Shown: piece by piece, positions 1 to 64,000 of the stretch | How positions within the stretch are numbered: the first letter of the stretch is position 1 | Layout: the number at the start of each line of letters is the position of its first letter | Source: an uncultured delta proteobacterium | GTDB taxonomy: Bacteria > Desulfobacterota > Binatia > HRBIN30 | Assembly (NCBI GenBank): GCA_963729835.1 | Contig: CAVSQF010000022.1 | Span: forward strand, 296,150 to 360,149 | Direction: 5' to 3' | Length of the DNA: 64,000 bases | Program-made: the position numbers and the translations under genes | The notes under the pieces: model-generated | Seen by the model: the letters and a program-made list of their open reading frames with translations, nothing else | The model's database searches: none | Told to the model about the DNA's origin: nothing

Positions 1-1674
1 AGATGCGGGCGCCGATCTCCTGTAAGTGGCCCGACGAGAAGGTCTCACCGGTAACGTAGGTCAGCCATTTCTCAAACCACAGCATCGGCCAGCCCTTGAG
101 GCCCATCACGGTGCGGAACACCGGCCCGCTGTTCTCGAACGCCGTGACGATGGCCCTGTACAGGAAGGATTTGGGATCAAGATTGTGCACCGCCTTGGGG
201 ATGATGCCGTACGTCGTAAACATGCAGAGCACCATGGAGTTGATCGCGCAGGCGAGGTTCTGCTGTACGATCGGCAACTCCGCCTTCAGTTTCAAATTCT
301 GCGGGTTGATCGTCAGCGGCCCAGTGGACTCCAAATACATGCTGGCGCCTTGGATGTGACACCCACCGCGGTTGGTGGTGGCGTACTCGACGCCTTGGGC
401 GAACGAGCCGCGCGGATCGTAGGCGGACAGCTCCAGGCCTTTCACGTGGATTGCGAACTCCTTGCCGCCGTACTTCTCGCTCATGCGCTTGACGCCGTCG
501 GCGAGGTCATTGCCCAACCCGCGGCGGTGCCCGATATCTTTGATCATATCGCTGACGCCCGCGGCATCGCCGAAGCGCAGTCCCACCTTGAGCATGCCGC
601 GCTCCTGCAACTCCATCGTGAATGCCAGCACGGAGCCGAGGCTGATGGTGTCCATCCCGAGATCGTCGGCGAGGTAGCTCCACTCATCAACCTTCTTGAG
701 GTCGGAAATTTCCAGATTGCTCCCCATCAGCCCGACGGTCTCGTACTCCGGCCCCTTGACGCGGCCCACGCCCTCGACCATCACGTCGCGGCCGCAGGTG
801 ACCGGGCAATGCATACAGCTCGTCTTGACCCCGACCAGCTCATGGTCCGCCATGTACTCGCCGGAGAGACTCAGGGCATCACGGAAATGGCCGTACTTGA
901 AATTATGCGTGGGGAGGATGTTGCGCGCGTTGGTGGTATTGACGATGTTGGCAGTTCCACACCGTTTCAACAGTCCACCGAGGACCGGATGATCGCGGAA
1001 GTGGTCGCGCAGCCACTTCGTGTACTCTTTGAACTTCTCCTCATTGTCCATCTCCAGCTTGCGTGAGCCATTGATGGAGATCGCCTTGAGCCGCTTCGAG
1101 CCCATGACCGCGCCGACGCCGGTACGGCCCGCAATCCGTTCTTCGGAAACGATGCCTGCGTACAGCACCTTGTTTTCGCCCGCTGGTCCAATGACCGCAT
1201 GATGCTTCTTCTTGTCGAGCGCTTCCTGGGTGGCGTAGGTCCCCTTGCCCCAGAGGTCATCGGCGTCGATGAATCGCACCTCGCTGCGGTCGCCGTCGAT
1301 CTCCAGGCGCACGGGCTTCGCCGACTGGTTCTTGCAGATCAGGATGTCGATGCCGCCGCGCTTCATGCCGTAGGCGAACGACCCGCCGCACGCCGCGTTG
1401 CCGATCGCGCCGGTCAGCGGGCTCTTGCAGACGACGGCGAAGCGGTTTGACTGCGGGGCCACGGAGCCGTTGAGTGGACCGGTCGCGAAGATCAACGGGT
1501 TCTTCGGCCCCAGTGGGTCGATGCCCGGCTCGGTCATGTCATAGAGCAAGCGGGTCCCGTACCCTTTTCCGCCGATGTACAGACGGGCGGTGCCTTCATC
1601 GAGCGGCTTGAACGTGTGCGTCCGCTTTTCCAGATCCACTTCGAGAATGCGGCCAGCGTATCCTTTAATCATGG
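1..1674 (-). CDS. aor: tungsten-containing aldehyde:ferredoxin oxidoreductase (AOR family), 3' end cut by window edge
   Basis: Minus-strand translation from ATG ~1672-1674 reads MIKGYAGRILEVDLEKRTHTFKPLDEGTARLYIGGKGYGTRLLYDMTEPGIDPLGPKNPLIFATGPLNG..., the classic AOR N-terminus. Later blocks include GGCHIQGASMYLE. Absent from ORF track because no in-window stop. The + ORF 26..1066 is its antisense artefact. Confidence 0.85.
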
Positions 1675-1774
1675 TGTCGACTCCCACTCTGTCCTTTCTA
1701 CCCATGCCCTGCTGTTCAAGCAACTTGAGAGTTGCACCCGCCGCCGGGTGGGAGCCTAACTAACGCCACCCTCC

Positions 1775-2734
1775 TCACAACCCCAGCCCGACCAGGTACT
1801 CGGTGGGCGGACGAAACGCGTTGAGCGACCATCCCAAGGCCTCATCGATCTCCGCCAGCATTGCCGGCTTTTCTTCGGGGATGCGACCGCTGATTTCGAG
1901 AAAATTCGAGACGTGGTCCGAGAGCAACGTCGTGGGGCCTTCGAGCTGCTCGACCAGCAGGCGGGTTTCTTGCAGCGCCTCATGAGCCGACAACAACGTC
2001 AGTGCGCCCGCCCGCCACCGGTCGTGCCACGGCGTGCCGGGCTGCGGCACGAACGTACGCAGCCGGATGAAGGTCGGCGGTGCCTGGTTGAGAACCTGCG
2101 CACTGCCCATCGCGTGCGCGCGCCAGCGCTCGGTGCCGGCTACGCCCACCATGAGATACACCGACAATTCGATCCCCGCGCCCATGACGTGGCGATATGC
2201 CTCGACCGCCTGTTCCGGCGTGACTCCCTTGTTGATGGCCTGCAGCGTCGCAGCGTCGCCGGACTCCAGGCCCGAGTGGATGCGGGTGATGCCGGCTGCA
2301 GCCACCTGCCGCCACTCCTGCAGGCTCTTCTTGACCAGAAATTTCGCCGAGCCGTACACCGTGATCCGCTGCAAATCCGGGAAACGTGCTTTTGCTGCTT
2401 CACCAATGGCCACGAGCTTGTCGGTCGGCAGGACGGCCGTGTTGCCGTCGGCCAGGAAGATAGTGCGCACGCCGTGCGGGCCGTACGCCCACCGCGCCAT
2501 GTCCAGATCCTCGATGATCTCCTCCATCGGGCGCACGCGAAACTTGCGTCCCTTGTACATGGCGCAGAACGCGCACTTGTTATGCGGGCACGCCAACGTC
2601 GCTTGAATGATCAGTGAGCCGGCTTCGCTGGGGGGCCGGTAGACCGTGCCTTCGTAGCGCATACGGGGCTCCGTACCGAATCCAATCCTCGCGGCATCCG
2701 CAAGGGCATCTCGTTTCGGCGCTTGTTTTAGCAC
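1775..2734 (-). CDS. radical SAM protein (possible AOR-associated maturase)
   Basis: 319-aa ORF with cysteine triad CPHNKCAFC (Cx4Cx2C) near the N-terminus and protein-like composition throughout. Located immediately upstream of aor on the same strand. Confidence 0.7.
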   Translation of the reverse strand: MLKQAPKRDALADAARIGFGTEPRMRYEGTVYRPPSEAGSLIIQATLACPHNKCAFCAMYKGRKFRVRPMEEIIEDLDMARWAYGPHGVRTIFLADGNTAVLPTDKLVAIGEAAKARFPDLQRITVYGSAKFLVKKSLQEWRQVAAAGITRIHSGLESGDAATLQAINKGVTPEQAVEAYRHVMGAGIELSVYLMVGVAGTERWRAHAMGSAQVLNQAPPTFIRLRTFVPQPGTPWHDRWRAGALTLLSAHEALQETRLLVEQLEGPTTLLSDHVSNFLEISGRIPEEKPAMLAEIDEALGWSLNAFRPPTEYLVGLGL

Positions 2735-2931
2735 GATTTATCGCGGGAGAAACCGGGGGGATCAGCTTCTGAGGTGGTTTTTCGCTTCGTCCCTTGGCCA
2801 TATCGAAACGGCACAATTTCTTGATTTTCATTCTTGACGCCCTGGCCTTGAAAAGGTAGGCGAACGTAGGTTGATAGTTGCGTGCTCACGGCTCTAGTTA
2901 CGTCGGCGGTCCGCTCACAAGAGGAGGATGT

Positions 2932-4330
2932 CATGGAAAAATGTTTCCACGTGACAATATGGGGCGAAGGAAACAACCGAGTACGTCCGATGGCTTTGCG
3001 GCTGTTGCTCGGGGCCACGCTGGCGGCGGCAATCGTGTCATTTGCGGGCACCGAGGCCAGGGCGGTCCCGAGCTTTGCGCGGCAAACGGGGCTGGCCTGT
3101 TCCTCGTGTCACACGACGTTTCCCGAGCTCAACGCCTTCGGGCGTGCGTTCAAGATGCACGGGTATTCCGCGCTTGGAATGAAGGAGCTCGAAGAAACTG
3201 GCAGTGACAAGACGCCACCGTTGACGATCAATCGGGCCTTTCCTTTGTCGGTGATGTTCCAGACATCGATCACCCGAACCAATCAGGCACAACCTGGAAC
3301 ACAGAATGGCAACGTCGAGTTCCCGCAGCAGATCAGCCTCTTTCTCGCCGGGGAGATCACGCCCCACATCGGTACGTTCCTGCAGGCGACCTACGACGGG
3401 CAGAGCGACCACTTCACGCTCGACAACACCGATATCCGATTCGTCAACGATGCCCAGATCAACGGGAAGGAACTGCTCTATGGCCTCACCTTGAATAACA
3501 ACCCGACGGTGGAGGATCCCTGGCACAGCACGCCGGCCTGGGGCTTCCCGTTCGCGGCGTCAGACACCGCACCGTCGCCCGCCGCGAGCGCGCTTGTGGA
3601 CGGGGCGCTGGCGCAGCAGGTGGCAGGGGCAGGCAGCTACGCCCTCTGGAACAGGCATCTCTATGCCAACGTGGCGGTGTACCGGACCGCGAAGATCGGG
3701 AACCCCCAGCCACCGCCGGGAAACAGCAGCGGTACGATCCGGGATGTCGCGCCCTATTGGCGGCTCGCGTGGCAGCAGAACTGGGGAGCCAACTACCTCG
3801 AGCTAGGCACCTTTGGGATGTTCGCTCAAATGTTTCCCGACTTGAAGGATGCCGACGGTAACCCGATCAACTCTGCCGGCACCGACAAGTTCACCGATCT
3901 GGCCTTCGACACCCAATACGAGCGCCCGCTCGGCAAGGATTTCATCTCGGCGCACGCAACCTACATTTATGAGAACCAGCAGCTTGACGCTACGCAAGGC
4001 GCCGGCGCCTCGGCCCGGCGCAACGACAAGTTGCACACCTTCCGCCTCGATGGCATTTACCACTGGCGCGAGCGCCTGGCGCTGGCACTCGGCTACTTCC
4101 TCACGCGCGGGACGAACGACGCAACGTTCTACTCAAGCAGCATCAACGGCAGCCCGGACAGCGACGGCGTGCGGACCGAGATTAGCTATTTCCCGTGGCA
4201 AAACGTGAGGCTGTCTCTCCAGTACACGGTGTACACGGAGTTCGACGGCCGCAGCCATAACTTCGACGGCAGCGGTCGTGACGCGGTCGACAACAACACG
4301 CTCTACGCACTGCTGTGGCTGATGTACTAA
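2932..4330 (+). CDS. cyc2: Cyc2-like fused monoheme cytochrome c / outer-membrane beta-barrel (candidate Fe(II) oxidase or EET porin-cytochrome)
   Basis: Strong SD AAGAGGAGG 5 nt before ATG at 2932 (alternative ATG at 2989). Signal peptide MALRLLLGATLAAAIVSFAGTEARA. A single CxxCH (CSSCH) lies 10 residues into the mature protein. The following ~430 aa is amphipathic and beta-rich and ends in aromatic residues (LWLMY), typical of beta-barrel OMPs. Size and architecture match Cyc2. Confidence 0.65.
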
Positions 4331-4352
4331 AACCGAGGAGCCCGCAGGCATC

Positions 4353-4820
4353 ATGACGTGGTTCGGGCGCGTACCCAGGATTGCATTCCTGGCGTTCGTG
4401 GCAGTTGCGGGATCAACCGCGCGTGCGGACTCCGATGCAGACGCTGCCTTGCGCCAGGAGATTGGCGAGCTGAAGTACGCGGTGCAACAGCTCGGGGCGC
4501 GAGTCGAAAGCCTGGAGCAACGCCTCGCCGGGCGGCCCGCACCGACTCCGCAGCAAACCATCGAGGGCACCGCGCGGAAGGAATCGCCGCCACCTACGGC
4601 CCCGGGCGGCACAACTCAGGAGCGCTGGAGACGCCTCACGCGTGGGATGAGTGTGGAGCAGGTCGAGGCGCTCCTGGGCCACCCGCAACGCACCGTGGAC
4701 ATGAGCCCGAAGACAATCTGGTATTACTCGTATGAGGGCGTCGGCAACGGCTCCGTCGTCTTCATAAAGGACGGTGGGGTGATCGATTGGCAGAGTCCTC
4801 CGTTCGGTACGTGGTGGTAA
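4353..4820 (+). CDS. BamE/SmpA-OmlA-like secreted protein with coiled-coil segment
   Basis: Signal peptide (AFLAFVAVAGSTARA), coiled-coil EIGELKYAVQQLGARVESLEQRL. C-terminal block GMSVEQVEALLGHPQ...WYYSYEG...VVFIKDGGV resembles the SmpA_OmlA fold. Confidence 0.5.
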   Translation: MTWFGRVPRIAFLAFVAVAGSTARADSDADAALRQEIGELKYAVQQLGARVESLEQRLAGRPAPTPQQTIEGTARKESPPPTAPGGTTQERWRRLTRGMSVEQVEALLGHPQRTVDMSPKTIWYYSYEGVGNGSVVFIKDGGVIDWQSPPFGTWW

Positions 4821-4906
4821 CGGCGTATTGACACGTGCGCCGAAAAGATGTCTCGATCAACGGACAGCATGTCCTGAGATGTAAGGATTCAGGAAGGAGC
4901 ACACCA

Positions 4907-5275
4907 ATGCGAGGGTTTCGGTTATCCTTATGCGCACTCATTGCAGCAAGTTCGCTCACGGCGATCCGGGCGCGCGCCGACGATACGGCGATGGCCAAGG
5001 CGCGCGAGAACTACATGAGCTACTGCACGAAGTGCCACGGCGAGCAGGGGAAGGGTGACGGTCCCGGCGCCGCCATGCTCAACCCCAAGCCGCGCGATTA
5101 CACCGATTGCAAAACGATGCAGAAAAAGCCGGACGAAGAACTCTTCAAGGTCATTAACGAAGGCGGCGAGGCCGCCGGCATGTCGGCGGACATGCAGCCC
5201 TGGGGTGGCACGCTGTCCGACCAGGAGATTCACGACCTCGTGAAGTTCATTCGCGGCTTCTGCAAGCCGTCCTGA
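4907..5275 (+). CDS. class I monoheme c-type cytochrome (periplasmic electron carrier)
   Basis: RBS AGGAAGGAG before ATG 4907. Signal peptide MRGFRLSLCALIAASSLTAIRARA, heme motif CTKCH and methionine-rich distal region (GMSADMQPWGG). Confidence 0.8.
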   Translation: MRGFRLSLCALIAASSLTAIRARADDTAMAKARENYMSYCTKCHGEQGKGDGPGAAMLNPKPRDYTDCKTMQKKPDEELFKVINEGGEAAGMSADMQPWGGTLSDQEIHDLVKFIRGFCKPS

Positions 5276-5298
5276 ACGGATTGGTCGGCACGGGTTCA

Positions 5299-7227
5299 AT
5301 GGCCGACAAGGTCCGGGCGGTGATCCGCCCGCTGACGTGGTTCCGCGACAACGTGCCGTGCGTTGTGGCCTGTCCGGTGAAGACCGACGCGGGGCGGTAC
5401 GTGCAGCTCATCGGTGCGGGGCGCTACGAAGAGGCGTACGCGGTTGCCCGCTCGCCGAATCCGATCGCGTCAATTTGCGGGCGCACGTGTGGCGCGCCTT
5501 GTGAAGATGCCTGCCGGCGCGGCTCGATCGACGCGCCGGTGGCGATTCGGCCGCTGAAACGCTTCGTCACCGAACGGTTCGGGCCGGAGTCATTCAAGCC
5601 GATGGCGGTGGACGCGATTCCGAAAACGACGCGGGCATGCATTCAGAGCACGACGCCAGGACATCTGGAAGCAATGATGCCCCGGCGGGGGACACGGGCC
5701 AAAGTTGCCGTGATCGGTGCAGGACCCGCCGGCATGGCGTGCGCGCATGACCTTGCCGTCATGGGGTACCAAGTGACGGTGTTCGAGGCCATGGAACACG
5801 GCGGCGGGATGATGCGCTACGGCATCCCGGAGTATCGCCTGCCGCGCGAGGTCATCGACCGGCAGGTTGCTGAGATTCGCAGCCTGGGTGTCGAGTTCAT
5901 CTTCAGCCGCCCGCTCGGTGCAGATTTCGGTATTCGGGAGATCCGAGCGGCCGGGTACGCGGCTGTGTTTCTGGCCGTCGGTGCCGGTCAGGGACGCGAC
6001 CTGGCCATTGAAGGGCACGACGCGGACGGTGTCGTCAAAGCGATCGACTTCCTCTTAAACGTGAACCGTGGCTACCGCGTCGATGTCGGCGGCCGCGTCG
6101 TGGTGGTTGGAGGAGGCCTGGTCGCACTGGATGCCGCCCGCACGGCGGTGCGCGTGTTGCTCAGCGGCGCGGAACGCGCGGCGGAGGAGTTGGGCCGCCT
6201 GATCGGCACGGAAGTCCGTGTCGCTCTCGACGCGGCACGCGAGGCGCGGCGGCGCGGCGCCCTGGACGTCTCGGTGGTCAGCTTGGAGCAGCTCGAGGAA
6301 ATGCCCGCCATGCGCTCCGTGCAAGGGCGCGAGGAGATGGAGATCACGCACGGCGAAGGCATCGAGTTCATCCCCGGCTGGGGCCCGAAACGGATCGCGA
6401 GCGCAAACGGGCGTGCAACCGGCATCGAGCTGATTCGCTGCGCCCGCGTGTTCGACGACCAGGGCCGCTTCAATCCGTCGTTTATCCCCGGCAGCGAACG
6501 GATCGTGCCGGCGGACACGATTCTGCTCGCCATCGGGCAGCGGTCGGACTACAGCTTCCTGCGCCCCGAAGATGGCGTCGAACTCACGCCGAACGGACTG
6601 ATCAAAGTCGACCCGCAAACGCTGGCGACGACGGGCCAGGGGATCTTTGCCGGGGGCGACGGTGCGTTTCCCCCAAGCTTGCTCATCACCGCCGCCGAAC
6701 ACGGGAAGCGCGCCGCCGCCTCCGTCGATGCGTACCTCAAGGGCGCACGCCCCCGGCCGGCCATGCGGGTCGTGGCCGAGTTGCTGCCGCTCGAGAGCTG
6801 CCGCATGCCGGAGCGCTACGAGCAACTCACACGACACATCCCGGTCGTGCCGGTGGACCGACGCACGGGCATCACGGAGGTGGAGGAGAGTTACAGTGAG
6901 GCCGAGGCGCGGCAGCAAGCCGACCGCTGCCTCTCCTGTCACATCCACCCGATCTACAACCGCGACCTGTGCATTCTGTGCGCCCGCTGCGCCGACATCT
7001 GCCCGGAGAATTGCATCAGCTTCGTGCCGGCCGAGACCCTGGCACTCACTGGGAGTGATCAGGCAACCGTGGCCGCCCTGGCGCCAGCCGATCGGCCGCA
7101 TACGGCGTATCTCTACGCCGAGGACCGGTGCATCCGTTGCGCCTTGTGCGCCATCCGTTGCCCGACCGGGGCGATTACGATGGAGCGCTTCCAGTTCGAG
7201 GAGGTGGCCGATGGTGCTGCCGGTTGA
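5299..7227 (+). CDS. GltD-like NAD(P)H-dependent FAD oxidoreductase with N-terminal Fe-S cluster domain and C-terminal 2x[4Fe-4S] ferredoxin domain
   Basis: N-terminal Cys clusters (CVVACPV, CGRTCGAPCEDAC). Dinucleotide folds VAVIGAGPAGMACAH and VVVVGGGLVALD, plus GIFAGGD. C-terminus CLSCHIHPIYNRDLCILCARCADICP...CIRCALCAIRCPTGA. Start taken at ATG 5299 (track starts at TTG 5281). Confidence 0.75.
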   Translation: MADKVRAVIRPLTWFRDNVPCVVACPVKTDAGRYVQLIGAGRYEEAYAVARSPNPIASICGRTCGAPCEDACRRGSIDAPVAIRPLKRFVTERFGPESFKPMAVDAIPKTTRACIQSTTPGHLEAMMPRRGTRAKVAVIGAGPAGMACAHDLAVMGYQVTVFEAMEHGGGMMRYGIPEYRLPREVIDRQVAEIRSLGVEFIFSRPLGADFGIREIRAAGYAAVFLAVGAGQGRDLAIEGHDADGVVKAIDFLLNVNRGYRVDVGGRVVVVGGGLVALDAARTAVRVLLSGAERAAEELGRLIGTEVRVALDAAREARRRGALDVSVVSLEQLEEMPAMRSVQGREEMEITHGEGIEFIPGWGPKRIASANGRATGIELIRCARVFDDQGRFNPSFIPGSERIVPADTILLAIGQRSDYSFLRPEDGVELTPNGLIKVDPQTLATTGQGIFAGGDGAFPPSLLITAAEHGKRAAASVDAYLKGARPRPAMRVVAELLPLESCRMPERYEQLTRHIPVVPVDRRTGITEVEESYSEAEARQQADRCLSCHIHPIYNRDLCILCARCADICPENCISFVPAETLALTGSDQATVAALAPADRPHTAYLYAEDRCIRCALCAIRCPTGAITMERFQFEEVADGAAG

Positions 7228-7675
7228 GCCCGAGCGTCGTCGCGTTTTGCGCTGGATCGGACAATGGTCGGTGGTTGCGGCCATCGTCACCCAACTCGGC
7301 GGTGTGGTGCGGGCGTTCGTGCCCCGCGTGCTCTACGAGCCGTCGAAGAAATTCAAGCTCGGCAAACCCTCTGAGTATCCCGAGGGCGTCACGTTTGTGC
7401 CGACACACCGGCTGTTCGTGATGCGTGAGCGCAACCAGTTTCACGTGATCTCGGCCGTGTGCACCCACCTGGGGTGTACCGTGGAATGGAAAGACAGGCT
7501 GACCGAGTTTGATTGCCCTTGTCACGGCAGCAAGTTCCACAACGACGGCACGCCCTTCGCCGGCCCCGCGCCGCGGCCGCTGACATGGTACCCACTGAGT
7601 GTATCGGGCGACGGCTTCCTGGTCGTAGATTCCGCCAAGTCGGTACCGTCGACGTATCGCCTTGCGGTTGCGTGA
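7211..7675 (+). CDS. Rieske [2Fe-2S] iron-sulfur protein of bc-type complex
   Basis: TM helix WSVVAAIVTQLGGVV, Rieske boxes CTHLGC and CPCHGS. Start ATG 7211 overlaps the end of the upstream flavoprotein gene by 17 nt (translational coupling). Confidence 0.85.
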   Translation: MVLPVEPERRRVLRWIGQWSVVAAIVTQLGGVVRAFVPRVLYEPSKKFKLGKPSEYPEGVTFVPTHRLFVMRERNQFHVISAVCTHLGCTVEWKDRLTEFDCPCHGSKFHNDGTPFAGPAPRPLTWYPLSVSGDGFLVVDSAKSVPSTYRLAVA

Positions 7676-7684
7676 GAGCGTGTC

Positions 7685-8989
7685 ATGGGGGCGCAGCTGA
7701 CCCGATTCTGGCGTTGGATCACCTGGACGTGGAGCCCGGCAAGCGAGCGCGAAGCCAGCAGCGCGATTGTCGAGAACCTCTGGCTGCATTGGTTTCCGGC
7801 GAAAGTCGCCGAAGACAGCTTCACATGGAGTTACTCTCTCTGGCTCGGAGCGATTGCGGCCTTTCTGTTCCTCATCCTGACCGTGACCGGCGTGCTGCTG
7901 ATGTTTTTCTACGTCCCCTCGACCCAGCAGGCGTACTGGAGCATCAAAGACATCCACTACGTGGTCGGGTTCGGGTGGGTGCTGCGCAACCAGCATCGCT
8001 GGGCGGCCCACTTGATGGTGTTGGTGGTCTTTCTCCACATGCTGCGTGTTTTCTTCACGGGCGCCTACCGGGCGCAGCGCAGCGTGAACTGGCTCGTCGG
8101 TTTGGCGTTGCTGCTGCTGACCTTGTTCCTTTCCTTCACGGGCTATCTGTTGCCGTGGGACCAGCTGGCGTTTTGGGCAGTCACCGTCGGCACGAACATC
8201 GCCAAGGAAGCACCGTTGGTGGGGGCGGGGCTGCGGTTCGTCCTGCTCGGGGGAACGGAGATCGGCCAAAGTACGCTCGTGCGCTTCTACGTGCTGCACG
8301 TTGTCGTCTTGCCCGCGGCCGTGTTGGTGCTGTTCGCGTACCATATGTGGCGTATACGCCGCGATGGCGGCATGGCCGTCACCGACCCGGCTGCAACGGG
8401 CACCGCTCCCGTTGGTGGTGGGGCTCCGGTTGCTGGGAAGACCTACTCACTCTTCGGCATCACACCGGGGACCACCCTGGAGGTGCGTGCGGCCGGACCG
8501 CGCGATGAGGAGGACTCGGCTTTTTCATCACCCCACATGCTGCGGCGGCTGATGCTCGTCTTTCTCGGCGTGTTCACAATCACCATCGTTCTCAGTGTGC
8601 TTTCCGGAGCACCGCTGGAAGAGCCGGCGAATCCGGCGCTGACGCCGAACCCGGCGAAGGCGCCGTGGTATTTCTTGTGGCTGCAGGAGCTGGTGGCGAT
8701 TACCACGATTCGGTTGGGCGGGTTGACCCTCAGTGGGGGTCTTGTCGGTGGCATTTTGGTGCCCGGGATCCTGCTAGCGGCGGCGGTCGTCTGGCCATTT
8801 CTTGATGGCAGCCCGCTCCAGGTCATCGGCAAATGGTTCCCGCGGGAGCGCCGCGTGCAGAATACGGTGCTTGGGATCATCGCCTTCGCGATTCTGATCC
8901 TGGTGTTGATCGGCATGCTCATGCGCGGGCCGTATTGGCAGCTCTTCTGGCCCTGGCAAGCGTGGCCGGAGTTGCCACGCAGGTTGTAG
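7685..8989 (+). CDS. cytochrome b (b6-like N-domain fused to subunit IV-like C-domain)
   Basis: 434 aa polytopic protein with conserved cyt b blocks (WGAIAAFLFLILTVTGVLLMFFY, RNQHRWAAHLMVLVVFLHMLRVFF, LPWDQLAFWAVTVGTNI) and heme-ligating His pairs. Confidence 0.9.
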   Translation: MGAQLTRFWRWITWTWSPASEREASSAIVENLWLHWFPAKVAEDSFTWSYSLWLGAIAAFLFLILTVTGVLLMFFYVPSTQQAYWSIKDIHYVVGFGWVLRNQHRWAAHLMVLVVFLHMLRVFFTGAYRAQRSVNWLVGLALLLLTLFLSFTGYLLPWDQLAFWAVTVGTNIAKEAPLVGAGLRFVLLGGTEIGQSTLVRFYVLHVVVLPAAVLVLFAYHMWRIRRDGGMAVTDPAATGTAPVGGGAPVAGKTYSLFGITPGTTLEVRAAGPRDEEDSAFSSPHMLRRLMLVFLGVFTITIVLSVLSGAPLEEPANPALTPNPAKAPWYFLWLQELVAITTIRLGGLTLSGGLVGGILVPGILLAAAVVWPFLDGSPLQVIGKWFPRERRVQNTVLGIIAFAILILVLIGMLMRGPYWQLFWPWQAWPELPRRL

Positions 8990-9000
8990 CGGGTCGGACG

Positions 9001-10209
9001 ATGACCGGTCGCTTCCTTCACAACCGAGATTTCTGGCCGCTGCTGATCGCGTCGGTCGCTGCTTTAGTGGTCGTGCTCATCGTGGCATTCCGTGAGTACA
9101 CGCCGGAATGGCAGCACCGTATGGAGGCCTTTCGCAGTTATCTGCGCGGGCGCGGCGCGTATGATGCGGCGTCGACCGTGCCCAATACCGTGCAGCAGAT
9201 CTGGCTGCCGGCACTGGATCGGGTCGATCGTTGCATCAGCTGTCATGTCAACTACGATGCGTCGATTTCGGCGCTGCCCGATTTGCCGCCGCTGCACCGG
9301 TCGCATCCGGACCTGCCCTATATGGCGAAGCACCCCTTTCCCACCTTCGGGTGCACCGCGTGCCACGGCGGCCAAGGCTACGCCCTCGATCAGGCCGGGG
9401 CGCACGGCCTCGTGGAGCACTGGGATGATCCGCTGCTGAGCACCGCGCTGGCAACGCAGTACGGCCTCACGCGTGCGCAGCTGATGGAAACCAAGTGCAA
9501 CACCTGTCACCGGCGCGATGATTCGACGGCCGGAATGGATCTCATCAACATGGCCAAGGAGATCTTCGACAAGAAACGCTGCGTGTCGTGCCACGGCTTG
9601 CAGGGCGGCGGCGGGCTGGCCTCGTCGGACCTGACCTACGACGGCGACGTCAACCCCGAGCTTCTGGACTTTTCCAACGTGTCGGGTCCGAAGACGAGCT
9701 TGAACTGGGAGATCCAGCATTTCAAGAGTCCGCAACAGGTCGTGACACGCAGCGGCATGCCGAACTACCGGTTGAACGATGAGCAGGCGCGGGCGTTGGC
9801 GCTGCTGATGTTGAGTTGGCAGCGGGTCAGCTTCCCGCCCGAGTACCTCCCGGCAGCACGGCGGCGCCCACCGGCCGTGCTGCCGATTGTGCGCGAGGTG
9901 GCGTATCCCCCGCCGGCGACGACGGATGCGGGAAAGGAAGGCCGCTATGTGTTCAGCAATCGAGGTTGCAACACCTGCCATCGGGTCGGGGGCGGGAATT
10001 TGATTGGTCCTGATTTGGCAGCGGTCACGCAGCGGCGCAACGACAAGTGGCTCGGCACTTGGCTGAAAGATCCGGCGGCGGTGGTGGCGAAGGACCCGGC
10101 ACTGCAAACCTGGTCGCACGAGTTCGGCGACATCATCATGCCCAACCAGAATCTCAACGACGAGGAGATCGCAGGGCTGATCGCCTACATGCACGAGTTC
10201 CCAGAGTGA
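9001..10209 (+). CDS. membrane-anchored pentaheme c-type cytochrome (c subunit of the bc complex)
   Basis: ATG 9001 lies 12 nt after the cyt b stop. N-terminal TM (WPLLIASVAALVVVLIVAF). Five CxxCH motifs: CISCH, CTACH, CNTCH, CVSCH, CNTCH. Confidence 0.85.
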   Translation: MTGRFLHNRDFWPLLIASVAALVVVLIVAFREYTPEWQHRMEAFRSYLRGRGAYDAASTVPNTVQQIWLPALDRVDRCISCHVNYDASISALPDLPPLHRSHPDLPYMAKHPFPTFGCTACHGGQGYALDQAGAHGLVEHWDDPLLSTALATQYGLTRAQLMETKCNTCHRRDDSTAGMDLINMAKEIFDKKRCVSCHGLQGGGGLASSDLTYDGDVNPELLDFSNVSGPKTSLNWEIQHFKSPQQVVTRSGMPNYRLNDEQARALALLMLSWQRVSFPPEYLPAARRRPPAVLPIVREVAYPPPATTDAGKEGRYVFSNRGCNTCHRVGGGNLIGPDLAAVTQRRNDKWLGTWLKDPAAVVAKDPALQTWSHEFGDIIMPNQNLNDEEIAGLIAYMHEFPE

Positions 10210-10291
10210 CCTGGCGACGCGCGTACGGCTGTAGCCATTGTGCCCCTCAAATCGTTGGCAAACCGTTGCGCGCTCGGATAAAAAGCTCGCA

Positions 10292-10918
10292 ATGGCAATG
10301 GCTTCGGATAATCCTTTTGGAGTCAGCTCTTTCATCCACGGTTTGGCCAAGCTCATCTTTCGCCTCAGCGGTTGGAAGATCGAGGGGACCGTGCACCAGC
10401 CCCCCCGCTTCGTCCTCATCGCCGCGCCACACACGTCGAACTGGGACGCATTCATCATGGTGACGGCGGCCTGTATCTTCCGGGTGAAGTTGGCGTGGTT
10501 CGTCAAGCAGGCGGCGTTTTTCTTCCCGCTCGGGCCGATCCTCCGCGCCTTCGGCGGTGTGCCGATCGACCGCAGCGGACGCCACAACATGGTGGAGCAA
10601 GCGGTTGCACGGTTCCGGCAGAGCGAGCGGCTCATCCTCGCCGTCCCTCCTGAAGCTACCCGCAAGAGGTCGACATCATGGAAAACCGGTTTCTACCACA
10701 TCGCCAGAGGTGCGGGCGTCCCGATCGTTCCCGGCTACATCGATTACCGGCGCAAGGTTGCAGGTTTCGGTCCAGCCTTCACGCCGACAGGGGACATCGA
10801 AGCCGACTTCCGCGTATTCGAGAAGTTCTACGCTACCGTCACACCCAAGTTTCCCAAACTCCGCGGCGTGGTAGCAGTGGATCCTGCGGCGCCCCGCCGC
10901 GACAGCTCCGCGGCCTAG
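10292..10918 (+). CDS. 1-acyl-sn-glycerol-3-phosphate acyltransferase-like (PlsC family)
   Basis: HX4D motif (HTSNWD) and conserved blocks FFPLGPILRAFGGVPIDR, VPPEATR, VPIVPGYIDY. Confidence 0.7.
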   Translation: MAMASDNPFGVSSFIHGLAKLIFRLSGWKIEGTVHQPPRFVLIAAPHTSNWDAFIMVTAACIFRVKLAWFVKQAAFFFPLGPILRAFGGVPIDRSGRHNMVEQAVARFRQSERLILAVPPEATRKRSTSWKTGFYHIARGAGVPIVPGYIDYRRKVAGFGPAFTPTGDIEADFRVFEKFYATVTPKFPKLRGVVAVDPAAPRRDSSAA

Positions 10919-10925
10919 ACCACTG

Positions 10926-11906
10926 ATGCGCCTTCTCGTTGCGGGCGCGGGGGGAATCGGCTCGATCTTCGGTGCCTTCTTGCAACGTGCGGGCGACGAG
11001 GTGACGCTGCTGGGGCGTCCCGCCCACCTCGCGCGCGTGGCCGCCGATGGCCTGCATCTGGACGGCCTTTGGGGCGAACATGTTGTGACAGGATTCCACT
11101 TGGTCGAAGACGCCGCCCGCCTGAGCGGCCAGTATGACGGCATCTTGGTCACCGCAAAATCCTATGACACGCAGGTCATTGCGGAAGCCGTCGCCCTGTT
11201 TCTCGCTCCCGGGGGAGTCATCATCTCTCTGCAGAACGGGCTGGGGAATGTCGAGCAATTCGTCGCGCGGGTCGGCCCGGCGCGTGTGCTCGGCGGACGG
11301 GTCATCTTCGGCGCGGAAGTCGTCGCCCCTGGGTGCGTACGCGTCACCGTGTACGCGGACCCCGTGCTCATCGGCCCGTGGGGTGCCGACCCAGATCCGC
11401 GCAGCACCGCGCAAGCGCAATGGTGGGCGAGTCATTTCGATGCGGCCGGCATCCCGAGCGCTGCGACCGACGACATCGCCGCCGCATTGTGGGGCAAGGT
11501 GCTGTACAATACCCCACTCAACCCGCTCAGCGCGCTGCTCGGTGTGCATTACGGGGCGCTCGCCGAGAACGGACACACCCGCGTCATCATGGACCAGGTC
11601 ATCGGCGAGACTTTCGCGGTGGCGACTGCCGAGGGGATCGTCCTGCCGTGGGCCTCTGCCGCGGAGTACCGCGCCACATTCTATGATCGTCTGGTGCCAT
11701 CGACGTTCCATCATCGCTCGTCAATGCTGCAAGACCTCGAGCGCGGCCGGCGGACCGAGATCGACGCCATCAACGGCGAGGTCTGGAAGCGTGGAGCGAC
11801 CTGCGATATCGCGACGCCCATCAACGAGCTGCTGACGCGTTTAGTGCACGCCCGCGAAGCGTTGCGCGCGCCGACCGGAGGTCTGACACCCCAAGTGAAG
11901 ACTTGA
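10926..11906 (+). CDS. panE: 2-dehydropantoate 2-reductase (ketopantoate reductase, ApbA/PanE family)
   Basis: MRLLVAGAGGIGSIFGAFL Rossmann N-terminus, LQNGLGN and ...ERGRRTEIDAINGEV blocks typical of the PanE/ApbA family. Confidence 0.8.
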   Translation: MRLLVAGAGGIGSIFGAFLQRAGDEVTLLGRPAHLARVAADGLHLDGLWGEHVVTGFHLVEDAARLSGQYDGILVTAKSYDTQVIAEAVALFLAPGGVIISLQNGLGNVEQFVARVGPARVLGGRVIFGAEVVAPGCVRVTVYADPVLIGPWGADPDPRSTAQAQWWASHFDAAGIPSAATDDIAAALWGKVLYNTPLNPLSALLGVHYGALAENGHTRVIMDQVIGETFAVATAEGIVLPWASAAEYRATFYDRLVPSTFHHRSSMLQDLERGRRTEIDAINGEVWKRGATCDIATPINELLTRLVHAREALRAPTGGLTPQVKT

Positions 11907-12262
11907 ATGAGACACAGAAGACGACCGTCTACGAACGTCCGTCGGCATGGCTGTTTCCATGGGCAATCCTGCCGGAGGTCGACTATCTGGCGCAGACGCA
12001 GTTGGGAGAGCGAGTGGCCGGGGCGTTTCTGGCCGATCTCGCCGAGGGAGCGTTCGTGGTCGAGTGGGGCGATGAGGTCGACCTCGACCGGGCGCACGAG
12101 TTGAACACGCGCTACCGGGCGCTACAGTTGGGCTTGGTGGACGCGGTGGTCATGGCGATCGCCGAGCGCCGGCACGCCGAGGCCATTGCCACGCTCGATC
12201 TCCGGCACTTCGGCGCCGTGCAGCTGCGGCGGCGGGTGAAACTCTTCCCCCGTGATCTGTAG
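11903..12262 (+). CDS. PIN-domain-like protein (VapC-like C-terminal half; N-terminus atypical)
   Basis: C-terminal LGLVDAVVMAIAERRHAEAIATLDLRHFGAV resembles the PIN domain fourth acidic/helix region. No cognate antitoxin is seen. Overlaps the panE stop. Confidence 0.4.
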   Translation: MNETQKTTVYERPSAWLFPWAILPEVDYLAQTQLGERVAGAFLADLAEGAFVVEWGDEVDLDRAHELNTRYRALQLGLVDAVVMAIAERRHAEAIATLDLRHFGAVQLRRRVKLFPRDL

Positions 12263-12368
12263 GTGCGGAGCTGTCTTCAGCTACCTCAGCGCTTGCTGGC
12301 GTGGAGAACGGTAAGGCCGATCATCTCGTCGCCTTCGTAGCGGATGATCACGTCGTCGTCCGTAGGGC

Positions 12369-12575
12369 TCACAGTCCCACCGTTTCAAACTCCATCCGGC
12401 TCAGCGTCTTGACGGCGACGCGCTTGGAGAGATGCAGCATCTCGATGCCCACCACCTTGCCCTCGGCGTTGTAGTCCAGAATGACCCCAGGTGAAATTTC
12501 CTCGCTCTCGACAGCGGGGGCATCGTCGAGGTCGAGGTACAGCGCATCGGCTTCGCGGTCCACGGTCAGTTTCAT
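12369..12575 (-). CDS. DUF2283 family protein
   Basis: 68 aa: MKLTVDREADALYLDLDDAPAVESEEISPGVILDYNAEGKVVGIEMLHLSKR matches the DUF2283 hallmark. Confidence 0.7.
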   Translation of the reverse strand: MKLTVDREADALYLDLDDAPAVESEEISPGVILDYNAEGKVVGIEMLHLSKRVAVKTLSRMEFETVGL

Positions 12576-12775
12576 AATTTACCTCTCATTGTTCGGTCGA
12601 GATACAACGTGACGACTCGCCGCGGTTCGTCTTTGGACACGATAACACGCCGGAACGCGCGGTCGAGGATGGACGGCAGCAGGGCGTCGAGTTCGGCGGC
12701 GGTCTCGGCTTGCAGGCGCTTCAGCGCGTCCACCTCTGCGTGCAGCGCGTTCAACTCCGCCACCATAGTCGACAT
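12572..12775 (-). CDS. small coiled-coil protein upstream of DUF2283 (possible partner)
   Basis: MSTMVAELNALHAEVDALKRLQAETAAELDALLPS...; 4-nt overlap with the DUF2283 gene start. RBS GAGGT. Confidence 0.4.
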   Translation of the reverse strand: MSTMVAELNALHAEVDALKRLQAETAAELDALLPSILDRAFRRVIVSKDEPRRVVTLYLDRTMRGKL

Positions 12776-12897
12776 TACCTCGGCTCCCCACCTGTTCACG
12801 TCACAGGCGACTACCTTCATCCAACAAAACAGCATGCCGCGTCAACCCCTGATCCGGCATAACGACCGCGTGCTTGAAGGCCGGCTTCACGCTTTCT

Positions 12898-13095
12898 TTA
12901 ACATCTCGGGCCGCGCTGCGGACGGCGGCCACCCCACTGACTTGAGGTTGCAAATTGTGACCTCAAGTTCTCGAACTCGGCATCGGTGAGCTGAACCATG
13001 AAGTCGGGGGGAAACCGTTCGCGGTTGCGCTTCACAGCCTGGACGAGAACCTTCGTTGGCAGGCCATACAGCGCCGCCAGGTCGGCGTCCTCGAA
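12898..13095 (-). pseudogene. remnant of ORF6N-domain (KilA-N-like) gene
   Basis: Minus-strand frame reads [58 protein letters not shown]. This matches the conserved ORF6N core but lacks start and the rest of the protein. Confidence 0.45.
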
Positions 13096-13265
13096 CTAGC
13101 AGAATCTGACGTTCGACGTTCGCAGCGGAGACCCGTAGCTGGCTCACAGCCGTTCCCTTGCCGGCAAACGTGTCCCACTGTCAAGAAGCGCGGGGGTGTT
13201 TCATTCTCAGCGTTTTCCCTCGCCGACCGCCTCGCAAAACGTCAAATATGCGCTAGGAAGGTATC

Positions 13266-13727
13266 ATGACGCTGACGATCACCAACCCCATTCTGGCCGC
13301 GCTGCGCGCGCACGCCTGCGAGGCGTATCCGGATGAGTGTTGCGGCTTGGTGATTGGACGTAACGCCGGCCAGGAGGCGGTGCGGGTGACCAACGTGCAA
13401 GACGAGCTGCACGCCAAAGATCCCGCGCAGTTCCCGCGTACCGCGCGGATTGCCTACACCATGGGGCCGGACGCGGCGCCGCTTCTGATCGCCGCCGAGC
13501 GTGGCGAGCTGACGCTGCGCGCCTTCTATCACTCGCATCCCGACCACGACGCGTACTTTTCCGCCGAGGACCGCACGCAGGCCCTGGGCGGTTGGGACGA
13601 ACCGAATTACCCGCACGCCCTGCAGATCGTCATGTCGGTGCGCAACGGGCAGCTGTGCGCGACCAAGGCATTTGCGTGGGATCAAGCCGCGCGCGATTTC
13701 GTCGAGATTCCGCTCGTCGTTCAGTGA
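13266..13727 (+). CDS. JAB/MPN (JAMM) metalloprotease-domain protein
   Basis: RBS AGGAAGG before ATG. ECCGLVIG...E, HSHPDHDAYFSAED (JAMM HxHx7Sx2D motif). Confidence 0.8.
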   Translation: MTLTITNPILAALRAHACEAYPDECCGLVIGRNAGQEAVRVTNVQDELHAKDPAQFPRTARIAYTMGPDAAPLLIAAERGELTLRAFYHSHPDHDAYFSAEDRTQALGGWDEPNYPHALQIVMSVRNGQLCATKAFAWDQAARDFVEIPLVVQ

Positions 13728-13816
13728 CGAAAGAGAGTCTGCGCACGGCAGGACGAAAATTGGCGGGCGGCAGCCCGCGCCAGGGGGCCGTTGCGAATTC
13801 CGCACGCCCAGGGCAG

Positions 13817-15175
13817 ATGGCAGATATGCAAAAACCAAATTGGCTGGCGCCGCTCTTCCCGTGGAAGCAGCGGCTCATGGCCGTGAACGGCCGGCGGATG
13901 GCGTACATTGACGAAGGTGCGCGCGGCGGGCGCCCGGTCTTGCTCCTGTCCGGTAATCCGACGTGGGGCTTTCTGTACCGCGACTTCATCGCCCCCCTGA
14001 CGGACGCCGGCTACCGCGCCATCGCGCCCGACTGGGTGGGAACCGGCTACTCCGATCACCCGCGCGTGGACGCGGCCTTGACGTTTGCGCATCATATCGC
14101 CGACCTCGTGTCGCTCATCGATCAGCTCGAGTTGCGGGGCTTCGTCGTGGTCGGGCAGGACTGGGGCGGGCCGCAGGGAGTCGGCGCCGCGCTGCAGCGG
14201 CACGAACACCTCTCGGCACTGGTGCTGATGAGCACCTGGCTCTTCACCGGCTTCGTGGGGCGCTTCCACTCCTCGCCGCGACCATGGACGACGTGGCACG
14301 CGCCGTTGATCAGCCAGTATTTCATGAAGCGGCACAAGGTGCTGTCACACGGCGGCCCTTCGATGATTTCGCAGCGCGGCATGAGCGACGCCGAGGCGCG
14401 CGCCTACCATCACGTCTTCGACGAGCCGGACTCGGACCACGTCGTGCTCACCTGGCCGCGCACCATTCCGATGCGCGCGGGCGACCGCGGTTGGGCGGAC
14501 ATGGCGGCCATCGAGCGGCGGCTCCCTCAGCTCGCGAACATCCCCACCCTGCTACTCTACGCGACACAGGATAGTGTGTTCGGAAAGCCGTACGCCGACC
14601 GCCTCAAGGAGCGTCTGCCGCATGCGGAGGGTCCGCACCCGATCGAACGCGCCGACCACTTTCTCCAGGATGATCGCGGGCCGGAAATCGCCAAGGCGAT
14701 CGTGAGCTTTCTGGAACGCTCGGTCGGGTCCGCTGCGCCAGCGGGCGACGCAGCACGGAAGCCCGCGCACAGCCAGCGCGCCGAGAACTGGCAGCTGACC
14801 TTCATTTCGCCTGCTGATGAGGAGATTGCGGCGCGGCGCGCCGACCCGTTGCTCATCGAGCAGGATCTCGATGTTCGTCCGGAAGTCGCCGGCGCGCTCG
14901 AACGCGTCACCGGAAGGCGAGCGGGGCGTGTCTATTGGCGCTCCGCGCACAATCACCTGTATGCTTTGGAGCTGGCTGACCTGGGGCGCGGCCGGCCGTC
15001 GATGGCCACCGTCTACGGGTTTTGGGAGCGCTGGGAGCCCCGCCCGCCCGAGGAAGAGATCGACGCCGACCTTCTGGACTTCTGCCTCTGGGTCGCCGCG
15101 ATCAGCCCGGGTATCGACGCGGCCGACGTCGCCCGCGTCGCCGAACGCGCGGGTATCCACCCGGGCGTCGCATAA
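13817..15175 (+). CDS. alpha/beta hydrolase (haloalkane dehalogenase-like) with ~150-aa C-terminal extension
   Basis: PVLLLSGNPTWGFLYRDFIAPL, VVVGQDWGG nucleophile elbow (Asp nucleophile as in haloalkane dehalogenases). Track ORF start 13592 is antisense-overlap artefact; ATG at 13817. Confidence 0.75.
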   Translation: MADMQKPNWLAPLFPWKQRLMAVNGRRMAYIDEGARGGRPVLLLSGNPTWGFLYRDFIAPLTDAGYRAIAPDWVGTGYSDHPRVDAALTFAHHIADLVSLIDQLELRGFVVVGQDWGGPQGVGAALQRHEHLSALVLMSTWLFTGFVGRFHSSPRPWTTWHAPLISQYFMKRHKVLSHGGPSMISQRGMSDAEARAYHHVFDEPDSDHVVLTWPRTIPMRAGDRGWADMAAIERRLPQLANIPTLLLYATQDSVFGKPYADRLKERLPHAEGPHPIERADHFLQDDRGPEIAKAIVSFLERSVGSAAPAGDAARKPAHSQRAENWQLTFISPADEEIAARRADPLLIEQDLDVRPEVAGALERVTGRRAGRVYWRSAHNHLYALELADLGRGRPSMATVYGFWERWEPRPPEEEIDADLLDFCLWVAAISPGIDAADVARVAERAGIHPGVA

Positions 15176-15228
15176 CGCTCGTCAGCGTCACGGCAGTGCA
15201 GTGTGTCGAACTGCACCGGAAAACAGGG

Positions 15229-16593
15229 TCAGACGAGGGAGTAGAGGCGGGAGTACAGTTGGCCTTGCGCGGACACAGTCGCGATGGGTGCGGCCGGCGG
15301 TTCGAGCGCGGCAACGGGGACACGTACCGTGACGCTCGTGCCCTCGCCGACTGTGCTGGCGAGCGCCACCGTTCCGCCGTGCGCCTCCACGATCGCCTTG
15401 ACGATGAACAGTCCCAGCCCGGTGCCCTCCGTCTTGTCACTGCGCGCCCCCCGGCGGTATTCCTGGAACGCGACCGCACATTCATCTGGCGACATGCCAC
15501 GGCCGGTGTCGCGCACCGTGAGCACGATGTCGCCGCCGTCGCGGGCCGTGCATACGCTGATGGCGCCCCCCGCCGGTGTGAACTTGATCGCATTGTCGAT
15601 CAGGTTGGAGATGACCCGTTCCATCTGCATCGCGTCGACTTCCGCCGCAGGCAGGCCAGGCTCCACCACGGAGTGCAGCGTTATGCTCCGCACTGCTGCC
15701 GTATTGCCCGCAAGGCAGAGAGCATCGTCGATGAGATCACCGATGTCCACGAGGCTGCGCTGCAAGACCAGCCGTCCCGCCTCGATCCGCGCACCATCGA
15801 GCAGATTCTGGGCCAGCGTAATTGCGTGGCGCGTACTAGCATGGATGCGGCGTACGAGGCCGGCTTGTTCCTCATTGAGGGGACCGGAGCGGTCGTCGAG
15901 CAACAAGGTCGCCAGCAACTGGATGGCGCCGAGCGGATTGCGGAGATCGTGGGTCACGCCGGCCAGGAATTTTATCCGCCGCTCATGCGCCAGGTGCTCG
16001 TCGACCTGGCGCTGCCGCTCGCCTGCCTCCTGTATCAAATGGCCAAAGAACAGGGCGACGGTGAAAAGGAAAGGCACCCGTAAGGCGTACGCTGGGGTCA
16101 TCAATCGCCCGACCCCCAGGAACCGCGATTCCGCATAGAGATGCGCAATGCTGATCAGCGTTGCCGCCGCCACGACCAAATCGAGACGCTCCGTGAGTCC
16201 GCTGACGAACAGCACCACGAAGTACAGCACGTAAAACTCGCTCGAAACGGCCTTGGTCAACGCCAGGCCGATGGACACCATCACGGTGTCGAACACGATG
16301 ACGGTAGCGTCGAGTCGGTGCGCTGAGCCAAAGCGCGGGAGCACCGCGCTGAGCAGAAGATTGGAGGCGAAATAGACGACGACAAAGGCGCCGGCCCCCG
16401 CTGGATTGCGCCCCAGCGGATGACTGAACACAACCAGATAGGAAGTCGCGATGATCAACACCCAGCGCAAGAGGATGAGCAGCTGGTCATGACCGAGTGA
16501 AGGTCCGTCAACGTTCGTGAGATTCCGGGTTCGATCGACGCGCACGACGGTCGTCGGAGGTGCATCGTTTGTGCCACGGAGTTCACGAGGCAC
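15229..16593 (-). CDS. membrane sensor histidine kinase
   Basis: Five or more N-terminal TM helices. H-box FLAGVTHDLRNPL. N, G1 and G2 boxes (NLIDNAIKFT, DTGRGM, GTGLGLFIVK). Confidence 0.85.
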   Translation of the reverse strand: MPRELRGTNDAPPTTVVRVDRTRNLTNVDGPSLGHDQLLILLRWVLIIATSYLVVFSHPLGRNPAGAGAFVVVYFASNLLLSAVLPRFGSAHRLDATVIVFDTVMVSIGLALTKAVSSEFYVLYFVVLFVSGLTERLDLVVAAATLISIAHLYAESRFLGVGRLMTPAYALRVPFLFTVALFFGHLIQEAGERQRQVDEHLAHERRIKFLAGVTHDLRNPLGAIQLLATLLLDDRSGPLNEEQAGLVRRIHASTRHAITLAQNLLDGARIEAGRLVLQRSLVDIGDLIDDALCLAGNTAAVRSITLHSVVEPGLPAAEVDAMQMERVISNLIDNAIKFTPAGGAISVCTARDGGDIVLTVRDTGRGMSPDECAVAFQEYRRGARSDKTEGTGLGLFIVKAIVEAHGGTVALASTVGEGTSVTVRVPVAALEPPAAPIATVSAQGQLYSRLYSLV

Positions 16594-16757
16594 ATGACCT
16601 AGCGTCGGACCAAGCGCGTGGCGGCAGCACGCCGGGACTCAGCGCACTGCTTGGGCCAATCGAGTTCACTCGCACGTGGGCCGGGAGCAACCCCGGCCCA
16701 GCGTGCGTCAAGACTCGGCCACTGCGCCTGAATTTTGACTCGGGGAGGGACGACGCC

Positions 16758-18371
16758 TCACATCAGTTGCGCGAAGAAGTCGTTGCCCTTGTCATCGACC
16801 AGAATGAACGCGGCGAAGTCCTCCACCTCGATCTTATAGATCGCTTCCATTCCCAATTCAGGATACTCGAGTAGCTCCACCTTCTTGATGTTGTCCTGCG
16901 CGAGGATGGCGGCCGCGCCGCCGATGGAGCCGAGATAGAAACCCCCGTACTTCTTGCACGCCTCGGTCACTTGCGGGCTGCGGTTGCCCTTGGCGATCAT
17001 GATCAGCGAGCCGCCCTTTGATTGGAACAGGTCCACGTAGGAATCCATCCGCCCGGCGGTGGTGGGGCCGAAAGACCCCGACGGCATCCCGGCCGGCGTC
17101 TTGGCCGGTCCGGCGTAATAGATGGGGTGGTCCTTGACGTACTGCGGCAGGTCCTCGCCGCGATCGAGCCGCTCCTGGAGCTTCGCATGGGCGATGTCAC
17201 GGGCCACGATGATGGTGCCCGTCAGCGACAGCTGCGTTTTGACCGGGTACTTCGTCAGCTCGGCGAGGATTTGCGGCATGGGCCGGTTGAGGTTGAGTTT
17301 CACGACGCCGTGCTCGTGCTTGCCACGGTACTTCGCCGGGATGAAGCGGCCCGGATTGCGCTCCAGCTCCTCGACCCAGATCCCCTCGCGGTTGATCTTC
17401 GCCTTCACGTTGCGATGGGCTGAGCACGACACGCCCATCCCGAGCGGGCACGAGGCGCCGTGCCGCGGCAGACGAACGACCCGGACGTCGAGGGCGAAAT
17501 ACTTTCCGCCGAACTGGGCGCCGATTCCGCTCTGTCGGGCCGCCTCGTAGAGCCGGCCCTCGAGTTCGAGGTCGCGGAAAGCCTGACCGCTGTCATTGCC
17601 TTGCGTGGGCAGGCCGTCCAAGTAGCCGGTGCTGGCCAGTTTCACCGTCTTGAGGCACATTTCAGCGGACGTGCCACCGACGACGAAAGCGATGTGATAC
17701 GGCGGGCACGCTGCCGTGCCGAGGGTTTTCATCTTCGCGACAAGAAAGCGCTCGAGCCGCTCCGGCGTCAGCAAGGCTTTGGTTTCTTGGAAAAGGTATG
17801 TCTTGTTCGCCGAGCCACCACCCTTGGCGATGAAGAGGAAAGTGTACTCCATCCCGTCGGTTGCGTAGAGGTCGATTTGTGCCGGCAGGTTGTTGCCGGA
17901 GTTTTTTTCGTCATACATGTTGAGGGCCAAGGTCTGGGAGTAACGCAGGTTCTCCTTCAGATAGGTGTCGCGGATGCCGAGGGTCAGGAACTCTTCGTCC
18001 CGAACGCCGGTCCACACGCGGCCGCCTTTCTTGCCGATCACGGTCGCCGTTCCCGTATCCTGGCACATCGGCAAGACACCCTGCGCGGCCACCTCGGCGT
18101 TCTTCAGCAGCGCTAGGACCACGCCCCGGTCATTGTCGCTAGCCGCCGGGTCGTCGAGAATGGCCGCGAGCTGCTGGAGGTGGTTGGTGCGCAACAGGAA
18201 TTCCGCGTCCCGCATGGCCTCGCGCGCGAGGACGGTGAGCCCTTCGGGATCGACCTTGAGCACCTCCTCACCGTCGAGCCGTGTCGTGGAGATGTACGCG
18301 CTGGTGACCAGCCGGTAGCGCGTTTCGTCTTTCGAATGGGGGAACAAATCGTGATACGTAAACTCTACCAT
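16758..18371 (-). CDS. class I fumarate hydratase (fused alpha/beta, Fe-S dependent)
   Basis: RBS GGAGTGAAAGAA before ATG 18371. [11 protein letters not shown]..., [17 protein letters not shown], large 537-aa FumA/FumB-type sequence. The upstream part of the track ORF (to 18779) is artefact. Confidence 0.9.
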
Positions 18372-18635
18372 TTCTTTCACTCCTGACGGTGTGCTCTCGC
18401 GGTAGTGCCGGCGCAGACGCGACGGGAGCGGAGCACCCGGGGTACATTCGCACATTGGCAGCGAAGAATCCATAACGGTGGCCCCACTGCCGCAACCTGT
18501 TCCCGTGGGCCGGCCGCTCAAGTCCGGCCGCCACGCTGAGTCGCATTCTAAGGTCTGCAGTCCGCGACCACTTGTATAATGCCCCTCAGTCGTGATCTGC
18601 ATTGTTGGAGACGTGAGCACGCGGAGGGATCGAGA

Positions 18636-20351
18636 ATGCGAAGATGGGTTTTCGGGATTGCTTTGACCTGCTTGGCCGCAGGTTGTGGCGAGAGTTCGGA
18701 GGATTTCGGCGCGCCACCAGCCCCGCCCGCATCCGGCTTCATCACCAATCAACACATCGTGTACTCGGATGGCTTGCACAACGAGAACACGGAGATGCTA
18801 CGGCTCGACGACCGCATCCTGCTGGTCTTCCGTGGCGGTGAGACCGCACAAACAGGGTCGAAGCGGGCGCGCATAAAGATCTTTGCCTCGACGGACAACG
18901 GCCAGACGTTCAGCCTGCTCAACCAAGTCTTTGCGCCCGAGGACCCGGCTAACCCGAGCAGCGGCCGCGACATTCGCGATCCCAAGCTCGTCGAAATGGG
19001 GAACGCCTTGTTCTTGTACGGCTGCAGCCGTCTCCCAGCCTCTACGTTCCGCGATCTCTTCGGCGAGGCGTGGACCGTGCGTGCCGCGTCGACCGACAGC
19101 GGCAGCACTTGGACGACACCGGTGAAGACCTACGCGGATATCGCGAACGGCGGCGAAACGTTTTGGGAGTTCTGGCGGTTCACGAAGCGCCAGTACACGG
19201 TTGCCGGGCAGAGCAAGCTGACCCTCTATGCCACGGGGTACAACGACGGCGACGTCACCGTCGACCTGTTCGCCTCTGATGACGGCGTGCAGTGGAAAAA
19301 AATCGGCACGATTCTTCACAGCTACGACGACGTGCCGAGCGAGGCCGAGCTGCAGTTCTTCGGCGACAACAACGAAAAGGCTGTGGCGCTCGTGCGGCTC
19401 GACAACCAGGATATCTTGGAAAATGGGCAAACGGCGATTTGCACATCCAGTGATCCATTCAACACGTGGGAGTGCGGCCGCCGTATCGAACAGCGGCTCG
19501 ATGGCCCGACGTGGATTGTCCGCCGGAGCGGCAATGCAATTCGGAACTTCGTCTTCGCCCGCAAGCACCTGCCGTGTACGGTCAAGCGGACGGCGGCGTA
19601 CGAGCTGCGCGGCGATCTGACGGATCCGACCGCGCCCGTCGAGGTGTGTGAGATTCAAGAGTTGAAGAGTGAGGGGGACACCGCCTACACGGCGCTCGCG
19701 CCGCTGAGTCAGGACCAGTACCTCCTGTCGTGGTACAGCAATCCGCTCGGCGAAGAGCTGCCGTGGCTGGAAGGGCAATTCTCCCCGAGCGATATCTGGC
19801 TGGCGACAGTGGATTTCAGCCAGGCTCCCGCGGCGTGCGTGCACCCGGAGCCGAAGCGCGCCTGCCCGTCACCGCCGTTGCCGGCAGGGACCGCGGTGTT
19901 CGACGTCACAGGCCAACATCTGCTGACCATCGGTCCGGTGTTTTGGCCGGCGCAGACGATTTCGTTCACAGCGGACGTGACGGTGAAAGGTTCCACCTTG
20001 GATATGACGTTGCAACCACTGGACGGGACAACGTACGTGCCGGTCGGTCCGGCGTGGACGGTGACGGGCGTCCCGATTCTCGCCGACGGCAGCTTCACGG
20101 TGAGTTTCGGTGCACAGCCGCTGCCGGCAGCTGCGTATCCGTTCTTCGACGATCCCTATCTTTCGCTGGGCGACTTCACGCTCATCGGCAAGACGACCTC
20201 GAAGGATGCGTTTTGCGGCTCTGTCACCGGTTACGCGGGGGTTTTGCCCGGGTCGCGGGTGCCAGACAGGCTGCGGCTCGAGGGGTCGACGTTCGGTGCG
20301 ACGCGGATCACCGGCAGCACATTGCCCGCGCCGGTTATTTCCTGCCAGTGA
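18636..20351 (+). CDS. BNR/Asp-box repeat (sialidase-fold) lipoprotein
   Basis: Lipobox LAAGC; Asp-box repeats [26 protein letters not shown]. Confidence 0.6.
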
Positions 20352-20551
20352 GCTGTGCGTGCCAGGGTTCCGGCGTCTGATGCGTCTCAACGGTTGACTC
20401 ATAGCGCGGGCTCTGGCCCGCAACCCAACACCTGCCGCCCGCGTAGCTCAGCTGCCGGAGTGAGCCGGGACCGTTGTGTCGGCGGCGGACTCGGGTTACA
20501 AGAAACCGTCCGAACGATTCCCGTCTTGAACACAATCACAGGAGCGCACAG

Positions 20552-23107
20552 ATGATCGAAACATACCAGAAGCAGGTCGCCGAGCGGGCCGCCCAAGGCA
20601 TTCCGCCGCTGCCGCTCAATCCGGAGCAAACCGAGCAGCTGTGTCAGTTGCTCACCTCACCGCCTGCGGGGCAGGAAAAGTTGCTGTTGGATCTGTTCGA
20701 GAACCGTGTGTCTCCAGGAGTCGACCCGGCTGCGAAAGTGAAAGCGGGCTTTCTCGGACAGATCTTGACGGGGAAAGCTCGAAGCCCGCTGATTTCCAAG
20801 GCGCGCGCAGTCGAGATCCTCGGCGCCATGCTCGGCGGATACAACGTCGAGCCCCTGATTGCTGCGCTCCAAGACGCCGACGTCACCGCTGCCGCAGCCG
20901 AGGCCCTCTCCCATACCATCCTGGTCTACGACGCATTCAACGACGTCGAGAAGCTGGCGAAGACCAATGCGGCCGCAAAGAAGGTTCTCGAATCATGGGC
21001 GGCCGCCGAGTGGTTCACCGCGCGTCCGGAGCTGCCTGCCGAAATCAAAGTGAAAGTTTTCAAGGTGGACGGCGAAATCAACACCGACGATTTCTCACCC
21101 GCCAGCGACGCGTCGACCCGTCCCGACATTCCATTGCACGCGCTGGCGATGGGCAAGACGCGCTTTCCCGGCGGCATCGGGAGCATTGCTCAGTGGCGCC
21201 AGGCGGGCGCGCGCGTGGCGTTCGCCGGCGACGTCGTCGGCACCGGCTCGTCGCGCAAGTCGGCCTGCAACAGCGTCCTCTGGCACATCGGCAACGACAT
21301 CCCGGCGGTGCCCAACAAGCGCCGCGCCGGGGTCATCATCGGCGGCGCCATTGCTCCCATCTTCTTCAACACCGCTGAAGACTCCGGCGCGTTGCCGCTG
21401 GTCGCCGACGTCACCGGCCTCGGCATGGGTCACGAGGTCACGATCAACACGCGCGAGGGTACGATCACGTCGGCTTCCGGCCAGGTGCTCTCGCGCTTTA
21501 CGATCAAGCCGAACACGCTGCCCGACGAGTTCCGCGCCGGCGGCCGCATTCCGCTGATCATCGGGCGCGCGCTGACGGCGCGCGCACGTGCCGCGCTCGG
21601 CCTGGGCGAGAGCGAGGTCTTCCGCAAGACCGAAAACCCGCAACCCAAGCCCGGCCAGGGTTTCACGCAGGCGCAAAAGATCGTGGGCAAGGCGGTCAGT
21701 TTATCGGGCGTGCTGCCCGGAACGGCGTGCGAGCCGAAGATGACCACCGTGCTGTCGCAGGACACCACCGGCCCCATGACGGCCGACGAGCTGAAGGAAC
21801 TGGCCTGCCTGCGGTTCCAGAGCCCACTCTTCCTGCAGTCGTTCTGCCACACCGCCGCCTACCCCAAGCCGGCCGACGTGAAGATGCACCGCACGTTGCC
21901 GCCCTTCGTCGCTGCACGCAAAGGCGTGCCGCTGCGTCCCGGCGACGGGGTTTGCCACAGCTGGATCAACCGACTCCTGGTACCCGACACCGTGGGCACC
22001 GGCGGCGACTCGCACACGCGCTTCCCGATCGGCATCTCGTTTCCGGCGGGCTCTGGGCTGGTTGCCTTCGCCGGGGCGCTCGGCTTCATGCCGCTCGACA
22101 TGCCCGAGTCAGTCCTGGTGCGGTTTTCCGGCGAGTTCCGCTCCGGTATCACTCTGCGTGATGCGGTGAACGCGATCCCGCTGTGGGCGATCAAGAAGGG
22201 TTTGCTGACGGTACCGAAGAAGAACAAGAAGAACGTCTTCAACGGTCGCATCCTCGAAATCGAGGGGTTGCCGAAGCTGACCGTGGAGCAGGGGTTCGAG
22301 CTGACCGACTCCGCCGCCGAACGCTCGGCGGCCGCCGGCTGCATCCAGCTCTCTGAGGAATCGGTCAAGACCTTCCTGCGTTCCAGCATGGCCCTCATCC
22401 GGCGCATGATCGAGGATGGCTATCAGGACGCCGAGACCTTAGAGAAGCGGGCCAAGGCAATCGAGGCATGGCTGGCAAATCCGCAGCTGCTCAAGGCCGA
22501 CGCCAACGCGGAGTACGCAGCGGTGATCGAGATCGATCTCGCTGAAATTTTTGAGCCGATCCTGGCCTGCCCCAACGACCCCGACGATGTCAAGCTGCTG
22601 TCGGAGGTGGCGGGCACGCCGATCCAGGAAGTGTTCATCGGCTCATGCATGACCAACATCGGGCACTTCCGCGCCGCCGGCAAGATCTGGGAAGGCCGCA
22701 AACACACCCCCGCAACACGCACGTACATCTGCCCGCCGACGCGGATGGATCAGGCCAAGCTCAAGGGCGAGGCCTATTTCGCGTTGTTCAACGCGATCGG
22801 CGCCCGCATCGAAACGCCCGGCTGCTCCCTATGCATGGGCAACCAGCTGCGCGTGCCCGCCGGGACGACCGTCTTCTCCACCTCCACGCGCAACTTCGAC
22901 GACCGCATGGGCGATGGGGCAAAGGTCTTCCTCGGCTCGGCCGAGCTGGGCGCGGTCACCGCGTTGATGGGCAAGCTGCCGACGCCGGCGGAGTACCTGG
23001 CCGAATTCGAGGCCAGGGTCGCCCCGCACCGGGACGAGGTGTACAGATACCTGCAGTTGGACGAACTGGGCCGGTTCGACGACATCTACAACCGGCGCGA
23101 TCTGTAG
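20552..23107 (+). CDS. acnB: aconitate hydratase B (bifunctional aconitase 2 / 2-methylisocitrate dehydratase)
   Basis: RBS AGGAGCG then ATG 20552. MIETYQKQVAERAAQGIPPLPL... is collinear with E. coli AcnB over 851 aa (e.g. DVVGTGSSRKSA, SFCHTAAYPKP, GSCMTNIGHFRA, CSLCMGNQ). Confidence 0.95.
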   Translation: MIETYQKQVAERAAQGIPPLPLNPEQTEQLCQLLTSPPAGQEKLLLDLFENRVSPGVDPAAKVKAGFLGQILTGKARSPLISKARAVEILGAMLGGYNVEPLIAALQDADVTAAAAEALSHTILVYDAFNDVEKLAKTNAAAKKVLESWAAAEWFTARPELPAEIKVKVFKVDGEINTDDFSPASDASTRPDIPLHALAMGKTRFPGGIGSIAQWRQAGARVAFAGDVVGTGSSRKSACNSVLWHIGNDIPAVPNKRRAGVIIGGAIAPIFFNTAEDSGALPLVADVTGLGMGHEVTINTREGTITSASGQVLSRFTIKPNTLPDEFRAGGRIPLIIGRALTARARAALGLGESEVFRKTENPQPKPGQGFTQAQKIVGKAVSLSGVLPGTACEPKMTTVLSQDTTGPMTADELKELACLRFQSPLFLQSFCHTAAYPKPADVKMHRTLPPFVAARKGVPLRPGDGVCHSWINRLLVPDTVGTGGDSHTRFPIGISFPAGSGLVAFAGALGFMPLDMPESVLVRFSGEFRSGITLRDAVNAIPLWAIKKGLLTVPKKNKKNVFNGRILEIEGLPKLTVEQGFELTDSAAERSAAAGCIQLSEESVKTFLRSSMALIRRMIEDGYQDAETLEKRAKAIEAWLANPQLLKADANAEYAAVIEIDLAEIFEPILACPNDPDDVKLLSEVAGTPIQEVFIGSCMTNIGHFRAAGKIWEGRKHTPATRTYICPPTRMDQAKLKGEAYFALFNAIGARIETPGCSLCMGNQLRVPAGTTVFSTSTRNFDDRMGDGAKVFLGSAELGAVTALMGKLPTPAEYLAEFEARVAPHRDEVYRYLQLDELGRFDDIYNRRDL

Positions 23108-23182
23108 CGGGGCAGGGCATCGGGGTTCTGCCTCGATCGAAGAGTGATTGGGATTGCCGGTTTTCCACTTAGGAGACGCGCA

Positions 23183-23560
23183 ATGGGAACATTCTACGCT
23201 GAGTGTAAGATCGAGAATCCGGTTGATCGGACTCGCTCCGTGGTTATCCCCAAGCTGCTGGTCGATACCGGAAGCGAGTACACGTGGGTGTCCGAACGCA
23301 CGCTCGAACGGATCGGGATTCGACGAGAGAAAAGGGATATCACCTCCGTGCTGGCGAACGGCCAAGAAGTTACCCGGAGCGTCGGCTTTGCCATCATTCG
23401 GCTCGACAGGTTCTTCACCATCGACGAGGTGGTCTTCGCCGAGAAGGGCGACCTGCTCCTGCTTGGTGCCAGGACCCTGGAGGGCCTCAACCTGACGATC
23501 GACCCCAGAAGCAAGAAACTGGTCGCCGCAGGGCCGCTGCCAGCTGCCGTAAGTGTATGA
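23183..23560 (+). CDS. retropepsin-like (clan AA) aspartic protease
   Basis: LVDTGSEYTWV catalytic D-T-G-S motif, ~125 aa single-domain. RBS TAGGAGACG. Confidence 0.7.
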   Translation: MGTFYAECKIENPVDRTRSVVIPKLLVDTGSEYTWVSERTLERIGIRREKRDITSVLANGQEVTRSVGFAIIRLDRFFTIDEVVFAEKGDLLLLGARTLEGLNLTIDPRSKKLVAAGPLPAAVSV

Positions 23561-23676
23561 GCAAGGCGGGTCGGTACCTCATCAGCTACTTTGTGTTCAA
23601 GACAACCGGTGAAGCCTTGATTATCAGCGCGAGGGATATGACAAGGAAGGAAAAGAGGTTCTATGCGAAAACCTAG
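23557..23676 (+). pseudogene. 3' remnant of brnT (DUF497) toxin gene
   Basis: 39 codons GRYLISYFVFKTTGEALIISARDMTRKEKRFYAKT match the C-terminal RIISAR...E(K/R)..Y region of BrnT. The N-terminal ~55 aa are absent and upstream frame is non-protein-like. Confidence 0.5.
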
Positions 23677-23821
23677 CAAGCGTGACGCCATTCCTCAGCA
23701 CTTCAGGAACGTCGCAGACGCGGCGGATTTCTGGGACACGCACGATCTGGCTGACTACGGGGACGCGACCAAGGAAGTGAGCTTCGAGGTCGACATCCGC
23801 GGCCGCGTGTTTGCCCTGTAG
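23663..23821 (+). CDS. BrnA-like antitoxin (DUF4415 / CopG-like)
   Basis: RBS AAGGAAGGAAAAGAGG. MRKPSKRDAIPQHFRNVADAADFWDTHDLADYGDATKEVSFEVD resembles the ..FWDTHDLtDY.. signature. Confidence 0.55.
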   Translation: MRKPSKRDAIPQHFRNVADAADFWDTHDLADYGDATKEVSFEVDIRGRVFAL

Positions 23822-23822
23822 C

Positions 23823-24140
23823 TCAGTGCACGACCTTCGGCATGTCCGTCGCCTCGAAAATGGGGCCGAAGGCTTGCTCGTAGCGGCCGATGTTTTCTTC
23901 GATGGCCTTGAGGATGCGTTTCATGTGCTCGGGCGTGGTGATCACCCGTGACCGCAGGTTGGCGATCGCTTGGCCTTGCGGCGTGCGCTGCGGCTGCACG
24001 AACAGGAAATCGAGGATGAACTCCTCCTTGCGGTGCGTGATCATCATGAGGTTGGAATAGACGCCGGTTGCCCCCTGCGGGTCCATTTGGATCGAGATCT
24101 GGTGTTGGTGGGCCTGCTGTTCTTTGGGTTCGTCAGCCAT
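23823..24140 (-). CDS. DUF3467 family protein
   Basis: GVYSNLMMITHRKEEFILDFLFVQP hallmark. Start taken at MADEPKEQ (24140). Confidence 0.7.
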   Translation of the reverse strand: MADEPKEQQAHQHQISIQMDPQGATGVYSNLMMITHRKEEFILDFLFVQPQRTPQGQAIANLRSRVITTPEHMKRILKAIEENIGRYEQAFGPIFEATDMPKVVH

Positions 24141-24285
24141 CGGTGGTCTCCCTTCTGCGGCCGGCAAGTCCAGTGACGGCAGATACGGTGCCCGCCGCCG
24201 TCACTATCAACCTGCCACTGTTCCAGCGTCATGTTGCCGAAACATGAAACGTGAACACAACGGATCACGTTTCACGCATCACGTT

Positions 24286-24783
24286 TCAGGTTCCCACAGC
24301 CGGCTCGGGACGCAGAACGCGCAGCGGCGTGCGCGGCGGCGCGATCCGACAATCGCCGTCGAGGCAACCGCCCTCCTGGACGATCAGGCTCTGCGTCTCC
24401 ACCTTGCCCATCAAGCGGCCGCCGGCGCCGATCTCGACCCGTTCGGCTCCACGGACTTCGCCGCGCACTTCTCCGAGCACGACGAGCTTGAGCGCGCGCA
24501 CCGTCCCTTCGACTAAAGCGTCTTCGCCGACCACGAGCAGCTCGGTGGCACGCACCTCGCCACGCAAGGTGCCGTCGATGCGCGTTGGCACCGTGAAGCT
24601 CAGCCGTCCGCTGACCACCGTGTCGTGGCCCAGCGACGGCCGCAACACCGGGGCCGGCGCTACCACCGCCATTTCGGCAGGCGTGTCAGGTTCCCCAGAG
24701 GTCCACTCCTGGTCCGCCTCCACCTCTTGCTCCCCCTCCATCCTGTTCTCCGGCCTCAGCTCCTCTGTCCGCTTCCAAAACAC
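24286..24783 (-). CDS. bactofilin (DUF583) cytoskeletal protein
   Basis: Repetitive beta-helix pattern TVVSGRLSF...IDGTLRGEV...LLVVGEDALVEGTV...LKLVVLGEVRGEV...VEIGAGGRLMGKV...LIVQEGGCLDGD. Confidence 0.8.
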   Translation of the reverse strand: MFWKRTEELRPENRMEGEQEVEADQEWTSGEPDTPAEMAVVAPAPVLRPSLGHDTVVSGRLSFTVPTRIDGTLRGEVRATELLVVGEDALVEGTVRALKLVVLGEVRGEVRGAERVEIGAGGRLMGKVETQSLIVQEGGCLDGDCRIAPPRTPLRVLRPEPAVGT

Positions 24784-24804
24784 CTCACTCCTCCTTCCTC
24801 CCCC

Positions 24805-25800
<996 letters not shown>

Positions 25801-25885
25801 GGATTAACGCTGCGGACAAATGGAAAATGGAGAATGGAAAACGGAAAACCCGCGAACGAGAGACCCATTTTCCATTTTTCGTTCT

Positions 25886-26875
25886 TCATTTCTTCTGCTC
25901 TGACCACCCTGGTTCTGACGCCCGGATGCAGGCGGCCGCGTGGTCCGGCTCCACCTCGTCTAGCAGCGGATCGGTTACGGCGCAGCGGTCAACGGCGCTG
26001 GGGCAGCGGTCACGGAAGTGGCAGCCGGACGGCAGGCGCCACAAGTCAGGCACGATACCGGGGATCGCCTCGAGACGTCGTGCCTTCTCCGCCCCGACCT
26101 TAGGGATGCAGCGCAGCAAGCCGCGCGTGTACGGGTGCAGCGGCCGCGCGAAAATGGCGCTGACGGATGCGTGTTCGACGATGCGGCCGGCGTACATGAT
26201 CGCCACCTCATCCGCCCGCTCAGCCACGATACCCAAGTCGTGGGTGACGAGGATAAGCGCCATCCCCAAGCGGCGCTGCAGCCCCGCCAACAGGTCGAGG
26301 ATCTGCGCCTGAATGGTCACGTCGAGTGCGGTGGTCGGTTCGTCGGCAATCAGCAAACGCGGATGACAGGACAACGCCATGGCAATCATCACCCGCTGGC
26401 GCATGCCGCCGCTGAGCTGGTGCGGGTACTCGTCCACCCGGCGCTCGGGCTCAGGGATCTCCACCAGCGCCAGCATTTCGATCGCCTTCTTGCGTGCCGC
26501 GCGCCGCGTCAGCCCTTGGTGCAAGCGCACGGCCTCGGCGATCTGGTTGCCGATCGTAAAGACCGGATTCAAGGAGCTCATCGGTTCTTGAAAGATCATG
26601 GCGATGGCATTGCCGCGGATGCGCCGCATGTCGGCCTCGCGGAGCGCCAGCAGATTGCGGCCGTCAAAACGGATCTCGCCGCCCACCACGCGACCGGAGG
26701 GTGGCGTCAGGCGTAGGATCGACAGCGCCGTCATTGTCTTCCCACAACCTGACTCGCCGACCAGTCCAAGCGTGTGGCCGGGATCGAGAGTGAGACTGAT
26801 CCCGTCCACCGCACGCGCTTCGCCCTGCGCGGCAAAGAAGCTGGTGTGCAGGTCGCGCACTTCGAGCAATGCCAC
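25886..26875 (-). CDS. oligopeptide/dipeptide ABC transporter ATP-binding protein (OppD/DppD-like)
   Basis: RBS AGGAAA + GTG start ([14 protein letters not shown]). [28 protein letters not shown]. Upstream part of track ORF is artefact. Confidence 0.8.
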
Positions 26876-27081
26876 ACAGGCTTTCCTAGCAGCCTGGCGG
26901 CAAAATCGGAAGGTGTGCCGGCGTGCTGACGCGCGTCGTCTCCAATCTTTTCTGGCGCTCTGTCCGCGGCCGTGCTCCAATGAGGCATGTATTCTTCGCG
27001 CCGGCCAATTCCGGCGAGCGCCGTGCCCCGACGGATCGTGCCGTCGACCGGCGGGCCACACCGAGTTAAGGAGTGCAACTG

Positions 27082-28122
27082 ATGCGGTCATCACTAGTTG
27101 TGATCAACGGTCCGATTGATTCCCGTGCGCGGCGCAGCCGATCGACGCTCGCATGGCTTTGGGTGGTGAGTGTCGCGGTGCTTCTGGGCTTGCTTCCGGC
27201 GAGCCACTCGCAGGCGGCGGTCGACATCGCAGCGCAGGAAGCCTTTCTGCGCACCGCGCCGGGCGGCGGCGATGAAGTGACCACACCGGCGGTGGGCCAG
27301 ACCGTCTACTTCCACGTCGGCTTTCAGCTGACGGGGCCCGCGGGCTCGGTGGCGGTGAGCCAGCGTGCGTTGCTCGATGGGGCTGAGTTCTGCGCCTTCA
27401 CCGAGGACACCACTCCCGGCGATTGGTTCTCCTGGTGTCTCGACGGCTGGACGGCCACGGCGGGGACGCACACGCTGCAATGGGACCTCGACTACACGAA
27501 CACGGTGGCGGAAACCAACGAGAACAACAACTCGGTCTCCACGACGTGGACGAGCGGCGGGCCGACATCGACGCCGACGCCGGGCAGCGGAGTGGATATC
27601 GCGGCGCAGCGCGCGTTTCTGCGCACCGCGCCGGGCGGCGGCGATGAAGTGACCACACCGGCGGTGGGCCAGACCGTCTACTTCCATGTCGGCTTTCAAT
27701 TGACGGGGGCCACGGGCTCGCTGGCAATCAGTGGGCGAGCGCGATTGGATGGCGGCGACTTCTGCACGTTCACCTCGGACATCACAACCGGCACCTGGAC
27801 GGCGTGGTGCACCGGGGGCTGGACGGCGACCGCGGGGACGCACACCCTGCAGTGGGACCTCGACTACACGAACCAGGTGGCGGAAACGAACGAGAACAAC
27901 AACTCGGCCGCCACGACGTGGACGAGCGGCGGGCCGACCTGCGTTGGCGATTGCAATCACAGCGGCGAGGTCACTGTGGGCGAGCTCGTCACCATGGTGA
28001 ACATCGCCTTGGGCAGCGCGGCGTTATCCGCCTGCCCGGCCGGTGACGCCGATGGCAGCGGCACCATCGAGATCAACGAGATCATCGCCGCCGTGAACAA
28101 CGCCCTGGACGGTTGCCCGTGA
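27082..28122 (+). CDS. secreted protein with two tandem CARDB-like domains and C-terminal dockerin-like double repeat
   Basis: SD AAGGAG. Signal peptide. Two ~125-aa repeats ([38 protein letters not shown]...[22 protein letters not shown]). C-term [25 protein letters not shown]...[21 protein letters not shown]. Confidence 0.7.
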
Positions 28123-28203
28123 GAACAGACCCCGCTCCGAGATCCGTGCAGGGGTGGTTTTGCGACCGAAATCGGTGTAAACAGATGTGCCACCGAGGAT
28201 ATT

Positions 28204-29193
28204 ATGGCGTGCACACCCTTTCTCACGAGTTGGCTGGCTGCCCTTCTTCTTTTGATGCTGAGCGCGGGGGCGACTCGTGCCCAAGCGGGGGCGGGGAACG
28301 TTAACTGCGACCTCCCGGGACTGATCGCTGCACTCTTCGGCACGCCCGACGCGTGTGCCGCCGACGTGAACGCCGACGGCGCGGTCAGCGCGGCGGACCT
28401 GACCGCCTTGGAAATCGATCTCTTCGTGCCCACGCCTCCGAGCGCAACGCCAAGCTCTACCCCGACGCACGTTGCCACGCCGACCTTCACCCGGACGCTC
28501 GTGCCGTCCGTAACGCCCACCGCAACGCGATCACCCACTGTGACACGCGCCCCGTCCAACACCCCGACGGCCACGGCAACCATTCCGATCTCCGTCGGCC
28601 CCATGATCACGTTCTTCGGTTTGACGTGGGCAGACAATTCCCCGATGACGCCGGATTCGACCGACGCGCAAGGCAACCCCGTGTATACACTGGGGCTTGG
28701 GCAAGTGGCAGGATTCTTCATCGTCGTCGAGGCGGAGGCAGGTACGAGCGGGCTCCTGCCGTCGGTAAATCCGACCAATAACTTAGTGGGGATGCCAAAC
28801 CTTCAAATTGAGGCCAATCGTGATTTGGGCAATGGCAGCACCGCGGTGTGCGATAACGGGCCGCTATCTGAAGATCTCCCGCTCGGCGGCGTACCGGGAA
28901 TCAATCCGCCGAGCTTCGATGCGGGCGTCAGCGCGACCGTCGATGCGCTCAACGACTTCGCCTGCCGCTTCGATGTTGGGGCGACGAGCGGTAGTGTCGC
29001 GTGCACGATTCCGGACCCTGACAGCGGGGCATTCGGGTTCATGAACGCGAACAGCGCGATCCAGTTCTGCACAGCAGGAGCGCTGCCGTTGCAAATGGCC
29101 TTCCAGTCGGGAGACACCTTGCTCACCGTGCGACTGCAGGACACGGCTGGCGACGTGGGTGTCCCGCGACAAATCGTCGTGCGTGTGCAGTGA
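28204..29193 (+). CDS. secreted protein with N-terminal dockerin-like motif and Thr/Pro-rich linker
   Basis: Signal peptide MACTPFLTSWLAALLLLMLSAGATRA, DVNADGAVSAADLTALEIDLF, then PT-rich linker. Confidence 0.6.
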   Translation: MACTPFLTSWLAALLLLMLSAGATRAQAGAGNVNCDLPGLIAALFGTPDACAADVNADGAVSAADLTALEIDLFVPTPPSATPSSTPTHVATPTFTRTLVPSVTPTATRSPTVTRAPSNTPTATATIPISVGPMITFFGLTWADNSPMTPDSTDAQGNPVYTLGLGQVAGFFIVVEAEAGTSGLLPSVNPTNNLVGMPNLQIEANRDLGNGSTAVCDNGPLSEDLPLGGVPGINPPSFDAGVSATVDALNDFACRFDVGATSGSVACTIPDPDSGAFGFMNANSAIQFCTAGALPLQMAFQSGDTLLTVRLQDTAGDVGVPRQIVVRVQ

Positions 29194-29198
29194 GGCAG

Positions 29199-29272
29199 GT
29201 TGCTAGGTTGTTATGTTTCTGAGGTTGTTAGGTGTTTAACATAACAACCCGACAACCTAGCAACTCACAACC
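29199..29272. repeat. palindromic REP-like element, copy A (GTTGCTAGGTTGTTA...CAACCTAGCAAC)
   Basis: 12-bp perfect terminal inverted repeat with internal GTTGTTAGG/CCTAACAAC units. Lies between convergent genes. A related copy is at 37871-37950. Confidence 0.7.
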
Positions 29273-29279
29273 TATTTCC

Positions 29280-30605
29280 TCATCGGATTGACCGTACCTC
29301 TACCTGTAGCGGCACGTCCCGTGCGGCCATGAAGGCGCGCGGATCGAGTCCCGGCGGCAGCGCGTAGCTGACGGACATGAGTTGGTGCCGCCCGGCACCG
29401 ACGTGTCCCCATTGGTCCAGCTGATAGCCGATCCCCGGCTCTTCCCCCGGCGCTGATTCCGGCGGGTGTGCCTGCCCGGTCTCGCGGTAGAAGAGCCGGC
29501 GGCGGGTAGTGGCGAGCGACGGGCTGACTTGCAGGGCGTTGAGCAACGTGATGCCCGGGCCCGTGAGCGCGAACCAAGAGTCCGGCTGGCTGTTCAACGC
29601 CACCTTCTGTCCGGTCATCACGCCGTCGATCGGAATCGGCTGCGGCAGGCTGGGCACCAGGACCGACCAACCGCGCAGGTCGCGGAAGTCCAGAACCGCG
29701 CGGATCATGATGTCTGTGAAGAAATACGTCGGCGGGAAGTTCAGACGCAACGCCACCGGCAGCTCCGCGAAGTCGCGGTAAAAATAGGTGTACGATCCGA
29801 AGGTCGGGGAGTGGATGCCCCACCCGAGGCGAATCCACTGATGCTGGTTGCGGATGACCCGGATCGGGCCCTGGCGCCACCCGGCGAACTCGGTCGACAG
29901 GTCCGCCTCGCTGCGGGAGAGATGAATCAGTCCGAAGAGGAAGGTCGCGGTGGCACGCACCTTGAGCCGGTCGAGCAAGTTGCGCTCGCCGTCGTGCGCC
30001 GCACCAGCCACCGCCAGGTAATCGGGGATGCCGCCGCTGAACCCGAGCCGTACGCGTGCGCCAGCGATGCGATCGTGCGCGGCGTCGTAGCGGACGTACG
30101 CTGCAGGTGAGCGCGGCGCGGCGCCCGCGAAGGCCAGCAAGTAGACCCACCGGTCCGAGCCGGTGAGCGGATCATGGAGACGGATCTCGGCGGCCGGCGC
30201 CACGTCGGGCAGACCCGCCCGGCCGGCGCGCTCGCCGGCATCGGCGGCCATGAAGAGCATCTCCCCGTTGTCGTCGAGGATTGCGGGCCGCTCCTCCGGG
30301 CTTGCTCCGGGGCTGTGGTCGAGCACCCAGTGCCCCGCGGCATCTTGCTCATCGGCTTGGAAAGGAATCGGCTGACAGGCGGAGCGGCCACAGGCGTACA
30401 GTGCGAGCTGCGCAATCGGCCGCCCTCCGAATGGCGACAGATGCTGCCCGTCGAGGTGCACGACATCGCCGAACCGCACTTCCTGAGCGCCCGCCGGTAC
30501 GGCGCACCGCAAGACCAAAAAGCCAAACAAGATCAGGAATCGGGCCCAGGGAAGCTCGAAACGCGGCCAGCGGGTGAGTGTGTCGGTGCAGAATCTGCTT
30601 GACAT
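29280..30605 (-). CDS. secreted hypothetical protein
   Basis: 441-aa ORF, signal-peptide-like N-terminus (WARFLILFGFLVLRCAVPAGAQE), protein-like composition; no recognisable domain. Confidence 0.55.
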   Translation of the reverse strand: MSSRFCTDTLTRWPRFELPWARFLILFGFLVLRCAVPAGAQEVRFGDVVHLDGQHLSPFGGRPIAQLALYACGRSACQPIPFQADEQDAAGHWVLDHSPGASPEERPAILDDNGEMLFMAADAGERAGRAGLPDVAPAAEIRLHDPLTGSDRWVYLLAFAGAAPRSPAAYVRYDAAHDRIAGARVRLGFSGGIPDYLAVAGAAHDGERNLLDRLKVRATATFLFGLIHLSRSEADLSTEFAGWRQGPIRVIRNQHQWIRLGWGIHSPTFGSYTYFYRDFAELPVALRLNFPPTYFFTDIMIRAVLDFRDLRGWSVLVPSLPQPIPIDGVMTGQKVALNSQPDSWFALTGPGITLLNALQVSPSLATTRRRLFYRETGQAHPPESAPGEEPGIGYQLDQWGHVGAGRHQLMSVSYALPPGLDPRAFMAARDVPLQVEVRSIR

Positions 30606-30709
30606 TCAGAGCAGGCCTCACATATGGGAACGCTGCCAAACCGACTATAGCTCGTGTACGGCGTGGGCGCAGTGGAATGTGAGCGGAAAGCTAAAGAGGA
30701 GGTCCCCCG

Positions 30710-32687
30710 ATGGTACGAACTGGGCTGAAGGCGTGGGTGGTCGCGGGCGTGGTGGTGGTATCGCTGCTCGGATTGCGAGCCGGCAGCAGCGCGATCTCGC
30801 TCGACAGCGACGGCGACATGAAGTTGGGCGTGCGGACGTACGTCAACGCCCGAGTTGGGACGGAGGATACGCATGACGGTGTGATGACGACGCCCGTCAC
30901 CGATCCAACTACGGGCCAGTCCGTGACGACCTCGACCTCCGCGACCTTCCCACACTCGAGTCGCCGGCCATCTGCGGCAGAATCGTTTCTTCATCGAAGT
31001 CGAGCTGAACCACGACCTCGATCGGCTTGCGAATCAAGGCGTCGGCCCCTTGAGCCTCCTCAAAGAGTTGCCGTTCAAAGTGAAGGGGCTGGCGTACCAC
31101 TTCACGTTTCGCGGCGAGGGAGACGGTCTGTACGACTGGGGACCTTGGGAGTACAGCACGGCACAGCCGATCCAGGAATTGAGAACCACATCCCCCCCCA
31201 GCTCACTTGTCTACCGCCAAGGTCCCGGTGGGGCCCCCTTAGACTGCACCACTGACCCGCGCTGTGGCCGCCAAACTTTCATCGACGTCGCGGCAGAACG
31301 GGAGAAAATCCGCCGCCTCGGCACAGACCGGGAACGGCTGTTCCAAGCCTACGTCGAAGGGGATGTCGGGAATTTATTCGTGCGGGTGGGGCGGCAAATC
31401 CTCGCCTGGGGTGAAACGGACGCCTTCCGACTCCTCGATCAGATCAACCCGACCGACAGCAGCTTCGGAGGATTCCTCGTTCCCCTTGACGAACGGCGCC
31501 TCCCACTCGATATGCTCCTGGCCAACTACTACCTCGGTGATTACGGGCCGTTCACGGAGATGCATCTGGAAGGCTATGCGGCCATTGACAATAGCGTTTC
31601 GTACTATCCGGGCGGCAGCAGTGTCTCGCCGTGGGGGCTCCCGAGCGACACGGCACCGGGGAACGAGGTGGAGCACTTCCTCATCCGGCCTGCCCGGACC
31701 ATCAACAACACACGCGGCGGATTCCAGTTGAAGTTCAACGTCCTGGACGCCACGTTTGGCGTCGCGCATTATTACACGCACCCTGACATCGAGGCCCTGG
31801 ACTCCCACACAAATCCGTGGGACCCTAATGGCAGCGGCGCGAGGGGTTTGCTCACCGCCTTCGATGAGGGCCTCCCATGCCCGATTATGAGCGGCAACAG
31901 CTCACAGAGCGTGGTGATAGGTGAGGATTTCTCCAACCGTCATTGCGGTTATATGGTACACATGTATCACACGGCGCCGAAGATGCAGGTGACCGGCGCC
32001 TCGACAACGTTTGCTCTGCCGCAGTATTACAGCGTGTTTCGGAGTGAGTTCGCGTATTTCAAAGACGAGGCCCACTTCAGGCAGCGCCAGCTCGACCCCT
32101 TTATATACAATAACCCTTTCAACACCCCCGACCCTTTCCACCCAGGGAAGAACTACCCCCATCTTGCCACGGGAGGCCGGGATCTCGGAGACTCGCTCAA
32201 TGCCATGGTGGGCCTCGATAACAACCAGTGGATCCGGTTTCTGAACCCGAATCAAACCTTTTTCATCTCGACGCAGTTCTTCTACAAACACATTCTCGAC
32301 GCGGGGGACCACAACATCTGGAGCTTGGGCAAGAACGGTCAGCGGCTCCTCAACCCGAATCGCGAAGTCCTTCCACTCTATTTGACTGAGACGCCTAATG
32401 GAGGGCAGGCGGAACCTGTCTTCATCACCAACCCGGCGGACTCCTACCTGCAAACCCTGATGATCGGCACCGATTACCGGAGCGGTACAATCTCCCCCAG
32501 CCTGACGTTCTTCTACGACTGGGGCGGCGCTTTCGTTTATCAGCCGGCGATCACGTTCACCCATGATCCCTTCCGCTTCGCGATCGATTACAGCATAATC
32601 GACGCGCATATCTACAAGGGTGGCAGCGGCGTCAGCTTGCTCAAGGATCGGGACAACGTCCAGTTCCGCTTCGAGTATGTGATCTGA
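30710..32687 (+). CDS. DUF1302 family outer-membrane protein, interrupted by an apparent frameshift near 30930-30960
   Basis: Frame 1 gives signal peptide (MVRTGLKAWVVAGVVVVSLLGLRAGSSA). Frame 2 from ~30927 gives the DUF1302 body (...LFVRVGRQILAWGETDAFRLLDQINPTD...), ending FRFEYVI. No start codon with signal peptide exists in frame 2. Confidence 0.6.
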
Positions 32688-32958
32688 TTGGTGCGTCGTG
32701 CGTCCGCCGGGCAGGGGCAGCGACGGAATGCGCTCGCGGGTGATCCGTAGTGCATTCCAGTGAGTCGCGGTCGTGTCCGTCGACGCGTACAGACCCAAAG
32801 GCGACAGGGGGGTGAAGTCTGCTGAAAGACCGGGACAACGTGCAGTTCCGTCTGGAATATGTGATTTGATTTGTGGTAAATGCTGCGGGTCGCCTCCGGG
32901 GCACAGCGACCGCGTCGTGACTTTGCGTCAGAAGATCAGAAGAGAAGGGGAAGCGCGG

Positions 32959-33966
32959 GTGAGACATCTAGTGTGGGCTGCCACCGTGCTCTTGGCGAGT
33001 GCGAGGGCCGTACTGGCGGCCGAAACAGTACCGGCCGCACAGCTGCGGCAGAATTTGCTGTCGAGCTGCTTCGTCGATCTCAAGGAAGGGTGGGTCACCG
33101 CCGATCTCGGCCGTGTCTTCCATACCGTCGATGGGGCCAAGACGTGGGAGAAGCTGGCCGCGCGAGACCAGCGGTCATTCGTGGCGCTGAGTTGCCCGGA
33201 CAAGGGCCATCTGTGGGCCGCCGGGCAGGCGGGACGGATCGGGTACTCCACCGATGGCGCCCGTACCTGGACGATACAAACGAGCGGCACCGATCGCCAG
33301 CTTCTCGACATCGGGTTCGTGAATACGCAACGCGGCCTTGCCATCGGGGATTTCGGCACGATCCTGCGCACCGACGATGGTGGGGCAACCTGGACGAAAA
33401 TTCCGCTGCCCCGGGATATCAAGCTGCCGCCGGATGTTGCCGAGGTCGTCGATCCCGGCGATGTGGTTCTGTATGCGTTGGCTTTTCTGACCCCGGAGCA
33501 TGTGTGGGCGGTTGGTGAATTCGGGGTGATTGTGGAATCCACTGACGGGGGGCTGACGTGGCACTCGCAAGACAGCCGGACCCAAACGAGCCTCTTGGGG
33601 GTCTCTTTTGCCGATGAGCAACGCGGCTGGGCCGTTGGGCTCGAATCGACGTTGATCGCGACAACCGACGGCGGTACGACCTGGCGTAAACAGCAAATCG
33701 AAACGCCCAAGGGCTTTTCGCTCGCTCTGTATAACGTCGGGGTGCGCGGCAGCTACGGGTGGGCGATCGGCAATAGTGGATTCCTGCTTTCCAGCAAGGA
33801 TGCCGGGACGACCTGGCAGCTGGCCAAGGTCCCGGTAGAGATGGGCAGCAGCTGGTTTCGCGGTCTCTGGCTATTTCCGGACGGCCGTGGTTTTCTTGTC
33901 GGCTCACGCGGTCTGGTGCTCGCCACCGATCGCGACAGCTTCACACCAATGAAGCAGCTGTTCTGA
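32959..33966 (+). CDS. Ycf48-like BNR-repeat beta-propeller protein
   Basis: GTG start after RBS GAAGGGGA; signal peptide. Repeated T/S-x-D-G-G-x-T-W units (TVDGAKTW, STDGARTW, TDDGGATW, STDGGLTW, TTDGGTTW, KDAGTTW). Confidence 0.8.
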   Translation: MRHLVWAATVLLASARAVLAAETVPAAQLRQNLLSSCFVDLKEGWVTADLGRVFHTVDGAKTWEKLAARDQRSFVALSCPDKGHLWAAGQAGRIGYSTDGARTWTIQTSGTDRQLLDIGFVNTQRGLAIGDFGTILRTDDGGATWTKIPLPRDIKLPPDVAEVVDPGDVVLYALAFLTPEHVWAVGEFGVIVESTDGGLTWHSQDSRTQTSLLGVSFADEQRGWAVGLESTLIATTDGGTTWRKQQIETPKGFSLALYNVGVRGSYGWAIGNSGFLLSSKDAGTTWQLAKVPVEMGSSWFRGLWLFPDGRGFLVGSRGLVLATDRDSFTPMKQLF

Positions 33967-33994
33967 TGGGGTTGTTCAAGGAGGTCCCGAGGAA

Positions 33995-36517
33995 ATGATT
34001 CCGCGGCGATGGATTGAAGCCTACCTCCATTTCTTGCTGCGCAATCGTCGCTCGGTTGCGGTCGTCGTGGCGTTGATGACGCTGTTCTTCGCGGCGGCCC
34101 TCCGGAACACTCGGCTGCACACGGACTTCTTCGATTTCTATCCGCGCCGGCACCCGTACATCCAGTTCTACAACGAGTTCCGCAAGATGTTCGGGACCGC
34201 CAACATCATGAGCGTGATCTTGGAGGTCAAGCACGGCGACATCTACAACCCGGCAACCCTCCAGAAGCTCGATCGCATCACCAAGTTCATGATCAACACC
34301 AAGGGAGTGGTGCCGTACCAAATTCTGTCGATCGCGCACCCGGCGGTGAACAGCGCCACGGTCGTGCAGGGTGCCGTGCAGATCGTCCCGGTGTTCTACC
34401 CCGGCGTCCCGCAAACGCAGGAGGATGCGGAGCGCGTACGTTTTGCGGTGTACGCCAATCCCAACATCCGTGGCATCTACGTTTCTCACGACGATACGGC
34501 GGCGGTCGTGAACGTCGGCTTCTGGGAAGAGGCGCTCGACTTCCAATACCTCGATAAGCGCATGATGGAACTCAAACATGCCGAGGAGGACGCGAATCAC
34601 ACCATCTACATTACCGGGTTTCCGTGGCTGTACACCTCTGTGTTGCAGTACGCCTACGAGCTGCCGCTCGTCTTCGGCTTTACGCTGTTCGCGCTGGCTT
34701 TCCTGTTGTTCACCTATTTTCGCACCTGGACGGGGATCTGGGTGCCGATATTCTCGGGCGTCCTATCCGGGATCTGGGGCCTGGCGATCGCCGCCCTGCT
34801 GGGATTCAACGTCGATCCACTCGTGTTAGTGATCCCGATCTTCCTAACGGCACGTACGCTCAGCCATTCAGTGCAATCCATGGACCGCTACCACGAGGAG
34901 TACTACCGCTTGCAGGACAAACACCAGGCGATCGTGGTCTCGTACTCCCATCTTTTCCCGCCGGCCATTGCTTCCATCTTTGCCGACGGCATGGCGCTGC
35001 TGATCGTTGCCGTCGGGCCGATCCCGTTGATCCAGAAAGTCGCGATCTTCGCGAGCTTCTGGATCGTGTCTATGTTCATCAGCGTCGTGACGCTCCATCC
35101 GATCATTCTGTCGTACATCAATCCGCCGCATCATGCGGAGGCGCATGCCCAAGAAGGGCCGGACCGCGTGCACATCGGGGTCGCGACGGCGATACTGGCA
35201 GTGGCGGTCGCTGCGGCGATTACGGCCACGGAGTTGGCGCTCATACCGGGCCGCGGGGCGGTGCTTGCCGTCTGCCCGATCATCGCCTGGTACTGGTTCA
35301 CCTATTCGGAGCGGATTTATCCCGCCTTCACCGAGCTCGTCATCAACGCCAGCGTCGGGTATCGACGTTGGCTCGTGATTGCGCTGACGATTGCGCTCTA
35401 TTTATTGCTGCCCGTTTGGGGGTGGACCTTGAAGGTCGGGGATATGACGCCGGGTGCCGCGCTGCTATTTCCCGATCACCCCTACAACGTTGCCTACCGG
35501 AAACTGAACGACAAATTCCTCGGTGGCAGCCAGCTCATCGTCATCGCGGACACGATGAAGCCCGATGGGGTGAAAGGCTTCGCCGCCTTGACGGCCATGG
35601 AGGAGTTTGCCGATCACATGGCGACGGCGCAGGGCGCCAGCGGGTCCATCACCATCGTCGACATCGTGAAGCAGCTCGAGCGCCTGCAACACGAAGGCGA
35701 TCCGAAATGGGGCTTGGTGCCGGTCAATCCCAAGGAGATCGGGCAGGTCATCTACAGCTTCCAGGCAAGAGCCGCCGTGACCTCGCTGAATCTGTTCATG
35801 GATGCCAGCGCGCGCTACGGCTCGATCATCACGCTGTTTCGCGAGCACTCGCACGACACCATCATGCACTCGATTGCGCTCGCCAAGGCGTTCGCGAACC
35901 AGTATACGGGGGGCGAAGTCCAGTTCCGTTTCGCGGGCGGTCTGTTCGGCGTCTTGGCTGCCGTCAACGAGGCGGTGGAGAACTCGTACTGGATTAACCT
36001 CGGGATGATCTTCTTCATCGTCGCCTTCTGCTTGTACCTCACGTACGGGTCGTGGTACGCAGCGGGAATCCTGATGATTCCAGTGGTGCTGTCGCAATTG
36101 GCTGCAGAAGCCCTGATGGTGCTGATGCACATCGATTTGAATGTAAACTCCCTACCGATCGCGGCCGCCGGTGCCGGGGTGGGTGTCGACTACGGCATTT
36201 ATCATTTCAGCCGGATGGTGGATGCCTACGATGAAGTCGGCAAGCTCGACGAGGCGGTGGACTATGCCACGGCGACCACCGGCAAGGCGATTATTTTCAC
36301 CGCCTCCACCATGATGGCGGGCACCATCTTCTTCTGGCTCTCGAACCTGAAGTTCCAGGCCGAAATGGGGTTCTTGCTGGCATTGCTGATGCTCTTCAAT
36401 ACATTCGGAGGCTTGGTTGTGGTTCCGGCCTTCGTGAAAGTCCTCCGGCCTTCCTTCCTGACGGGCCGCAAACCGAAGACCGCCGCGCCGGACATCCGAG
36501 CCGCGGCGGCAAGCTGA
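33995..36517 (+). CDS. RND-superfamily exporter (MMPL/HpnN-like, 12 TM with two periplasmic loops)
   Basis: 840 aa. Two homologous halves, each with a TM bundle (e.g. GIWGLAIAALLGFNVDPLVLVIPIFLTARTLSHSVQ and GILMIPVVLSQLAAEALMVLMHIDLNVNS). Confidence 0.85.
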   Translation: MIPRRWIEAYLHFLLRNRRSVAVVVALMTLFFAAALRNTRLHTDFFDFYPRRHPYIQFYNEFRKMFGTANIMSVILEVKHGDIYNPATLQKLDRITKFMINTKGVVPYQILSIAHPAVNSATVVQGAVQIVPVFYPGVPQTQEDAERVRFAVYANPNIRGIYVSHDDTAAVVNVGFWEEALDFQYLDKRMMELKHAEEDANHTIYITGFPWLYTSVLQYAYELPLVFGFTLFALAFLLFTYFRTWTGIWVPIFSGVLSGIWGLAIAALLGFNVDPLVLVIPIFLTARTLSHSVQSMDRYHEEYYRLQDKHQAIVVSYSHLFPPAIASIFADGMALLIVAVGPIPLIQKVAIFASFWIVSMFISVVTLHPIILSYINPPHHAEAHAQEGPDRVHIGVATAILAVAVAAAITATELALIPGRGAVLAVCPIIAWYWFTYSERIYPAFTELVINASVGYRRWLVIALTIALYLLLPVWGWTLKVGDMTPGAALLFPDHPYNVAYRKLNDKFLGGSQLIVIADTMKPDGVKGFAALTAMEEFADHMATAQGASGSITIVDIVKQLERLQHEGDPKWGLVPVNPKEIGQVIYSFQARAAVTSLNLFMDASARYGSIITLFREHSHDTIMHSIALAKAFANQYTGGEVQFRFAGGLFGVLAAVNEAVENSYWINLGMIFFIVAFCLYLTYGSWYAAGILMIPVVLSQLAAEALMVLMHIDLNVNSLPIAAAGAGVGVDYGIYHFSRMVDAYDEVGKLDEAVDYATATTGKAIIFTASTMMAGTIFFWLSNLKFQAEMGFLLALLMLFNTFGGLVVVPAFVKVLRPSFLTGRKPKTAAPDIRAAAAS

Positions 36518-36555
36518 GACACGCGTACGATTAAGTGATGAGGAGGTTTTCGATT

Positions 36556-37866
36556 ATGATGTTCGCAAGACGCGCCCGTATGCATTGGGTCGTGGGCACT
36601 CTAGCTTTGGCGGCCATGTTCGTTGCCGGCTCAGCCCGCGCCGAGGAAGCCAGCAAGGACAAACCCTGGGTCCTCGACAGCAACAACTGGCAGCTCGGTA
36701 AGGATCTGCTGCCGGAGCCAGTACTCAACCGCGTGAAAAGCGGCGAATACCATTTCAAGGTCGTCCCGGTTGACCCAGATAAATTCAAGCAAAACTACTC
36801 CAAGAAGTTCTGGGAGGCGAGTGAGGCGAATGCCGGCAAGTACGGCATCGACACGGCCACCTGCGGCTTGAAAGACCTCAAGACCGGCAAGATTCCGGAC
36901 TTCTACTTCGGCTACCCGTTCCCGAAGATCGACCCGAAAGATAAGGACGCGGGCTGTGAGATGGCCTGGAATTTCATGGCCTCCAGTGAGCAGATCAACG
37001 GGTTCGGGGCAACGTTTACCTTGAACGGCATCGACGCGACAGGCGAGTTCAAGCGCATCAAACTCTGGATGCACATCCTTACCTTCATCGGCCGGTCGGC
37101 CGGCCCGATTCCCAACCCTGAGCACCTGCGTCACACGAGTGTGTCGAGCGTGACCGAGCCACAGGACGTCGACGGCGTCGGCGGCCTGACCAAAACCCCG
37201 AATGACTGGACCTCGGAGGATCAGTTTTGGGCGTACGTGCCGTCCACGCGTCGCGTGCGCCGCGTCAATGCCGCCAGCCGCTCCGACCCCGTGAACGGCC
37301 TGGACATCTTCGGTGACGACGTGAACTGTTACTCCGGCAAGACCGAGTTATACAAGTGGAAGCTGGTTGGTGAAGGCACCGTCCTGGCTGGCGTGCTCAG
37401 TCCGGAGCCGATCATACAAAAGCAGGTCAGCCCAACGCGGTGGGACGTTCCCATCCCGTACTTCAAAGGCGTCTACGAAACGGCGGGCGCGAAGGGAGCG
37501 CCGTGGCTCATCGTGGACAACCTGGTCATGATCCCGCGCCCGGTCTGGATTCTCGAGGCCCAGGCCGATGACCCGTACTACAACTTCGGGAAGGTCATCA
37601 TCTACATGGATAAGGACATGTACCGCATGTACTGGAAGCTGGTGCACAACCGCGCCGGTGAGTACTTCTATAATGCCATGTGCGCCTGGCACTTTTCGAG
37701 GTCCGAGGATGGGACGTTTACGGCCCCGGCACCGAACATGGTCGTGGGCGTGAACGACAAAACCAACCGCGCGGCCATCGGCGGACGCTACAGCTCACAG
37801 TTCATCGAGAATAAGTTCGACGACGACTACTTCACCCTGCACCACCTGACGCATATGTCTGACTGA
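36556..37866 (+). CDS. DUF1329 family periplasmic protein (LolA-like)
   Basis: SD AGGAGG 9 nt before ATG 36556, signal peptide. 443-aa range; blocks YFGYPFP, WAYVPSTRRVRR, YNFGKVIIYMDKDMYRMYWKLVHNRAGEYFYN. Confidence 0.75.
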   Translation: MMFARRARMHWVVGTLALAAMFVAGSARAEEASKDKPWVLDSNNWQLGKDLLPEPVLNRVKSGEYHFKVVPVDPDKFKQNYSKKFWEASEANAGKYGIDTATCGLKDLKTGKIPDFYFGYPFPKIDPKDKDAGCEMAWNFMASSEQINGFGATFTLNGIDATGEFKRIKLWMHILTFIGRSAGPIPNPEHLRHTSVSSVTEPQDVDGVGGLTKTPNDWTSEDQFWAYVPSTRRVRRVNAASRSDPVNGLDIFGDDVNCYSGKTELYKWKLVGEGTVLAGVLSPEPIIQKQVSPTRWDVPIPYFKGVYETAGAKGAPWLIVDNLVMIPRPVWILEAQADDPYYNFGKVIIYMDKDMYRMYWKLVHNRAGEYFYNAMCAWHFSRSEDGTFTAPAPNMVVGVNDKTNRAAIGGRYSSQFIENKFDDDYFTLHHLTHMSD

Positions 37867-37870
37867 AGCA

Positions 37871-37950
37871 GTTGCTAGGGTGTTAGGTTGTTATGTTGTT
37901 AGGTGTTTTGACTTCACAACGTAACAACCTAACAGCCAACAACCTAGTCA
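37871..37950. repeat. palindromic REP-like element, copy B (same family as 29199-29272)
   Basis: Shares GTTGCTAGG, GTTGTTATGTT, GTTGTTAGGTGTTT and CAACCTAG blocks with copy A. Between convergent gene ends. Confidence 0.7.
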
Positions 37951-37951
37951 C

Positions 37952-38284
37952 TCAGCCGTGCGGCAATTCCGTCCGCAGCCAGCGGGCGATCCAGCCGTCC
38001 TGGCCTTCGGTTTCCTGGCGGGCAATCTCTTTCAAATCGCCTTGGTCCAACCACATACCGTAGCAGCTCGGACACTCGTTGACGGAGACTTTGCGGAGCG
38101 TACGTTGGCGTAAGGGCTCGCCGCACTTCGGGCAAAGCATATCGGTTCCTTGCTTGCCCTCTTCCTCGCGGCGGCGCATCTCTTTCACCAATTTCCGATC
38201 GCGTTCGGCGAAAAACTGATCTTCCCGGCCGCGTTCCGCGTCGCGCAGCTTGTCGCCGAAGCGATCCTTGTTATCATGCGTCAT
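37952..38284 (-). CDS. zinc-ribbon domain protein (zf-TFIIB-like)
   Basis: RBS GGGAG. MTHDNKDRFGDKLRDAERGREDQFFAERDRKLVKEMRRREE...CPKCGEPL...CPSCYGMWLDQGD. The rest of track ORF 37952..39316 is artefact. Confidence 0.6.
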   Translation of the reverse strand: MTHDNKDRFGDKLRDAERGREDQFFAERDRKLVKEMRRREEEGKQGTDMLCPKCGEPLRQRTLRKVSVNECPSCYGMWLDQGDLKEIARQETEGQDGWIARWLRTELPHG

Positions 38285-38431
38285 CTTGTGCTCCCTCATC
38301 CCGCCTGCACCGCGAAAGTTAAGGTAGCCATCGCGCCTCGGGTTTGTCAATCTGGCTTCTGCTGGCTCCTGACTCCTGAATCCTGCTAGCGTGTGCGCGG
38401 AGAACCGCATCGCCCGGGCCGAGGAGCACCT

Positions 38432-39115
38432 GTGATTCCGTTGCGTGACACCATTCCATCGCGCCACTTCCCGTTCATCAATCTGGCGCTGATTGCCGTC
38501 AATTGCCTCACCTTCTTGTACGAGCTGCGCCTCGGCCACCGCTTGCCGTGGCTGATCGGTGTATTCGGTCTGGTCCCTGCACATTTTCATCTTTTGGCGC
38601 CGGCAAGCATGCTGCCGCTGTTCACCAGCATGTTTCTGCACGGCGGATGGATGCACCTGCTCGGCAACATGCTCTTCTTGTACATCTTCGGTGACAATGT
38701 CGAAGACCGCCTGGGACATGCCCGCTACCTGCTGTTCTATCTTCTGAGTGGCGCGGCGGCGGGGGTGGCACAAGTGTACAGCGCTGGCCACACGAACATG
38801 CCCATGATTGGGGCGAGCGGTGCCATCGCCGGCGTCTCCGGAGCCTATTTCCTGTTCTTCCCCACGGCCCGGGTGGTGACCCTGGTTCCGATCTTCTTCT
38901 TCTTTCAGATCGTCGAGATACCGGCGGTGATTTTCCTGCTGCTGTGGTTCCTGCTGCAGGTGTTTTATGGCCTGGCTACGGTTTCGGTGGTGGGCCGGGC
39001 GGTGGGCGGCGTCGCCTGGTGGGCGCACGTCGCCGGCTTTCTCTTCGGCGCGGTCGCCGGGCCGCTGCTGGCCTGGCAACCGCGCCGCGCTCACGCCCGC
39101 AGCGTGCGCTGGTAA
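38432..39115 (+). CDS. rhomboid-family intramembrane serine protease
   Basis: RBS GAGGAG + GTG. GASGAIAGV (Ser), HVAGFLFGAVAG (His), WMHLLGNMLFLYIFG. Confidence 0.85.
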   Translation: MIPLRDTIPSRHFPFINLALIAVNCLTFLYELRLGHRLPWLIGVFGLVPAHFHLLAPASMLPLFTSMFLHGGWMHLLGNMLFLYIFGDNVEDRLGHARYLLFYLLSGAAAGVAQVYSAGHTNMPMIGASGAIAGVSGAYFLFFPTARVVTLVPIFFFFQIVEIPAVIFLLLWFLLQVFYGLATVSVVGRAVGGVAWWAHVAGFLFGAVAGPLLAWQPRRAHARSVRW

Positions 39116-39149
39116 CCGCCCGTTCACCCATGTACGGTACTCAGTGGCA

Positions 39150-40148
39150 ATGATCGACCTGCGGGATTTCGTGTGTGCCGTTGAAGAGATTGTAATGCGC
39201 CACAATCTGCACCGGCCGGGCGCGTATGCGCGCTGGCTCTGGCAGGGTGATGCCGGCGGCCGCGAGCTGGGGATCAATCCATACGGCTGCGCCGATGCCG
39301 CAAACATCTTATACACGATCGGTTGCTTTCCAGATCCTGCCGCGCGTGCGCAATGGGTGGCGGTGCTGCAGGGATTTCAAGAGGCCGACGGCGGGCTGTT
39401 TCGCGAGGGCACCCACCACCCAATTCATACGACGGCACATGTGGTGGCAGCGTTGGAATTGTTCGATGCCCGGCCGCGGTTTCCACTCGCTGCACTGGAA
39501 ACCCTTCGGCAGAAAGATCCGCTCGTCGCCTTTCTGGAGAATCTGGACTGGACCTGGAATCCGTGGGGCGCCGCACATCAAGGCGCCGGAGTTTACGCAG
39601 CGTTACGGCTTGCCGCCTCGCTGCCAGCCGAATGGGAAGACTGGTATTTCGATTGGCTGTGGCACGAGGCGGATCCCGAGACGGGGCTCTGGCGCCGAGG
39701 CGCGGTGGCTGCCGGCGGCGATCCCCTGTTGTTCCATCACCTCGCCGGCGCGTTTCACTACCTGTTCAACCTCGAATACGCGCGCCGCCCGCTGCGCTAC
39801 CCGGAGCGCATGGTGGACTCGTGCCTGCGGCTCTATCGCGAAGCACTCTTTTCCCCTTTGGGCCGGATGGTCGGCTTCGCCGAGGTGGATTGGGTGTACT
39901 GCCTCAATCGGAGCCTCCGCCAGTGCGGCCACCGGTTCGGAGAGTCACGTCAGGCGTTGGCCGACCTCGCCGCCGTCTATACTGATTACCTTTCGAGCCT
40001 CGACCCGAGAACAGATGAGGGCCTGAACGACTTACACCAGCTGTTTGGTGTGGTCTGCGCCCTCGCGGAGCTTCAGCAGGCGGTGCCCGGATTGCTCCGA
40101 ACGGAGCGCCCCCTTCGTCTGGTGCTCGATCGCCGGCCGTTCATCTGA
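39150..40148 (+). CDS. hypothetical protein with prenyltransferase/squalene-oxidase-like Q-x-x-D-G-G repeats
   Basis: 333 aa; QEADGGLF and QGAGVYAAL-type repeats, W-rich alpha/alpha-toroid-like composition. Confidence 0.45.
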   Translation: MIDLRDFVCAVEEIVMRHNLHRPGAYARWLWQGDAGGRELGINPYGCADAANILYTIGCFPDPAARAQWVAVLQGFQEADGGLFREGTHHPIHTTAHVVAALELFDARPRFPLAALETLRQKDPLVAFLENLDWTWNPWGAAHQGAGVYAALRLAASLPAEWEDWYFDWLWHEADPETGLWRRGAVAAGGDPLLFHHLAGAFHYLFNLEYARRPLRYPERMVDSCLRLYREALFSPLGRMVGFAEVDWVYCLNRSLRQCGHRFGESRQALADLAAVYTDYLSSLDPRTDEGLNDLHQLFGVVCALAELQQAVPGLLRTERPLRLVLDRRPFI

Positions 40149-40191
40149 TTCGCGGCCGGGATTGGCCTGCCACCATGAACCGTACGGTAGA

Positions 40192-40262
40192 GGTTCCCCT
40201 CCTTACGAAGGAGGGGTCAGGGGAGGTTTGGAATGCCGCGATGCTTAACCTCCCCCTCGCCT
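40192..40262. repeat. GGTTCCCCTCCTTAC(C/G)AAGGAGGGGTCAGGGGAGGTTTG repeat, copy 1
   Basis: Palindromic core CCCCTCCTT-ACGA-AGGAGGGG followed by TCAGGGGAGG. A partial inverted partner CCTCCCCCTCGCC lies 20 nt downstream. Second copy at 42961-43045. Confidence 0.65.
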
Positions 40263-40351
40263 GGAAAGATCGACGGTCTTCCTTACTCAGAAGTGATGCG
40301 CCCCTTTTCGTTCACAGCGCGGGGCGCACCACCTCTTTTTCCGCGGTGCGG

Positions 40352-41425
40352 TTACAGTGCCCAAAAGACGAAATCAGACGTCACACGCCAGTCGAAGATG
40401 GATTGAGTATTGCTGCCGATGGGCAATTCGGCAACAACGCCGAAATCAATGCCGCCCTGCTGGCCGAGGACATCGAGGTTGTCGAGGATACGCCAGCGCC
40501 AGCCGAGGCCCAATGTGGCCAGGTCCGAGCCACCCGCGCTCGGTGCACCCAGATTGAAGAAGTCGAATCCCTCCTGGTCAAGTTTGAGGCTCTGGTCACC
40601 TGCCAATGCCCGGAGGGTATCCTCGAGCGGGCGCAGGCGGCTACCACCTTGGAGTACGTGGATCCAGTTCAACTCAACCAAGGGGTAGATGTTCCAGGCC
40701 GTTTTGTAGTCGGCATGCACCGAGAGGTCGTAGAAACTCGAATCAATTCCGCTTAGCGCCAACCGCGGGCCGGTGTACGCCAGGAGATGGAGATTCTCGT
40801 GTCCCCACACACCGGATAGGAACACGTTCAACATCCCATTGCCGCGCTCGTTCAGATCGAGGTCTTTGAGACCAGGATTGAGCGCCGAGAGATTATGGGT
40901 CCGGAACACTGACCCCTGCAGCGCTTGGGGTTCACCGGTGGGAGTCTCATAGCGGAGACCGGCGGTCAGCAGCGCCGGCAGCGTCAGGTCGCGGAAGAAG
41001 TTGTACTTGAGTCCGGCCGCAACGTCGGCATACCCGCTTCCCTCTTTGACAACATTGGCGACATCATGCTCGGGGTCCAGCCACACATAGCTGTCCTTGG
41101 TGGCGATGAAAGCCAGGCGATCGGTCAGCTTGAGGCGGGCCTGCAGGGAAAGGATCTGCGCGTGGCCGCCCGGCTGCTGCAGCCCATTCAACCCCAAGCT
41201 GTTGAGGGTGTGCGTTATTCTCGGGTCGCTGACTACATCGAGAAAATGATCGCCGATGCTGTGGTAGATATAGATGGGTCGCGCGTCGCTCTCGATGCGC
41301 GCGTCCTCGAAATTCGTCGGATTCGAAACCGGGCTGATGAACCCCGCGAAGGGATCTTCCCCCGCGATGGCCTCAGCCGACCATAGCGCGATGCCCAGCA
41401 GTAGCCCGTACACAATCCGCTTCAT
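40352..41425 (-). CDS. putative outer-membrane beta-barrel protein
   Basis: Signal peptide MKRIVYGLLLGIALWSAEAIA, alternating amphipathic strands, C-terminal ...DFVFWAL aromatic terminus. Confidence 0.55.
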   Translation of the reverse strand: MKRIVYGLLLGIALWSAEAIAGEDPFAGFISPVSNPTNFEDARIESDARPIYIYHSIGDHFLDVVSDPRITHTLNSLGLNGLQQPGGHAQILSLQARLKLTDRLAFIATKDSYVWLDPEHDVANVVKEGSGYADVAAGLKYNFFRDLTLPALLTAGLRYETPTGEPQALQGSVFRTHNLSALNPGLKDLDLNERGNGMLNVFLSGVWGHENLHLLAYTGPRLALSGIDSSFYDLSVHADYKTAWNIYPLVELNWIHVLQGGSRLRPLEDTLRALAGDQSLKLDQEGFDFFNLGAPSAGGSDLATLGLGWRWRILDNLDVLGQQGGIDFGVVAELPIGSNTQSIFDWRVTSDFVFWAL

Positions 41426-41887
41426 CTGCTCGCTCCTCCCTTGTGGCGGGGGTTGTGCCGTGCGCTGCCGCCACTTCGTCAAGACAAAACGCACGGCGTT
41501 GCCGCCCTGTGCGACCGGGCAGTGGCGTAGCAAATGGCCTACCAGGGCCCCTCATTGCCGCGTGGCGCCGCGCGGGACCGAAACCTTCGCTGATATGAGA
41601 AGGGCTACAGAGCAGTAAAAGGAATTCCGGCAAGGAAGTCTACTATCGCGTATAAGCCTCGCTGACCAAGAGGACGAGGGCGGCGATCAAGTTAGGGCTG
41701 GTGCACCCGGCACGTGGGCGCGGAGCCACGATGCAGGCGATTCGCTTGCGCGTGCAGTGTGCGACTGACGATACACAGAAGCTGGTCTCATGTACTAGAG
41801 ACTTTACCAACATCTATACAGTGCACACTGACAGGGTGCCACGCGCACCGAGACTGGATACCTTCGGGACCCGACACGCGGCGCGAG

Positions 41888-42868
41888 TTACGTGGCTTGA
41901 TAGAGCGTTCGCTCGCTCCCCTCCTCGCGCGTCACCTTGCCGCCCGCCCGCAGGTATTCCAAATGCGCCAACGTCTCGAAGGTTGCCGGGAACTGCACCG
42001 CGAGCGGGCTCTCGATGTCGAAGCCGAATACCAAACTCGCGACCTCGTAAGCGGTGCGGGCGCGGTGTCTGACGAGGTCGAATACCTCCTGCAGGCGGTA
42101 CTGGTGATGGTGGAGGATTTGATTGATGCGGTGGCGGTGCTCCGTGTATACGCCGCCATGCGCCGGCAAGACGAGGTCGACGGCCAGCGGCTGCACTTTT
42201 CGCAGCGAGTCGAGGAAATCCGCCAACGGATTGGCCGGGCCGTACGGGTACACGCCGACATGCGGCGTGATCTTCGGCAGCAAGTGGTCGCCGGCGAGCA
42301 GCACGCGTTGCCGGCGCAGGTACAGCACGCAGTGGCCGGGCGTGTGCCCGGGGGTGGTGATCACCTCAATTTCGAGATCCCCGACGCGAATGACTTCACC
42401 ATCCTCCATAAAGTGATCCGGCGTGGCGGGAGCATAGAGGCTGCCCCACATCTCTCCCGGCGAGGGCAGGCTGACGACATGGGCGATGGGAAACCCGTGT
42501 CGGATGACGAACGGCACCGCCGTTTGGCTGCGCTGCCCCGGCGCGAACCACTGGGCACTCTCGTAGTCGCGGCGGTGGATGTACACCTGCGCCCCGCAGC
42601 GATCCTTGTACGTCTGCGTGGCTCCGAAGTGGTCGGGATGGTGGTGGGTGCAGACGATGGTGCGCACCTGCTCCGCCGTGCAACCCACCTGCTTCAATGC
42701 GGCCTCGAACGTCGCGCAACTGTCGGCGCTGTTCACGCCCGTGTCCACCAGCACCCATTCCCGCCCGCCACGCAGCAGGGTGACGTTGACGCTGGTGGGG
42801 CGCGTCGGCAGCGGCAAGCGCACGACGAGGACGCCGGGCGCTACCTCACGCACTTTGGCATCGCTCAC
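41888..42868 (-). CDS. MBL-fold metallo-hydrolase
   Basis: THHHPDHFG (HxHxDH), DTGV, TPGHTPGH. Start uncertain (GTG ~42868 after GGGAGA). The 5' part of track ORF (to 43087) is encoded by a repeat hairpin and judged non-coding. Confidence 0.75.
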   Translation of the reverse strand: MSDAKVREVAPGVLVVRLPLPTRPTSVNVTLLRGGREWVLVDTGVNSADSCATFEAALKQVGCTAEQVRTIVCTHHHPDHFGATQTYKDRCGAQVYIHRRDYESAQWFAPGQRSQTAVPFVIRHGFPIAHVVSLPSPGEMWGSLYAPATPDHFMEDGEVIRVGDLEIEVITTPGHTPGHCVLYLRRQRVLLAGDHLLPKITPHVGVYPYGPANPLADFLDSLRKVQPLAVDLVLPAHGGVYTEHRHRINQILHHHQYRLQEVFDLVRHRARTAYEVASLVFGFDIESPLAVQFPATFETLAHLEYLRAGGKVTREEGSERTLYQAT

Positions 42869-42960
42869 CGGCAGATCTCCCGGACCCAAGGACTTGAGTT
42901 TCGCGAAATATGCCTCGACGTAATTAGGGCCACCGATTGACGAGCTGGCTCCACGTGAAA

Positions 42961-43045
42961 GGGTTCCCCTCCTTACCAAGGAGGGGTCAGGGGAGGTTTG
43001 AGAAGGCCGCTCTACCTCCCCCTGACCCCCTCCTTCGAAAGCAGG
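42961..43045. repeat. GGTTCCCCTCCTTAC... repeat, copy 2, arranged as ~85-bp perfect-ish hairpin
   Basis: GGGTTCCCCTCCTTACCAAGGAGGGGTCAGGGGAGG ... CCTCCCCCTGACCCCCTCCTTCGAAAGCAGGGGGAAC: the two arms are reverse complements. Confidence 0.65.
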
Positions 43046-43079
43046 GGGAACAGCGACGGCTCCTGTTGCGAGCGCCGCG

Positions 43080-43292
43080 TCACTCATGCAGTCGCTCCTG
43101 CACCGTGAACGACAGCGCGATCTTCACCCGCCAGTGTGACACGGCACCGTGCTCGACCGTTGCGCTGATGTCGAGGACGCGGAGGTGGCGGATGCTTTCG
43201 ATCGTCACCGCCGCGCGGGAGACGGCGATGTGCACCGCCTCCTCGATGCTGTTCGCAGACGTGCCCGTCAACTCGATGGTTTTCTCGACCAT
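43080..43292 (-). CDS. dodecin family flavin-binding protein
   Basis: 70 aa; KTIELTGTSANSIEEAVHIAVSRAAVTIESIRHLRVLDISATVEHGAVSHWRVKIALSF matches the dodecin fold consensus. Confidence 0.8.
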   Translation of the reverse strand: MVEKTIELTGTSANSIEEAVHIAVSRAAVTIESIRHLRVLDISATVEHGAVSHWRVKIALSFTVQERLHE

Positions 43293-43414
43293 AGCAGTCC
43301 TCCTGCCGGCATATGGCCTATGGCGTATGGCTTATGGCCAGAGCGCACCGCACGCGCGTGCCCGTTGGTGGCTGGGTTCTGGCCATATGCCACCAGCTAT
43401 AAGCTATACGCCAT

Positions 43415-44290
43415 CTACTCCGATAGAAACTGGCGCACCACTTTGAGAAACCACTCGAGCTGATCGTGATGCACCCAGTGGCCGGCTTTTTCGATGTTGA
43501 TGGCCTTGCAATCGTGAAAGGCGGTGGCGCGCCCATCTTTCTCCGGATCCGACGCCCACGACTCCGTGCCGCGCACCAGCAACACCGGGCAGGTGATCTG
43601 ACTCCAGATCTCCCGCGCCTCCGGCATGTTGAACAGGTACGGTGAGGCGGCGCGCACATAGTTGTCGAACTTCCACAGATAGGTGCCGTCCTCGTCGCGA
43701 TAGGAGCCGTGCACCGTCAAATGCTGCGCTTGCTCCGGCGTGAGGTGCGGGTTGGCGTCGCGCATGCGAGTGACGGCTTCATCGAGATTTTTGTACCGGT
43801 GCGGATGGCGCTGCGCCAGTGTCTGCATCTCCATCACCCAGTCAAACATGCGCACGTGCGCCGCGCGGTCGCGGATCATGCCCGGCGGCGGCCCCAGGCC
43901 TTCGATGGCGACCACTTTGCGCACGCGCTCGGGGTAGATGCCGCTGTACTGCAGCGCGATGGCCCCACCCAACGAATGCCCGATGATTGTTATCGGGAAG
44001 AATTGCACCGCGTTGAGGAGTTGCGCGACGTCGAGCACATAGTCGACCATCGCATAGGACCCGCCGACCGCCCACTGCGAATCGCCATGCCCGCGCAGGT
44101 CCGGGGCAATGACGTGATGCTCGTGCCGCAGCTCCTGCGCCACCCAATCCCAGTTGCGGGCGTGATCACGGTTGCCGTGCAGGAGCAGCAACGGCGGCTT
44201 GTCGGCATTCCCCCAGTCGACGTAGTGCAGCTTCAAGCGCTGCGAATAAAAGTAGTGTGACGTCGGGCCGAGAATCAGCTCACTGCGCAT
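43415..44290 (-). CDS. alpha/beta hydrolase
   Basis: LLLLHGNRDHARNW, GHSLGGAIAL nucleophile elbow, C-terminal GHWVHHDQ (His). Confidence 0.85.
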   Translation of the reverse strand: MRSELILGPTSHYFYSQRLKLHYVDWGNADKPPLLLLHGNRDHARNWDWVAQELRHEHHVIAPDLRGHGDSQWAVGGSYAMVDYVLDVAQLLNAVQFFPITIIGHSLGGAIALQYSGIYPERVRKVVAIEGLGPPPGMIRDRAAHVRMFDWVMEMQTLAQRHPHRYKNLDEAVTRMRDANPHLTPEQAQHLTVHGSYRDEDGTYLWKFDNYVRAASPYLFNMPEAREIWSQITCPVLLVRGTESWASDPEKDGRATAFHDCKAINIEKAGHWVHHDQLEWFLKVVRQFLSE

Positions 44291-44310
44291 CGGTGCCGCG
44301 CCTGTCCTGT

Positions 44311-44634
44311 TTAAACCACTTGATCGATGGCCTTGACCAGGTGCGCCTTGGGCACCGCGCCGACGATCTGGTCGTGCACCTGACCGTTCTTGAAGAGGAT
44401 CAGGTTCGGGATGCTGCGCACGCCGTAGCGCGATGGCGTCTGCGGGTTGTCGTCGACATTCATCTTCACCACTTTGAGACGGCCGCTATACTCCTTGGCC
44501 AACTCCTCCACCACCGGTGAGATTGCCTTACAGGGCCCACACCATGGCGCCCACAGGTCGATGAGCACCGGCACGTCGGACTTCAGGACCTCGCTGTCGA
44601 ACGATACGTCTGTCACCTCTTGTACATCAGCCAC
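44311..44634 (-). CDS. trxA: thioredoxin
   Basis: 107 aa, WCGPCK active site, [23 protein letters not shown]. Confidence 0.9.
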
Positions 44635-44937
44635 GTTGTTCCTCCTTCGTTCGGGTCCGTCGCCCGACCGGCTTTTTTTAAAACCATATCGTCCGACCGG
44701 CGCTCGTTCAAGCCGTCCCGAACGTGCGCGCTGTCCGGGCGCGTGACACAGACTTGTGGGCAGACGGTGAAAGCGCAGGTCTCGTCGGGAAATCTGGCTG
44801 TCGGCTTCTATCTAGATGGCGCGTGGGGGAGCCCGCAATTCCCGCAATGCCTCGTCAACGGCTCGGTCTGGGGATTGAGCCGCTCAGGCGCGGCGCTTCT
44901 TTCGCCGTCGCCTGGAGCGGCTTAGCGCCGAAGGGTC

Positions 44938-45405
44938 TCACTGAGTCGGTTCCGTCGATATGGGCTCATCCGCGCCTCGGAGACCCCACAAGACAATGAT
45001 GCAGGTCACAAGCATGGCGAGCACAAGTGACGAAAGGCTGCAGCGAATAATCGCTTCTTGGAGGGCCGTACCCGTGTGGCCGGCGGCGGCGATAGGCAGC
45101 ATGGCTTGACCTGCCCCCCATACCGCCGCTGCCAGCGTCGTGGCCCAACTCGCATAGGTACCATACATGGCCAGCCAGAATGTGATGCTCAGCGCCGCTC
45201 GGGGCAGTCGCAGTCTTGGCCATATTACACCCAACACCACCAGAACGATGCCATTCATTACGCCTTCGAGGTGGCTTGACAGACCCATGCGAGGGTTGGC
45301 CAGCTCTTGCACGACTAGGCCAGTGAGAAGCCCGAGGAAGAATAAGAGGATTCCATACCGAATGAGGCGGCGCCCAGTCGTTTGTGCAGTACAATTATTC
45401 TTCAT
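44938..45405 (-). CDS. small integral membrane protein (4 predicted TM)
   Basis: Hydrophobic segments LIRYGILLFFLGLLTGLVV, GIVLVVLGVIWP, LSITFWLAMYGTYASWATTLAAAVWG, SLVLAMLVTCIIVLWG. Confidence 0.5.
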   Translation of the reverse strand: MKNNCTAQTTGRRLIRYGILLFFLGLLTGLVVQELANPRMGLSSHLEGVMNGIVLVVLGVIWPRLRLPRAALSITFWLAMYGTYASWATTLAAAVWGAGQAMLPIAAAGHTGTALQEAIIRCSLSSLVLAMLVTCIIVLWGLRGADEPISTEPTQ

Positions 45406-45517
45406 AACACCTCACACAAGCTGTGCAGCAATTTGACGGCCACTAAGTCAAGGTGCAGACATCTGGGAACCTGTTCAAGCAGGTCCCGTACGCAGAGCGG
45501 ACGGGCGGATGAGGCGA

Positions 45518-46495
45518 TTACTGTAGGAAGCCCTCGAGACGCGTGCGGATGATCTGCTCCGCCTCGCGCATGATCCGGTCGATGAGCTCCTTGCAGCTCG
45601 GAATGTCATGGATGAGGCCGGCCACCATGCCGCAGCTCCAGGCGCCCGCATCCATCACCCCTTCCTGCAGTACACGGCGGTTCTGCGGCCCCGCCACAAA
45701 TTCACGAATATCCTCGATGCTGGTTGCGGCACCCTTCTGGCGCTCGATCTCAAGGATCTTCTCGACCGCCGCATTGGTGAGGACGCGCTCGGTGTTGTGC
45801 AAGGGACGCATGATGAGCCGGGTCTGCAGCTCGTTGGCTGCAACCAGCGCCTTCTTCACGTTCTCGTGCACGGGCGCTTCCTTGGTGGCGATGAAACGGG
45901 TGCCCATGTTTATGCCCTCGGCACCCAGCGAAAGCGCCGCCACCAGGCTGCGTCCGTCCGCCATGCCTCCCGAGGCCACGAACGGAATCTTGAGCTCCTC
46001 GGCCGCGCGCGGCAGCAGGATCATGTTGGGAATATCGTCCTCCCCCGGATGGCCGCCGCACTCAAAGCCGTCGACGCTGACCGCGGCGCAGCCGATCTTC
46101 TCCGCCTTCAGCGAATGGCGCACCGACGTGCACTTGTGGATGACCTTGATACCCGCCGCTTTGAGCGCCGGCAGGTGCTGCTCCGGGCTGCGGCCCGCCG
46201 TCTCCACGATCTGCACGCCGCCTTCGACGATGGCCTGAATATATTCCGGATAGGGCGGCGCAAAAAACGCCGGCAGGAAGGTGAGGTTCACGCCGAACGG
46301 CTTGTCGGTCATTTCGTGGCACTTGGCGATCTCCTTCGCCAGGTCTTCCGGCGTCGGCTGCGTCAGGGCCGTGATGATGCCGAGGCCGCCGGCGTTGGAG
46401 ACAGCCGACGCCAGCTCCGCGTAGCCGACGTAGTGCATGCCGCCTTGGATGATCGGATGCTTGATCCCGAAGAGTTCAGTGATGCGCGTCTTCAT
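45518..46495 (-). CDS. nitronate monooxygenase (NMO / FabK-like FMN enzyme)
   Basis: ITELFGIKHPIIQGGM, GIKVIHKCTSV, FECGGH, VASGGMADGRS. Confidence 0.85.
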   Translation of the reverse strand: MKTRITELFGIKHPIIQGGMHYVGYAELASAVSNAGGLGIITALTQPTPEDLAKEIAKCHEMTDKPFGVNLTFLPAFFAPPYPEYIQAIVEGGVQIVETAGRSPEQHLPALKAAGIKVIHKCTSVRHSLKAEKIGCAAVSVDGFECGGHPGEDDIPNMILLPRAAEELKIPFVASGGMADGRSLVAALSLGAEGINMGTRFIATKEAPVHENVKKALVAANELQTRLIMRPLHNTERVLTNAAVEKILEIERQKGAATSIEDIREFVAGPQNRRVLQEGVMDAGAWSCGMVAGLIHDIPSCKELIDRIMREAEQIIRTRLEGFLQ

Positions 46496-46856
46496 CGTCC
46501 TCACACTCTCGTTGTTCAACGTCCTTTAGCCGATTATTTCCCAAATCGACGGCACACCTGCCTGCCTTGGGATGCCGATAGCCCACTTCGGCAGGCTGGG
46601 GCAAGCATTTTGCCTTTGTCTGTTTGCCTTTGTCGCGCAGACGAAGGTGCCCCTCTGCCTTGGTGGCAGGTACTCGTTCAGAGCAAACCCTCCCCCCAAC
46701 GCGAACCCAGGAAACTGCGCATCGAAGCCCCGCCGCTGAAGCGTTTTCGAGAGCAGCACATGAACATCTTCATCATGGGGTTCTCCTCTCTTCGTTCCAT
46801 TGAGGGCAGCACCGAGGTCTTCTGCTCTCGGTTTTCCATTTCTTTTTCGCCCAGAT

Positions 46857-48032
46857 TCACCCATTCCCGGCGTGTAGCCACTCCCGCACCCGCTCGGCCG
46901 GCGATCGTGTCAATGGAATGGGAAGCACTCGTTGCTGTGCATCGACCACCTCTAGCGCTCTGTGCCCACCTCGCTCCGCCACGAGGAGCAACAGCGTCAC
47001 GCAATCGATGCGGTGCCGCCGCAAGTAGGCGACCCAGCGGTGCACCTCGCGCCCGTAGGCCGCGAGGCCACGGTCGAGCGCGAACAGCGATTGGGCCGCC
47101 GCCAGATCCACCGCGGTGCCTGTCTCGAGTACGAGAATCACGGCACGACCCGGAAAGCTCCTGAACCAGCGTGCAGATACGGTCTCGACACTTTCACCGT
47201 GTCGCAAGGCGAGATGGGTGATGGCGAAGGCGCGGCCTCCCTCGCTGAGATGCGCATCGAAACCGGCGATGATCCGCCGCAGGACACGATCGCCAGTCGC
47301 GCCCCCCGAGTGGTACGACGCCGCAGCGGCGTACGGCGACGCAACGAACGGCGGGTTGGCGATGATCACGTCGAACCGCTCGCGGAGCCGCCCGCGCCGC
47401 ACCGGCGTGTACAGATCGCCGACTCGAACGGTTACGTTGGGCACGCCGTTCAGCTCCGCGTTGACGCGGGCCATGGCGGCGGCGCGCGGATTGATGTCGA
47501 CGGCGATGATCCGGTCGGCCTTGTCAGCCTGTTGCAGGGCCTGCACGCCCGTGCCGGTGCAGAGGTCCAGAACCGACGCGCCCGGCGGCACGACGACCGC
47601 GTCGCGCAGCAGCATCGAGTCGCTGCTGGGCGGGTAGACTGGATCCTTCCCGGAAAGGTGCAGCGCGCTGCTGTCCGAGCTGCGAAAGCGCCGATCTGCC
47701 ACGACGTACTGCTGGTGCACCGGGTCGATCCGGACGCGGGCGCTCAGCCGGTCACCGCGCTTGCGTAACACGCCGGCGCCAACCAGTTGCCGGCACAGGG
47801 CCGGGGACAGGACGGCAACCACGTCACGCGCCGGCGCGGCGTTTTCGAGAAAGAACAGGCGCGTCAACAGCGCCGCTGGCGCCGGGTCCGGCGCGATGCG
47901 CTCCAACGCCGCGGCGTGATTCAGGACGCCGACGTCATCACAAGTAGTGATGTGCAGCAAGCGCTGCAGCGCGTCGGGCGTGAACCCACTCTCCTGCAGC
48001 CGGAGACGCAAGAGCGGTGCCCAAGCATGCAC
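46857..48032 (-). CDS. class I SAM-dependent methyltransferase (HemK/MTS-like, NPPF motif)
   Basis: VLDLCTGTGVQAL (motif I), DVIIANPPFV (motif IV); 391 aa. Confidence 0.7.
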   Translation of the reverse strand: MHAWAPLLRLRLQESGFTPDALQRLLHITTCDDVGVLNHAAALERIAPDPAPAALLTRLFFLENAAPARDVVAVLSPALCRQLVGAGVLRKRGDRLSARVRIDPVHQQYVVADRRFRSSDSSALHLSGKDPVYPPSSDSMLLRDAVVVPPGASVLDLCTGTGVQALQQADKADRIIAVDINPRAAAMARVNAELNGVPNVTVRVGDLYTPVRRGRLRERFDVIIANPPFVASPYAAAASYHSGGATGDRVLRRIIAGFDAHLSEGGRAFAITHLALRHGESVETVSARWFRSFPGRAVILVLETGTAVDLAAAQSLFALDRGLAAYGREVHRWVAYLRRHRIDCVTLLLLVAERGGHRALEVVDAQQRVLPIPLTRSPAERVREWLHAGNG

Positions 48033-48824
48033 GGCGTTGTCCTTCAGTACTCCCAGTCGAGGTAGGCACGCCGCTTCCGGCGCGCCACCGCTTCACGATG
48101 CGCCACCAAACGCGGGCAACGGCGGCAGCCCACCACTTCCGCGCACAGCGCCCGCAATGGAGTCACGTCCTAGTCAGTGGGTAGTTACCGTGCCCCCAGG
48201 GCTTGTCCCCACCATCTGGCTCATCGCCTCGAAGCAGGGCGTGAGCGCCTGATCGAGGATCTCTGTCAGCAGGTGCTCAACGTCTGCCAGGTCGTCCGCG
48301 GCGAGCGCGTTTATGTCCTGGTGCATACCGTGCAAGGCCCATATCGCCGTCCGCATCCGGCTCCTGGCATCGTCCAGGACGCGCAGGGCCTCTTGCGGGT
48401 CGAGAGCGGGCTCGTTGTGTTCGTCAGGCATTTCCATCTCCTTTACGGGAGAACAGCGGTCAGTGTGCCCGCCGCGGCCCCGAAGTGCAAGAGCCGAGCC
48501 GGCGCGGGATCAAGGCTACGTCACAAGTCGCTGACAGAGCCTCTTTACCTCACGCTGAGCGCGACGCGGACGGAATCGTCGACCTCGCTGGCTTCGACGT
48601 AGCCGATGGCGTTGCGATCCGCCGCCACGTAGCGTTTCACGCCGCCACTCGATTCGAGTATGGCCGGCGGAAAGATTCCCTGGAAGCGGGAGGGGGCCAT
48701 CGGTCAGGATCCAAAAGGTGCGGTTGACAATAGACGGGGAAGGCTAGAGGATACATCTGGCTGTGCGCGGGCCGCCGCGGCCCGGAGGCTCTCGCGAACC
48801 TCAAAACACATGGAGGGCGGAACC

Positions 48825-49259
48825 ATGCTGAAAGAGTTCAAAGAGTTCGCGCTGCGCGGCAATGTGCTCGATATGGCCGTGGGGATCATCATCGGCGCCG
48901 CCTTTGGGAAGATCGTGACGTCGTTCGTGGGGGACATTTTGATGCCTCCACTCGGGTTGCTGCTCGGCCGGGTGGATTTCTCCAATCTGTTCATCACGCT
49001 GTCGGGCCAGTCCTACCCCAGCTTGACAGCGGCGAAAGCAGCGGGGGCGGCGACCATAAACTACGGGGTGTTTCTCAATACCGTGCTCGACTTTCTAATC
49101 GTGGCCTTTGCGATCTTTTTGTTGATCCGCCAGGTAAATCGGTTCCAGAAGCAACAGGCAGCCGCCCCAACGATGAAGGCGTGCCCGTACTGCGTATCGA
49201 CGATCGCCCTCAAGGCGACCCGCTGCCCGCACTGCACGTCCGAGCTGAAGGCGGCGTGA
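48825..49259 (+). CDS. mscL: large-conductance mechanosensitive channel with C-terminal zinc-ribbon extension
   Basis: [53 protein letters not shown] is a canonical MscL N-terminus/TM1. C-terminus adds CPYC...CPHC. Confidence 0.85.
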
Positions 49260-49343
49260 CGGGCACGCGTCGCGGCTTCTTCTGGTCCCCGTCTCTGTGG
49301 GGCTTCACCGCGTGCCAACGAAGCGAAGGGGGGAGAGGAAATC

Positions 49344-50435
49344 ATGATTAACCAGTTGCAATACGCAGCCGGAGGCCGATTCTGGCGCGTCGCGGTGGTG
49401 GTGAGCCTGATCGCGGCGGGATACGCGAGCGATGCGATCGCTGACGAGGTGACCTCGAAAGGCACCGTCCTGCACGGGAAGCTCATTACACTCGACGGCA
49501 CCGGCATCGCGTTCGCTCCCGAGATAGGAAAGGGGGCGCTGACGATCAAATGGGAGAACGTGGAGGACCTCAAAAGCGACGGCCCATTCCAAGTGCTTTA
49601 TGGCGACAATGAAGAAAGCGATGGACCGCTGCAGGGATTCAGGGCAGGCAAACTGTCGGTGGGAGGTGCGGCAGTCGATGTCGCGACGATCTACTCCGGT
49701 CTGCCCATCGGCGCTGCTGGATTGTCGCTCAACGATCGCATGCGCAGCGCCTGGCGCTATTGGCATGGCAATTTCGATCTTGGCGTCAACGTGCAGCAGA
49801 GTACGACCGACACCACGGGGTTCTCGGCTGGATTCGGCACGGCACGCACGCATGATCCCACCAAGTTCACCCTCGCGGCCAGCTATCGCTACGGCACGCA
49901 GAAGAAGACGGGAGAAACAGAGAGTCGGACACAGGATCAGTTACTCGGTCTCATCCGCGAAGACTACAGCTTTACTCCGCGCGTCTACGGTTTCGCCTCG
50001 GGCGATGCCACCTACGACGGCATTCAGCGGTTGAGTATCCGCGGCGTGCCCAAGCTCGGCGTCGGCTACGTCTTCTGGCAGGAGAAACTCGATGAGGACC
50101 GGCGCAATTTCCTTCAGGGTGAGGTCGGCCCCAGCTGGGTGTACGAGAGATATTTCGGCGGTTCGGATCGCGACCATTACGCAATTGCGTTCGGGGCGCT
50201 CGCAGGCTACTACCTGCCGTACCGCGCTCATTTCGATTGGCGGCTGGATTACCTGCCGGCCGTCGACAACTTCACGAAGAGTTACTTGCTGCGCACTGAG
50301 GGGGCGCTGCTGGCGCCGCTCATCGACCCAATCAGCGCGAAGTTCGTCGTGCGCGATGAGTACGACAGCCAACCGTCTCCCGGAGCGAAACGCAACAGCC
50401 TGTTCCTCACCTTGGGACTCTCGCTCGTCTGGTGA
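49344..50435 (+). CDS. DUF481 family outer-membrane protein (YdiY-like)
   Basis: Signal peptide; C-terminal ...YLLRTEGALLAPLIDPISAKFVVRDEYDSQPSPGAKRNSLFLTLGLSLVW typical of DUF481. Confidence 0.7.
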   Translation: MINQLQYAAGGRFWRVAVVVSLIAAGYASDAIADEVTSKGTVLHGKLITLDGTGIAFAPEIGKGALTIKWENVEDLKSDGPFQVLYGDNEESDGPLQGFRAGKLSVGGAAVDVATIYSGLPIGAAGLSLNDRMRSAWRYWHGNFDLGVNVQQSTTDTTGFSAGFGTARTHDPTKFTLAASYRYGTQKKTGETESRTQDQLLGLIREDYSFTPRVYGFASGDATYDGIQRLSIRGVPKLGVGYVFWQEKLDEDRRNFLQGEVGPSWVYERYFGGSDRDHYAIAFGALAGYYLPYRAHFDWRLDYLPAVDNFTKSYLLRTEGALLAPLIDPISAKFVVRDEYDSQPSPGAKRNSLFLTLGLSLVW

Positions 50436-50439
50436 AGGC

Positions 50440-51773
50440 GGCAAAGGCACCTTCGTTGTCCCGCCGCTGATCGCGTGGAAGCTGTTCGGCGTTGAGTTGC
50501 GGTGGCTGCCGTTGTTCCGCAAGACCATTCAGTTGCGCGAGGTGGTCATCGACTCGCCACACGTGTCGGTCGAACGCTTGCAGGACGGCGGGTTGAACCT
50601 CACCGCGTTGATGCCTGCATCTGTGATGCCGGCATCCGGCGCGCAGCCGCCTCCGAGCCCCGCACCCGCCGAGGTCCAACCGAAGTCCGGTTGGGGATTC
50701 GGGGTGAATCGTATCGTCTTGCGCACCGGGAATATCCGCTTCCAAGACTTGATGATGACGCAGAGCGAGCCGATCAAAATTCGATTACCGGCAATCGCGG
50801 TGACGAACATCGCCCTTCGTCCCGGCGCGCCGCGGGCGCCGATATCCGCGTGCGCGGCAAGCTGAACCTCGTTGAGCCCCGCGTGGCGGCGGCGAATGCG
50901 AAGGAGTTCGCAGTGGCGGTAAAATCCCTCGACGTCGGATTCGATGAGCTGCTGATCCCCAATCCGCAACACCCGAAGCCGGCGCCGCTGCGTGTCCGCC
51001 TGGGCGACGTCAGCATCGCATCACCGGACATCCAGGTGACGCGGACGAAGGACGGCTTCGTGCTCCCACAGCTCACCGGTGCGCCAGCGGCCGCGCGGCA
51101 GCAGCCGCCGGCCGCGTCCAAAGAGTCGAGCGGGACCAGCACGAGCACGCCGGCTGCGAAGCCCAGTTTCGACATTTCACTGGCAGCCTTTCGCCTCGCA
51201 AAGGGCCGCATCGCGTTTACCGATCAGGCCGTCAAGCCGCACTATTCCGGGCTCATTTCACCGCTCGATGTCGAGGTGCAGGAGGCGCACTTTCCGCCGA
51301 TGGCGGCGGGTAGAGTTCGCCTGAACGCCACCGTTGCTCCGCAAGGCACGATCAAAGCGGCCGGTACCATGCAGCCTGCGGGTGGCATCGTCGAGTTGAA
51401 GGTCGACGACCTCGGTCTGACGCCGTTCAATCCGTACGCGACCGCGTACTCGCCGTATGGCATCGGTGAGGGAAGCTTGACGGTGAGCACGAAGGCAGCG
51501 TTCTCGTCCGACGGCTATAAGGCGGACAGCTCGATTGTGCTGCACAATCTGGATGTCACGGGCGCAGAAGGCGACTCCCTGTTTCAGAAGAACTTCGGCA
51601 TTCCGCTCACGGTGCCTCGCGGATCACTCGCAGTGAGGCTGGCGCCGAGGTCACGGACGCTCCGCCCCTCGTCCGCCTACATATCGGCCCCGTGCGAAAG
51701 GGTTGAGCCGGGTGGAGCTGTTCGAGGTTTGAAACTTCAACGCCCGACGAGCTGCATCATCGCTTCCGGGTAG
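50440..51773 (+). pseudogene. AsmA-family/DUF748-like protein, N-terminally truncated and frameshifted (~50830)
   Basis: Frame A 50440-50865 (...REVVIDSPHVSVERLQDGGLNLTAL...). Frame B ~50830-51773 (...IAFTDQAVKPHYSGLISPLDVEVQEA...LHNLDVTG). No signal/TM N-terminus or proper start. Confidence 0.4.
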
Positions 51774-52720
51774 CGCGGGCCGGCGGCGACGCCGGGCGGA
51801 CACGCGGCATCGAGGCGCGCCAGGTCCTCGGCGGAGAGCCGCACGTTCAGCGCGCCGAGATTCTCCTCGAGATACTGCCGGCGTTTCGTGCCAGGGATCG
51901 GAACGATGTCCTCGCCTTGGGCGAGTACCCATGCCAGCGCCAGCTGCGCCGGCGTGCAGGCCTTGGCTGTGGCGATCTCTTCCACGCGCGCCACTAGCGC
52001 CAGATTCTTCGCGAAGTTCTCCTCCTGAAAGCGCGGCGAATAGCGGCGGAAGTCATCCGGGGCGAGATCCTCGAAGCGTTTGATCCGACCGCTGAGGAAC
52101 CCGCGGCCGAGCGGGCTGTAGGGCATGAAGCCGATGCCGAGCTCGCGGCACGTCGCCAGGACGGCCTCCTCCGGATCGCGGGTCCAGAGCGAGTATTCGC
52201 TTTGCAGGGACGTGATCGGATGCGTGGCGTGGGCGCGCCGCAAGGTCTGCGGGCCCACCTCCGACAGCCCGATGAAGCGCGTCTTCCCGGCACGCACCAG
52301 CTCCGCCATCGCGCCCACGCTCTCTTCGATCGGCACCTGTGGGTCGACGCGGTGGAGCTGGTAGAGGTCGACATGGTCGACACCCAGGCGGCGAAGGCTC
52401 CCGTCGCACGCCGTGCGGATGTACTCGGGACGGCCGTTGATGCCACGCAACGCGCGGTTGTTCGGATCCCGGACGATGCCGCACTTCGTTGCCAGGACGA
52501 CCTGGTCGCGCCGCTCGCGGACGGCACGCCCGACCAACTCTTCGTTGGTGTGTGGGCCGTAGGCGTCCGCGGTGTCGAGCAGGGTGACACCGAGGTCGAG
52601 AGCGCGATGAATCGTTGCGACCGCTTCGGCCTCATCGGCCGGTCCGTAGAACTCGCTCATTCCCATGCAGCCGAGGCCGATGGCGGACACCCGCAGTGTC
52701 CCGAGCACGCGCGTTTGCAT
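51737..52720 (-). CDS. aldo/keto reductase
   Basis: [33 protein letters not shown]..., [17 protein letters not shown]. Upstream part of track ORF is artefact. Confidence 0.85.
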
Positions 52721-53448
52721 CTGGTCTCCTCTTGTAAGAGGCTCACATTCTGTCACGCGGCAGGGCGGAGCGGAATACGGGGTGAGCAGCGCGTCTTTCA
52801 GGGAGAGATCCGGCGCCTGAAATCGCGGCCATCGCAGACGACGGCCAATTGACAGACGCAGCCGCGACGGCGTCGGAAGATCAAGCGAGTGGCCAATCAG
52901 GGGCCCGCTGCTCCTCCGGCGCCTTTCTTTATCGAACGCAGATGCGCAAGGGGCTGCTGAAGAAGCCGCCGGCCTCGATTTGCGGCCATCTGCGTCACCC
53001 TCCTGCGCAGCGGCGTGAGGGCACGCCGGCTCCAGAAAGCACACTCTTTCGGCAACCTTCTTCGCCCGTCTTTCTGAACGCCACGGGAAGGCACCTCGTG
53101 GAGGAGTGGAACTGATGTGCGCGCTGGCAGTGCGGCACGGTCTGACCATCTTCACGACCGACTCCGACTTCACCCACTATGCCAAAGTCCTTCCGATCAA
53201 ACTGCACGTGCCGTCGCAACCATTGGTGGCCGGCGAGTCTACTCCGGCATGAGTCCCTTTTGAATTGACATTTCGCTCCGGGTCAGAGTACTAGGAACCG
53301 ACGAGCGCCTTGACGCTGCGGCGAAGTACATGTGCTACGCCCGAGCCCGTGCGTGAGGGGTAGGTCTCGCGGAGACAGCAGGAAGGCGAGCGGAGAAGGG
53401 TTCTGAGGTAACATCAAAACACAACCGCTGACGAGAGGAGAGAAGATC

Positions 53449-55016
53449 ATGAAGAGGTCCCCAAAAAGCAAGAAAAAAGTATCCGCAGGGTTAACGAGGC
53501 GAGACACAGTGAAGCTTGCAGGCTTGGCCCTGGGCGGGCTGGCAGTTGGGGGTGTAATGGGCTGTGAGGGGTCGGGCAAGGCCCGCGCGCAGCAACAATG
53601 CGGCGACAACGGCTGCAACTACCCGGTGCCCCCTGATACCACGCAGGAGTATCTCTACCCTAACGGTCTAGGCGTGTTTACGCCGGACACGCCGCTCGAT
53701 CCTGATGAGATGCGGATCACATTTCTCGGGACAGCGTTCCCTCCCTTACGGCGGGCACAACAGATGATGAGCATCTTCGTAGAGGTGGGCCCGTGGGTCC
53801 CAGTCCCAGGTGGACCCGGCAAAGCGACGGACTCCTTCGTCTTCGACTGCGGCTCGGGTCGTTACCAATTACAGCGCCATGGGGATTTCGCCAAGCCGGA
53901 TGGACAAGATCTTCATCTCGCATCTTCACGCCGACCACATGAGCGACCTGAGCGCAATCTACTGCTTCGGCCCCTCACGAGACCGCAAGTGCCCCCTGTA
54001 CGTTTGGGGACCGGGGCCTTCGGGCGTGAAAAATCCCAGAGCACCGGCCCGCTGTACTACGATGACGGCACCAACGATTTCTGCGATAACCTCCGGAAAG
54101 CCATGCGGTGGCACTCGGAGAGCTTCAGCTTCCTACCGACGAGCTACACCAATTACCAATGGCATTCCCACCCAGCAGAGTTGGGGACTGCCGTGCGATC
54201 CGGTCCCCGTCGGAGACGATCGCTCCGGATGACGGCTACGCCCTGGTCCCCATCGAGCTGGACTGGACGAAGTACGGCAAGAACGGCAAGAGGGACAATG
54301 TCGCCTACAACAACCCGACAACGGGCGTGAAGATCACCCACTTCCCGGTGGTCCATGCCAGAAAGGGTTCCATCGGCTACAAGCTCGAGTGGAACGGCCT
54401 GACCATGATCTACACGAGTGACACCCGGCCCGAAACCCGCTGCATCGACCAGGCCAACAACGGAGGCAAGGGCGTGGACGTGTTCATCCACGAGATGATC
54501 CTTCCGCCGGAACTGTTGACCATGAAGAATTATCCGGGCTTAACGTCTCCGCCGCCGCCGGGTACGAACCCTGCAGCTCTTGATGCCGCCGTCCAGTATA
54601 CGACGAATGTCGAAGACAGCTCCCACACTCCACAGGGGGCCTTCGGGTACCTCCTCAGCCAGATAAATCCTCGTCCGCGGCTCACGGTCATCGCGCATTT
54701 TCCAGCGGCCGACGATACCGTCGCATGTGCCATGAACAGCGTCCAGGCACACTTCCCGAATGGCGGCTACCCGGTGTTGGGTAGGGATATCATCTGGTCT
54801 ACGGACCTCATGGTGCTGAGAGTAAAGCAGAGTGGGATCACCCAGCTCATGGGCAAGGTCTCGGATTACACGTTCAGCCCACCCGCGGACCCGTCTGCCC
54901 CCCAGGGGACTCCCAAATACCACACCGCCGACGGGCAGAGTGATCCGACCGCCCAGATCGACACGTCGACGGTGATACAGCCAGGGAACAACACCTACTG
55001 CGAGAACGGGTATTGA
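53449..55016 (+). CDS. Tat-signal MBL-fold metallo-hydrolase, reading frame broken by three single-base frameshifts (~53878, ~54045, ~54190)
   Basis: MKRSPKSKKKVSAGLTRRDTVKLAGLALGG (twin-arginine). Frame1 ...FVFDCGSG, then frame2 VVTNYSAMGISPSRMDKIFISHLHADHMSDL (HxHxDH), then frame1 GPLYYDDGTNDFCDNLRKAMRWHSESF, then frame3 APDDGYALVPIELDWTKYG... to 55016. Confidence 0.55.
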
Positions 55017-55061
55017 TGGAGGTGATATCCCCTACGGCGGATGAGTGAAGTCGGCGCCGCG

Positions 55062-56413
55062 CTACAGTCTCCGCTTGTCGACAACGCGCACCGCCTTGCC
55101 CTCGGTGCGCGCGATCTGCCGTGGGCCCACGAGCGTGACGTTGCAGCTGATGCCGAGCGCGCTGCGGACCTCGTGGCTCAGCAGTCTCTCGTGCTGAACG
55201 AGGCGATCGCGGTTCGCGCACATCTCCGCCGGTGCCTCCACGACCACCTCCAGCTCGTCCATGTGCTCGGCGGCGCGATCCACGATGATCTGATAGTGCG
55301 GCGTCACCTCGCCGACGCGCAACAAAACGGCTTCGACCTGCGACGGGAACACATTGACACCGCGCACGATGATCATGTCGTCGGTGCGCCCGACCAGCCG
55401 GTCTATGCGAACGGTGGTGCGGCCGCAGGTGCATGGCTCGCGCATCAGCCGCGTCCGATCCCGGTCCGGTAGCGGATCAACGGCAAGGCTTCCTTGGTCA
55501 CGCACGTCAGCACGAGCTCGCCCACCTCGCCGTCGGGCAGCGGCTCCGTGGTCTGCGGATCGATGATCTCCGGAATGAAGTGATCCTCGAAAACGTGCAT
55601 GCCCTGCTGCTCGCGGCATTCAAAGGCCACCCCCGGACCGATCACCTCCGACAAGCCATACATATTGAGCGCCACGATGCCGAGGCGCGACTCGATTTCC
55701 TGCCGCATACGCTCGGACCAGGGCTCGGCGCCGAAGAGGCCGATCTTCAGCGGCAGCGACGCCGGGTCGATGCCCTCGTCGTCTGCGACCTCCGCGATCA
55801 GCAGCGCGTAGGACGGCGTGCAACACAGCACCGTGCTGCCGCAGTCGCGTATAAGCGTTAGCTGCCGCTTGGTGTTGCCGCCCGACACGGGGATCACCGT
55901 GGCGCCGATGCGCTCGGCGCCGTAGTGGAAACCGAGTCCACCTGTGAACAGGCCGTACCCGTAGGCGTTGTGAACGACGTCGTGCTCGGTCACGCCGGCC
56001 GCGGCGTAGGCGCGCGCGATCAGGTCGGCCCACAGTGCAATGTCGTTCTGCGTGTAGGCCACCACCGTCGGCTTACCCGTCGTCCCGCTGGAAGCGTGGA
56101 TGCGGATCACCTCTTTCATCGGCACCGCCAGCAGACCGAACGGATAGTTGTCGTGCAGGTCGCTCTTGGTCGTGAACGGCAACCGGACGAGATCGTCGAG
56201 CGACCGGATCCGTTCCGGGAGTCCTCGCCCACCGCGCAGCTTGTCGCGGTAGAACGGAACCGTCTTCGACAGCCGATCGATGCCGGCGCGCAGACGCTCC
56301 AGTTGCAGCCGTTCCAAGTCTCGCCGCGGAAGGCGCTCCACCTGGTCGCGAATGGCGGACCTGATTGCCGGCGTAGGCGTACGGCCCGGGCCGGCCGCGC
56401 TCGTCTCGTGCAT
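55062..56413 (-). CDS. paaK: phenylacetate-CoA ligase family (PaaK / F390 synthetase-like), one frameshift in a G-run at ~55453
   Basis: [15 protein letters not shown], then ...LIRYRTG | [15 protein letters not shown]...[17 protein letters not shown] continues in the -1 frame. Restoring one G in CCGGG(G) gives continuous IRYRTGDRTRL. Confidence 0.75.
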
Positions 56414-57021
56414 CAGACCACTCCGCTCACGGCGTGCGGCGCCATCTGCCGGATCCGAAGAGCCCCAAGCTGCAGTGCGCGCAGGTTCATATCGACCAGA
56501 TCTTTTCTCCTTCTGGCGAACATCTCCGAGACTGCCGCCCGCAGCGACTCCGGCCTGACGCCCACAAACTCCGACGCGGCCCCGATCAGGACGATGTTTT
56601 GCGCGCGCGCGGTTCCTGCTTCTCTCGCCACCGTAGCCGCATCGATCAGGTACACCTTGCGACCGCAGCCCTGCAGCAGCTTCATCAACTTCTCACGCGG
56701 CGGGTAGTCTGGAATATTCTCGACGGTGGCGCTGTTTGTCACGATCAAGCCGCCGGGCGACAGGTAATCGATGTTCCGCAGCGCCTCGAGCGGTTCGGTT
56801 GCGAGAATGAGATCGGCGCGGCCCTTCGGAACGAGGTTGCTGAACAACGGCCCATCGGAGAGGCGCACATGGGCTTCAACCGCCCCACCGCGCTGGCTCA
56901 TCCCATGCACCTCCGCCTGCCGGACGTTCAGCCCCTCGCGCACGGCGGCATTCACGATCAGCACCGCCAGCGTGAGGATGCCTTGTCCGCCGACGCCGGC
57001 CAGAACGATATCCCGCTTCAC
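56413..57021 (-). CDS. iorB: indolepyruvate:ferredoxin oxidoreductase beta subunit (IorB)
   Basis: GTG start after [33 protein letters not shown]; 202 aa. Stop overlaps paaK ATG (ATGA). Confidence 0.75.
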
Positions 57022-57025
57022 CGTT

Positions 57026-57134
57026 CCTCACCGTTTCCGCGCCAGGTGGATGCACTTATGGGCATGCTTCGCGTGGTGACTCACGGGGTCTTGGTACCAT
57101 CAGTGCCGCTGCTTGTGCAACGAGAATGCGGCTC
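57026..57134. repeat. cassette-boundary repeat, copy 1 (CCTCACCGTTTCCGCGCCAGGTGGA ... GGGGTCTTGGTACCATCAGTGCCGCTGCTTGTGCAACG)
   Basis: Conserved 25-bp left box and ~50-bp right box flank a variable middle. Copies at 57026, 59291, 61030. Confidence 0.8.
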
Positions 57135-57484
57135 AGTGGATAGTTCCTACAAACGGGGTAATTGCCATAAGGGCTACCTATCAGACGTTCCCGTCATCCC
57201 GGATCTGCCCCGGAAAATTCCGGACGCCCTACGGAAAGCGCGGTGAGTGCCAAACGGGGTTGGGTTTTGTTTGGCGCGAAACCGGCGCAGTCCGAAACGC
57301 CCGTCCGAGCCCGGCTGAGCGGCGTCCACCCGGATGAGGGCGGAGTAATGAAGAAGAAAAAGGAACAGAGAAAAAAGGACGGGAACAGCTCGAAGCGGTC
57401 TTTGGGGGCCGGCGCTTTACTCTCCCCTAAGTTACGAGGGCGAGATCTCAGATCCGAGCGCAAAGGGTACTTGTACCCTGGTCC

Positions 57485-59164
57485 TTAGGGCGCCGCCGTT
57501 GCTGGTTCAGGTAGTTGAGCGTTTTTCCGAGCATTGCAGCCGCGATGAGCTAGCTGCCCATTCTCAGGGACAGTTTTCCCGCCCTTACTGTAGGGGATGA
57601 TGTGATCGACGGTACTATCATCCAGCGAGTGAATTTCATTCTTGCAGAGCTGACACACGGGGGACTTGTCGTACAGATTCTTCCTGAACTCAAAATCGAA
57701 GAAACGTGGCTCGATCAAACTGCCATCGATGATGGGCTGGACGAGTCCGCGAAACTTGGTCCATCGGAGTTTTGTCTGCGCAGTGCTACCGGTTCGTTTC
57801 GAAATAGCATCCTGCATCTCCACGTCCGTTAACATCGTTAGCAGGAACAGCTCGCGAATCTGTTCCGCCGCCTGTTGGACTTTAGCCGCTTGCTGATTCA
57901 TTAACGCTGACGCCTGAATGTCAAAGGCTGTCACGGAGAATCTCATGTCCCAGCTGCCCTTGTTCGTGCGTGGATTGACTTCGTAAAGTCTGGCAGCCTT
58001 GTCGCCGAAAACTGCGTAGATGTTCTGCATAGTTTGCCTGAATAGCGTTGCATGGGCTTTTAGTTGTTGGTCGTCCCGTGGAGCGTATTGCTCCATATAT
58101 TCGTTGAGGAACCTCTTAAGGTTTCCAGTATAGCTGTTCAGCCTGTTTGCAAAGGCAAAGAAACGTAGAATCATTTCCCGCTCCTTGAATCGCCCTTCAG
58201 GTCCATCTCCTCCCTTGGACTTCCGCCAGTATGTGTCCTGTTCCAGTTCCGCAAGGAGGTCATTGAACGGTCCGCGATAGACGCAGTTCCGAAGTTCTTG
58301 CTCGTTCAGCGTCATCGAACCACGGTTCAGGCGCTCAAAGACCTCATACCGGAGCTCCGTGTTAACCCCGGCATCGATGACGATGCTCCGAATGGGGGTA
58401 TCCAAAATCTTTTCTTGTTGCTGTTTGGTGAGGTCCCGGAAGAACTTGTGATTAAGGCTGGCCATTCGGTGCAATTTCCGAAGGGGAAACTTGTTCAAGA
58501 CGAAGTTCACAAGGGTCGTGAGACGTTGCTGGCCATCGATCATCTCCAGCCGCCCATCGCTAACTTTTCCGAAATAGATTGGCGGGATCGGGATTTCGAG
58601 CAGCAATGATTCAATCAAACGTGAAGGCAGTTCGGGGCGCAAGTTCCAGACGTATTCTCTTTGAAACTTGGGTTGAAGATCCAGTTGCCCTCTGTCCAGC
58701 TTGTCCCTAAGAGCCGAGATCGTCCAGTCAGAACTCTGGCTCATTACAGGGCGATCATCGGGTTTTCCAATAGGTTGCTCTTCCTCTTGATCCGGTTCTA
58801 GCTGATCCTCTGAAAGTGTTGGCTCTTCAGCTTCGCCGTTGCCAGCACTCGCAGTGACAGATGCTGACGGCGAATTCTGCGAACTTGAGGCTTCGTGATG
58901 GGTCGGTGGGGTATTGGCTTGCTTGCTTGCGGTAGTTGGAACCAAAACGAAGCGAACCAGCTCGTCGATTCCCGCATCGTCCAGCATCGGGTCAGTTTCT
59001 AGGCCAAGACCTGCCATAACAACTTTAATATCGGAAAGAACATTGGCCCCACGCCTGGAGGCCCCAAACCACTTGAGGACTGCGCGAACCTTGTACCTCC
59101 TGGGAACTTCCCCGTTCTTCAATTGCTGTGCTACTTCGACAATTCGTTTTGGAGCCTCGTTCAT
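57485..59164 (-). CDS. DUF262 (ParB-like) + C-terminal HNH nuclease, GmrSD/SspE-like defence protein
   Basis: DGQQRLTT (DUF262), acidic low-complexity linker, C-terminal VDHIIPYSKGGKTVPENGQLAHRGCNARKN (HNH). Region is visibly lower in GC than flanks. Confidence 0.75.
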   Translation of the reverse strand: MNEAPKRIVEVAQQLKNGEVPRRYKVRAVLKWFGASRRGANVLSDIKVVMAGLGLETDPMLDDAGIDELVRFVLVPTTASKQANTPPTHHEASSSQNSPSASVTASAGNGEAEEPTLSEDQLEPDQEEEQPIGKPDDRPVMSQSSDWTISALRDKLDRGQLDLQPKFQREYVWNLRPELPSRLIESLLLEIPIPPIYFGKVSDGRLEMIDGQQRLTTLVNFVLNKFPLRKLHRMASLNHKFFRDLTKQQQEKILDTPIRSIVIDAGVNTELRYEVFERLNRGSMTLNEQELRNCVYRGPFNDLLAELEQDTYWRKSKGGDGPEGRFKEREMILRFFAFANRLNSYTGNLKRFLNEYMEQYAPRDDQQLKAHATLFRQTMQNIYAVFGDKAARLYEVNPRTNKGSWDMRFSVTAFDIQASALMNQQAAKVQQAAEQIRELFLLTMLTDVEMQDAISKRTGSTAQTKLRWTKFRGLVQPIIDGSLIEPRFFDFEFRKNLYDKSPVCQLCKNEIHSLDDSTVDHIIPYSKGGKTVPENGQLAHRGCNARKNAQLPEPATAAP

Positions 59165-59290
59165 GCATCACCTCCGTGCTTGGTCGCAGTGGCGTTTTGT
59201 GCGTGTTCTCGTTCTCGACCAGAGCATTCGGTCGCAGCTGGACAATCTTAGATCAACGGCCGGACAGTTGCCGCGTCCCCGTCCCGCGCC

Positions 59291-59408
59291 CCTCACCGTT
59301 TCCGCGCCAGGTGGAGCCACTCCCGCTGCGCGACGCATCCTTCATACAATAGACGCCCGGGGTCTTGGTACCATCAGTGCCGCTGCTTGTGCAACGTCAA
59401 CGCGACCC
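59291..59408. repeat. cassette-boundary repeat, copy 2
   Basis: Same left and right boxes as copy 1; longer variable middle. Confidence 0.8.
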
Positions 59409-59614
59409 ATGACTTCGTGACTTCGGGGACGATGGCACCTTCGGTACGTTTCGCCGGTGATTCGTATCAAGAGTGCCATCGTCCGTGGATCGCGCTGGAT
59501 CGCAACGTCCCTGGATCGCAACAGGGGTTTCTCTACGCTGACCAGTTGATCCAGGCTGCCGAGCGCGACGGAACGGGTGCTCCAACCGCACCTCCCAATA
59601 TGCTAGAAGCCATC

Positions 59615-59857
59615 ATGCCGACGGTATTCACAAAGGAGGGATTTCGCTTTCACTTCTACAGTAACGAGCGCAACGAGCCGCCGCACATTCATGTCACGGG
59701 CAAGGGCGGCGAGATGAAGATTTGGCTCCCCTCGCTGACCGTCGCGTTCTCCTTCGGCTTGTCGCCGCCCGCCCAGCGACGAGTCGTAGAGATCACCCAC
59801 GAGAATATGACACTACTCATGGAGCGTTGGAATGAGTTTAGCCGCAAGAAGAACTAG
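59615..59857 (+). CDS. DUF4160 family protein
   Basis: MPTVFTKEGFRFHFYSNERNEPPHIHV matches the DUF4160 core (..F.FYSNDHNPPHiHv). Confidence 0.7.
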   Translation: MPTVFTKEGFRFHFYSNERNEPPHIHVTGKGGEMKIWLPSLTVAFSFGLSPPAQRRVVEITHENMTLLMERWNEFSRKKN

Positions 59858-60074
59858 AAGTTACCCGGCGATTGTCGGCGCGAGCGTCAGCGCGGACCAA
59901 CTGACGGCGAAGCTGAGCGACGGCCGCGAGGTGTCGGTGCCGCTGGCGTGGTTTTCACGCTTGCTGAATGCCACTCCGGCACAACGAAGGAGGCTCGAGA
60001 TTTCGCCTGGAGGATACGGTATTCACTGGCCTGAGATTGACGAAGATATCAGTGTGAAGGCGTTCCTGGATTGA
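59832..60074 (+). CDS. DUF2442 family protein
   Basis: LSDGREVSVPLAWFSRLLNATPAQRRRLEISPGGYGIHWPEIDEDISVKAFL matches DUF2442. Overlaps the DUF4160 gene end (typical pair). Confidence 0.7.
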   Translation: MSLAARRTRSYPAIVGASVSADQLTAKLSDGREVSVPLAWFSRLLNATPAQRRRLEISPGGYGIHWPEIDEDISVKAFLD

Positions 60075-60127
60075 CGAAACGCGGGCAACCTCGGCGAAGG
60101 ACCGACGCGGCGTAACCTACCGTTTGC

Positions 60128-60562
60128 CTACGGCGCGACCACGGTGAAGCCACCGAACGTGGCAAAATCGCGCGCGTTCGTAGTCAGCACGGAGGAGATG
60201 CCTGCGCTGCGGAACGTGGTGGCCAGCATCGTGTCGAGCACGCGCTTTCGCCCGAGCTGGTGCGCGCGCATCCAGTCGAGAAACAGCCGCATCGCCTCGG
60301 CGTCCGGGGTAACCTGCTCGATCTCGGGCGCGTTCCACCAACTCTCCGCGCGATCCAATGCCTCGCCCATTGGCAGCGGCTGGGAAAACCGCTTTGCATC
60401 GGTGACCACATGGACAAACTCCGCGAGCACCTGCGGCGTGAGCGCGAAGGTGTCTCCGGCCTGGCGCAACGCCTTCAGCTTAGCGCGAGCTGCAGAATGT
60501 TCGGCGTGCTCCGCCACTTCCGCAGCCACGAGAAAGCTCGTGTCAAAACCGTGCGTCATCGA
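60128..60562 (-). CDS. vapC: PIN-domain toxin VapC
   Basis: MTHGFDTSFLVAAE (first Asp), later D and TTNARDF motif; ~144 aa. Confidence 0.8.
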   Translation of the reverse strand, partial: SMTHGFDTSFLVAAEVAEHAEHSAARAKLKALRQAGDTFALTPQVLAEFVHVVTDAKRFSQPLPMGEALDRAESWWNAPEIEQVTPDAEAMRLFLDWMRAHQLGRKRVLDTMLATTFRSAGISSVLTTNARDFATFGGFTVVAP

Positions 60563-60761
60563 GCATCTCCGCGAGCAGATCGTCCTCCGCACTCAGCGGC
60601 CGGAGAACTTCACCCAGCCGGAGCGGCGGAAGGTCCAGCGGGCTGCGCCTCACGCCGCCGGCTTGTCGCCGCCGCGCCGAGTGCACCAGGCGCTCGAGCT
60701 CCGAAAGCTCCTTCGGGCTCAATAACGGAATCGCGGCCTCGATCTCGGCCAGTGTACTCAT
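60543..60761 (-). CDS. VapB-like antitoxin (small, overlaps vapC start)
   Basis: MSTLAEIEAAIPLLSPKELSELERLVHSARRRQ...; 20-nt overlap with vapC. Confidence 0.55.
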   Translation of the reverse strand: MSTLAEIEAAIPLLSPKELSELERLVHSARRRQAGGVRRSPLDLPPLRLGEVLRPLSAEDDLLAEMLDDARF

Positions 60762-61029
60762 GGCGCAGAACGTAGCACGCGCGCGCCGCGGTCGACAAGG
60801 CAGAACAGCTGAGCTGACAGAAACGTAGGGGCGAGTGGGACGACTTGAGAGCGAGGTGCTTGTCGGAGGGCGGACAGTTGACGCTTCATCGCCCCTCAGA
60901 GCAAATCGGGCGCCCAATGCATGACGGGCAGCCCTCTATAGACATTGCAGCGACCAACCCTGTCCTGAGCCCCGTCGAAGGAGGGAGCGGACCCGCCGCA
61001 CGGACGCCGGGCGCAGCCCTCACCGTTTC

Positions 61030-61114
61030 CGCGCCGGTTGGATGTATGACTCACGGGGTCTTGGTACCATCACTGCGGCTGCTTGTGCAACGACAATGCA
61101 ACCCAGGCGAGGAC
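61030..61114. repeat. cassette-boundary repeat, copy 3
   Basis: Same boxes; shortest middle (TGTATGACTCAC). Confidence 0.8.
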
Positions 61115-61347
61115 CACGTCCTCGACTCGATACGCCCTCACCCTAAAAGGTCTTAAACAAGACGGATGAGAAATGGAAAACCCGGAAACGGGAAACTTGA
61201 AACTATACGGCGCACGTGCATTGCCGAAATTTTCCGTGGAAAACAGGGGCGATTTCGGTGCACCCCTGGGGTGGCTTTTACCGAAAAGGTGGGCGCCTTC
61301 GGCGTCTTCTCGTAGGGAATTGTTGAGCCTCACCACCGCCACCCGTG

Positions 61348-61632
61348 TTACTGGGGACGGCGCTTTGACTTCAAGCGCTGCGCGGCGGTGTGGAGGTCGG
61401 CAATGAACTCGTCGACGTTGTCGTAGGCGCGCGACAGGCCGATGCCGGCGCGGGCGCGCGCGGCCCGGCCTTCGTCTTCCTCGGCCTTGGCGCGGAAGTA
61501 GACGCGGAAAGCCTCGCGGGTGATCTCCGAGCGGCTGCGGTGCTCGGCTTTGCGGGCGCGGTCAATCTGTCGGGCCATCGGCACGGGCATCGACACGGTG
61601 AATGCGGTGCTGCTTTGTGGGTTGCGTGGCAT
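61348..61632 (-). CDS. ribbon-helix-helix (CopG/ParD-like) DNA-binding protein
   Basis: MPRNPQSSTAFTVSMPVPMARQIDRARKAEHRSRSEITREAFRVYF is an RHH beta-alpha-alpha pattern. Confidence 0.6.
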   Translation of the reverse strand: MPRNPQSSTAFTVSMPVPMARQIDRARKAEHRSRSEITREAFRVYFRAKAEEDEGRAARARAGIGLSRAYDNVDEFIADLHTAAQRLKSKRRPQ

Positions 61633-61751
61633 AGGGTATGACCTTTTATGAAAAAGGCGTATCAATCCGACTCTTCCGACCTACGTCCCTTTTGTACTCG
61701 CGGGCAAGGTCGTGCTGTTCAATCATGCTGCCGCTGGAGTAGAATGCAGAT

Positions 61752-62732
61752 GTGGTGATTCCCGTGCGCACATTATCCATCCTCATGATTGCGCTGATCC
61801 TGGCGGTACGTTCGTCAGCCGAGCCAACGACGGCAACACCGACGCCGATTCCGACTTTCAGCGAATGCAACCCATCAGCAGACGACTGCCCGGTTGGTAG
61901 TCAGTGCCTGTGCTGTTGCGGCACGTGGATATGCATGCCGCCCTATCTACCCTGCTGCGATATTGCCTGTTTGTCGTCAATACCGACGCCGACCGCGACA
62001 CCGACACCAACTCCTAGTGCATGTGATCCGCTCATAAACAACTGCCCTCTCGGAACTACCTGCGGCTGCTGTTGCGGGGCATGGGAATGTCTGCACGGTA
62101 CCGAAATCTGCTGTGAGATCGCTTGCATGTTCCCGACACCGGTTTCCACGGCGACACCGACACCAACCGAGCCCTGCAGTGGATCGCCTTGTGGTGGCAC
62201 CTGCGTAATCTGTCCGCCGTGTACACCGGGAACGATCTGTCCGTTGGCTCCATGCGAACTTGGGCACTGCGAGTTGAGCGCCGCTGGGAGTTGTGCTTGT
62301 GCCCCCGGTCTAGCAGCAACACCCACCGCGACACCCACGCTACTGCCTGGGACCTGTATCGGCGATTGTAACGGCGATGGGGCGGTGACCATCAACGAGA
62401 TCATCCTCATGCTGAACATCACGCTGGGCAACGTGTCGAGCGCTGCGTGCCCCGCTGTCCATGGGTGGTGTCCCGAGGGGTGCACCGTCAACGACCTTAT
62501 AGCGGCGGTGAACAACGCGCTGTACGGTTGCCTGGTCGGACCACCACCGACACCAACGCCCCAGTGCAGCGAGGTGCCATGCGGAGGCTCCTGTACGATA
62601 GCGCCGCCGTGCACTCCCGGTCCCAATACCGCCTGCCCAAATTCCGTTATGCTTGGCGTGTGCGGGCTGAATCCTTTGAGTGGCTGCCAATGTGAACCTG
62701 TCGAACCGGTGACGATGAGTTCAAGTACTTAG
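61752..62732 (+). CDS. secreted modular Cys-rich protein with PT linkers and dockerin-like double repeat
   Basis: Signal peptide; modules CNPSADDCPVGSQCLCCCGTWIC / CDPLINNCPLGTTCGCCCGAWEC; ATPTPT linkers; CIGDCNGDGAVTINEIILMLNITLG...[14 protein letters not shown]. Confidence 0.6.
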   Translation: MVIPVRTLSILMIALILAVRSSAEPTTATPTPIPTFSECNPSADDCPVGSQCLCCCGTWICMPPYLPCCDIACLSSIPTPTATPTPTPSACDPLINNCPLGTTCGCCCGAWECLHGTEICCEIACMFPTPVSTATPTPTEPCSGSPCGGTCVICPPCTPGTICPLAPCELGHCELSAAGSCACAPGLAATPTATPTLLPGTCIGDCNGDGAVTINEIILMLNITLGNVSSAACPAVHGWCPEGCTVNDLIAAVNNALYGCLVGPPPTPTPQCSEVPCGGSCTIAPPCTPGPNTACPNSVMLGVCGLNPLSGCQCEPVEPVTMSSST

Positions 62733-62900
62733 CGTGTCGGACCGAGTTTCGTAGCAGTCGGACAGGTCGGACGGGGCGACACAGAGCGCTCACCTTGCAC
62801 CCCATAGTTTACTACGAGAATCGGCAGTTGGCACGCGTGGTCACCGCATTTCCAGACACAGGCACTTCAGCGACCGAGATATGTAACCGGGTATCGATGC

Positions 62901-63296
62901 TCAGCCAGGGTCGGGTTGTGGGTCGCTCCAACTGTAAGAGTTGTACAAGTCGTGAATGCTCCCGTCAGTCGTCTTCTTCTCCCACATCAGCCCCGTCTGC
63001 CTGTCCGTGATCGTTCCGTTGCCGTTATCGACGAATCGTGGCGGACAGAGCGCCGCCACATTAGCCGCCACGACACTGTCCGCCGGAATCGACGGGTCCA
63101 GCGCCCGGAAACTCGGCGGCACGGGGGTGAGCCCAAGCAACGTGCGCGCTACGTAGACGACATCCGTGGCGACATCAGGCGGCGGTCCCGAGTCGTCCAC
63201 ATCGAGCGGACACGTGGACCCGGCACCGGCACTGCGAACACCGGTCAACAAGATCAAGAACGCAGCGCCAGTAAGAACTTTGAAAAACACTTTCAT
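62901..63296 (-). CDS. secreted protein with dockerin-like motif and DUF1566-like C-terminus
   Basis: Signal peptide MKVFFKVLTGAAFLILLTGVRSAGA; DVATDVVYVARTLLGL; FVDNGNGTITDRQTGLMWEKK resembles the DUF1566/Lcl signature. Confidence 0.55.
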   Translation of the reverse strand: MKVFFKVLTGAAFLILLTGVRSAGAGSTCPLDVDDSGPPPDVATDVVYVARTLLGLTPVPPSFRALDPSIPADSVVAANVAALCPPRFVDNGNGTITDRQTGLMWEKKTTDGSIHDLYNSYSWSDPQPDPG

Positions 63297-63480
63297 GGAT
63301 TCCCTCCTTGCCAGATAAAAGTTCTTGAACTAAGGCCTGCGGCAGCATGGACTGCAGCAGCGTTTCACCTCGCACGCGTGCATTCTCCGCGGTAGCAGCA
63401 GTCTCCTTCAGATTCCGACACGGGTGTTCCACACTCTGGAGCGCGACACCCGATCACCGGGTGCGCCAAAGGAGGAGACG

Positions 63481-64000
63481 ATGGGACAGCTACGCGATCA
63501 GATGGACGGTGACTTGCGGCTCAAGGGCTACCGGCCCGTGACCCGGTACCACTACTTACGGTGCGTCGGCAGCTTTGCCGCACACCACGGACGCTCGCCG
63601 GCCACATTGGGCGAAGCGGAGATTCGGGCCTTCCTGCTCTACCTCATCCACGAGCGGCAGGCCCAACCGGCCACGGTACGGATGTACGTCGCGGCGTTGA
63701 AGTTCTTGTACGTAAACACGCTGCGTCGCCCCGAAGTGGTGGCGCATATTCCTTGGCCCCAGGTCCCGCAGCGGCTGCCCGATATTCTCACCCCCGGTGA
63801 GATCACGCAGCTGTTGAGCGCCGTGCGCTCCCTCAAACACCGGGTCGTCCTGATGCTCGCCTATGGTGCCGGCTTGCGGATCAGTGAGGTGTGCTCCCTC
63901 CAGGTCGCCGACATCGACAGTCAACGCATGGTCATCCACGTGCGCGACGGCAAGGGGGGCAAGGATCGCTACGTCATGCTGGGCGACCGACTCCTGGCGG
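63481..64000 (+). CDS. tyrosine recombinase with IntI-like N-terminal domain (5' part; continues beyond window)
   Basis: RBS AAAGGAGGAG. SPATLGEAEIRAFLLYLIHERQAQPATVRMYVAALKFLY and ILTPGEITQLL...LAYGAGLRISEVCSLQVADID...VIHVRDGKGGKDRYVML align residue-for-residue in pattern with IntI1 ([39 protein letters not shown] ; VLTPDEV...[21 protein letters not shown]...IIVREGKGSKDRALML). Confidence 0.8.
   Translation, partial: MGQLRDQMDGDLRLKGYRPVTRYHYLRCVGSFAAHHGRSPATLGEAEIRAFLLYLIHERQAQPATVRMYVAALKFLYVNTLRRPEVVAHIPWPQVPQRLPDILTPGEITQLLSAVRSLKHRVVLMLAYGAGLRISEVCSLQVADIDSQRMVIHVRDGKGGKDRYVMLGDRLLA

Follow-up and report, generated by a model that had tools for sequence, protein, structure and literature searches.

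A predicted non-anammox variant of the Kuenenia-type Rieske/cytochrome b complex with a candidate NAD(H)-reactive flavoprotein subunit

Introduction

How bacteria, lithotrophs among them, obtain NAD(P)H when electrons enter at the level of quinone or cytochrome c is a long-standing question in bioenergetics. The usual answer is complex I, driven in reverse by the proton-motive force. An alternative has been proposed for anammox bacteria, in which a Rieske/cytochrome b (R/b) complex splits quinol electrons between a high-potential acceptor and NAD(P)+; this proposal has largely been treated as an anammox peculiarity. The idea of a flavoprotein inside an R/b complex is already known, first from anammox bacteria, where it dates to 2011-2013, and like neighbourhoods have been mentioned for “many other cases” (PMC5600118).

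The closest described systems are R/b-2 (kuste4569-4574) and R/b-3 (kustd1480-1485) of Kuenenia stuttgartiensis, both with an NAD(P) oxidoreductase subunit (Kartal 2011/2013; de Almeida 2016; Hauser 2025, PMC12954380). All subunits of the Kuenenia complex co-migrate in complexome profiling, according to de Almeida 2016 as cited in PMC12954380. In an AlphaFold3 model, electrons can be followed from haem b_N over an extra haem b and four Fe-S clusters to FAD, and His43 of Kuste4571 is the proposed ligand of this extra inter-monomer haem b (PMC12954380). The Kuenenia Rieske proteins have potentials of +303 and +335 mV, the latter belonging to Kustd1480 (PMC12954380). Related cytochromes b have been placed in an “APWY clade”, whose S-F Rieske proteins are grouped among those of Mid+ to high potential (Kao & Hunte 2014, PMC4122944), and in a “subfamily G/G'” (Dibrova et al. 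2013/2017, PMC5600118). These clade papers classify cytochrome b; the anatomy of the flavoprotein, its nucleotide motif and the partner modules are not described there.

Here we analyse a stretch of 64,000 nucleotides (the window) from a non-anammox, Binatia-like soil bacterium, together with about 100 fetched loci that carry a full-length relative of its flavoprotein and come from Binatia, Tectomicrobia, Acidobacteriota, Planctomycetota and Ignavibacteriota.

Operon structure

The genes are ordered cytochrome c, flavoprotein, Rieske, cytochrome b, multihaem c, and are separated by 23, -17, 9 and 11 nt. As in the Kuenenia type, a GltD/NfnB-like protein with FAD, NAD(P) and Fe-S sites lies within a Rieske/cytochrome b operon. 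The features are as follows:

2990-4330, plus strand: Cyc2-family fused monohaem cytochrome-porin, 446 aa (motifs, AF2 model)
4353-4820, plus strand: BamE-like small protein with hydrophobic signal-like N-terminus, between cyc2 and cytochrome c (Pfam BamE, E 1e-5)
4907-5275, plus strand: periplasmic monohaem class-I cytochrome c, CTKCH at 5024-5038 (Pfam Cytochrome_CBB3 / Cytochrom_C)
5299-7227, plus strand: flavoprotein of GltD/NfnB type, 642 aa, NAD(H)/FAD/4x[4Fe-4S] (translation from ATG 5299)
5350-5577, plus strand: Fer4_20 core, residues 18-93 (Pfam profile positions 29-107 of 113)
5716-5733, plus strand: FAD-binding GxGxxG motif, GAGPAG, residues 140-145
6109-6126, plus strand: NAD(P)-binding GGGxxA motif, GGGLVA
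6157-6258, plus strand: 34-residue helical insert before beta2, repeating the preceding helix
6280-6288, plus strand: S328-L329-E330 after beta2, in place of NADPH-type Y-R-R (alignment to YRR)
6853-6939, plus strand: displaced first Fer4_20 segment, residues 519-547, including C544-x2-C547 (peptide profile match)
6970-7164, plus strand: C-terminal 2x[4Fe-4S] ferredoxin domain (Pfam Fer4 / Fer4_7)
7200-7227, plus strand: flavoprotein/Rieske junction with Shine-Dalgarno GGAGG 7200-7204, Rieske ATG 7211 and flavoprotein stop 7225-7227
7211-7675, plus strand: Rieske [2Fe-2S] protein, 154 aa (Pfam Rieske, E 1.2e-12)
7685-8989, plus strand: cytochrome b, 434 aa, b6-like part fused to a subunit-IV-like part
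9001-10209, plus strand: membrane-anchored pentahaem cytochrome c (Pfam matches)

Since the Rieske start codon precedes the flavoprotein stop codon, the two genes overlap by 17 nt, just as the first-pass annotation had it, with GGAGG upstream. The start at 7211 is backed by homologues that align from residue 1 (L003, L008), and the junction of L003 has the same TCGAGGAGGT + ATG layout. A terminator between 7227 and the Rieske gene had been named as evidence against coupling; inside the operon no terminator-like site above chance was found.

Identification of the predicted Rieske protein is sound and rests on its Pfam match, the boxes CTHLGC (7460-7477) and CPCHGSKF (7514-7537, “S-F” type) and a Tat-type (twin-arginine) anchor, ERRRVL (7232-7249). 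The cytochrome b has His 104, 118, 205 and 220 as haem ligands and APWY as Qo motif (8660-8671), and in place of b6 Cys35, the haem c_n cysteine, it has W53 (7841-7843). In the pentahaem cytochrome c the CxxCH motifs start at 9232, 9352, 9496, 9580 and 9967. In each of the 13 metagenome loci with at least 60% identity and enough upstream flank, a gene of the same type as that of the monohaem cytochrome c directly precedes the flavoprotein gene.

The flavoprotein and its permuted Fer4_20 domain

An identical 642-aa protein (P0001; 100% identity, 100% coverage) is present in a public collection. The fusion of a GltD-like flavoprotein with a ferredoxin, claimed from the letters alone, is borne out by Pfam, which places Fer4_20 at residues 18-93 (E 1.1e-16), Pyr_redox_2 at 135-469 (E 5.2e-29) and Fer4 / Fer4_7 at 550-628 (E 3e-8). 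The three motifs read as dinucleotide-binding folds are likewise in place: GAGPAG with G140, G142 and P143, and GGGLVALD at residues 271-278 with G271 and G272, all five invariant among 63 homologues, and GGD at 452-454. So is the two-cluster C-terminal ferredoxin, with CxxCxxCxxxCP at 6970-7005 (residues 558-569) and again at 7129-7164 (residues 611-622) and all eight cysteines invariant in the homologue alignment. In the whole protein 16 cysteines are invariant among homologues. No TM-like segment was found in it; the highest 19-residue hydropathy, 1.43, falls within Rossmann beta1.

The N-terminal Cys-rich Fe-S domain also exists (CVVACPV...CGRTCGAPCEDAC; Cys 21, 25, 60, 64, 68 and 72, invariant among the 63 homologues). 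On its own it is incomplete, as its first segment has been displaced to residues 519-547, C-terminal of the flavin domains. As a lone peptide, this segment matches Fer4_20 positions 3-30 (E 1.8e-4), and when joined back to residues 19-94 it yields a full-length match (3-107) with 80.5 bits as compared to 61.1. To judge from these profile matches the Fer4_20 domain is circularly permuted, which is a new observation. The order typical of GltD, NfnB and DPD-N, with an eight-Cys Fer4_20 first and then the folds for FAD (GxGxxG) and NAD(P)H (GxGxxA), is otherwise kept, with the first CxxC displaced.

NfnB/GltD-type proteins are the best matches in both sequence and structure. Foldseek searches with an AF2 model returned NfnABC (9bov/9n5u), StnC (8oh5), NfnB (5jca/4ylf), GltD and DPD at the top, with probability 1.0 for NfnB and GltD. 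The module has the same fold as NfnB, NfnABC-NfnA, StnC, GltD and the DPD N-terminal module (4ylf, 5jca, 9bov, 9n5u, 8oh5, 6s6s, 1gt8) and shares their cofactors, which besides FAD and a nicotinamide nucleotide are the two [4Fe-4S] clusters of Fer4_20. In contrast to these enzymes, the window lacks the NfnA, GltB and DPD partner domains, and the partner is a membrane cytochrome b.

Another difference from the NfnB/GltD types concerns the 2'-phosphate motif YRR, which is SLE in the window. SLE aligns with the YRR of 9bov, 9n5u and Kuenenia, is invariant across the 63 homologues, and occurs as SLE or CLE in 66 of 67 metagenome loci. YRR itself was found only in anammox loci and NfnABC-like paralogues, and by this motif the window protein is not of the NADPH type. 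The nucleotide is probably NADH rather than NADPH, the whole basis for this being the replacement of YRR by SLE and the general Rossmann-fold rule. The helical insert before beta2 duplicates the helix in front of it (VALDAARTAVR / VALDAAREARR). It is 13-45 aa long in all non-anammox linked loci and is absent from Kuenenia/Scalindua and from unlinked paralogues; it is thus specific to the non-anammox clade.

Subunit or neighbour

The earlier claim that the flavoprotein is a subunit of the complex and not a neighbour gains substantial support from the related loci. Where metagenome loci extend far enough, the Rieske gene adjoins the flavoprotein gene in 72/72 and lies on its strand; cytochrome b comes next in 46/46 and a multihaem cytochrome c in 41/41 of those with flank. 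A genome scan found R/b genes at all 17 informative non-anammox loci (flavoprotein full-length and at least 39% identical) and at 3/3 anammox loci, and beside none of 59 loci with other GltD/NfnB-like paralogues. An overlap or abutment of stop and start is possible at 13 of 14 genome loci and 60 of 72 metagenome loci. Pairwise divergence of cytochrome b is correlated with that of the flavoprotein (r = 0.90) and of the Rieske protein (r = 0.87). Because of this synteny, the overlapping junctions, the co-divergence and the homology to the co-migrating Kuenenia complex, a subunit of the Rieske/cytochrome b complex is what the comparative data support.

An independent soluble enzyme next door (GltD, FDH beta or an Nfn-like NAD(P)H:ferredoxin oxidoreductase) is, by comparison, very improbable. 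It would agree with the NfnB/GltD fold, with the lack of a membrane segment and with the JGI names of homologues, “formate dehydrogenase beta subunit” or “glutamate synthase beta subunit-like”. Yet GltB, a molybdopterin FDH and an NfnA partner are absent from the window and the roughly 100 loci, linkage to Rieske/cytochrome b is 100% across at least five named lineages, and the Kuenenia orthologue co-migrates with a membrane complex in the profiling as cited. GltD proper can be dismissed, as there is no GltB partner in the window or related loci and every NCBIfam GltD/GOGAT model stays far under its cut-off (TIGR01317, 206 bits vs 447; TIGR01318, 196 vs 483; TIGR01316, 246 vs 472). The same goes for the beta subunit of an NADP+-dependent FDH: operon and flanks contain no molybdopterin/tungstopterin FDH alpha, and the JGI name is a transfer by similarity.

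Comparison with the Kuenenia complex and with bc1/b6f

All four core proteins of the window are homologous to the Kuenenia kuste4569-4573 complex. Our reference is a Kuenenia sp. MAG, not the type strain; its Rieske protein and the solved Kuste4569 fragment share 87% identity. The flavoprotein is 34% identical to the orthologue from this MAG (L002) over residues 5-634 (E 5e-98), and full-length homology to Kuste4570/Kustd1483 is established by way of that orthologue. Cytochrome b is 46% identical in the b6-like core and 35% in the subunit-IV part, and the N-terminal ~135 residues of the pentahaem c are homologous to the Kuenenia hexahaem subunit (28% identity). The best PDB matches of the Rieske protein are Kuste4569 (9rk4, E 3e-28) and Kustd1480 (9rk3, E 6e-23), and its CPCHGSKF has the potential-raising Ser, S-F as in Kustd1480, which suggests a protein of this type.

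Shared with Kuenenia are the domain order of the flavoprotein (displaced RCLxC segment and C-terminal dicluster domain alike), the APWY Qo motif, and the replacement of c1/f by a multihaem cytochrome c. Also shared is an N-terminal histidine: His35 of cytochrome b (7787-7789, in NLWLHWFPAKV) aligns with Kuste4571 His43 and has an equivalent in all 19 + 62 linked cytochromes b; haem ligation at this residue is putative.

In other respects the window differs, and it represents a distinct, non-anammox variant of the Kuenenia-type complex. The flavoprotein gene precedes the Rieske gene, whereas Kuenenia has the reverse order. Cytochrome b is fused to subunit IV, whereas the Kuenenia protein is split and carries CxGG, the haem c_n site. 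CxGG occurs only in anammox loci and L017 and in none of 62 metagenome loci; the window lacks it and should therefore have no haem c_n, unlike Kuenenia. The window has SLE where Kuenenia has NADPH-type YRR, and a 34-aa duplicated-helix insert that Kuenenia lacks. Its cytochrome c is pentahaem with two class-I domains instead of hexa- or octahaem. Unlike Kuenenia it has no HAO-like subunit, and the genes upstream code instead for a Cyc2-type cytochrome-porin and a monohaem cytochrome c. Also, several Acidobacteriota members have not kept the Arg (CxRC) by which the extra haem is contacted in the Kuenenia model. Given this and the lack of haem c_n, the docking geometry may differ.

By motif comparison, the APWY Qo motif and S-F Rieske protein are those of the “APWY clade” and “subfamily G/G'”. 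As in the window, a long (fused) cytochrome b is correlated with loss of CxGG in the clade papers, genes for NAD(P)-binding Fe-S oxidoreductases lie nearby, and the taxa are mixed, suggesting lateral transfer. Canonical b6f and bc1 share the Rieske boxes, four haem-b histidines with b6-type spacing, subunit-IV-like helices and a Qo motif at the equivalent place, and the best solved relatives of the cytochrome b are b6 proteins (E 7e-43). A canonical complex is nevertheless rejected, as the pentahaem cytochrome c replaces c1/f and Qo is APWY, not PEWY. Furthermore, haem c_n is missing, a cytoplasmic flavoprotein is added, and cytochrome b has a 52-residue N-terminal extension with the conserved His.

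Partner modules and the Cyc2-type gene

The high-potential partner linked to the operon varies: HAO-like genes, cbb3 oxidase genes, or a Cyc2-type gene with cytochrome c or cupredoxin. This variation is a new observation. In the window the Cyc2-type gene is probably in the same transcription unit as the flavoprotein. Its product has the family features (signal peptide, a single CXXCH, flanking motifs, a length of 365 aa or more and a porin of 16 strands), and iron oxidation by it is putative. The string AVPSFARQT-GLA-CSSCH-TTF-PEL (AVPSFARQT 3062-3088, CSSCH 3098-3112, PEL 3122-3130) corresponds to the Cyc2-unique consensus AXPXFAR[Q/K][T/Y]...CXXCH...PXL (PMC8406198). The AF2 model (pLDDT 82.9) has 16 long strands, and Foldseek returned 16-strand porins, including OprP and OprO; Pfam and NCBIfam gave zero matches for this protein. 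Counting the window, Cyc2-type genes lie beside the operon at 6 of 18 non-anammox genome loci, as compared to 0/59 unlinked-paralogue loci; a further 5 cases come from the metagenome loci. In Acidobacteriota loci a cupredoxin gene stands between Cyc2 and the flavoprotein.

An analogy, and nothing beyond that, is offered by the “uphill” Fe(II) route of Acidithiobacillus ferrooxidans (Cyc2 -> rusticyanin -> CycA1 -> bc1 (petI) -> NADH), with its petI operon order cycA-sdrA-petA-petB-petC (PMC10654088). Both have the order cytochrome c / NAD-binding protein / Rieske / cytochrome b / cytochrome c and a Cyc2-family outer-membrane cytochrome-porin, and some related loci also have a cupredoxin. However, SdrA is of the short-chain dehydrogenase type and not homologous to the Fe-S flavoprotein of the window, and PetABC is a canonical ubiquinol bc1 with cytochrome c1 that is reversed by the proton-motive force.

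Mechanism

With moderate confidence we take the flavoprotein as the n-side NAD(H) subunit of a Kuenenia-type R/b complex, most likely one with quinone-based bifurcation at the Qo site; its physical docking, nucleotide preference and electron path we infer, and the direction of electron flow is hypothetical. NAD(H) would bind at the GltD/NfnB-type FAD module on the cytoplasmic side, and the flavin would be wired to the n-side haems of cytochrome b via four [4Fe-4S] clusters, of which the permuted Fer4_20 and the C-terminal ferredoxin domain hold two each. Of the two electrons of (mena)quinol, one would pass over the fairly high-potential Rieske protein, the pentahaem c and a soluble cytochrome c to the high-potential partner, and the other over haem bL, haem bH and then the Fe-S chain to FAD and NAD+. 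Since the flavin has one electron exit, flavin-based bifurcation is not expected. The first-pass annotation had allowed for exchange with NAD(P)(H) or ferredoxin. Of these, ferredoxin is less likely, because the dicluster domain resembles the internal wire to the membrane part predicted by the AlphaFold3 model of Kuenenia and not a site where ferredoxin docks. The APWY Qo motif and S-F Rieske fit a bifurcating role, and the conserved His35 and the operon-linked high-potential partners were counted as fitting it as well.

Rough energetics were calculated with assumed potentials of about +90 mV for ubiquinone, -74 mV for menaquinone, +250 mV for cytochrome c and -320 mV for NAD+, and a membrane potential of about 150 mV. 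By this estimate, forward bifurcation to NAD+ with ubiquinone and a +250 mV cytochrome c is strongly endergonic. Menaquinone still needs an acceptor of about +300 mV or more, because electron transfer from bL to bH opposes the membrane potential. According to chemotaxonomy, the lineages that carry the operon are menaquinone users, and this is the condition under which the energetics of bifurcation can work. With menaquinone the estimate lies near equilibrium, and the reaction should therefore be reversible.

This reversibility makes room for the opposite direction, in which electrons from reduced periplasmic cytochrome c (e.g. from Fe(II) oxidation by Cyc2) and from NADH, the latter by way of the flavoprotein and the b haems, meet at Qo and reduce (mena)quinone, lifting high-potential electrons into the quinol pool at the expense of NADH. 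We regard such confurcation (“reverse Qo”) as possible, if rather doubtful. The reverse mode is the better fit to a Cyc2-type protein, since such proteins are mostly interpreted as Fe(II) oxidases that donate electrons; directly upstream lies a gene that satisfies every published criterion of the Cyc2 family, and genes of this kind recur beside the operon but at none of the 59 unlinked-paralogue loci. The acidobacterial cupredoxin after Cyc2 resembles rusticyanin after Cyc2 in Acidithiobacillus, and the petI order is analogous (PMC10654088). But confurcation spends NADH, which lithotrophs must make, Cyc2 linkage is seen in a minority (about 12 of 100 loci), the cbb3 oxidase and HAO-like partners elsewhere are electron sinks and not sources, and many Cyc2 homologues come from organisms not known as iron oxidisers (PMC8406198). 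A non-bifurcating scenario, in which a membrane-anchored NADH dehydrogenase passes electrons over FAD, Fe-S and haem bH to quinone at Qi and the flavoprotein simply feeds the Q cycle (the “membrane-anchored dehydrogenase” of Dibrova et al.), strikes us as improbable. In its favour, electron transfer from NADH to quinone is highly exergonic, dihaem cytochromes b with four helices often anchor cytoplasmic Fe-S dehydrogenases (PMC5600118), and the haem c_n loss and cytochrome b fusion resemble bc1-type Qi sites. Nonetheless, it would waste much energy as compared to complex I, as argued by Hauser et al. (PMC12954380), and it leaves unexplained the constant high-potential Rieske and multihaem c and the APWY/S-F pairing.

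Implications

From the window and the ~100 loci, one machine of the anammox kind, in a uniform variant, is seen to be common among phyla of soil and sediment, both uncultured ones and those of cultured lineages: Binatia, Acidobacteriota, Tectomicrobia, non-anammox Planctomycetota and Ignavibacteriota. The variant is coupled to differing terminal modules, and its nucleotide site looks NADH-specific. The question thereby becomes wider than anammox, and more tractable organisms come within reach for testing it. The complex is also linked in this way to iron cycling genes that serve as environmental markers.

For Binatia and several Acidobacteriota one may go further and propose a trans-envelope module, in which an NADH-type, haem-c_n-free complex is hard-wired to a Cyc2-type porin and cytochrome c or cupredoxin. 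We offer this as speculation and consider it unlikely. If true, the redox chemistry of extracellular iron (or another metal) would be tied directly to the NAD(H) and menaquinone pools through reversible bifurcation/confurcation at Qo, and reverse electron transport without complex I or direct use of the proton-motive force would be widespread in soil bacteria.

As to the gene between cyc2 and cytochrome c, the BamE-like gene is kept at the same place in L003.

The flavoprotein and its gene neighborhood

The flavoprotein gene occupies window positions 5299-7227 on the forward strand (ATG 5299, stop 7225-7227) and encodes 642 residues. The reading frame and all motifs reported in the first-pass annotation are present: GAGPAG (residues 140-145), GGGLVA (271-276), GGD (452-454) and two CxxCxxCxxxCP boxes. 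Pfam matches were likewise obtained for the three parts it had proposed, i.e. the N-terminal Fe-S domain (Fer4_20, residues 18-93, E 1.1e-16), the flavin domains (Pyr_redox_2, residues 135-469, E 5.2e-29) and the Fer4-type two-cluster ferredoxin (residues 550-628). No membrane-like segment was found in the protein. An identical 642-aa protein is on record in public data, and the nearest named of more than 7,800 scored homologues are labeled 'Candidatus Binatia bacterium' (82-84% identity).

The AlphaFold2 model (mean pLDDT 72) matches the folds of NfnABC (9bov, 9n5u), StnC (8oh5), NfnB (5jca, 4ylf), GltD and dihydropyrimidine dehydrogenase with probability 1.0, and the same proteins come out on top when solved structures are searched by sequence. 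The automatic names 'formate dehydrogenase beta subunit' and 'glutamate synthase beta-like' are similarity transfers rather than functions, because the protein scores far under the cut-off of all curated NCBIfam GltD/GOGAT models and neither a glutamate synthase large subunit nor a formate dehydrogenase catalytic subunit is encoded near its gene. One relative, the representative library match P0244 (1069 aa), carries a 437-residue N-terminal extension with TPR repeats, which may reflect either a true fusion or two gene calls run together; it was rejected as a 'Rosetta-stone' fusion, the extension being TPR and not cytochrome b or Rieske.

The gene lies in the following run:

2990-4330, +, Cyc2-type cytochrome-porin
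4353-4820, +, BamE-like protein
4907-5275, +, monohaem cytochrome c
5299-7227, +, flavoprotein
7211-7675, +, Rieske protein
7685-8989, +, fused cytochrome b
9001-10209, +, pentahaem cytochrome c

Intergenic gaps from the Cyc2-type gene to the pentahaem cytochrome c gene are 22, 86, 23, -17, 9 and 11 nt. The flavoprotein and Rieske genes share 17 nt, just as the annotation had stated (Rieske ATG 7211, flavoprotein stop 7225-7227), and the Rieske ATG is located six bases past a GGAGG (7200-7204). Terminator and promoter scans inside the operon returned chance-level matches only, none above shuffled expectation.

In the Rieske protein there are a twin-arginine anchor and the boxes CTHLGC and CPCHGSKF, the latter of the S-F type. 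In cytochrome b the four haem-ligand His are kept with b6-type spacing (H104/H118, H205/H220), the position of the b6 haem c_n Cys is Trp, and the Qo motif is APWY. The n-side linker between its b6-like and subunit-IV-like halves holds a conserved KTYSLFG-like segment (window 8438-8458, residues 252-258), which also occurs in the fused cytochromes b of the related loci L001, L004 and L006, with variants at L010-L015 and L019, and is a candidate element for flavoprotein docking. The same cytochrome b scores slightly under the NCBIfam cut-offs for ExtP (257 vs 290 bits) and ExtQ (72 vs 150). ExtP and ExtQ are b-type cytochromes of the Geobacter selenite/tellurite-reduction (Ext) operon, and the scores suggest a broad clade shared with the Ext cytochrome b. 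The monohaem cytochrome c partially matches NCBIfam 'cytochrome 579' (E 5e-11, far below cut-off), which serves Leptospirillum as the periplasmic cytochrome in its chain of Fe(II) oxidation.

Linkage to Rieske and cytochrome b

The genome scan took one genome per species, and each locus that has flank and a full-length flavoprotein of at least 39% identity also has a same-strand Rieske, cytochrome b and multihaem c gene. The same holds for three anammox loci with 33-34% flavoprotein identity, vs none of 59 loci of distant GltD/NfnB/HdrA-fused paralogues with Rieske, cytochrome b or multihaem c. Carriers are labeled Binatia, 'delta proteobacterium', Tectomicrobia, Acidobacteriota (six orders or families), Planctomycetota (Planctomycetales, Phycisphaerae, Scalindua/Kuenenia) and Ignavibacteriota. 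A metagenome scan added 80 loci (46-84% flavoprotein identity); counted where sequence is available, Rieske directly follows the flavoprotein gene 3' in 72/72, cytochrome b comes next in 46/46 and multihaem c next in 41/41. An in-frame Rieske start overlaps or abuts the flavoprotein stop at 13 of 14 genome loci and 60 of 72 metagenome loci, most frequently with a 4-nt overlap, homologue start codons here being best guesses. In pairwise comparison, flavoprotein divergence follows that of cytochrome b (r = 0.90) and of Rieske (r = 0.85) as closely as the two established partners, Rieske and cytochrome b, follow each other (r = 0.87), values that partly reflect shared phylogeny.

Our comparative data, together with homology to a complex whose subunits co-migrate, support the earlier claim that the flavoprotein is likely a subunit of the complex and not a neighbor.

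A permuted Fe-S domain

The native N-terminal Fer4_20 match spans profile positions 29-107 only. Residues 519-546 (GITEVEESYSEAEARQQADRCLSC) alone match positions 3-30 (E 1.8e-4), and an artificial join of residues 506-552 and 19-94 gives a full-length match (80.5 bits vs 61.1 for the native N-terminus). By these matches the Fer4_20 domain is circularly permuted:

6853-6939 with 5350-5577, permuted Fer4_20 pieces; the first ~28 positions, including CxxC, follow the flavin domains

The usual C-x2-C...C-x3-CP is split into C544-x2-C547 and C21-x3-C25-P. Eight Fer4_20 ligand Cys for two clusters (C21, C25, C60, C64, C68, C72, C544, C547) and eight more in the ferredoxin (C558, C561, C564, C568, C611, C614, C617, C621) are all invariant in the flavoprotein alignments, from which we infer four [4Fe-4S] clusters plus FAD. 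The Kuenenia protein and 79/80 metagenome relatives have the same arrangement, with RCLxC behind the flavin domains, and this motif also aligns at the corresponding position of NfnABC-type and HdrA-fused paralogues (comparison of the RCLxC region). The permutation is common to the whole flavoprotein subfamily, the Kuenenia subunit included; no mention of it was found in the published literature searched.

The non-anammox variant and its nucleotide site

The linked loci outside Kuenenia and Scalindua form, in our alignments, a uniform and distinct clade. Its cytochrome b is without CxGG at 62/62 loci and frequently fused to the subunit-IV part. The NADPH-type YRR position after beta2 of the second Rossmann fold is SLE or CLE in 66 of 67 loci, and 63 close homologues show no change at S328, L329 or E330. 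Classically, a preference for NAD over NADP is read from an acidic residue after beta2; a similar '-LE-' stands at this place in NADH-dependent glutamate synthases and '-YRR-' in NADPH-dependent GltD. On these grounds, we predict from sequence only that the flavoprotein is NADH-specific.

Before beta2 the clade has a helical insert of 13-45 residues. In the window it repeats the preceding helix (VALDAARTAVR / VALDAAREARR), the underlying stretches at 6118-6159 and 6217-6258 (LVALDAARTAVRVL / RVALDAAREARRRG) being identical at 24/42 nt. The insert looks like an old tandem duplication that is conserved in the non-anammox clade only.

Comparison with Kuenenia and other known systems

Among all solved structures, the nearest relatives of the window Rieske are 9rk4 (E 3e-28) and 9rk3 (E 6e-23). 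The Kuenenia sp. locus L002 encodes a Rieske protein, a 581-aa flavoprotein, cytochrome b6, subunit IV, a hexahaem cytochrome c and an HAO-like octahaem protein; identity to the window proteins is 34% for the flavoprotein (full length), 46% for cytochrome b, 35% for the subunit-IV part and 28% for the multihaem c N-terminus. According to Hauser et al., all subunits of the Kuenenia complexes co-migrate (PMC12954380). Their Rieske potentials are high (+303 and +335 mV), and in the AlphaFold3 model two cytochrome b monomers hold, each by its His43, an extra haem b that links the n-side haems via four Fe-S clusters to FAD (PMC12954380). The equivalent of Kuste4571 His43, His35, is kept in every linked cytochrome b, as is APWY in 51/51. 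In the Kuenenia model the extra haem is in contact with the Arg of CxRC; this residue was dropped as a docking marker because several Acidobacteriota and Planctomycetota members have no Arg there.

Kartal and co-workers, as cited by Hauser et al., proposed NAD(P)+ reduction driven by Qo-site bifurcation (PMC12954380). Dibrova et al. noted NAD(P)-binding Fe-S oxidoreductase genes adjoining those for cytochromes b of 'subfamily G', in planctomycetes as well as in 'many other cases', and a correlation of long cytochromes b with CxGG loss (PMC5600118). Kao & Hunte described a taxonomically mixed 'APWY clade' with S-F/S-Y Rieske partners and suggested reverse operation (PMC4122944). By these reports the kind of system is already known, and the interpretation in the first-pass annotation re-derives a published hypothesis. 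Our analysis adds that the Fer4_20 domain is permuted, that the NAD-binding fold has an NADH-type motif and an insert, that the architecture is uniformly free of haem c_n, that the carriers are widely distributed and that the partners vary, the Cyc2 link included. Similar complexes were also looked for in papers on Nitrospina gracilis and Caldithrix abyssi, where all Rieske/cytochrome b genes described are ordinary or Nap-linked. On respiratory complexes of Binatia/Binatota and on Cyc2 beside a flavoprotein-bearing bc complex, the literature searched gave no relevant report, which is no proof of novelty.

Variable high-potential partners

The Cyc2-type gene directly 5' of the operon (2990-4330, +) agrees with all published criteria of the Cyc2 family (PMC8406198). 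Its 446-aa product has a signal peptide and AVPSFARQT...CSSCH...PEL, and is modeled confidently as a 16-strand barrel with OprP and OprO among the fold matches; no Pfam or NCBIfam model matches it, and more than 6,000 homologues bear only the names 'cytochrome C' or hypothetical. It is a candidate Fe(II) oxidase. Same-strand Cyc2-like genes adjoin the operon at 6/18 non-anammox genome loci (window included) vs 0/59 unlinked-paralogue loci, and also at five metagenome loci. The window's own clade seems to keep the link throughout: 13 flavoprotein and 13 Cyc2 homologues have longest contigs of identical size, and L003 and L084 have the gene order of the window.

In Acidobacteriota a secreted cupredoxin of ~200 aa (PF00127 plus a CarboxypepD_reg-like domain) is encoded between the Cyc2-like and flavoprotein genes (L005 5310-5921, L008 2266-2871), with a similar ~220-aa protein at this place in L007 (near 5301). 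The arrangement is reminiscent of Acidithiobacillus, where Cyc2 is paired with rusticyanin. In L010 and L011, ccoNO and ccoGI, genes of a cbb3-type oxidase and its maturation, enclose the flavoprotein gene:

L011 3409-5460 and 7891-11801; L010 3300-5393 and 8948-12905, cbb3 genes, Holophagaceae and Blastocatellales MAGs
L018 12639-13853, ccoN 3' of the operon, Ignavibacteriota MAG

The Kuenenia operon partner is HAO-like. Since Cyc2, cupredoxin, cbb3 or HAO-like genes differ by locus, the operon-encoded periplasmic partner varies around a constant core. At the Tectomicrobia locus L001, a gene for a PccH-family cytochrome (2512-2943, -) lies ~4 kb 5' of the operon with two-component regulator genes between; the family has a link, in Geobacter, to the taking up of electrons from electrodes.

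Mechanism and energetics

In the best-supported reading, the ferredoxin domain would dock the flavoprotein on the n-side of the cytochrome b dimer, and the flavoprotein would join the b haems to FAD/NAD(H). Upon quinol oxidation at Qo, one electron would move up-potential via Rieske and pentahaem c to a soluble cytochrome c, and the other via bL/bH and the four clusters to NAD+. An independent neighbor is essentially excluded by the linkage data, and a simple NADH:quinone dehydrogenase role agrees less well with the invariant Rieske/multihaem association. Function and direction of electron flow are proposals in all organisms.

Our rough estimate assumes midpoints of ~-74 mV for menaquinone, ~+90 mV for ubiquinone, ~+250 mV for cytochrome c and -320 mV for NAD+, and a membrane potential of ~150 mV. 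By it the forward reaction would need a low-potential quinone and an acceptor of ~+300 mV or more. The S-F Rieske type is classed 'Mid+' (~+260 mV) by Kao & Hunte (PMC4122944), and +335 mV was measured for the S-F protein Kustd1480 (PMC12954380). With ubiquinone the forward reaction would be strongly endergonic. The carrier lineages are menaquinone users by chemotaxonomy. With the assumed menaquinone-type numbers the reaction would run near equilibrium, which makes the reverse mode, in which NADH and reduced cytochrome c yield menaquinol, a serious rival. This is above all the case where the partner is Cyc2, which is usually taken for an Fe(II) oxidase.

Other genes of the window

Elsewhere in the 64-kb window there are no further respiratory genes and no pointer to quinone type or terminal oxidases; other genes encode fumarase, aconitase B, ABC transporters, hydrolases and a DUF1302/BNR/MMPL/DUF1329 cluster. 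The class-I fumarase (16758-18779, -; 673 aa) has an N-terminal extension of ~180 residues, the Fumerase domain starting at residue 185, and aconitase B (20474-23107, +) is encoded near it; both are TCA-cycle genes and have no relation to the operon. The four-gene cluster (31050-37866, +) encodes DUF1302, BNR-repeat (YCF48-like), MMPL-RND transporter and DUF1329 (LolA-like) proteins.

Follow-up and report, generated by a model that had tools for sequence, protein, structure and literature searches.

The cytochrome c gene studied here lies directly downstream of a cytochrome b gene in a window of 64,000 nucleotides from a member of the Binatia. Its five-heme product is probably the c1/f-equivalent periplasmic subunit of a bifurcating Rieske/cytochrome b complex that includes an NAD(P) flavoprotein. 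The genes of the operon are as follows.

2990..4330, + strand: fused monoheme cytochrome-porin of the Cyc2 family, putatively outer-membrane, 446 aa
4353..4820, + strand: small BamE-domain protein (PF04355, E 1e-5)
4907..5275, + strand: monoheme class-I cytochrome c (PF13442, PF00034) with a hydrophobic N-terminus
5281..7227, + strand: GltD-like NAD(P)/FAD Fe-S flavoprotein, 648 aa, without a transmembrane (TM) helix, upstream of the Rieske gene
7211..7675, + strand: Rieske [2Fe-2S] subunit, 154 aa, one TM helix, CTHLGC..CPCHGSKF, PF00355
7685..8989, + strand: cytochrome b, 434 aa, eight hydrophobic segments, with fused b6-like and subunit-IV-like halves
9001..10209, + strand: N-terminally anchored pentaheme cytochrome c, 402 aa, at the c1 position within the module

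The pentaheme gene begins with an ATG, 12 nt after the end of the cytochrome b stop codon (8987–8989), and this start is backed by homologues that align from residues 1–4. Five CxxCH motifs lie in frame: CISCH at residue 78 (nt 9232), CTACH at residue 118 (9352), CNTCH at residue 166 (9496), CVSCH at residue 194 (9580) and a second CNTCH at residue 323 (9967). They contain all 10 cysteines of the protein, and a motif scan of the 402 residues returned no CxxxCH, CxxxxCH or CxxCK variants. The composition of the protein predicts 0.009 CxxCH motifs, and three or more occurred in 0/200,000 shuffles. All five motifs are invariant across 26 homologues (36–94% identity), as are H102, H111, H135, H240 and M253, with M380 nearly so. 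Motifs arising by chance or in a wrong frame were therefore rejected. The protein has one hydrophobic segment, at residues 11–29 (KD 2.73), and the preceding R4, H7 and R9 suggest an N-in, C-out topology. An earlier note on this DNA had described five CxxCH motifs following a single N-terminal TM helix directly 3' of cytochrome b, and each element of that description was confirmed, including the translated frame of every motif, the point on which the note had said its claim could fail.

The same note had called a five-heme cytochrome on a bc complex atypical, which holds against the textbook bc1 complex, but the protein is one of a large family. Matching stretches in species genomes number at least 569, and 177, 1119 and 4153 cluster representatives match at E≤1e-30, 1e-10 and 1e-3, respectively. 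Complete family ORFs in other genomes carry five motifs in 70 of 81 cases and four in the other 11. These tetraheme relatives lack the last domain only, and 6 of the 11 have a separate monoheme c gene upstream. A full-text literature search found no description of the non-anammox pentaheme family, though an earlier one may exist.

The pentaheme is divided into the following segments.

9031..9408, + strand: membrane-proximal module, residues 11–136, comprising the TM helix, a 'PEW..YQ' helix and hemes 1 and 2 (CISCH, CTACH), with conserved H102 and H135
9496..9510, + strand: heme 3 motif CNTCH, residues 166–170, invariant
9538..9816, + strand: heme 4 domain, CVSCH at residue 194 and invariant M253 in 'GMPN', CcoO/FixO/NorC-like
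9823..9930, + strand: Pro-rich linker of variable length, residues ~275–310, with low pLDDT and homologue insertions
9934..10194, + strand: heme 5 domain, a class-I cytochrome c with CNTCH at residue 323 and nearly invariant M380

The membrane-proximal module aligns with the hexaheme cytochrome of Kuenenia (the Kuste4573 equivalent, L087:11360-12448) over 113 columns with an hhalign probability of 99% and E 2.3e-18, and BLASTP of the two proteins gave E 4e-14. H102 and H135 align to Kuenenia histidines, and the N-terminal TM helix, the 'PEW..YQ' helix, hemes 1 and 2 and their His partners are homologous to those of Kuste4573. Past residue 136, neither BLASTP nor hhalign gave a significant alignment between the two proteins, and the Pfam content differs. 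Kuste4573 has six CxxCH motifs whereas the pentaheme has five, and the hemes that follow heme 2 are c554/c3-like in Kuenenia, where here we find the CcoO/NorC-like domain and the tethered class-I domain. Residues 118–199, which include heme 3, gave weak matches to c554, c7, c3 and MtrC domains. The heme 4 domain matches CcoO and NorC, and the heme 5 domain matches class-I cytochromes (PF00034), with CxxCH near the domain N-terminus, a probable distal Met and the class-I fold. Judged by sequence, both domains look like His/Met class-I cytochromes suited to docking a soluble cytochrome c or oxidases, and unlike a c3-type low-potential wire. In the linker between them, pLDDT falls below 50 at residues 290–299 and homologues carry insertions of variable length (alignment columns 301–350). 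The AF2 model as a whole is mediocre (pLDDT 70.9) and contains no hemes, and so gives no check of heme order or distances. This comparison shows that the pentaheme is modular, with an anchor and diheme 'adapter' common to the anammox protein and interchangeable distal heme domains, and the output side is therefore rewirable.

In petABC-type operons the c1 gene follows cytochrome b. The pentaheme gene occupies this position and there is neither a c1 nor an f gene, and to that extent the earlier statement that the protein replaces cytochrome c1 stands; its assembly with the Rieske protein and cytochrome b is what we infer from adjacency and homology. The protein itself was rejected as a cytochrome c1 or f. 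It does not match PF02167 even at E≤10, and where c1 has a single CxxCH, the c1 fold and a C-terminal TM anchor, the pentaheme carries five motifs and is anchored at its N-terminus. Two or more c hemes in place of c1, with a class-I exit domain, have precedents in actinobacterial QcrC (weakly similar to residues 187–233, E ~0.01) and the fused diheme Kuste3096-3097. These consist of two class-I domains only, without an N-terminal bis-His-type multiheme module and without an NAD(P) flavoprotein. A five-heme wire also has a precedent in ActA of Alternative Complex III, a membrane-anchored pentaheme on a quinol:cytochrome c oxidoreductase, but the host complex of ActA is unrelated and has neither a Rieske protein nor a cytochrome b. 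ActA was rejected as a homologue of the whole protein, since the only match (6btm_A, E 1e-11, profile positions 293–405) pairs the C-terminal class-I domain with a class-I domain that F. johnsoniae ActA carries in addition at its N-terminus. Geobacter ExtS was likewise rejected (E 0.003, far below cutoff).

TorC has an anchored domain with four hemes and, C-terminal to it, a domain with one heme. The pentaheme resembles it in its N-terminal anchor, its layout of four hemes plus one class-I-like heme and its length of about 400 aa, and could on that account be an independent quinol dehydrogenase of the NapC/NirT/TorC type that merely adjoins cytochrome b. We disfavour this reading as very improbable. 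The NapC/NirT profile PF03264 has a cutoff of 24.1 bits and scored 8.1 (E 2.8), no TorC, NapC or NrfH family of NCBIfam matched at E≤0.01, and homology ties the N-terminal module to the cytochrome of the anammox bc complex. The genomic context also differs, with cytochrome b directly upstream of the multiheme c gene in all 62 loci compared.

These 62 loci come from at least seven phyla (Binatia, Acidobacteriota, Kryptoniota, Bacteroidota/Ignavibacteria, Calditrichota, Planctomycetota and Myxococcota), and the retrieved loci were all from MAGs (80/80). To our knowledge, Binatia are known only from metagenomes. Besides cytochrome b (62/62), the module includes the Rieske gene in 61/62 loci and the flavoprotein gene in 59/62, where it is retained across phyla in fixed order with short or overlapping junctions; it is absent from the other three.

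The three subunits encoded upstream of the pentaheme each have a counterpart in anammox bacteria. Cytochrome b matches PF00033 (E 3.4e-44) and also b6, with 46% identity to the b6 of Kuenenia, and resembles ExtP/ExtQ with scores below cutoff. The heme-ligand histidines H104, H118, H205 and H220 do not vary, and all 76 sequences compared have the Qo motif APWY. H35 aligns with His43 of Kuste4571, is likewise invariant (76/76), and is a possible ligand of an extra interfacial heme b. W53, on the other hand, aligns with the heme cn cysteine of spinach and Kuenenia b6. This position is Trp in 69 of the 76 sequences and Cys only in Kuenenia, and because the family lacks the heme cn cysteine, the low-potential path may differ from that of Kuenenia.

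The Rieske gene starts at ATG 7211 with GAGGAGG just before it, and its product retains the Ser of box II, CPCHGSKF. Its best PDB matches are 9rk4 (E 3.5e-28) and 9rk3 (E 6.6e-23), and the 9rk4 sequence used as a query retrieves Kuenenia and Brocadia proteins. Both entries correspond to K. stuttgartiensis Rieske proteins whose crystal structures are given in PMC12954380, where the two proteins were measured at +303 and +335 mV.

The flavoprotein contains PF07992, PF14691 and Fer4 domains and matches NCBIfam PRK12771 at E 1.5e-123, below the curated cutoff. It is 34% identical to the Kuenenia equivalent of Kuste4570 over its full length (E 7e-98). No hydrophobic segment was found in it, and it is a candidate cytoplasmic NAD(P) oxidoreductase subunit.

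The anammox complex Kuste4569-4574 has been described previously (Kartal et al. 2013, as cited in PMC12954380; Hauser et al. 2025, PMC12954380). Its subunits co-migrate experimentally, and AF3 models of the two anammox complexes agree in where they place the TM helix and two membrane-proximal hemes of the Kuste4573-type subunit. NAD(P)H production by these complexes is a proposal only (PMC12954380). The operon studied here is like Kuste4569-4574 and Kustd1480-1485 in encoding a cytoplasmic GltD-like NAD(P)/FAD Fe-S subunit, and with this gene adjoining the Rieske gene we regard the operon as an analogue of the Kuste4569-4574 complex. The Rieske protein, cytochrome b and flavoprotein are homologous to those of that complex, including the His proposed to bind the extra heme b, and the multiheme gene, as in the Kuste4573 type, directly follows b6/SUIV in an operon with Rieske and GltD-like oxidoreductase genes. 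The two systems differ in that the flavoprotein gene precedes the Rieske gene here whereas the Rieske gene comes first in Kuenenia, in the fusion of b6 and SUIV, in the missing heme cn cysteine, and in the non-anammox host. Unlike at the anammox Kuste4573 locus, no HAO-like octaheme gene follows the pentaheme gene. The earlier interpretation of the locus is thus borne out in part, but it overlooked the NAD(P) flavoprotein gene upstream of the Rieske gene, which is the defining context.

Because the GltD-like subunit is present as in the anammox complexes, bifurcating quinol oxidation is the most likely reaction, and quinol electrons are probably divided between cytochrome c and NAD(P)+. We propose that quinol would be oxidised and its electrons bifurcated at the APWY-type Qo site, with one electron leaving through the five-heme wire to a high-potential acceptor. 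The N-terminal helix would anchor the pentaheme beside cytochrome b, placing hemes 1 and 2 near the membrane, where they would take the electron from the Rieske cluster; both probably have bis-His ligation, H102 and H135 being the distal ligands. Heme 3 would relay the electron to the CcoO/NorC-like heme 4 domain (probable distal ligand Met253), from which it would reach the linker-tethered class-I heme 5 domain (probable distal ligand Met380) and then a soluble acceptor, for which the monoheme cytochrome c of the same operon is the most plausible candidate. The second electron would pass through hemes bL and bH and possibly the extra interfacial heme b at H35 to the Fe-S clusters and FAD of the flavoprotein, and finally to NAD(P)+. 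Against this path, the three probable bis-His hemes would usually be of low potential, an awkward fit after a predicted high-potential Rieske cluster.

The intact set of four b-heme ligands and the Qo motif would also suit an ordinary Q-cycle Rieske/cytochrome b complex with an unusual multiheme c. There the GltD-like protein would not be the output of bifurcation; it would either oxidise NAD(P)H and feed electrons into the b hemes or on the Qi side, or be co-transcribed with the complex but physically separate from it. The authors of PMC12954380 discuss flow from NAD(P)H to quinone as an alternative, and no experiment is known to have shown NAD(P)H production by such a complex. We nevertheless think an ordinary Q-cycle quite improbable, since the flavoprotein gene is kept so consistently across phyla, the position of the proposed bridging-heme ligand, H35, does not vary, and the high potentials measured for the two K. 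stuttgartiensis Rieske proteins fit bifurcation.

Immediately upstream of the bc module, the genes for the Cyc2-type, BamE-like and monoheme c proteins are tightly packed, with the Cyc2-type gene opening the operon. Proteins of the Cyc2 family are recognised by a signal peptide, a single CxxCH with AxPxFAR[Q/K][T/Y] upstream and PxL downstream of it, a length of at least 365 aa and a 16-strand porin (PMC8406198). The protein encoded at 2990..4330 has the sequence AVPSFARQT-GLA-CSSCH-TTF-PEL with its single CSSCH and agrees with this description throughout. Its AF2 model (pTM 0.72) has an N-terminal helix at residues 2–19, consistent with a signal peptide, and 16 β-strands, and Foldseek matched the model to 16-stranded porins including OprP (E 1e-7 to 8e-10). 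We regard it as an iron-oxidase-like outer-membrane cytochrome and putative Fe(II) oxidase. The BamE-like protein is a conserved partner of Cyc2-like genes, with genes 36–52% identical to it lying directly 3' of Cyc2-like genes at unrelated loci (L088–L090).

The N-terminus of the monoheme cytochrome c looks by eye like a signal peptide, and the best NCBIfam match of the protein is cytochrome579 (E 7.7e-11, below cutoff). In 11 related loci, most of them from Binatia (including L001, L009–L011, L015, L018, L019, L024, L041 and L053), its gene likewise precedes that of the flavoprotein, and the protein is a candidate soluble partner of the pentaheme. No homology was detected between it and the C-terminal domain of the pentaheme. 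The earlier note had expected periplasmic multiheme partners; the candidates encoded in the operon, this class-I cytochrome c and the Cyc2-type cytochrome-porin, are both monoheme. A Pfam scan of 20 further ORFs between 1.8 and 48 kb of the window revealed no other respiratory genes. Those with matches were of housekeeping type (fumarase, aconitase B, ABC transporters, MMPL, hydrolases), and four had no match.

The upstream genes also allow the reverse direction of flow, in which the same complex would work mainly uphill, in a confurcating mode, in a chain that oxidises Fe(II). Electrons would then enter the complex, and not leave it, through the five-heme wire, passing from Fe(II) to Cyc2 in the outer membrane, the monoheme cytochrome c, the pentaheme wire and the Rieske cluster. 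The close packing of the Cyc2-type and BamE-like genes with that of a monoheme c weakly similar to cytochrome 579 is in keeping with this, as is the recurrence of the arrangement next to the module in L001, L010, L011 and L005. The cycA-sdrA-petABC operon of A. ferrooxidans, whose bc complex is dedicated to uphill flow from iron, provides a precedent (PMC10654088). However, pushing electrons from cytochrome c into the quinone pool would cost NAD(P)H with no obvious benefit, and in most members of the family (Acidobacteriota, Kryptoniota, Bacteroidota and others) the neighbourhood lacks a Cyc2 gene. The Cyc2-like genes of other lineages, looked at in three loci outside Binatia, do not adjoin bc modules. 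Not all organisms with Cyc2 homologues oxidise iron (PMC8406198), and sequence does not give the direction of flow. On balance we consider mainly uphill operation unlikely, and prefer bifurcating quinol oxidation with the pentaheme as the outlet.

Whether Rieske/cytochrome b complexes have a mode that produces NAD(P)H is a question of bioenergetics on which the literature we found concerns only slow-growing anammox enrichment cultures. The homologous module occurs in hundreds of genomes, including those of Acidobacteriota, Bacteroidota/Ignavibacteria, Myxococcota and Binatia, and its non-anammox form is simpler, with a fused cytochrome b, no heme cn and no HAO, while the His of the proposed extra heme is invariant. 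The conservation of this simpler module together with that His lends comparative support to the anammox model and offers many alternative organisms in which it could be tested. We tentatively suggest that Rieske/cytochrome b complexes bearing an NAD(P) oxidoreductase could be a major class of 'complex III', occurring in at least seven phyla and so far largely unrecognised. They would share a conserved pentaheme as their output wire and act as quinone-based bifurcating NAD(P)+ reductases, and the version in Binatia would be linked to Cyc2. Such complexes would provide reducing power without reverse complex I. The operon link to the Cyc2-type cytochrome-porin suggests a route between iron oxidation and the generation of reducing power in Binatia, where, if this reading is true, one operon would join the complex to a periplasmic cytochrome c and to Cyc2 as iron oxidase of the outer membrane, a compact module by which the oxidation of extracellular Fe(II) would be coupled to the supply of NAD(P)H.

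The pentaheme cytochrome c is encoded by the last gene of a tightly packed plus-strand string, ahead of which lies a divergent, minus-strand gene for a radical SAM protein. The string is made up as follows:

2990-4330, + strand, Cyc2-like protein, first gene of the string
4353-4820, + strand, BamE-domain small protein
4907-5275, + strand, monoheme cytochrome c of class I, N-terminus hydrophobic
5281-7227, + strand, GltD-like NAD(P)/FAD protein (flavoprotein), 648 aa, with N-terminal Fer4_20 and C-terminal 2x[4Fe-4S] ferredoxin domains and no transmembrane segment
7211-7675, + strand, Rieske protein, GAGGAGG ahead of the ATG; start overlaps the flavoprotein end by 17 nt
7685-8989, + strand, cytochrome b, 434 aa, b6-like and subunit-IV-like halves fused
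9001-10209, + strand, pentaheme cytochrome c, 402 aa, ATG start, five CxxCH

The earlier note described this operon only as far as cytochrome b, which is present; it left unmentioned the flavoprotein gene before the Rieske gene, which links the operon to the anammox complexes bearing an NAD(P) oxidoreductase. Pfam searches of 20 further ORFs in the window revealed no other respiratory genes, the matches being of housekeeping type and four ORFs having none.

The pentaheme ATG is found 12 nt past the TAG stop of the cytochrome b gene, which bears out the reported position directly downstream of cytochrome b. The five CxxCH motifs (residues 78, 118, 166, 194 and 323) and the single N-terminal transmembrane segment are likewise confirmed. 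All five motifs lie within the translated frame of the ORF, so that the out-of-frame motifs considered in the earlier note do not occur, and a motif scan of the ORF found no variant heme motifs. The one strongly hydrophobic stretch spans residues 11-29, with basic residues ahead of it. All ten cysteines fall inside the five motifs; the expectation from the protein's own composition is 0.009 CxxCH, and none of 200,000 shuffles gave three or more. The six frames of the 64-kb window contain eight CxxCH in total, five in this ORF and one each in the genes for the Cyc2-like protein, the upstream monoheme cytochrome c and the Fe-S flavoprotein. The flavoprotein motif, CLSCH at 6928-6942 (+), is a sixth CxxCH in the same reading frame, located in the protein's cytoplasmic ferredoxin-like domain; it is most likely no heme site, because the Kuenenia homologue has CLKCD at this position.

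Pfam and NCBIfam divide the pentaheme into three parts. The N-terminal multiheme region (residues ~60-200) gives only weak, sub-threshold matches to c3, c7, c554 and MtrC domains, the heme 4 region is CcoO/FixO/NorC-like (PF02433, E 1.3e-9), and the C-terminal domain is a clear class-I cytochrome c (PF00034, E 7.2e-21, over the curated cutoff). Across 26 aligned homologues (36-94% identity) the five CxxCH, H102, H111, H135, H240 and M253 are invariant and M380 nearly so; hemes 1-3 are predicted to be bis-His and hemes 4 and 5 His/Met ligated. The segment between hemes 4 and 5 is Pro-rich, varies in length among homologues and has the lowest confidence in the AF2 model (mean pLDDT 70.9), and the fifth domain therefore looks tethered. 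Several known identities were rejected. Cytochromes c1 and f gave no profile match and have the anchor at the other end, the NapC/NirT/TorC family (PF03264) scored 8.1 bits against a cutoff of 24.1, the match to ActA of ACIII was limited to a class-I domain, and Geobacter ExtS was also discarded. The four-plus-one heme layout is similar to that of TorC.

That layout would suit an independent NapC-like dehydrogenase, an unlikely reading to be set against the conserved gene order. In 62 non-redundant loci with enough upstream DNA, cytochrome b immediately precedes the pentaheme homologue in every case, with a Rieske gene upstream in 61 and a GltD-like gene in 59; the order is repeated in three independent contigs, with short or overlapping junctions. 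We consider it likely that the pentaheme is the c1-equivalent subunit of a Rieske/cytochrome b complex.

Metagenomes and MAGs labelled Binatia or 'Deltaproteobacteria bacterium' supply the nearest relatives, with identities of up to 94%, which makes Binatia the probable origin of the window. Scanning GTDB with each species represented by one genome confirmed at least 569 matching stretches, the best 80 of which belong to Binatia, many Acidobacteriota, Kryptoniota, Bacteroidota/Ignavibacteria, Calditrichota, Planctomycetota, Myxococcota and others. Complete homologue ORFs contain five CxxCH in 70 of 81 cases and four in the remaining 11 (loci L015, L018, L019, L024, L041, L053, L056, L064, L078, L084 and L086); the four-heme forms, of about 300-320 aa, are without the C-terminal class-I domain and otherwise complete. 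In six of these 11 loci the flavoprotein gene is preceded by a separate gene for a monoheme c, which suggests a domain-for-subunit exchange and fits heme 5 as the point where electrons leave. Searched exhaustively with HMMER, 1.84 billion cluster representatives gave 177, 1119 and 4153 matches at E<=1e-30, 1e-10 and 1e-3, respectively. Many of these relatives are longer (650-1000 aa), each with 3-7 separately matched stretches; they include the distant relatives P0374, P0386-P0391, P0403 and P0503 and could represent either expanded multiheme proteins or fusions built from these modules, the octaheme type of Kustd1485 perhaps among them. One Binatia locus (L007:2500-8300) encodes a pentaheme 76% identical to that of the window, preceded by a C-terminal cytochrome b fragment only (6462-6983) and with no GltD-like or Rieske gene at the usual place, which may reflect rearrangement or an assembly problem.

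A literature search found no described systems combining Rieske, b6/SUIV, multiheme c and NAD(P) oxidoreductase beyond the anammox complexes Kuste4569-4574 and Kustd1480-1485. According to the citation of Kartal et al. 2013 in PMC12954380, these were proposed to reduce NAD(P)+ by Qo-site bifurcation. Hauser et al. 2025 backed bifurcation with Rieske potentials of +303 and +335 mV and with AF3 models, which contain a new interfacial heme b liganded by His43 of Kuste4571; NAD(P)+ reduction is a proposal only, even for these complexes (PMC12954380). The solved structures nearest to the window Rieske protein are 9rk4 (E 3.5e-28) and 9rk3 (E 6.6e-23), and since searching with the 9rk4 sequence brings up proteins of Kuenenia and Brocadia, we take both entries for the Rieske structures that the study reported from K. 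stuttgartiensis. Compared with the Kuenenia locus carrying Kuste4569-4574 (L087), the flavoprotein is 34% identical over its full length (E 7e-98) and cytochrome b is 46% identical to b6. Homology of the pentaheme with the Kuenenia hexaheme covers residues 11-136 (hhalign probability 99%, E 2.3e-18), the two sharing the TM helix, the next helix, hemes 1-2, H102 and H135, whereas the remainder is unrelated. The two anammox complexes offer a matching picture: their multiheme subunits are noted to have little in common beyond the positions of the TM helix and of the two membrane-proximal hemes (PMC12954380).

Aligning 75 cytochrome b sequences of the family with that of Kuenenia shows no variation, across all 76, in the four canonical heme ligands, in H35 (the equivalent of Kuste4571 His43) or in the Qo motif APWY (residues 326-329). 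Only Kuenenia has the heme cn cysteine; 69 of the 76 sequences have Trp at that position (W53 in the window protein). A linker of ~55 residues (roughly 230-285), with a high content of Ala, Gly, Pro and Thr, connects the b6 and SUIV halves. Cytochromes b of the APWY type go with mid-high to high-potential Rieske proteins (Kao and Hunte, PMC4122944); box II of the window Rieske is CPCHGSKF, with the potential-raising Ser retained.

In the assembly that we infer, the anchor and diheme 'adapter' of the pentaheme would dock on cytochrome b and take the Rieske electron, heme 3 and then the CcoO-like heme 4 would relay it, and from the tethered heme 5 it would pass to a soluble acceptor, for which the monoheme cytochrome c of the operon is the probable candidate. 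The complex as a whole may oxidize quinol with bifurcation, sending electrons both along this wire and to NAD(P)+, the latter route running through the b hemes, perhaps a heme ligated by H35, the Fe-S clusters and FAD; this we propose tentatively, at slightly less than even confidence. A plain Q-cycle complex, with the flavoprotein as an input or unattached, is a less likely rival and has to account for a GltD-like gene kept at nearly all loci. Multiheme cytochromes on Rieske/cytochrome b complexes and NAD(P)-linked complexes are already known ideas; we found no description in the searchable literature of the pentaheme architecture, of the heme cn loss, of the fused cytochrome b, or of the wide non-anammox distribution and Cyc2 linkage of the flavoprotein-Rieske-cytochrome b-multiheme c module.

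The 446-residue product of 2990-4330 agrees with the published sequence criteria for Cyc2 (PMC8406198) and is, as judged from sequence and model, a Cyc2-family fused monoheme cytochrome-porin. It has AVPSFARQT just ahead of its single CSSCH, PEL after it and a C-terminal LWLMY, with no Pfam or NCBIfam match. The AF2 model (pTM 0.72) has 16 β-strands and matches 16-stranded porins including OprP; its hydrophobic N-terminus, modeled as a helix (residues 2-19), is consistent with a signal peptide. Orthologues adjoin the bc module upstream in L001, L010 and L011 and downstream in L005. Such linkage would also suit a Cyc2-fed complex operating uphill or in confurcation, a less likely rival to bifurcation; no bc module lies beside the Cyc2-like genes of a Desulfobacteraceae MAG, a Gammaproteobacteria MAG and a third contig. 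In all three of these loci a BamE-like gene directly follows the Cyc2-like gene (L088:9433-9972, L089:9440-10213 and L090:4395-4961; unrelated lineages, 36-52% identity), and one has a monoheme c. The BamE-domain protein looks like a conserved, so far undescribed partner of the Cyc2-type cytochrome-porins. Within NCBIfam the monoheme c (4907-5275) comes closest to Leptospirillum cytochrome 579, though at E 7.7e-11 it falls far short of the cutoff; its gene is conserved in 11 related loci immediately before that for the flavoprotein and stands upstream of the Cyc2-like gene in L088. The Cyc2-like/BamE-like pairing occurs elsewhere without the bc module; the window's Binatia lineage thus combines a cyc2/BamE-like/cytochrome c cassette with the NAD(P)-linked bc module. 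While not proof, this union hints that iron oxidation may be linked to the supply of reducing power.

Follow-up and report, generated by a model that had tools for sequence, protein, structure and literature searches.

Positions 23560-23812 of the window (by which we mean the whole 64-kb stretch of DNA that was analysed) very probably stem from the centre of a former type II brnT-brnA operon, ~255 bp of which survive after the loss of both ends, that is, a non-functional relic of a toxin-antitoxin (TA) system. A type II TA module consists of an intact toxin gene and an intact cognate antitoxin gene in one operon, and here both genes were found to be truncated. Judged from their sequences, neither product should be able to act normally as a TA component, because there is no toxin left to neutralise and no DNA-binding domain left for autoregulation. 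Together with the intact retropepsin-like protease gene that precedes it, the relic appears to form a lineage-specific, low-GC segment of ~0.7 kb, situated at a synteny breakpoint with acnB on its left and a convergent DUF3467 gene on its right.

Reading of the sequence from 22600 to 24400, along with the list of open reading frames (ORFs), gave a plus-strand order consisting of the 3' end of an aconitase-B-like gene, a spacer and three ORFs of 125, 39 and 52 codons, followed by a gene on the opposite strand. The name 'aconitase B' (acnB) is what we take the first gene to be from reading its sequence, with no tool result behind it. The features of the locus are as follows.

20474..23107, plus strand: aconitase-B-like gene (left flank), an ORF with its stop codon at 23105-23107 and an apparently intact 3' end; its last 200 aa, used as the query, match relatives over query residues 1-200.

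23108..23182, plus strand: spacer of 75 nt, with a Shine-Dalgarno-like TAGGAGA at 23170-23176 upstream of the protease ATG.

23183..23560, plus strand: complete gene for a retropepsin-like (clan AA) aspartic protease of 125 aa, with the D-T-G motif encoded at 23264-23272.

23549..23562, plus strand: left junction, GTAAGTGTATGAGC, 14 nt, delimited by DNA alignments and holding the protease stop codon and the ATG of the 39-codon ORF.

23557..23676, plus strand: brnT remnant, 39-codon ORF, codons 2-38 of which correspond to residues 57-93 of a 94-aa BrnT/DUF497 protein.

23655..23658, plus strand: GAGG ribosome-binding motif, located by sequence reading within the brnT remnant, 4 nt upstream of the antitoxin ATG.

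23663..23821, plus strand: brnA-like (PF12441, CopG-type) antitoxin remnant of 52 codons, with a TAG stop codon at 23819-23821.

23813..23822, no strand assigned: right junction; in the alignments, brnA homology ends at ~23812.

23823..24140, minus strand: intact, convergent DUF3467 gene (right flank; PF11950, E 4e-23).

The ORF coordinates given in the earlier note on this DNA were confirmed by sequence reading and by the ORF list, as was the ATGA at 23557-23560, in which the TGA stop codon of the protease gene overlaps the ATG of the 39-codon ORF. The 39-codon and 52-codon ORFs overlap in turn by 14 nt, an overlap identical to that of the intact operon at locus L005 (JGI 3300044524), which was the closest intact brnTA found; it encodes a 94-aa BrnT and a 90-aa PF12441 antitoxin and is 68% identical in DNA sequence to window positions 23569-23796. 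On the right, a single nucleotide (23822) lies between the stop codon of the antitoxin remnant and that of the DUF3467 gene, whose probable start is the ATG at 24140, which gives a product of 105 aa and agrees with the gene call in contig L001; the longer ORF bound is at 24167.

With regard to the 39-codon ORF, a match to the Pfam family PF04365 (BrnT_toxin) was obtained over profile positions 50-77 of 77 (E 0.0067), and the score of 17.2 bits, which does not reach the gathering cut-off of 34.5, is that of a homologous, incomplete sequence. By tblastn, the remnant aligned to residues 57-93 of the intact BrnT of L005 with 23/37 identities (62%, E 3e-12). A filter-free phmmer search of 1.84 billion representatives returned 86 matches at E<=1e-3, nearly all of which place the query at the extreme C-terminus (e.g., residues 57-93 of 94), and PF04365 was carried by nine of the ten matches that were scanned. 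These alignments identify the ORF as a BrnT/DUF497 toxin C-terminus, as the earlier note had claimed from the sequence; failure of the ORF to align with DUF497 C-termini had been named there as the outcome that would speak against the claim, and the ORF does align with them.

The loss of the upstream toxin codons, also claimed there, was borne out as well. The remnant keeps the last ~37 residues and lacks the N-terminal ~56 codons, of which no trace was detected in any frame of the 64-kb window (tblastn, word size 2, E up to 10); specifically, no brnT 5' half was found upstream of the protease by sequence reading or tblastn, and no brnT remnant in the 75-nt spacer by tblastn. In the BrnT protein of Brucella abortus, RNase activity requires Asp6, Glu7, Lys9, Arg41 and Glu78 (PMC5086665, citing Heaton et al. 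2012). Because the fragment in the window starts at approximately residue 57 of a 94-aa protein, the positions equivalent to Asp6, Glu7, Lys9 and Arg41 are missing from it, along with most of the beta-sheet, and a BrnT fragment of this composition would certainly be inactive. Moreover, intact BrnT proteins have no start codon at the place equivalent to the ATG at 23557, where the region reads ...GQTETGRYL (the Q/T/E region), and the ATG of the 39-codon ORF would thus seem to have been created at the junction instead of being a native start.

The 52-codon ORF was likewise found to be incomplete. Its match to PF12441 (CopG_antitoxin) covers positions 2-37 of the 79 in the profile and scores 25.6 bits, below the cut-off of 28, versus full-length relatives that cover the whole profile; the latter also match, weakly and below cut-off, the NCBIfam model NF047399 of the BrnA family (residues 22-85, E 1e-4). 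A search of 5.8 billion proteins with the 52-aa sequence gave 27 matches, one being an identical 52-aa protein and the remaining 26 having 85-90 aa, and the 52-aa form was seen exclusively in the identical cluster P0001 and in the 100% identical contig L001. In the alignment, the remnant tracks the first ~51 residues of its homologues through FWDTHDLADY...FEVDIRGRVF and then stops, with the homologues running ~38 residues further (...LEPQLAKKLTDAAHRQGISTETLINIWLSEKAQE). The conserved N-terminal block is thereby kept, including the invariant F23, W24, D25, H27, D28, L29, A30 and D31 and, further on, F41, E42, V43, D44 and I45, and identity to residues 7-51 of the L005 antitoxin amounts to 64% (tblastn, E 5e-18). 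Nothing resembling the 3' half of brnA was found elsewhere in the 64-kb window (tblastn, word size 2, E up to 10).

In order to characterise the part that is missing, an AlphaFold2 model of a 90-aa relative (P0004) was considered. The model is mediocre overall (mean pLDDT 62, pTM 0.35), and its only two confident helices, 57-69 and 74-89 (pLDDT ~84), follow an unstructured stretch and both fall within the part that the remnant lacks. Foldseek comparison with the PDB yielded nothing significant (all E>1), with ribbon-helix-helix (RHH) proteins accounting for 21 of the top 28 neighbours, among them Arc, the RHH domain of PutA, VapB12, FitA, AmrZ, AtaR, Rv0298 and DinJ (E>1). The Arc and PutA chains superimposed on the model with TM values of 0.72-0.78 relative to target length and an rmsd of 0.5-0.9 A over ~35 residues, again at E>1. 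Sequence searches of the PDB with the full-length antitoxin and with its profile gave no meaningful match, nor did comparison of isolated C-terminal halves with Pfam give an informative match to an RHH family. The model and its neighbours lend moderate support to the lost half being the RHH domain for dimerisation and DNA (operator) binding. With DNA binding apparently assigned to the C-terminal part in this family, the half that is retained, with its FWD.HDLAD motif, may be the toxin-binding part.

These data modify two statements of the earlier note. It had described a complete BrnA-like antitoxin with its own Shine-Dalgarno sequence: the GAGG is present, 4 nt upstream of the ATG, but the protein of 52 aa is not complete when set against the 85-90 aa of 26/26 homologues. 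It had also suggested a toxin-inactivating rearrangement that preserved the antitoxin or regulator, of which the first part holds, the toxin being truncated and predictably inactive, and the second does not, the antitoxin being without its C-terminal ~38 residues. On sequence comparison, this antitoxin is not intact and has lost its presumed regulator half.

Both remnant ORFs are open across their whole homologous extent (~88 codons). A promoter scan of the locus found no sigma-70-like promoter, and a scan for plus-strand terminators found none, so that no terminator-like site separates the protease from the antitoxin remnant. With the GAGG ribosome-binding site retained and no terminator-like site after the protease, peptides from the remnant ORFs could well be made. 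This bears on an alternative reading, according to which the toxin was killed and the 52-aa antitoxin head was kept as an orphan 'anti-addiction' peptide, directed against a paralogous or incoming BrnT and translated from the protease transcript. In addition to the open ORF, the GAGG site and the uninterrupted path from the protease, such a role would be in keeping with the retention of the invariant FWDTHDLAD...FEVDI block and with locus L004, where a full-length antitoxin has outlived complete loss of its toxin, so that orphans do persist in this subfamily. However, the 52-aa form is confined to this genome, and all other homologues, the L004 orphan included, keep the C-terminal domain, that is, the presumed dimerisation and DNA-binding domain that is gone here; there is, furthermore, no intact BrnT in the 64-kb window, and the foreign GC content fits a recent relic that has yet to gather stop codons. 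We therefore regard a retained orphan peptide as unlikely.

The gene to the left of the relic, which the earlier note had correctly placed at 23183-23560 as a clan-AA protease, is complete. Its product matches PF13975 above the gathering cut-off (E 8.4e-8, 33.1 bits versus 28.2) as well as PF13650, carries the D-T-G motif at residues 28-30 (D28-T29-G30) and covers positions 3-107 of the 107 in TIGR03698, with scores below the TIGR cut-offs, for which reason it is placed in a separate subfamily. By the gathering score, the D-T-G motif and the full coverage, the product belongs to the retropepsin-like clan AA aspartic proteases, and it would be expected to act as a homodimer. When aligned with 14 homologues, the protein showed a complete conserved core from MGTFY to ...KKLVAAGPLPAA (residue 122); beyond ...GPLPAA (23548), the homologues have tails of their own of 0-27 aa, and in the window three codons (VSV) precede the stop. 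The family is large, with at least 7,886 matches at E<=1e-3 among 8,000 candidates scored, and the best 120 homologues listed share 77-92% identity with the protein encoded here, in alignments that cover at least 89% of its length.

At the DNA level, the closest relative of the protease gene (L115) is 91% identical over 23195-23549 only, and another (L116) is 81% identical; the neighbours seen in the window were not present in L115 or L116, both of which have unrelated contexts. In seven other gene contexts the protease gene stands alone among unrelated neighbours, which include sulfatases, glutaredoxin/FGGY kinase, GST/histidine kinase, sigma-54 activator/YtxH, DUF5647 and GFA genes, and only in L024 is the surrounding patch TA/IS-rich. 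Among the loci compared, neither a partner gene nor the flanks were conserved; the upstream flanks of nine protease loci are unrelated, and the 75-nt spacer of the window showed no likeness to the other protease loci. Searches of plasmid and phage collections with the protease gave no match, and a search of the literature found no report of a link between retropepsin-like proteases and TA systems. Because the protease is solitary elsewhere and has no conserved partner or flanks, its juxtaposition with the brnT remnant is idiosyncratic, and we infer that the protease gene, itself intact, is independent of the TA relic and has no functional link to it. A new three-gene operon, composed of the protease and the two peptides, was also considered and rejected, given that the arrangement occurs in this genome only and that the protease is solitary elsewhere.

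As an observation in its own right, the protease family is extremely conserved, yet its context differs in every contig examined, and the edges of the conserved block are sharp and ORF-exact.

The DNA alignments define the junctions closely. On the left, protease-family homology stops at 23548/23549 in every comparison, that with L115 included, and brnTA homology spans ~23563-23812 in DNA alignments, blastn included, with L005, L003 and L004. The left junction is thus confined to the 14 nt GTAAGTGTATGAGC (23549-23562), the gap between the end of the conserved protease block and the point at which alignment to brnT begins. On the right, the last 9 nt of the antitoxin remnant are GCC CTG TAG, in comparison with GCC GCA TAG in L003; they might be the native last codons, in which case an in-frame internal deletion would be implied, and they might equally be fortuitous. 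No convincing repeats, target duplications or conserved flank motifs were found around the protease and the relic.

Such edges raise the question of whether the protease ORF is a discrete mobile block that landed in or beside brnT and displaced its 5' half, one selfish gene truncating another. DNA homology among the protease loci does begin near the ATG and invariably stops at the ...PLPAA codons, the sequence on either side being unrelated, and these ORF-exact edges hold even for the 91% identical L115 (23195-23549). Two copies occur in one assembly (L024/L025), and the brnT remnant starts no more than 14 nt from the universal 3' boundary of the protease, a coincidence that an insertion would explain. 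Nevertheless, simple insertion fails without an extra deletion, given that the 5' half of brnT does not lie upstream of the protease; the flanks revealed neither terminal repeats nor target duplications nor a conserved motif, the vicinity contains no recombinase, and plasmid and phage collections yielded no match. The differences among protease copies, which lie largely at third codon positions and thereby indicate strong purifying selection, fit an old gene under such selection and not a recent transposition. An insertion of this kind is consequently rather improbable. A broader version, in which the protease moves by some route as an ORF-sized block (from about the ATG to ...PLPAA), brnT lost its 5' half when this block arrived, and the protease transcript may still allow translation of the antitoxin head, is in our judgement improbable too. 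In the same vein, the earlier note's remark that the protease occupies the place of the toxin N-terminus is accurate as a description of the layout, the protease now abutting the remnant, and does not stand as a mechanism of simple insertion.

Relatives of the DUF3467 gene place the organism as a Candidatus Binatia-type metagenome-assembled genome (MAG). The DUF3467 C-terminus, ...ATDMPKVVH*, is intact in the window and conserved in 18 Binatia-type relatives, and in these 18 loci the gene order of the window is kept across the ABC-ATPase genes, the gene at ~24300-24690 and DUF3467 itself, with collinearity ending exactly at the DUF3467 stop codon. In 18/18 relatives, unrelated spacer DNA follows that stop codon, which in L011 and L016 contains a hairpin as read by eye; the window has no such spacer. 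acnB, the protease and brnTA were present at the locus in none of the 18 DUF3467-syntenic relatives (0/18), and neither the protease nor brnTA lay downstream of acnB in any of 80 metagenome loci with acnB relatives (0/80; best identity 79%). Reconstruction of the ancestral state through these relatives was therefore discarded, as neither set (18 and 80 loci, respectively) carries the protease or brnTA. The G+C content is 0.545-0.57 across 23100-23800, compared with ~0.65-0.70 in the acnB gene on the left and 0.60-0.64 in the DUF3467 gene on the right. With its G+C content still foreign, the relic is presumably young, which would be why both ORFs are still open.

No other copy of BrnT, the antitoxin or the protease was detected in the 64-kb window by tblastn. 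One weak minus-strand match (7871-7993, E 4e-4) was treated as due to chance, as it lies antisense inside the plus-strand ORF 7685-8989, which we read as presumably encoding cytochrome b.

An arrangement confined to a single genome might also arise from faulty assembly, with the protease/brnT' and brnA'/DUF3467 junctions both being metagenome-assembly artefacts. The source is indeed a MAG, and the protease is a highly conserved, multi-copy metagenome sequence, i.e., a repeat of the type that leads to false joins during assembly. Against this, the only other contig with the arrangement (L001), a 1,639-bp Logan contig assembled separately from run ERR11594402, is 100% identical across both junctions, which argues against mis-assembly and indicates that the arrangement is private to the organism. 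In addition, both junctions lie outside, or far from, the conserved protease block, and a chimera would not be expected to leave one TA operon cleanly truncated on both sides, so that this origin is highly improbable.

The most economical account of the truncated relic would start from a brnTA cassette situated between the protease and DUF3467, with all of them inside a foreign low-GC insert. Two deletions would then have taken the 5' and 3' parts of brnTA or, alternatively, one deletion together with one illegitimate-recombination event. The end points would have been limited by selection on the neighbouring genes, with the left one falling just past the ...PLPAA of the protease and the right one at the DUF3467 stop codon: the former would be tolerated because the protease accepts any tail after PLPAA, and the latter would be limited because DUF3467 needs its stop codon. 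Whether by deletion or by insertion of the protease, the resulting relic is the same.

Decayed TA cassettes are common in bacterial chromosomes, and for that reason the relic is of little weight alone. Its main consequence is an annotation correction, since the ORFs of 39 and 52 aa have been annotated as genes in public assemblies and are best treated as pseudogene fragments. Being incomplete, the antitoxin remnant calls for experimental proof before it is listed as a regulator or an anti-addiction gene. The protease family, being a conserved, context-variable and ORF-exact block, may merit more attention than the TA relic.

When compared with known systems, the protease resembles the stand-alone retropepsin-like proteases of bacteria and archaea (PF13975/PF13650, TIGR03698, TIGR02281) in its length of ~125 aa, its single D-T-G motif and its full TIGR03698 coverage. 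It differs from the clan AA families TIGR03698 and TIGR02281 as a separate subfamily that is unusually conserved and found in differing contexts. With orphan antitoxins and anti-addiction modules, such as the chromosomal ccd of Erwinia chrysanthemi, in which an antitoxin ORF is present without a functional cognate toxin, the window shares an antitoxin-derived ORF that has no functional toxin partner. To our knowledge, functional orphan antitoxins keep the full antitoxin, whereas the one in the window is without its C-terminal domain.

The BrnT/BrnA system of Brucella abortus (Heaton et al. 2012, via PMC5086665) has in common with the window a PF04365 toxin, a toxin-first order and overlapping genes. 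Unlike that system, the window retains only profile positions 50-77 of the toxin, its antitoxin belongs to PF12441 and not to BrnA proper and is truncated, and there is no functional pair.

The nearest comparison is with the brnTA relatives themselves. The three closest antitoxin homologues come from loci downstream of a methylmalonyl-CoA mutase gene, with a NUDIX gene following in L004 and L005, and the loci form a series of decay: brnT and brnA are intact in L005, brnT is frameshifted to 62 aa beside a full brnA in L002 and L003, and brnT is wholly deleted beside a full brnA in L004. Furthermore, many of the phmmer matches are proteins of 47-72 aa in which a BrnT C-terminus stands behind an unrelated N-terminus, and in P0177 and P0183 single ORFs fuse a BrnT tail to an antitoxin head. 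Decay thus appears to be common in the brnTA subfamily to which the window belongs, and the toxin seems to tend to decay first. These loci share with the window an amino acid identity of 62-64% (L005), the 14-nt overlap and toxin-first decay; in contrast to the window, they have no protease nearby and keep a full-length antitoxin even where the toxin is frameshifted or deleted. The relic in the window is one more example of this decay, and it differs from the others in that the antitoxin has been cut too.

The retropepsin-like protease gene and the adjoining brnTA relic lie in a segment of lowered G+C content (0.545-0.57 over window positions 23100-23800), flanked on the left by acnB, at approximately 0.65-0.70, and on the right by the DUF3467 gene, at 0.60-0.64. 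Together, the protease and the relic look like foreign DNA inserted where synteny breaks off between acnB and the DUF3467 gene.

The retropepsin-like protease family shows extraordinary conservation: 7,886 of the 8,000 scored candidates reached E<=1e-3, and the best 120 homologues among the matches listed shared 77-92% identity. The neighborhood of the gene differed in each contig examined (loci L024-L030 and L111-L116, and the window itself). DNA homology between copies started near the ATG and always ended at the GPLPAA codons (window 23183-23548), past which each copy carried a tail of its own, from 0 to 27 aa long. The copy in L115 showed 91% DNA identity, yet its flanks were unrelated. 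No mobility signature was found for the protease, and no match to it in plasmid or phage collections.

One assembly harbored two protease copies, L024 and L025, the former in a patch that also contains IS genes and a DUF433/PIN pair. A 64-aa ORF without a Pfam match (L024 3789-3983) was located 18 nt upstream of the L024 copy; since no gene was called at the equivalent place upstream of the L025 copy, this ORF is probably not a partner gene of the protease.

At the right-hand border of the relic, the stop codons of the plus-strand operon and of the convergent DUF3467 gene are 1 nt apart (window 23819-23825), with no terminator hairpin on either strand at this convergence. Colliding transcription or read-through into antisense may occur here. 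Spacer DNA followed the DUF3467 stop in all 18 relatives compared, with a hairpin, as read by eye, in two of these spacers (L011 and L016). Upstream of the DUF3467 gene, the window contains the following feature:

24219-24292, minus strand: repeat cluster

This cluster comprises a tandem ACGGATCACGTTTC / ACGCATCACGTTTC, as well as two copies of TGAAACGTGA opposed by TCACGTTTCA, and its 10-mer is unique to these positions within the 64-kb window. Upstream of DUF3467 in the 18 relatives, the 7-nt core TGAAACG/CGTTTCA was present only in L006 and L022, as single copies. The cluster resembles an operator.

With regard to other brnT sequences in the window, a tblastn search weakly matched BrnT residues 16-58 to positions 7871-7993 on the minus strand (E 4e-4), antisense inside a 434-aa plus-strand ORF (7685-8989), which we take to be cytochrome b. 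We put this match down to chance, the antisense ORF being long and spurious and the gene rich in GC.

Downstream of a methylmalonyl-CoA mutase gene, the nearest brnTA relatives make up a decay series:

L005, 1340-1883: toxin and antitoxin both intact
L003, 440-982: toxin frameshifted, 62 aa
L002, 74-616: toxin frameshifted, 62 aa
L004, 83-355: toxin deleted, orphan antitoxin full-length

In L004 and L005, a NUDIX gene comes next and, by our own reading, the DNA 3' of the antitoxin stop carries a hairpin conserved between the two (GGGCGAGTC...GACTCGCCC), with a T-rich run after it. Furthermore, many database 'proteins' matching the 39-codon BrnT C-terminal ORF of the window were BrnT C-terminal pieces behind unrelated N-termini (P0148-P0156, P0177 and P0183 inspected), with the BrnT tail and the antitoxin head fused in a single ORF in P0177 and P0183. 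These database matches suggest that relics of this brnTA subfamily are widespread and routinely annotated as genes.

Follow-up and report, generated by a model that had tools for sequence, protein, structure and literature searches.

The closest described architecture to the elements reported here is that of the GGGAATC heptamer arrays of Xanthomonas, which often come as convergent inverted pairs (in Xcc 70 such cases, in Xac 75) that are capable of forming stem-loops (PMC4692102). The TAACTGA heptamer repeats form tandem arrays across the Beggiatoaceae, Cyanobacteria and Bacteroidetes, with no evident mechanism of transfer (PMC4679880). The function of tandem short-unit repeats has been described as poorly worked out, and none is established. 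REP/BIME elements and REPINs are extragenic palindromes at gene 3′ ends, which are proposed to affect transcription or mRNA stability (PMC3116915, PMC3337134), and the Rickettsia palindromic elements (RPEs) are inserted in frame in protein genes, where they add a peptide segment (PMC10969869). As a kind, intergenic palindromic repeats of tandem short units are known; the octamer version described below is new, and its dimer, GTTGTTAGGTTGTTAGG, was not found in the literature searched.

The 64-kb stretch of DNA analysed here (hereafter called the window) contains two homologous hairpins of 75–81 nt, which are assigned to neither strand. Copy 1 (29199..29274) is defined by its sequence, unit matches, a period-8 array and its fold, and copy 2 (37871..37951) by its sequence, an inverted repeat, its fold and the period-8 arrays located by tandem-repeat detection at 37871-37904 and 37916-37946. 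Each arm is composed of about four tandem octamers (GTTGCTAG, GGTGTTAG, GTTGTTAT and GTTGTTAG), and the opposite arm is the reverse-complement array; either strand of the element reads 5′-(GTTGTTAG)n-loop-(CTAACAAC)n-3′. In copy 2, the left arm (37871-37902) comprises the units GTTGCTAG, GGTGTTAG, GTTGTTAT and GTTGTTAG, and is followed by the loop region (~37903-37914) and the right arm (37915-37951), which reads CACAAC, GTAACAAC, CTAACAGC, CAACAAC and CTAGTCAC. Copy 1 follows the plan of copy 2 with one degenerate unit: its left arm (29199-29233) consists of GTTGCTAG, GTTGTTAT, a degenerate 9-mer and GTTGTTAG, its loop lies at ~29234-29239, and its right arm (29240-29271) consists of CATAACAAC, CCGACAAC, CTAGCAAC and TCACAAC. 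The blocks that the sequence-only reading had found common to the two copies (GTTGCTAGG, GTTGTTATGTT, GTTGTTAGGTGTTT, AACAACC and CAACCTAG) are indeed present in both, in the same order. With the variant units in the same order, common descent of the two copies is a better explanation than convergence. The elements end at unit boundaries (AG/GTTGTT ... AACAAC/CT, with the slashes marking the boundaries), and no conserved flank lies outside them. The sequence of copy 2 is identical on an independent Logan contig.

The proposed long hairpins are borne out on both strands of both copies, with z-scores from -4.3 to -6.0. Copy 1 folds with -34.0 kcal/mol on the + strand and -33.5 on the - strand (z = -4.5 and -4.3), copy 2 folds with -40.0 and -36.0 kcal/mol, respectively (z = -6.0 and -4.8), and none of 200 shuffles reached the native fold energy in either copy on either strand. 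In the GTTGTTAG hairpins, the 5′ arm is rich in G+T and the 3′ arm is rich in A+C, and therefore neither arm pairs with itself. Moreover, since 8 is not a multiple of 3, three consecutive canonical units carry TAG in all three frames and in both directions. The elements stand out from the rest of the window: GTTGTTAGG, at one mismatch or less, occurs 14 times, against an expectation of 5.7 +/- 2.2, and 11 of the 14 occurrences lie inside the two elements, while the family pattern matches exactly two sites, copies 1 and 2 (shuffle expectation, 0.00).

Both copies fill the spacers between convergent + and - stops, as had been reported. Copy 1 begins 5 nt past the TGA (29191-29193) of a hypothetical protein gene on the + strand (28252..29193; start codon uncertain; supported by the ORF list and a codon-usage gene call, with no Pfam match). 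On its other side lies the - strand gene of a conserved hypothetical protein of 441 aa (29280..30605; ORF list and codon-usage call; 60% identical to its orthologue in L003), the stop of which (29280-29282) is separated by 8 nt from the last repeat unit of copy 1 and by 5 nt from the mapped end of the element. Copy 2 begins 4 nt past the TGA (37864-37866) of a DUF1329/LolA-like gene on the + strand (36556..37866; Pfam, and the gene call on the identical contig L001), which is the last gene in a DUF1302-BNR-MMPL-DUF1329 cluster. The right end of copy 2 abuts, with a gap of 0 nt, the stop (37952-37954) of a Zn_ribbon_TFIIB gene of 110 aa on the - strand (37952..38284; Pfam, and the gene call L001:5402-5734).

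In both copies, a stable stem-loop therefore lies directly 3′ of a stop codon and a few nucleotides from two convergent stops, as in bidirectional intrinsic terminators, and the position is interchangeable with that of such terminators in relatives, as described below. In contrast to intrinsic terminators, the stem is far longer than is typical and has a G+C content of about 43%, as compared to 63% for the genome, and neither window copy has a U-tract immediately 3′ of the stem. The flanks of both copies contain no T-tract after and no A-tract before the element, and a T-rich tail or an A-rich leader each occurs in just 2 of 75 family members, which extends the lack of a U-tract, already observed for the two copies, to nearly all of the family. 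A scan of 25001-45000 with the canonical terminator consensus made no call at either element. Rfam at the gathering thresholds gave no match in the window or in four related loci, the permissive Rfam scans returned only sub-threshold, microRNA-like hairpin matches, and the tRNA/tmRNA scan found neither kind of gene.

The MMPL protein encoded between the two copies places the window in a Candidatus Binatia MAG, on a source contig of 441,720 bp. How widely is the GTTGTTAG hairpin distributed? The strict family pattern, which is specific for copies 1 and 2 in the window, was run on one genome per species, a set that does not include the source MAG. It matched 73 elements at 72 loci in 21 species-representative genomes, against a hand-estimated chance expectation of about 2. 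Besides the two copies in the 64 kb of the window, the strict matches number up to 17 in one related Binatia MAG, and a long-read MAG titled Chthonomonadaceae has 11. Most matches are from Binatia, including MAGs labelled delta proteobacterium, and a MAG labelled Margulisiibacteriota that carries the element has the imuB-dnaE2 synteny common to Binatia. The other matched titles are Thermoanaerobaculia and other Acidobacteriota, Cytophagales, Saprospiraceae and Abditibacteriaceae. Taking the taxonomy from the record titles only, the matched genomes span Binatia, Armatimonadota, Acidobacteriota and Bacteroidota, and the G+C contents of the hosts (0.54-0.58 versus 0.62-0.71) agree with distinct genomes behind these titles. 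The family pattern had 0 matches in viral contigs, and carriage of the hairpins by phages was rejected on this ground.

According to crude gene calls, 39 elements lie between co-directional, 21 between convergent and 4 between divergent genes, 6 are inside long ORFs, and the elements are usually located 5-30 nt beyond a stop. Among the non-targeted family-like arrays, 12 of 19 have a reverse-complement partner within 90 nt, and 7 are solo. The number of units also varies: a run of about 21 units is present at L030:3900-4073, and in the MAG CAVXGR01 the hairpin makes up the centre of a ~175-nt element that is bounded by 13-bp terminal inverted repeats (GGCTTTGCCCAAC and GTTGGGCAAAGCC), the ten aligned copies of which have 2, 4 or 8 units, with the left arm alone being variable. 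Such MITE-like elements of ~175 nt were observed at the L007-L077 loci of CAVXGR01 (e.g., L058, L059 and L072), often with adjoining GGTGTTG arrays. The pattern and unit matches in other genomes uphold the earlier assignment of both window copies to one homologous, dispersed palindromic family, and we are highly confident that they are members of a dispersed tandem-octamer fold-back family. What the sequence-only reading did not contain is that the arms are built from tandem repeats, that the unit occurs under titles from several phyla and that, as described below, relatives carry in-frame insertions.

These features allow a comparison with the known systems. The elements share with the Xanthomonas GGGAATC and cyanobacterial heptamer (STRR-type) repeats the intergenic arrays of 7-9-nt units, with period-8 arrays present on both arms in the convergent orientation, and the unit number varies here as well (2, 4 and 8 in CAVXGR01; ~21 in L030). 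However, the octamer GTTGTTAG is not G-rich like GGGAATC and therefore lacks quadruplex potential, the hosts are Binatia and other uncultured lineages, and copies are also found in frame within genes. In addition, while the array length of the Xanthomonas and STRR-type repeats differs between related genomes and the repeat type at each site is kept, switching of the unit with maintained pairing is documented here. Like the TAACTGA repeats, a single short unit recurs as arrays in distant phyla, but the TAACTGA repeats are nearly all direct arrays upstream of start codons, with one inverted case, whereas the GTTGTTAG elements are mostly inverted pairs downstream of stops. Similarly, the elements resemble REP/BIME in being multi-copy, extragenic and concentrated 3′ of genes, in convergent or co-directional spacers, but each is one long tandem-unit fold-back rather than a 20-40-nt REP or a doublet, and their hosts have titles from several phyla.

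The site of copy 2 can be compared among relatives with MMPL proteins that are 75-86% identical, as these have kept both the DUF1302-BNR-MMPL-DUF1329 cluster and its convergent Zn-ribbon neighbour. We compared the DUF1329/Zn-ribbon junction across six lineages (the window, L002, L003, L081, L078 and L079). The junction is occupied by the GTTGTTAG hairpin in the window, and by unrelated U-tract-less hairpins with short-period arms in L002, L003 and L081, the repeats of which are ATCGTG-like, TCGTGAG-like and GGTSTCA-like. At the same junction, L078 and L079 have canonical bidirectional intrinsic terminators, composed of an A-tract, a G+C stem and a T-tract. Therefore, this junction is a termination site, and the tandem-arm hairpins are positionally interchangeable with terminators. 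This equivalence is the main, circumstantial support for a role of the window hairpins in termination or at RNA ends, for which we see about even odds from the sequence comparisons. The earlier suggestion of a bidirectional element acting on transcription or RNA stability gains to the same, circumstantial extent, from a junction that holds either terminators or U-tract-less hairpins in relatives. At the site orthologous to copy 1, L003 and L002 have a different gene context and lack a comparable hairpin.

Three observations weigh against the terminator role. First, a hairpin of the same architecture (25813..25891, assigned to neither strand), built from 4-5 copies of the heptamer AAATGGA and their reverse complement, has two co-directional ABC-ATPase genes as its neighbours, which seem to be transcribed together. 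From this placement, a neutral role or one in RNA stability is more plausible than full termination, and therefore not every member of the class is a full terminator. Second, GTTGTTAG hairpins are tolerated inside coding sequences. Finally, the sense and antisense folding energies in co-directional contexts have no bias (n = 53, p = 0.31). Selection at the RNA level is therefore not demonstrated. Whether transcription can end without a U-tract is also under debate in other high-GC bacteria.

Other repeats in the window have related layouts. A 25-base pattern of the AAATGGA hairpin matched at least 120 metagenome stretches, with host contigs ranging from 37 to 66% G+C, and this unit therefore also represents a widespread family. 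Another hairpin of the same architecture, with 4.6 copies of the heptamer GGCNTAT and their reverse complement (43308..43412, assigned to neither strand), lies between the hydrolase and dodecin genes, both on the - strand. It folds with -61 kcal/mol, and has the stop of the alpha/beta-hydrolase gene on one side and the ribosome-binding site of the dodecin gene on the other. A second family, at 40186-40261 and 42963-43051, consists of G+C-rich nested hairpins with GGTTCCCCTCCTTAC(G/C)AAGGAGGGGTCAGGGGAGGTTTG (39 nt, 97% identical), one of which is at a junction of convergent genes, while the genes around the other are co-directional. Three direct repeats of ~95-135 nt (57011-57136, 59276-59410 and 61003-61106), spaced 1.7-2.3 kb apart, separate small cassettes, the products of which are a GmrSD/HNH nuclease, a DUF4160 protein and a PIN-domain protein, in a layout like that of a cassette array; Rfam gave no match for the three repeats. 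A CARDB-domain gene contains a 372-bp tandem duplication at 27226-27938 (1.9 copies, 83% identity).

In relatives, the hairpins have also entered genes. The imuB and dnaE2 genes of Binatia and a second large ORF contain hairpins in frame within the coding sequence, in one constant frame in which the left arm is translated as VVRLLGCY and the right arm as NNLTTNNLTT, and the in-frame TAG is replaced by TAC, TAT or TGG. Such in-frame insertions, of the kind known from RPEs, are found in relatives only, and the window has no coding insertion. Among 120 DnaE2 homologues (1024-1362 aa), the insertions cluster at a few sites, which are filled in some orthologues and empty in others, including the more distant ones, and some orthologues retain decaying remnants of in-frame insertions. 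In the DNA of five further genomes, all of these insertions are hairpins whose arms consist of tandem units, and their folding energies range from -24 to -76 kcal/mol. The units at the insertions differ: they are GTTGTTAG, GGGGTTAG/C, GCGGTTAC and, in one case, the unrelated heptamer AGTCGAT, which forms the hairpin at dnaE2 site C of one genome and suggests that the sites can also be re-occupied.

At dnaE2 site A, the alignment of the left arms is free of gaps; the orthologues have their fourth unit and the beginning of the loop in common and differ in the outer units. Among seven orthologues, 12 of the 38 left-arm columns changed on both sides of the pair, a count that is built on the predicted fold of each sequence itself and hence favours pairing. 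In a control, the cognate arms had a mean of -43 kcal/mol, as compared to -30 for non-cognate arms, and the cognate arm ranked first in 5 of 7 cases. The co-varying columns and the cognate-arm control together indicate that the pairing is kept while the word and the encoded peptide change.

These in-gene copies resemble RPEs and MITEs, as short palindromes in frame in genes with a carrier element bearing terminal inverted repeats in one relative, and the arms of the window elements are themselves inverted repeats, like those of MITEs. In contrast to MITEs and RPEs, neither an autonomous partner element among the 56 window ORFs scanned nor a target-site duplication at either window copy was found, and no pair of empty and filled sites was seen for the window copies. 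To our knowledge, RPEs are not built from tandem short units. RPEs are also longer, at ~150 bp, and tandem repeats are not mentioned in PMC10969869.

Several further features of the imuB-dnaE2 loci were observed. At one site, inserts of 10 aa or more are present in 84 of the 120 DnaE2 homologues (L051:2859-6695, - strand; homologues P0122-P0174), and many of these inserts are conserved stretches of ~130-148 aa, which are bracketed by hairpin arms and resemble translated non-coding sequence. In three Binatia contigs, a small gene lies directly upstream of dnaE2 (L084:1-304, L085:1-292 and L086:1-308); it belongs to the 23S_rRNA_IVP family in one contig and to the PDDEXK_3 family in two. In L082, a gene with an IMS (imuB-type) domain occupies the position directly upstream of dnaE2. 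The conservation of ORFs on both strands raised the question of whether these loci are rRNA operons; this was rejected, as Rfam found no rRNA and the loci are protein-coding.

We propose that the two copies belong to a MITE/REP-like, non-coding palindromic family, the mode of mobilisation of which we infer, and that they occupy the place of, and probably serve as, bidirectional terminators or 3′-end hairpins devoid of a U-tract. We assign this reading a probability of roughly 0.55.

Might the hairpins instead be purely selfish or neutral, mobile or slippage-prone junk that resides at gene 3′ ends and in tolerant loops without any host function? The in-frame insertions in imuB and dnaE2, which are decaying to remnants in some orthologues, would be expected of such a repeat, and so would the 7 of 19 non-targeted arrays that lack a partner arm, the expansion of one arm to 8 or ~21 units, and the absence of sense/antisense asymmetry. 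We nevertheless consider this explanation rather unlikely, as it is opposed by the arms that stay complementary at an orthologous site despite the changes in the unit and the peptide, and by the canonical terminators at the same DUF1329/Zn-ribbon junction in other lineages. The strong depletion of the elements from divergent, promoter-side spacers also counts against it, although insertion tolerance could explain this depletion as well.

In a classical REP/REPIN system, the hairpins would be acted upon by a RAYT (a Y1 HUH transposase), the single gene for which would lie elsewhere in the genome, and the sequence-only reading had considered them as possible targets of such a REP-associated transposase. 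This link found no support: a Pfam scan of 56 window ORFs detected no Y1_Tnp, RAYT or other transposase, and both copies lack the GTAG head and the REP doublet structure, having tandem-octamer arms of 30-35 nt instead. Moreover, REPIN-RAYT pairs are described as mostly inherited vertically and persistent within lineages, whereas the octamer GTTGTTAG occurs under titles from several phyla. The extragenic, palindromic and multi-copy character of the elements and their 3′-end bias do agree with a REP/REPIN identity, and the co-evolution of each RAYT with its cognate hairpins could produce the unit variants favoured in different genomes. Taken with the points against it, this identity is improbable.

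A local origin would require no transposition: a terminator palindrome would acquire a slippage-expanded motif, which would be mirrored by intrastrand template switching. The many different units across sites and lineages, the differences in unit number between copies, and the common fourth unit and loop start with differing outer units at dnaE2 site A could all arise in this manner. It would have to produce, however, the same order of variant units at unrelated sites of the window, the same GTTGTTAG octamer at what we count as tens of sites per genome (17 at most with the strict pattern) in 21 genomes, the copy in CAVXGR01 that lies within an element bounded by terminal inverted repeats, and the unrelated AGTCGAT heptamer hairpin at dnaE2 site C of one genome, and we regard it as very improbable.

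An attC site has RYYYAAC at its 5′ end and GTTRRRY at its 3′ end, forms an imperfect palindrome and is located next to an integron integrase. The hypothesis of a DNA-level array for a protein (a nucleoid-associated protein, a recombinase or an uptake factor), in which the palindrome is incidental, could draw on the regular 8-nt spacing, the conserved GTTAG core and a resemblance of GTTAGGT and ACCTAAC to the integron core-site consensus (GTTRRRY and RYYYAAC), but it is scarcely credible, because the unit changes between genomes with the pairing kept, which points to structure over a fixed word, the two motifs are in the reverse of the attC order on both strands, and no integrase or recombinase gene was found near the elements among the window ORFs scanned. 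An integron attC site itself was rejected for the same motif order, opposite to the attC consensus on both strands, and the lack of an integrase.

Returning to the reading of the hairpins as a palindromic family in the place of terminators, we propose the following mechanism. The body of the element is a fold-back, in which about four tandem GTTGTTAG octamers are followed by a short loop and the reverse-complement array. A transcript entering from either side would read 5′-(GUUGUUAG)n-loop-(CUAACAAC)n-3′ and would fold into a hairpin of ~30 bp, in either direction because the element is self-reverse-complementary by design. The family may spread or be renewed within genomes, by means in which no transposase has been seen, and the arrays would change their unit number by slippage. 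Copies would then persist where they are harmless or useful, either just 3′ of genes or in tolerant protein loops with an open frame. The most likely effect of the window copies would be to block, in both directions and independently of a U-tract, transcription, 3′-to-5′ exonucleases, or both.

A broader version of this proposal, which is tentative and on balance doubtful, is that tandem fold-backs of 7-8-nt units constitute a class spanning several phyla, as yet undescribed as such, which resides at fixed sites, where the unit is rewritten while the arms are kept complementary, and which serves as U-tract-independent bidirectional terminators. Such rewriting of the unit at a fixed site would imply a new renewal mechanism, which might be a hairpin-targeting transposase or recombinase, gene conversion among copies, or hairpin-templated repair.

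Binatia and the other host lineages are uncultured. If the hairpins terminate or protect transcripts without a U-tract, then terminator prediction in such genomes would need a different model. Tandem-unit fold-backs look abundant, with at least 120 metagenome matches for the AAATGGA unit, yet only scattered reports of heptamer repeats exist. For annotation, the hairpin insertions inflate protein lengths, as in the DnaE2 homologues examined, which are 1024-1362 aa long. The orthologous sites, including those in dnaE2, provide a natural experiment, in which selection on the structure of the nucleic acid can be told apart from that on its sequence.
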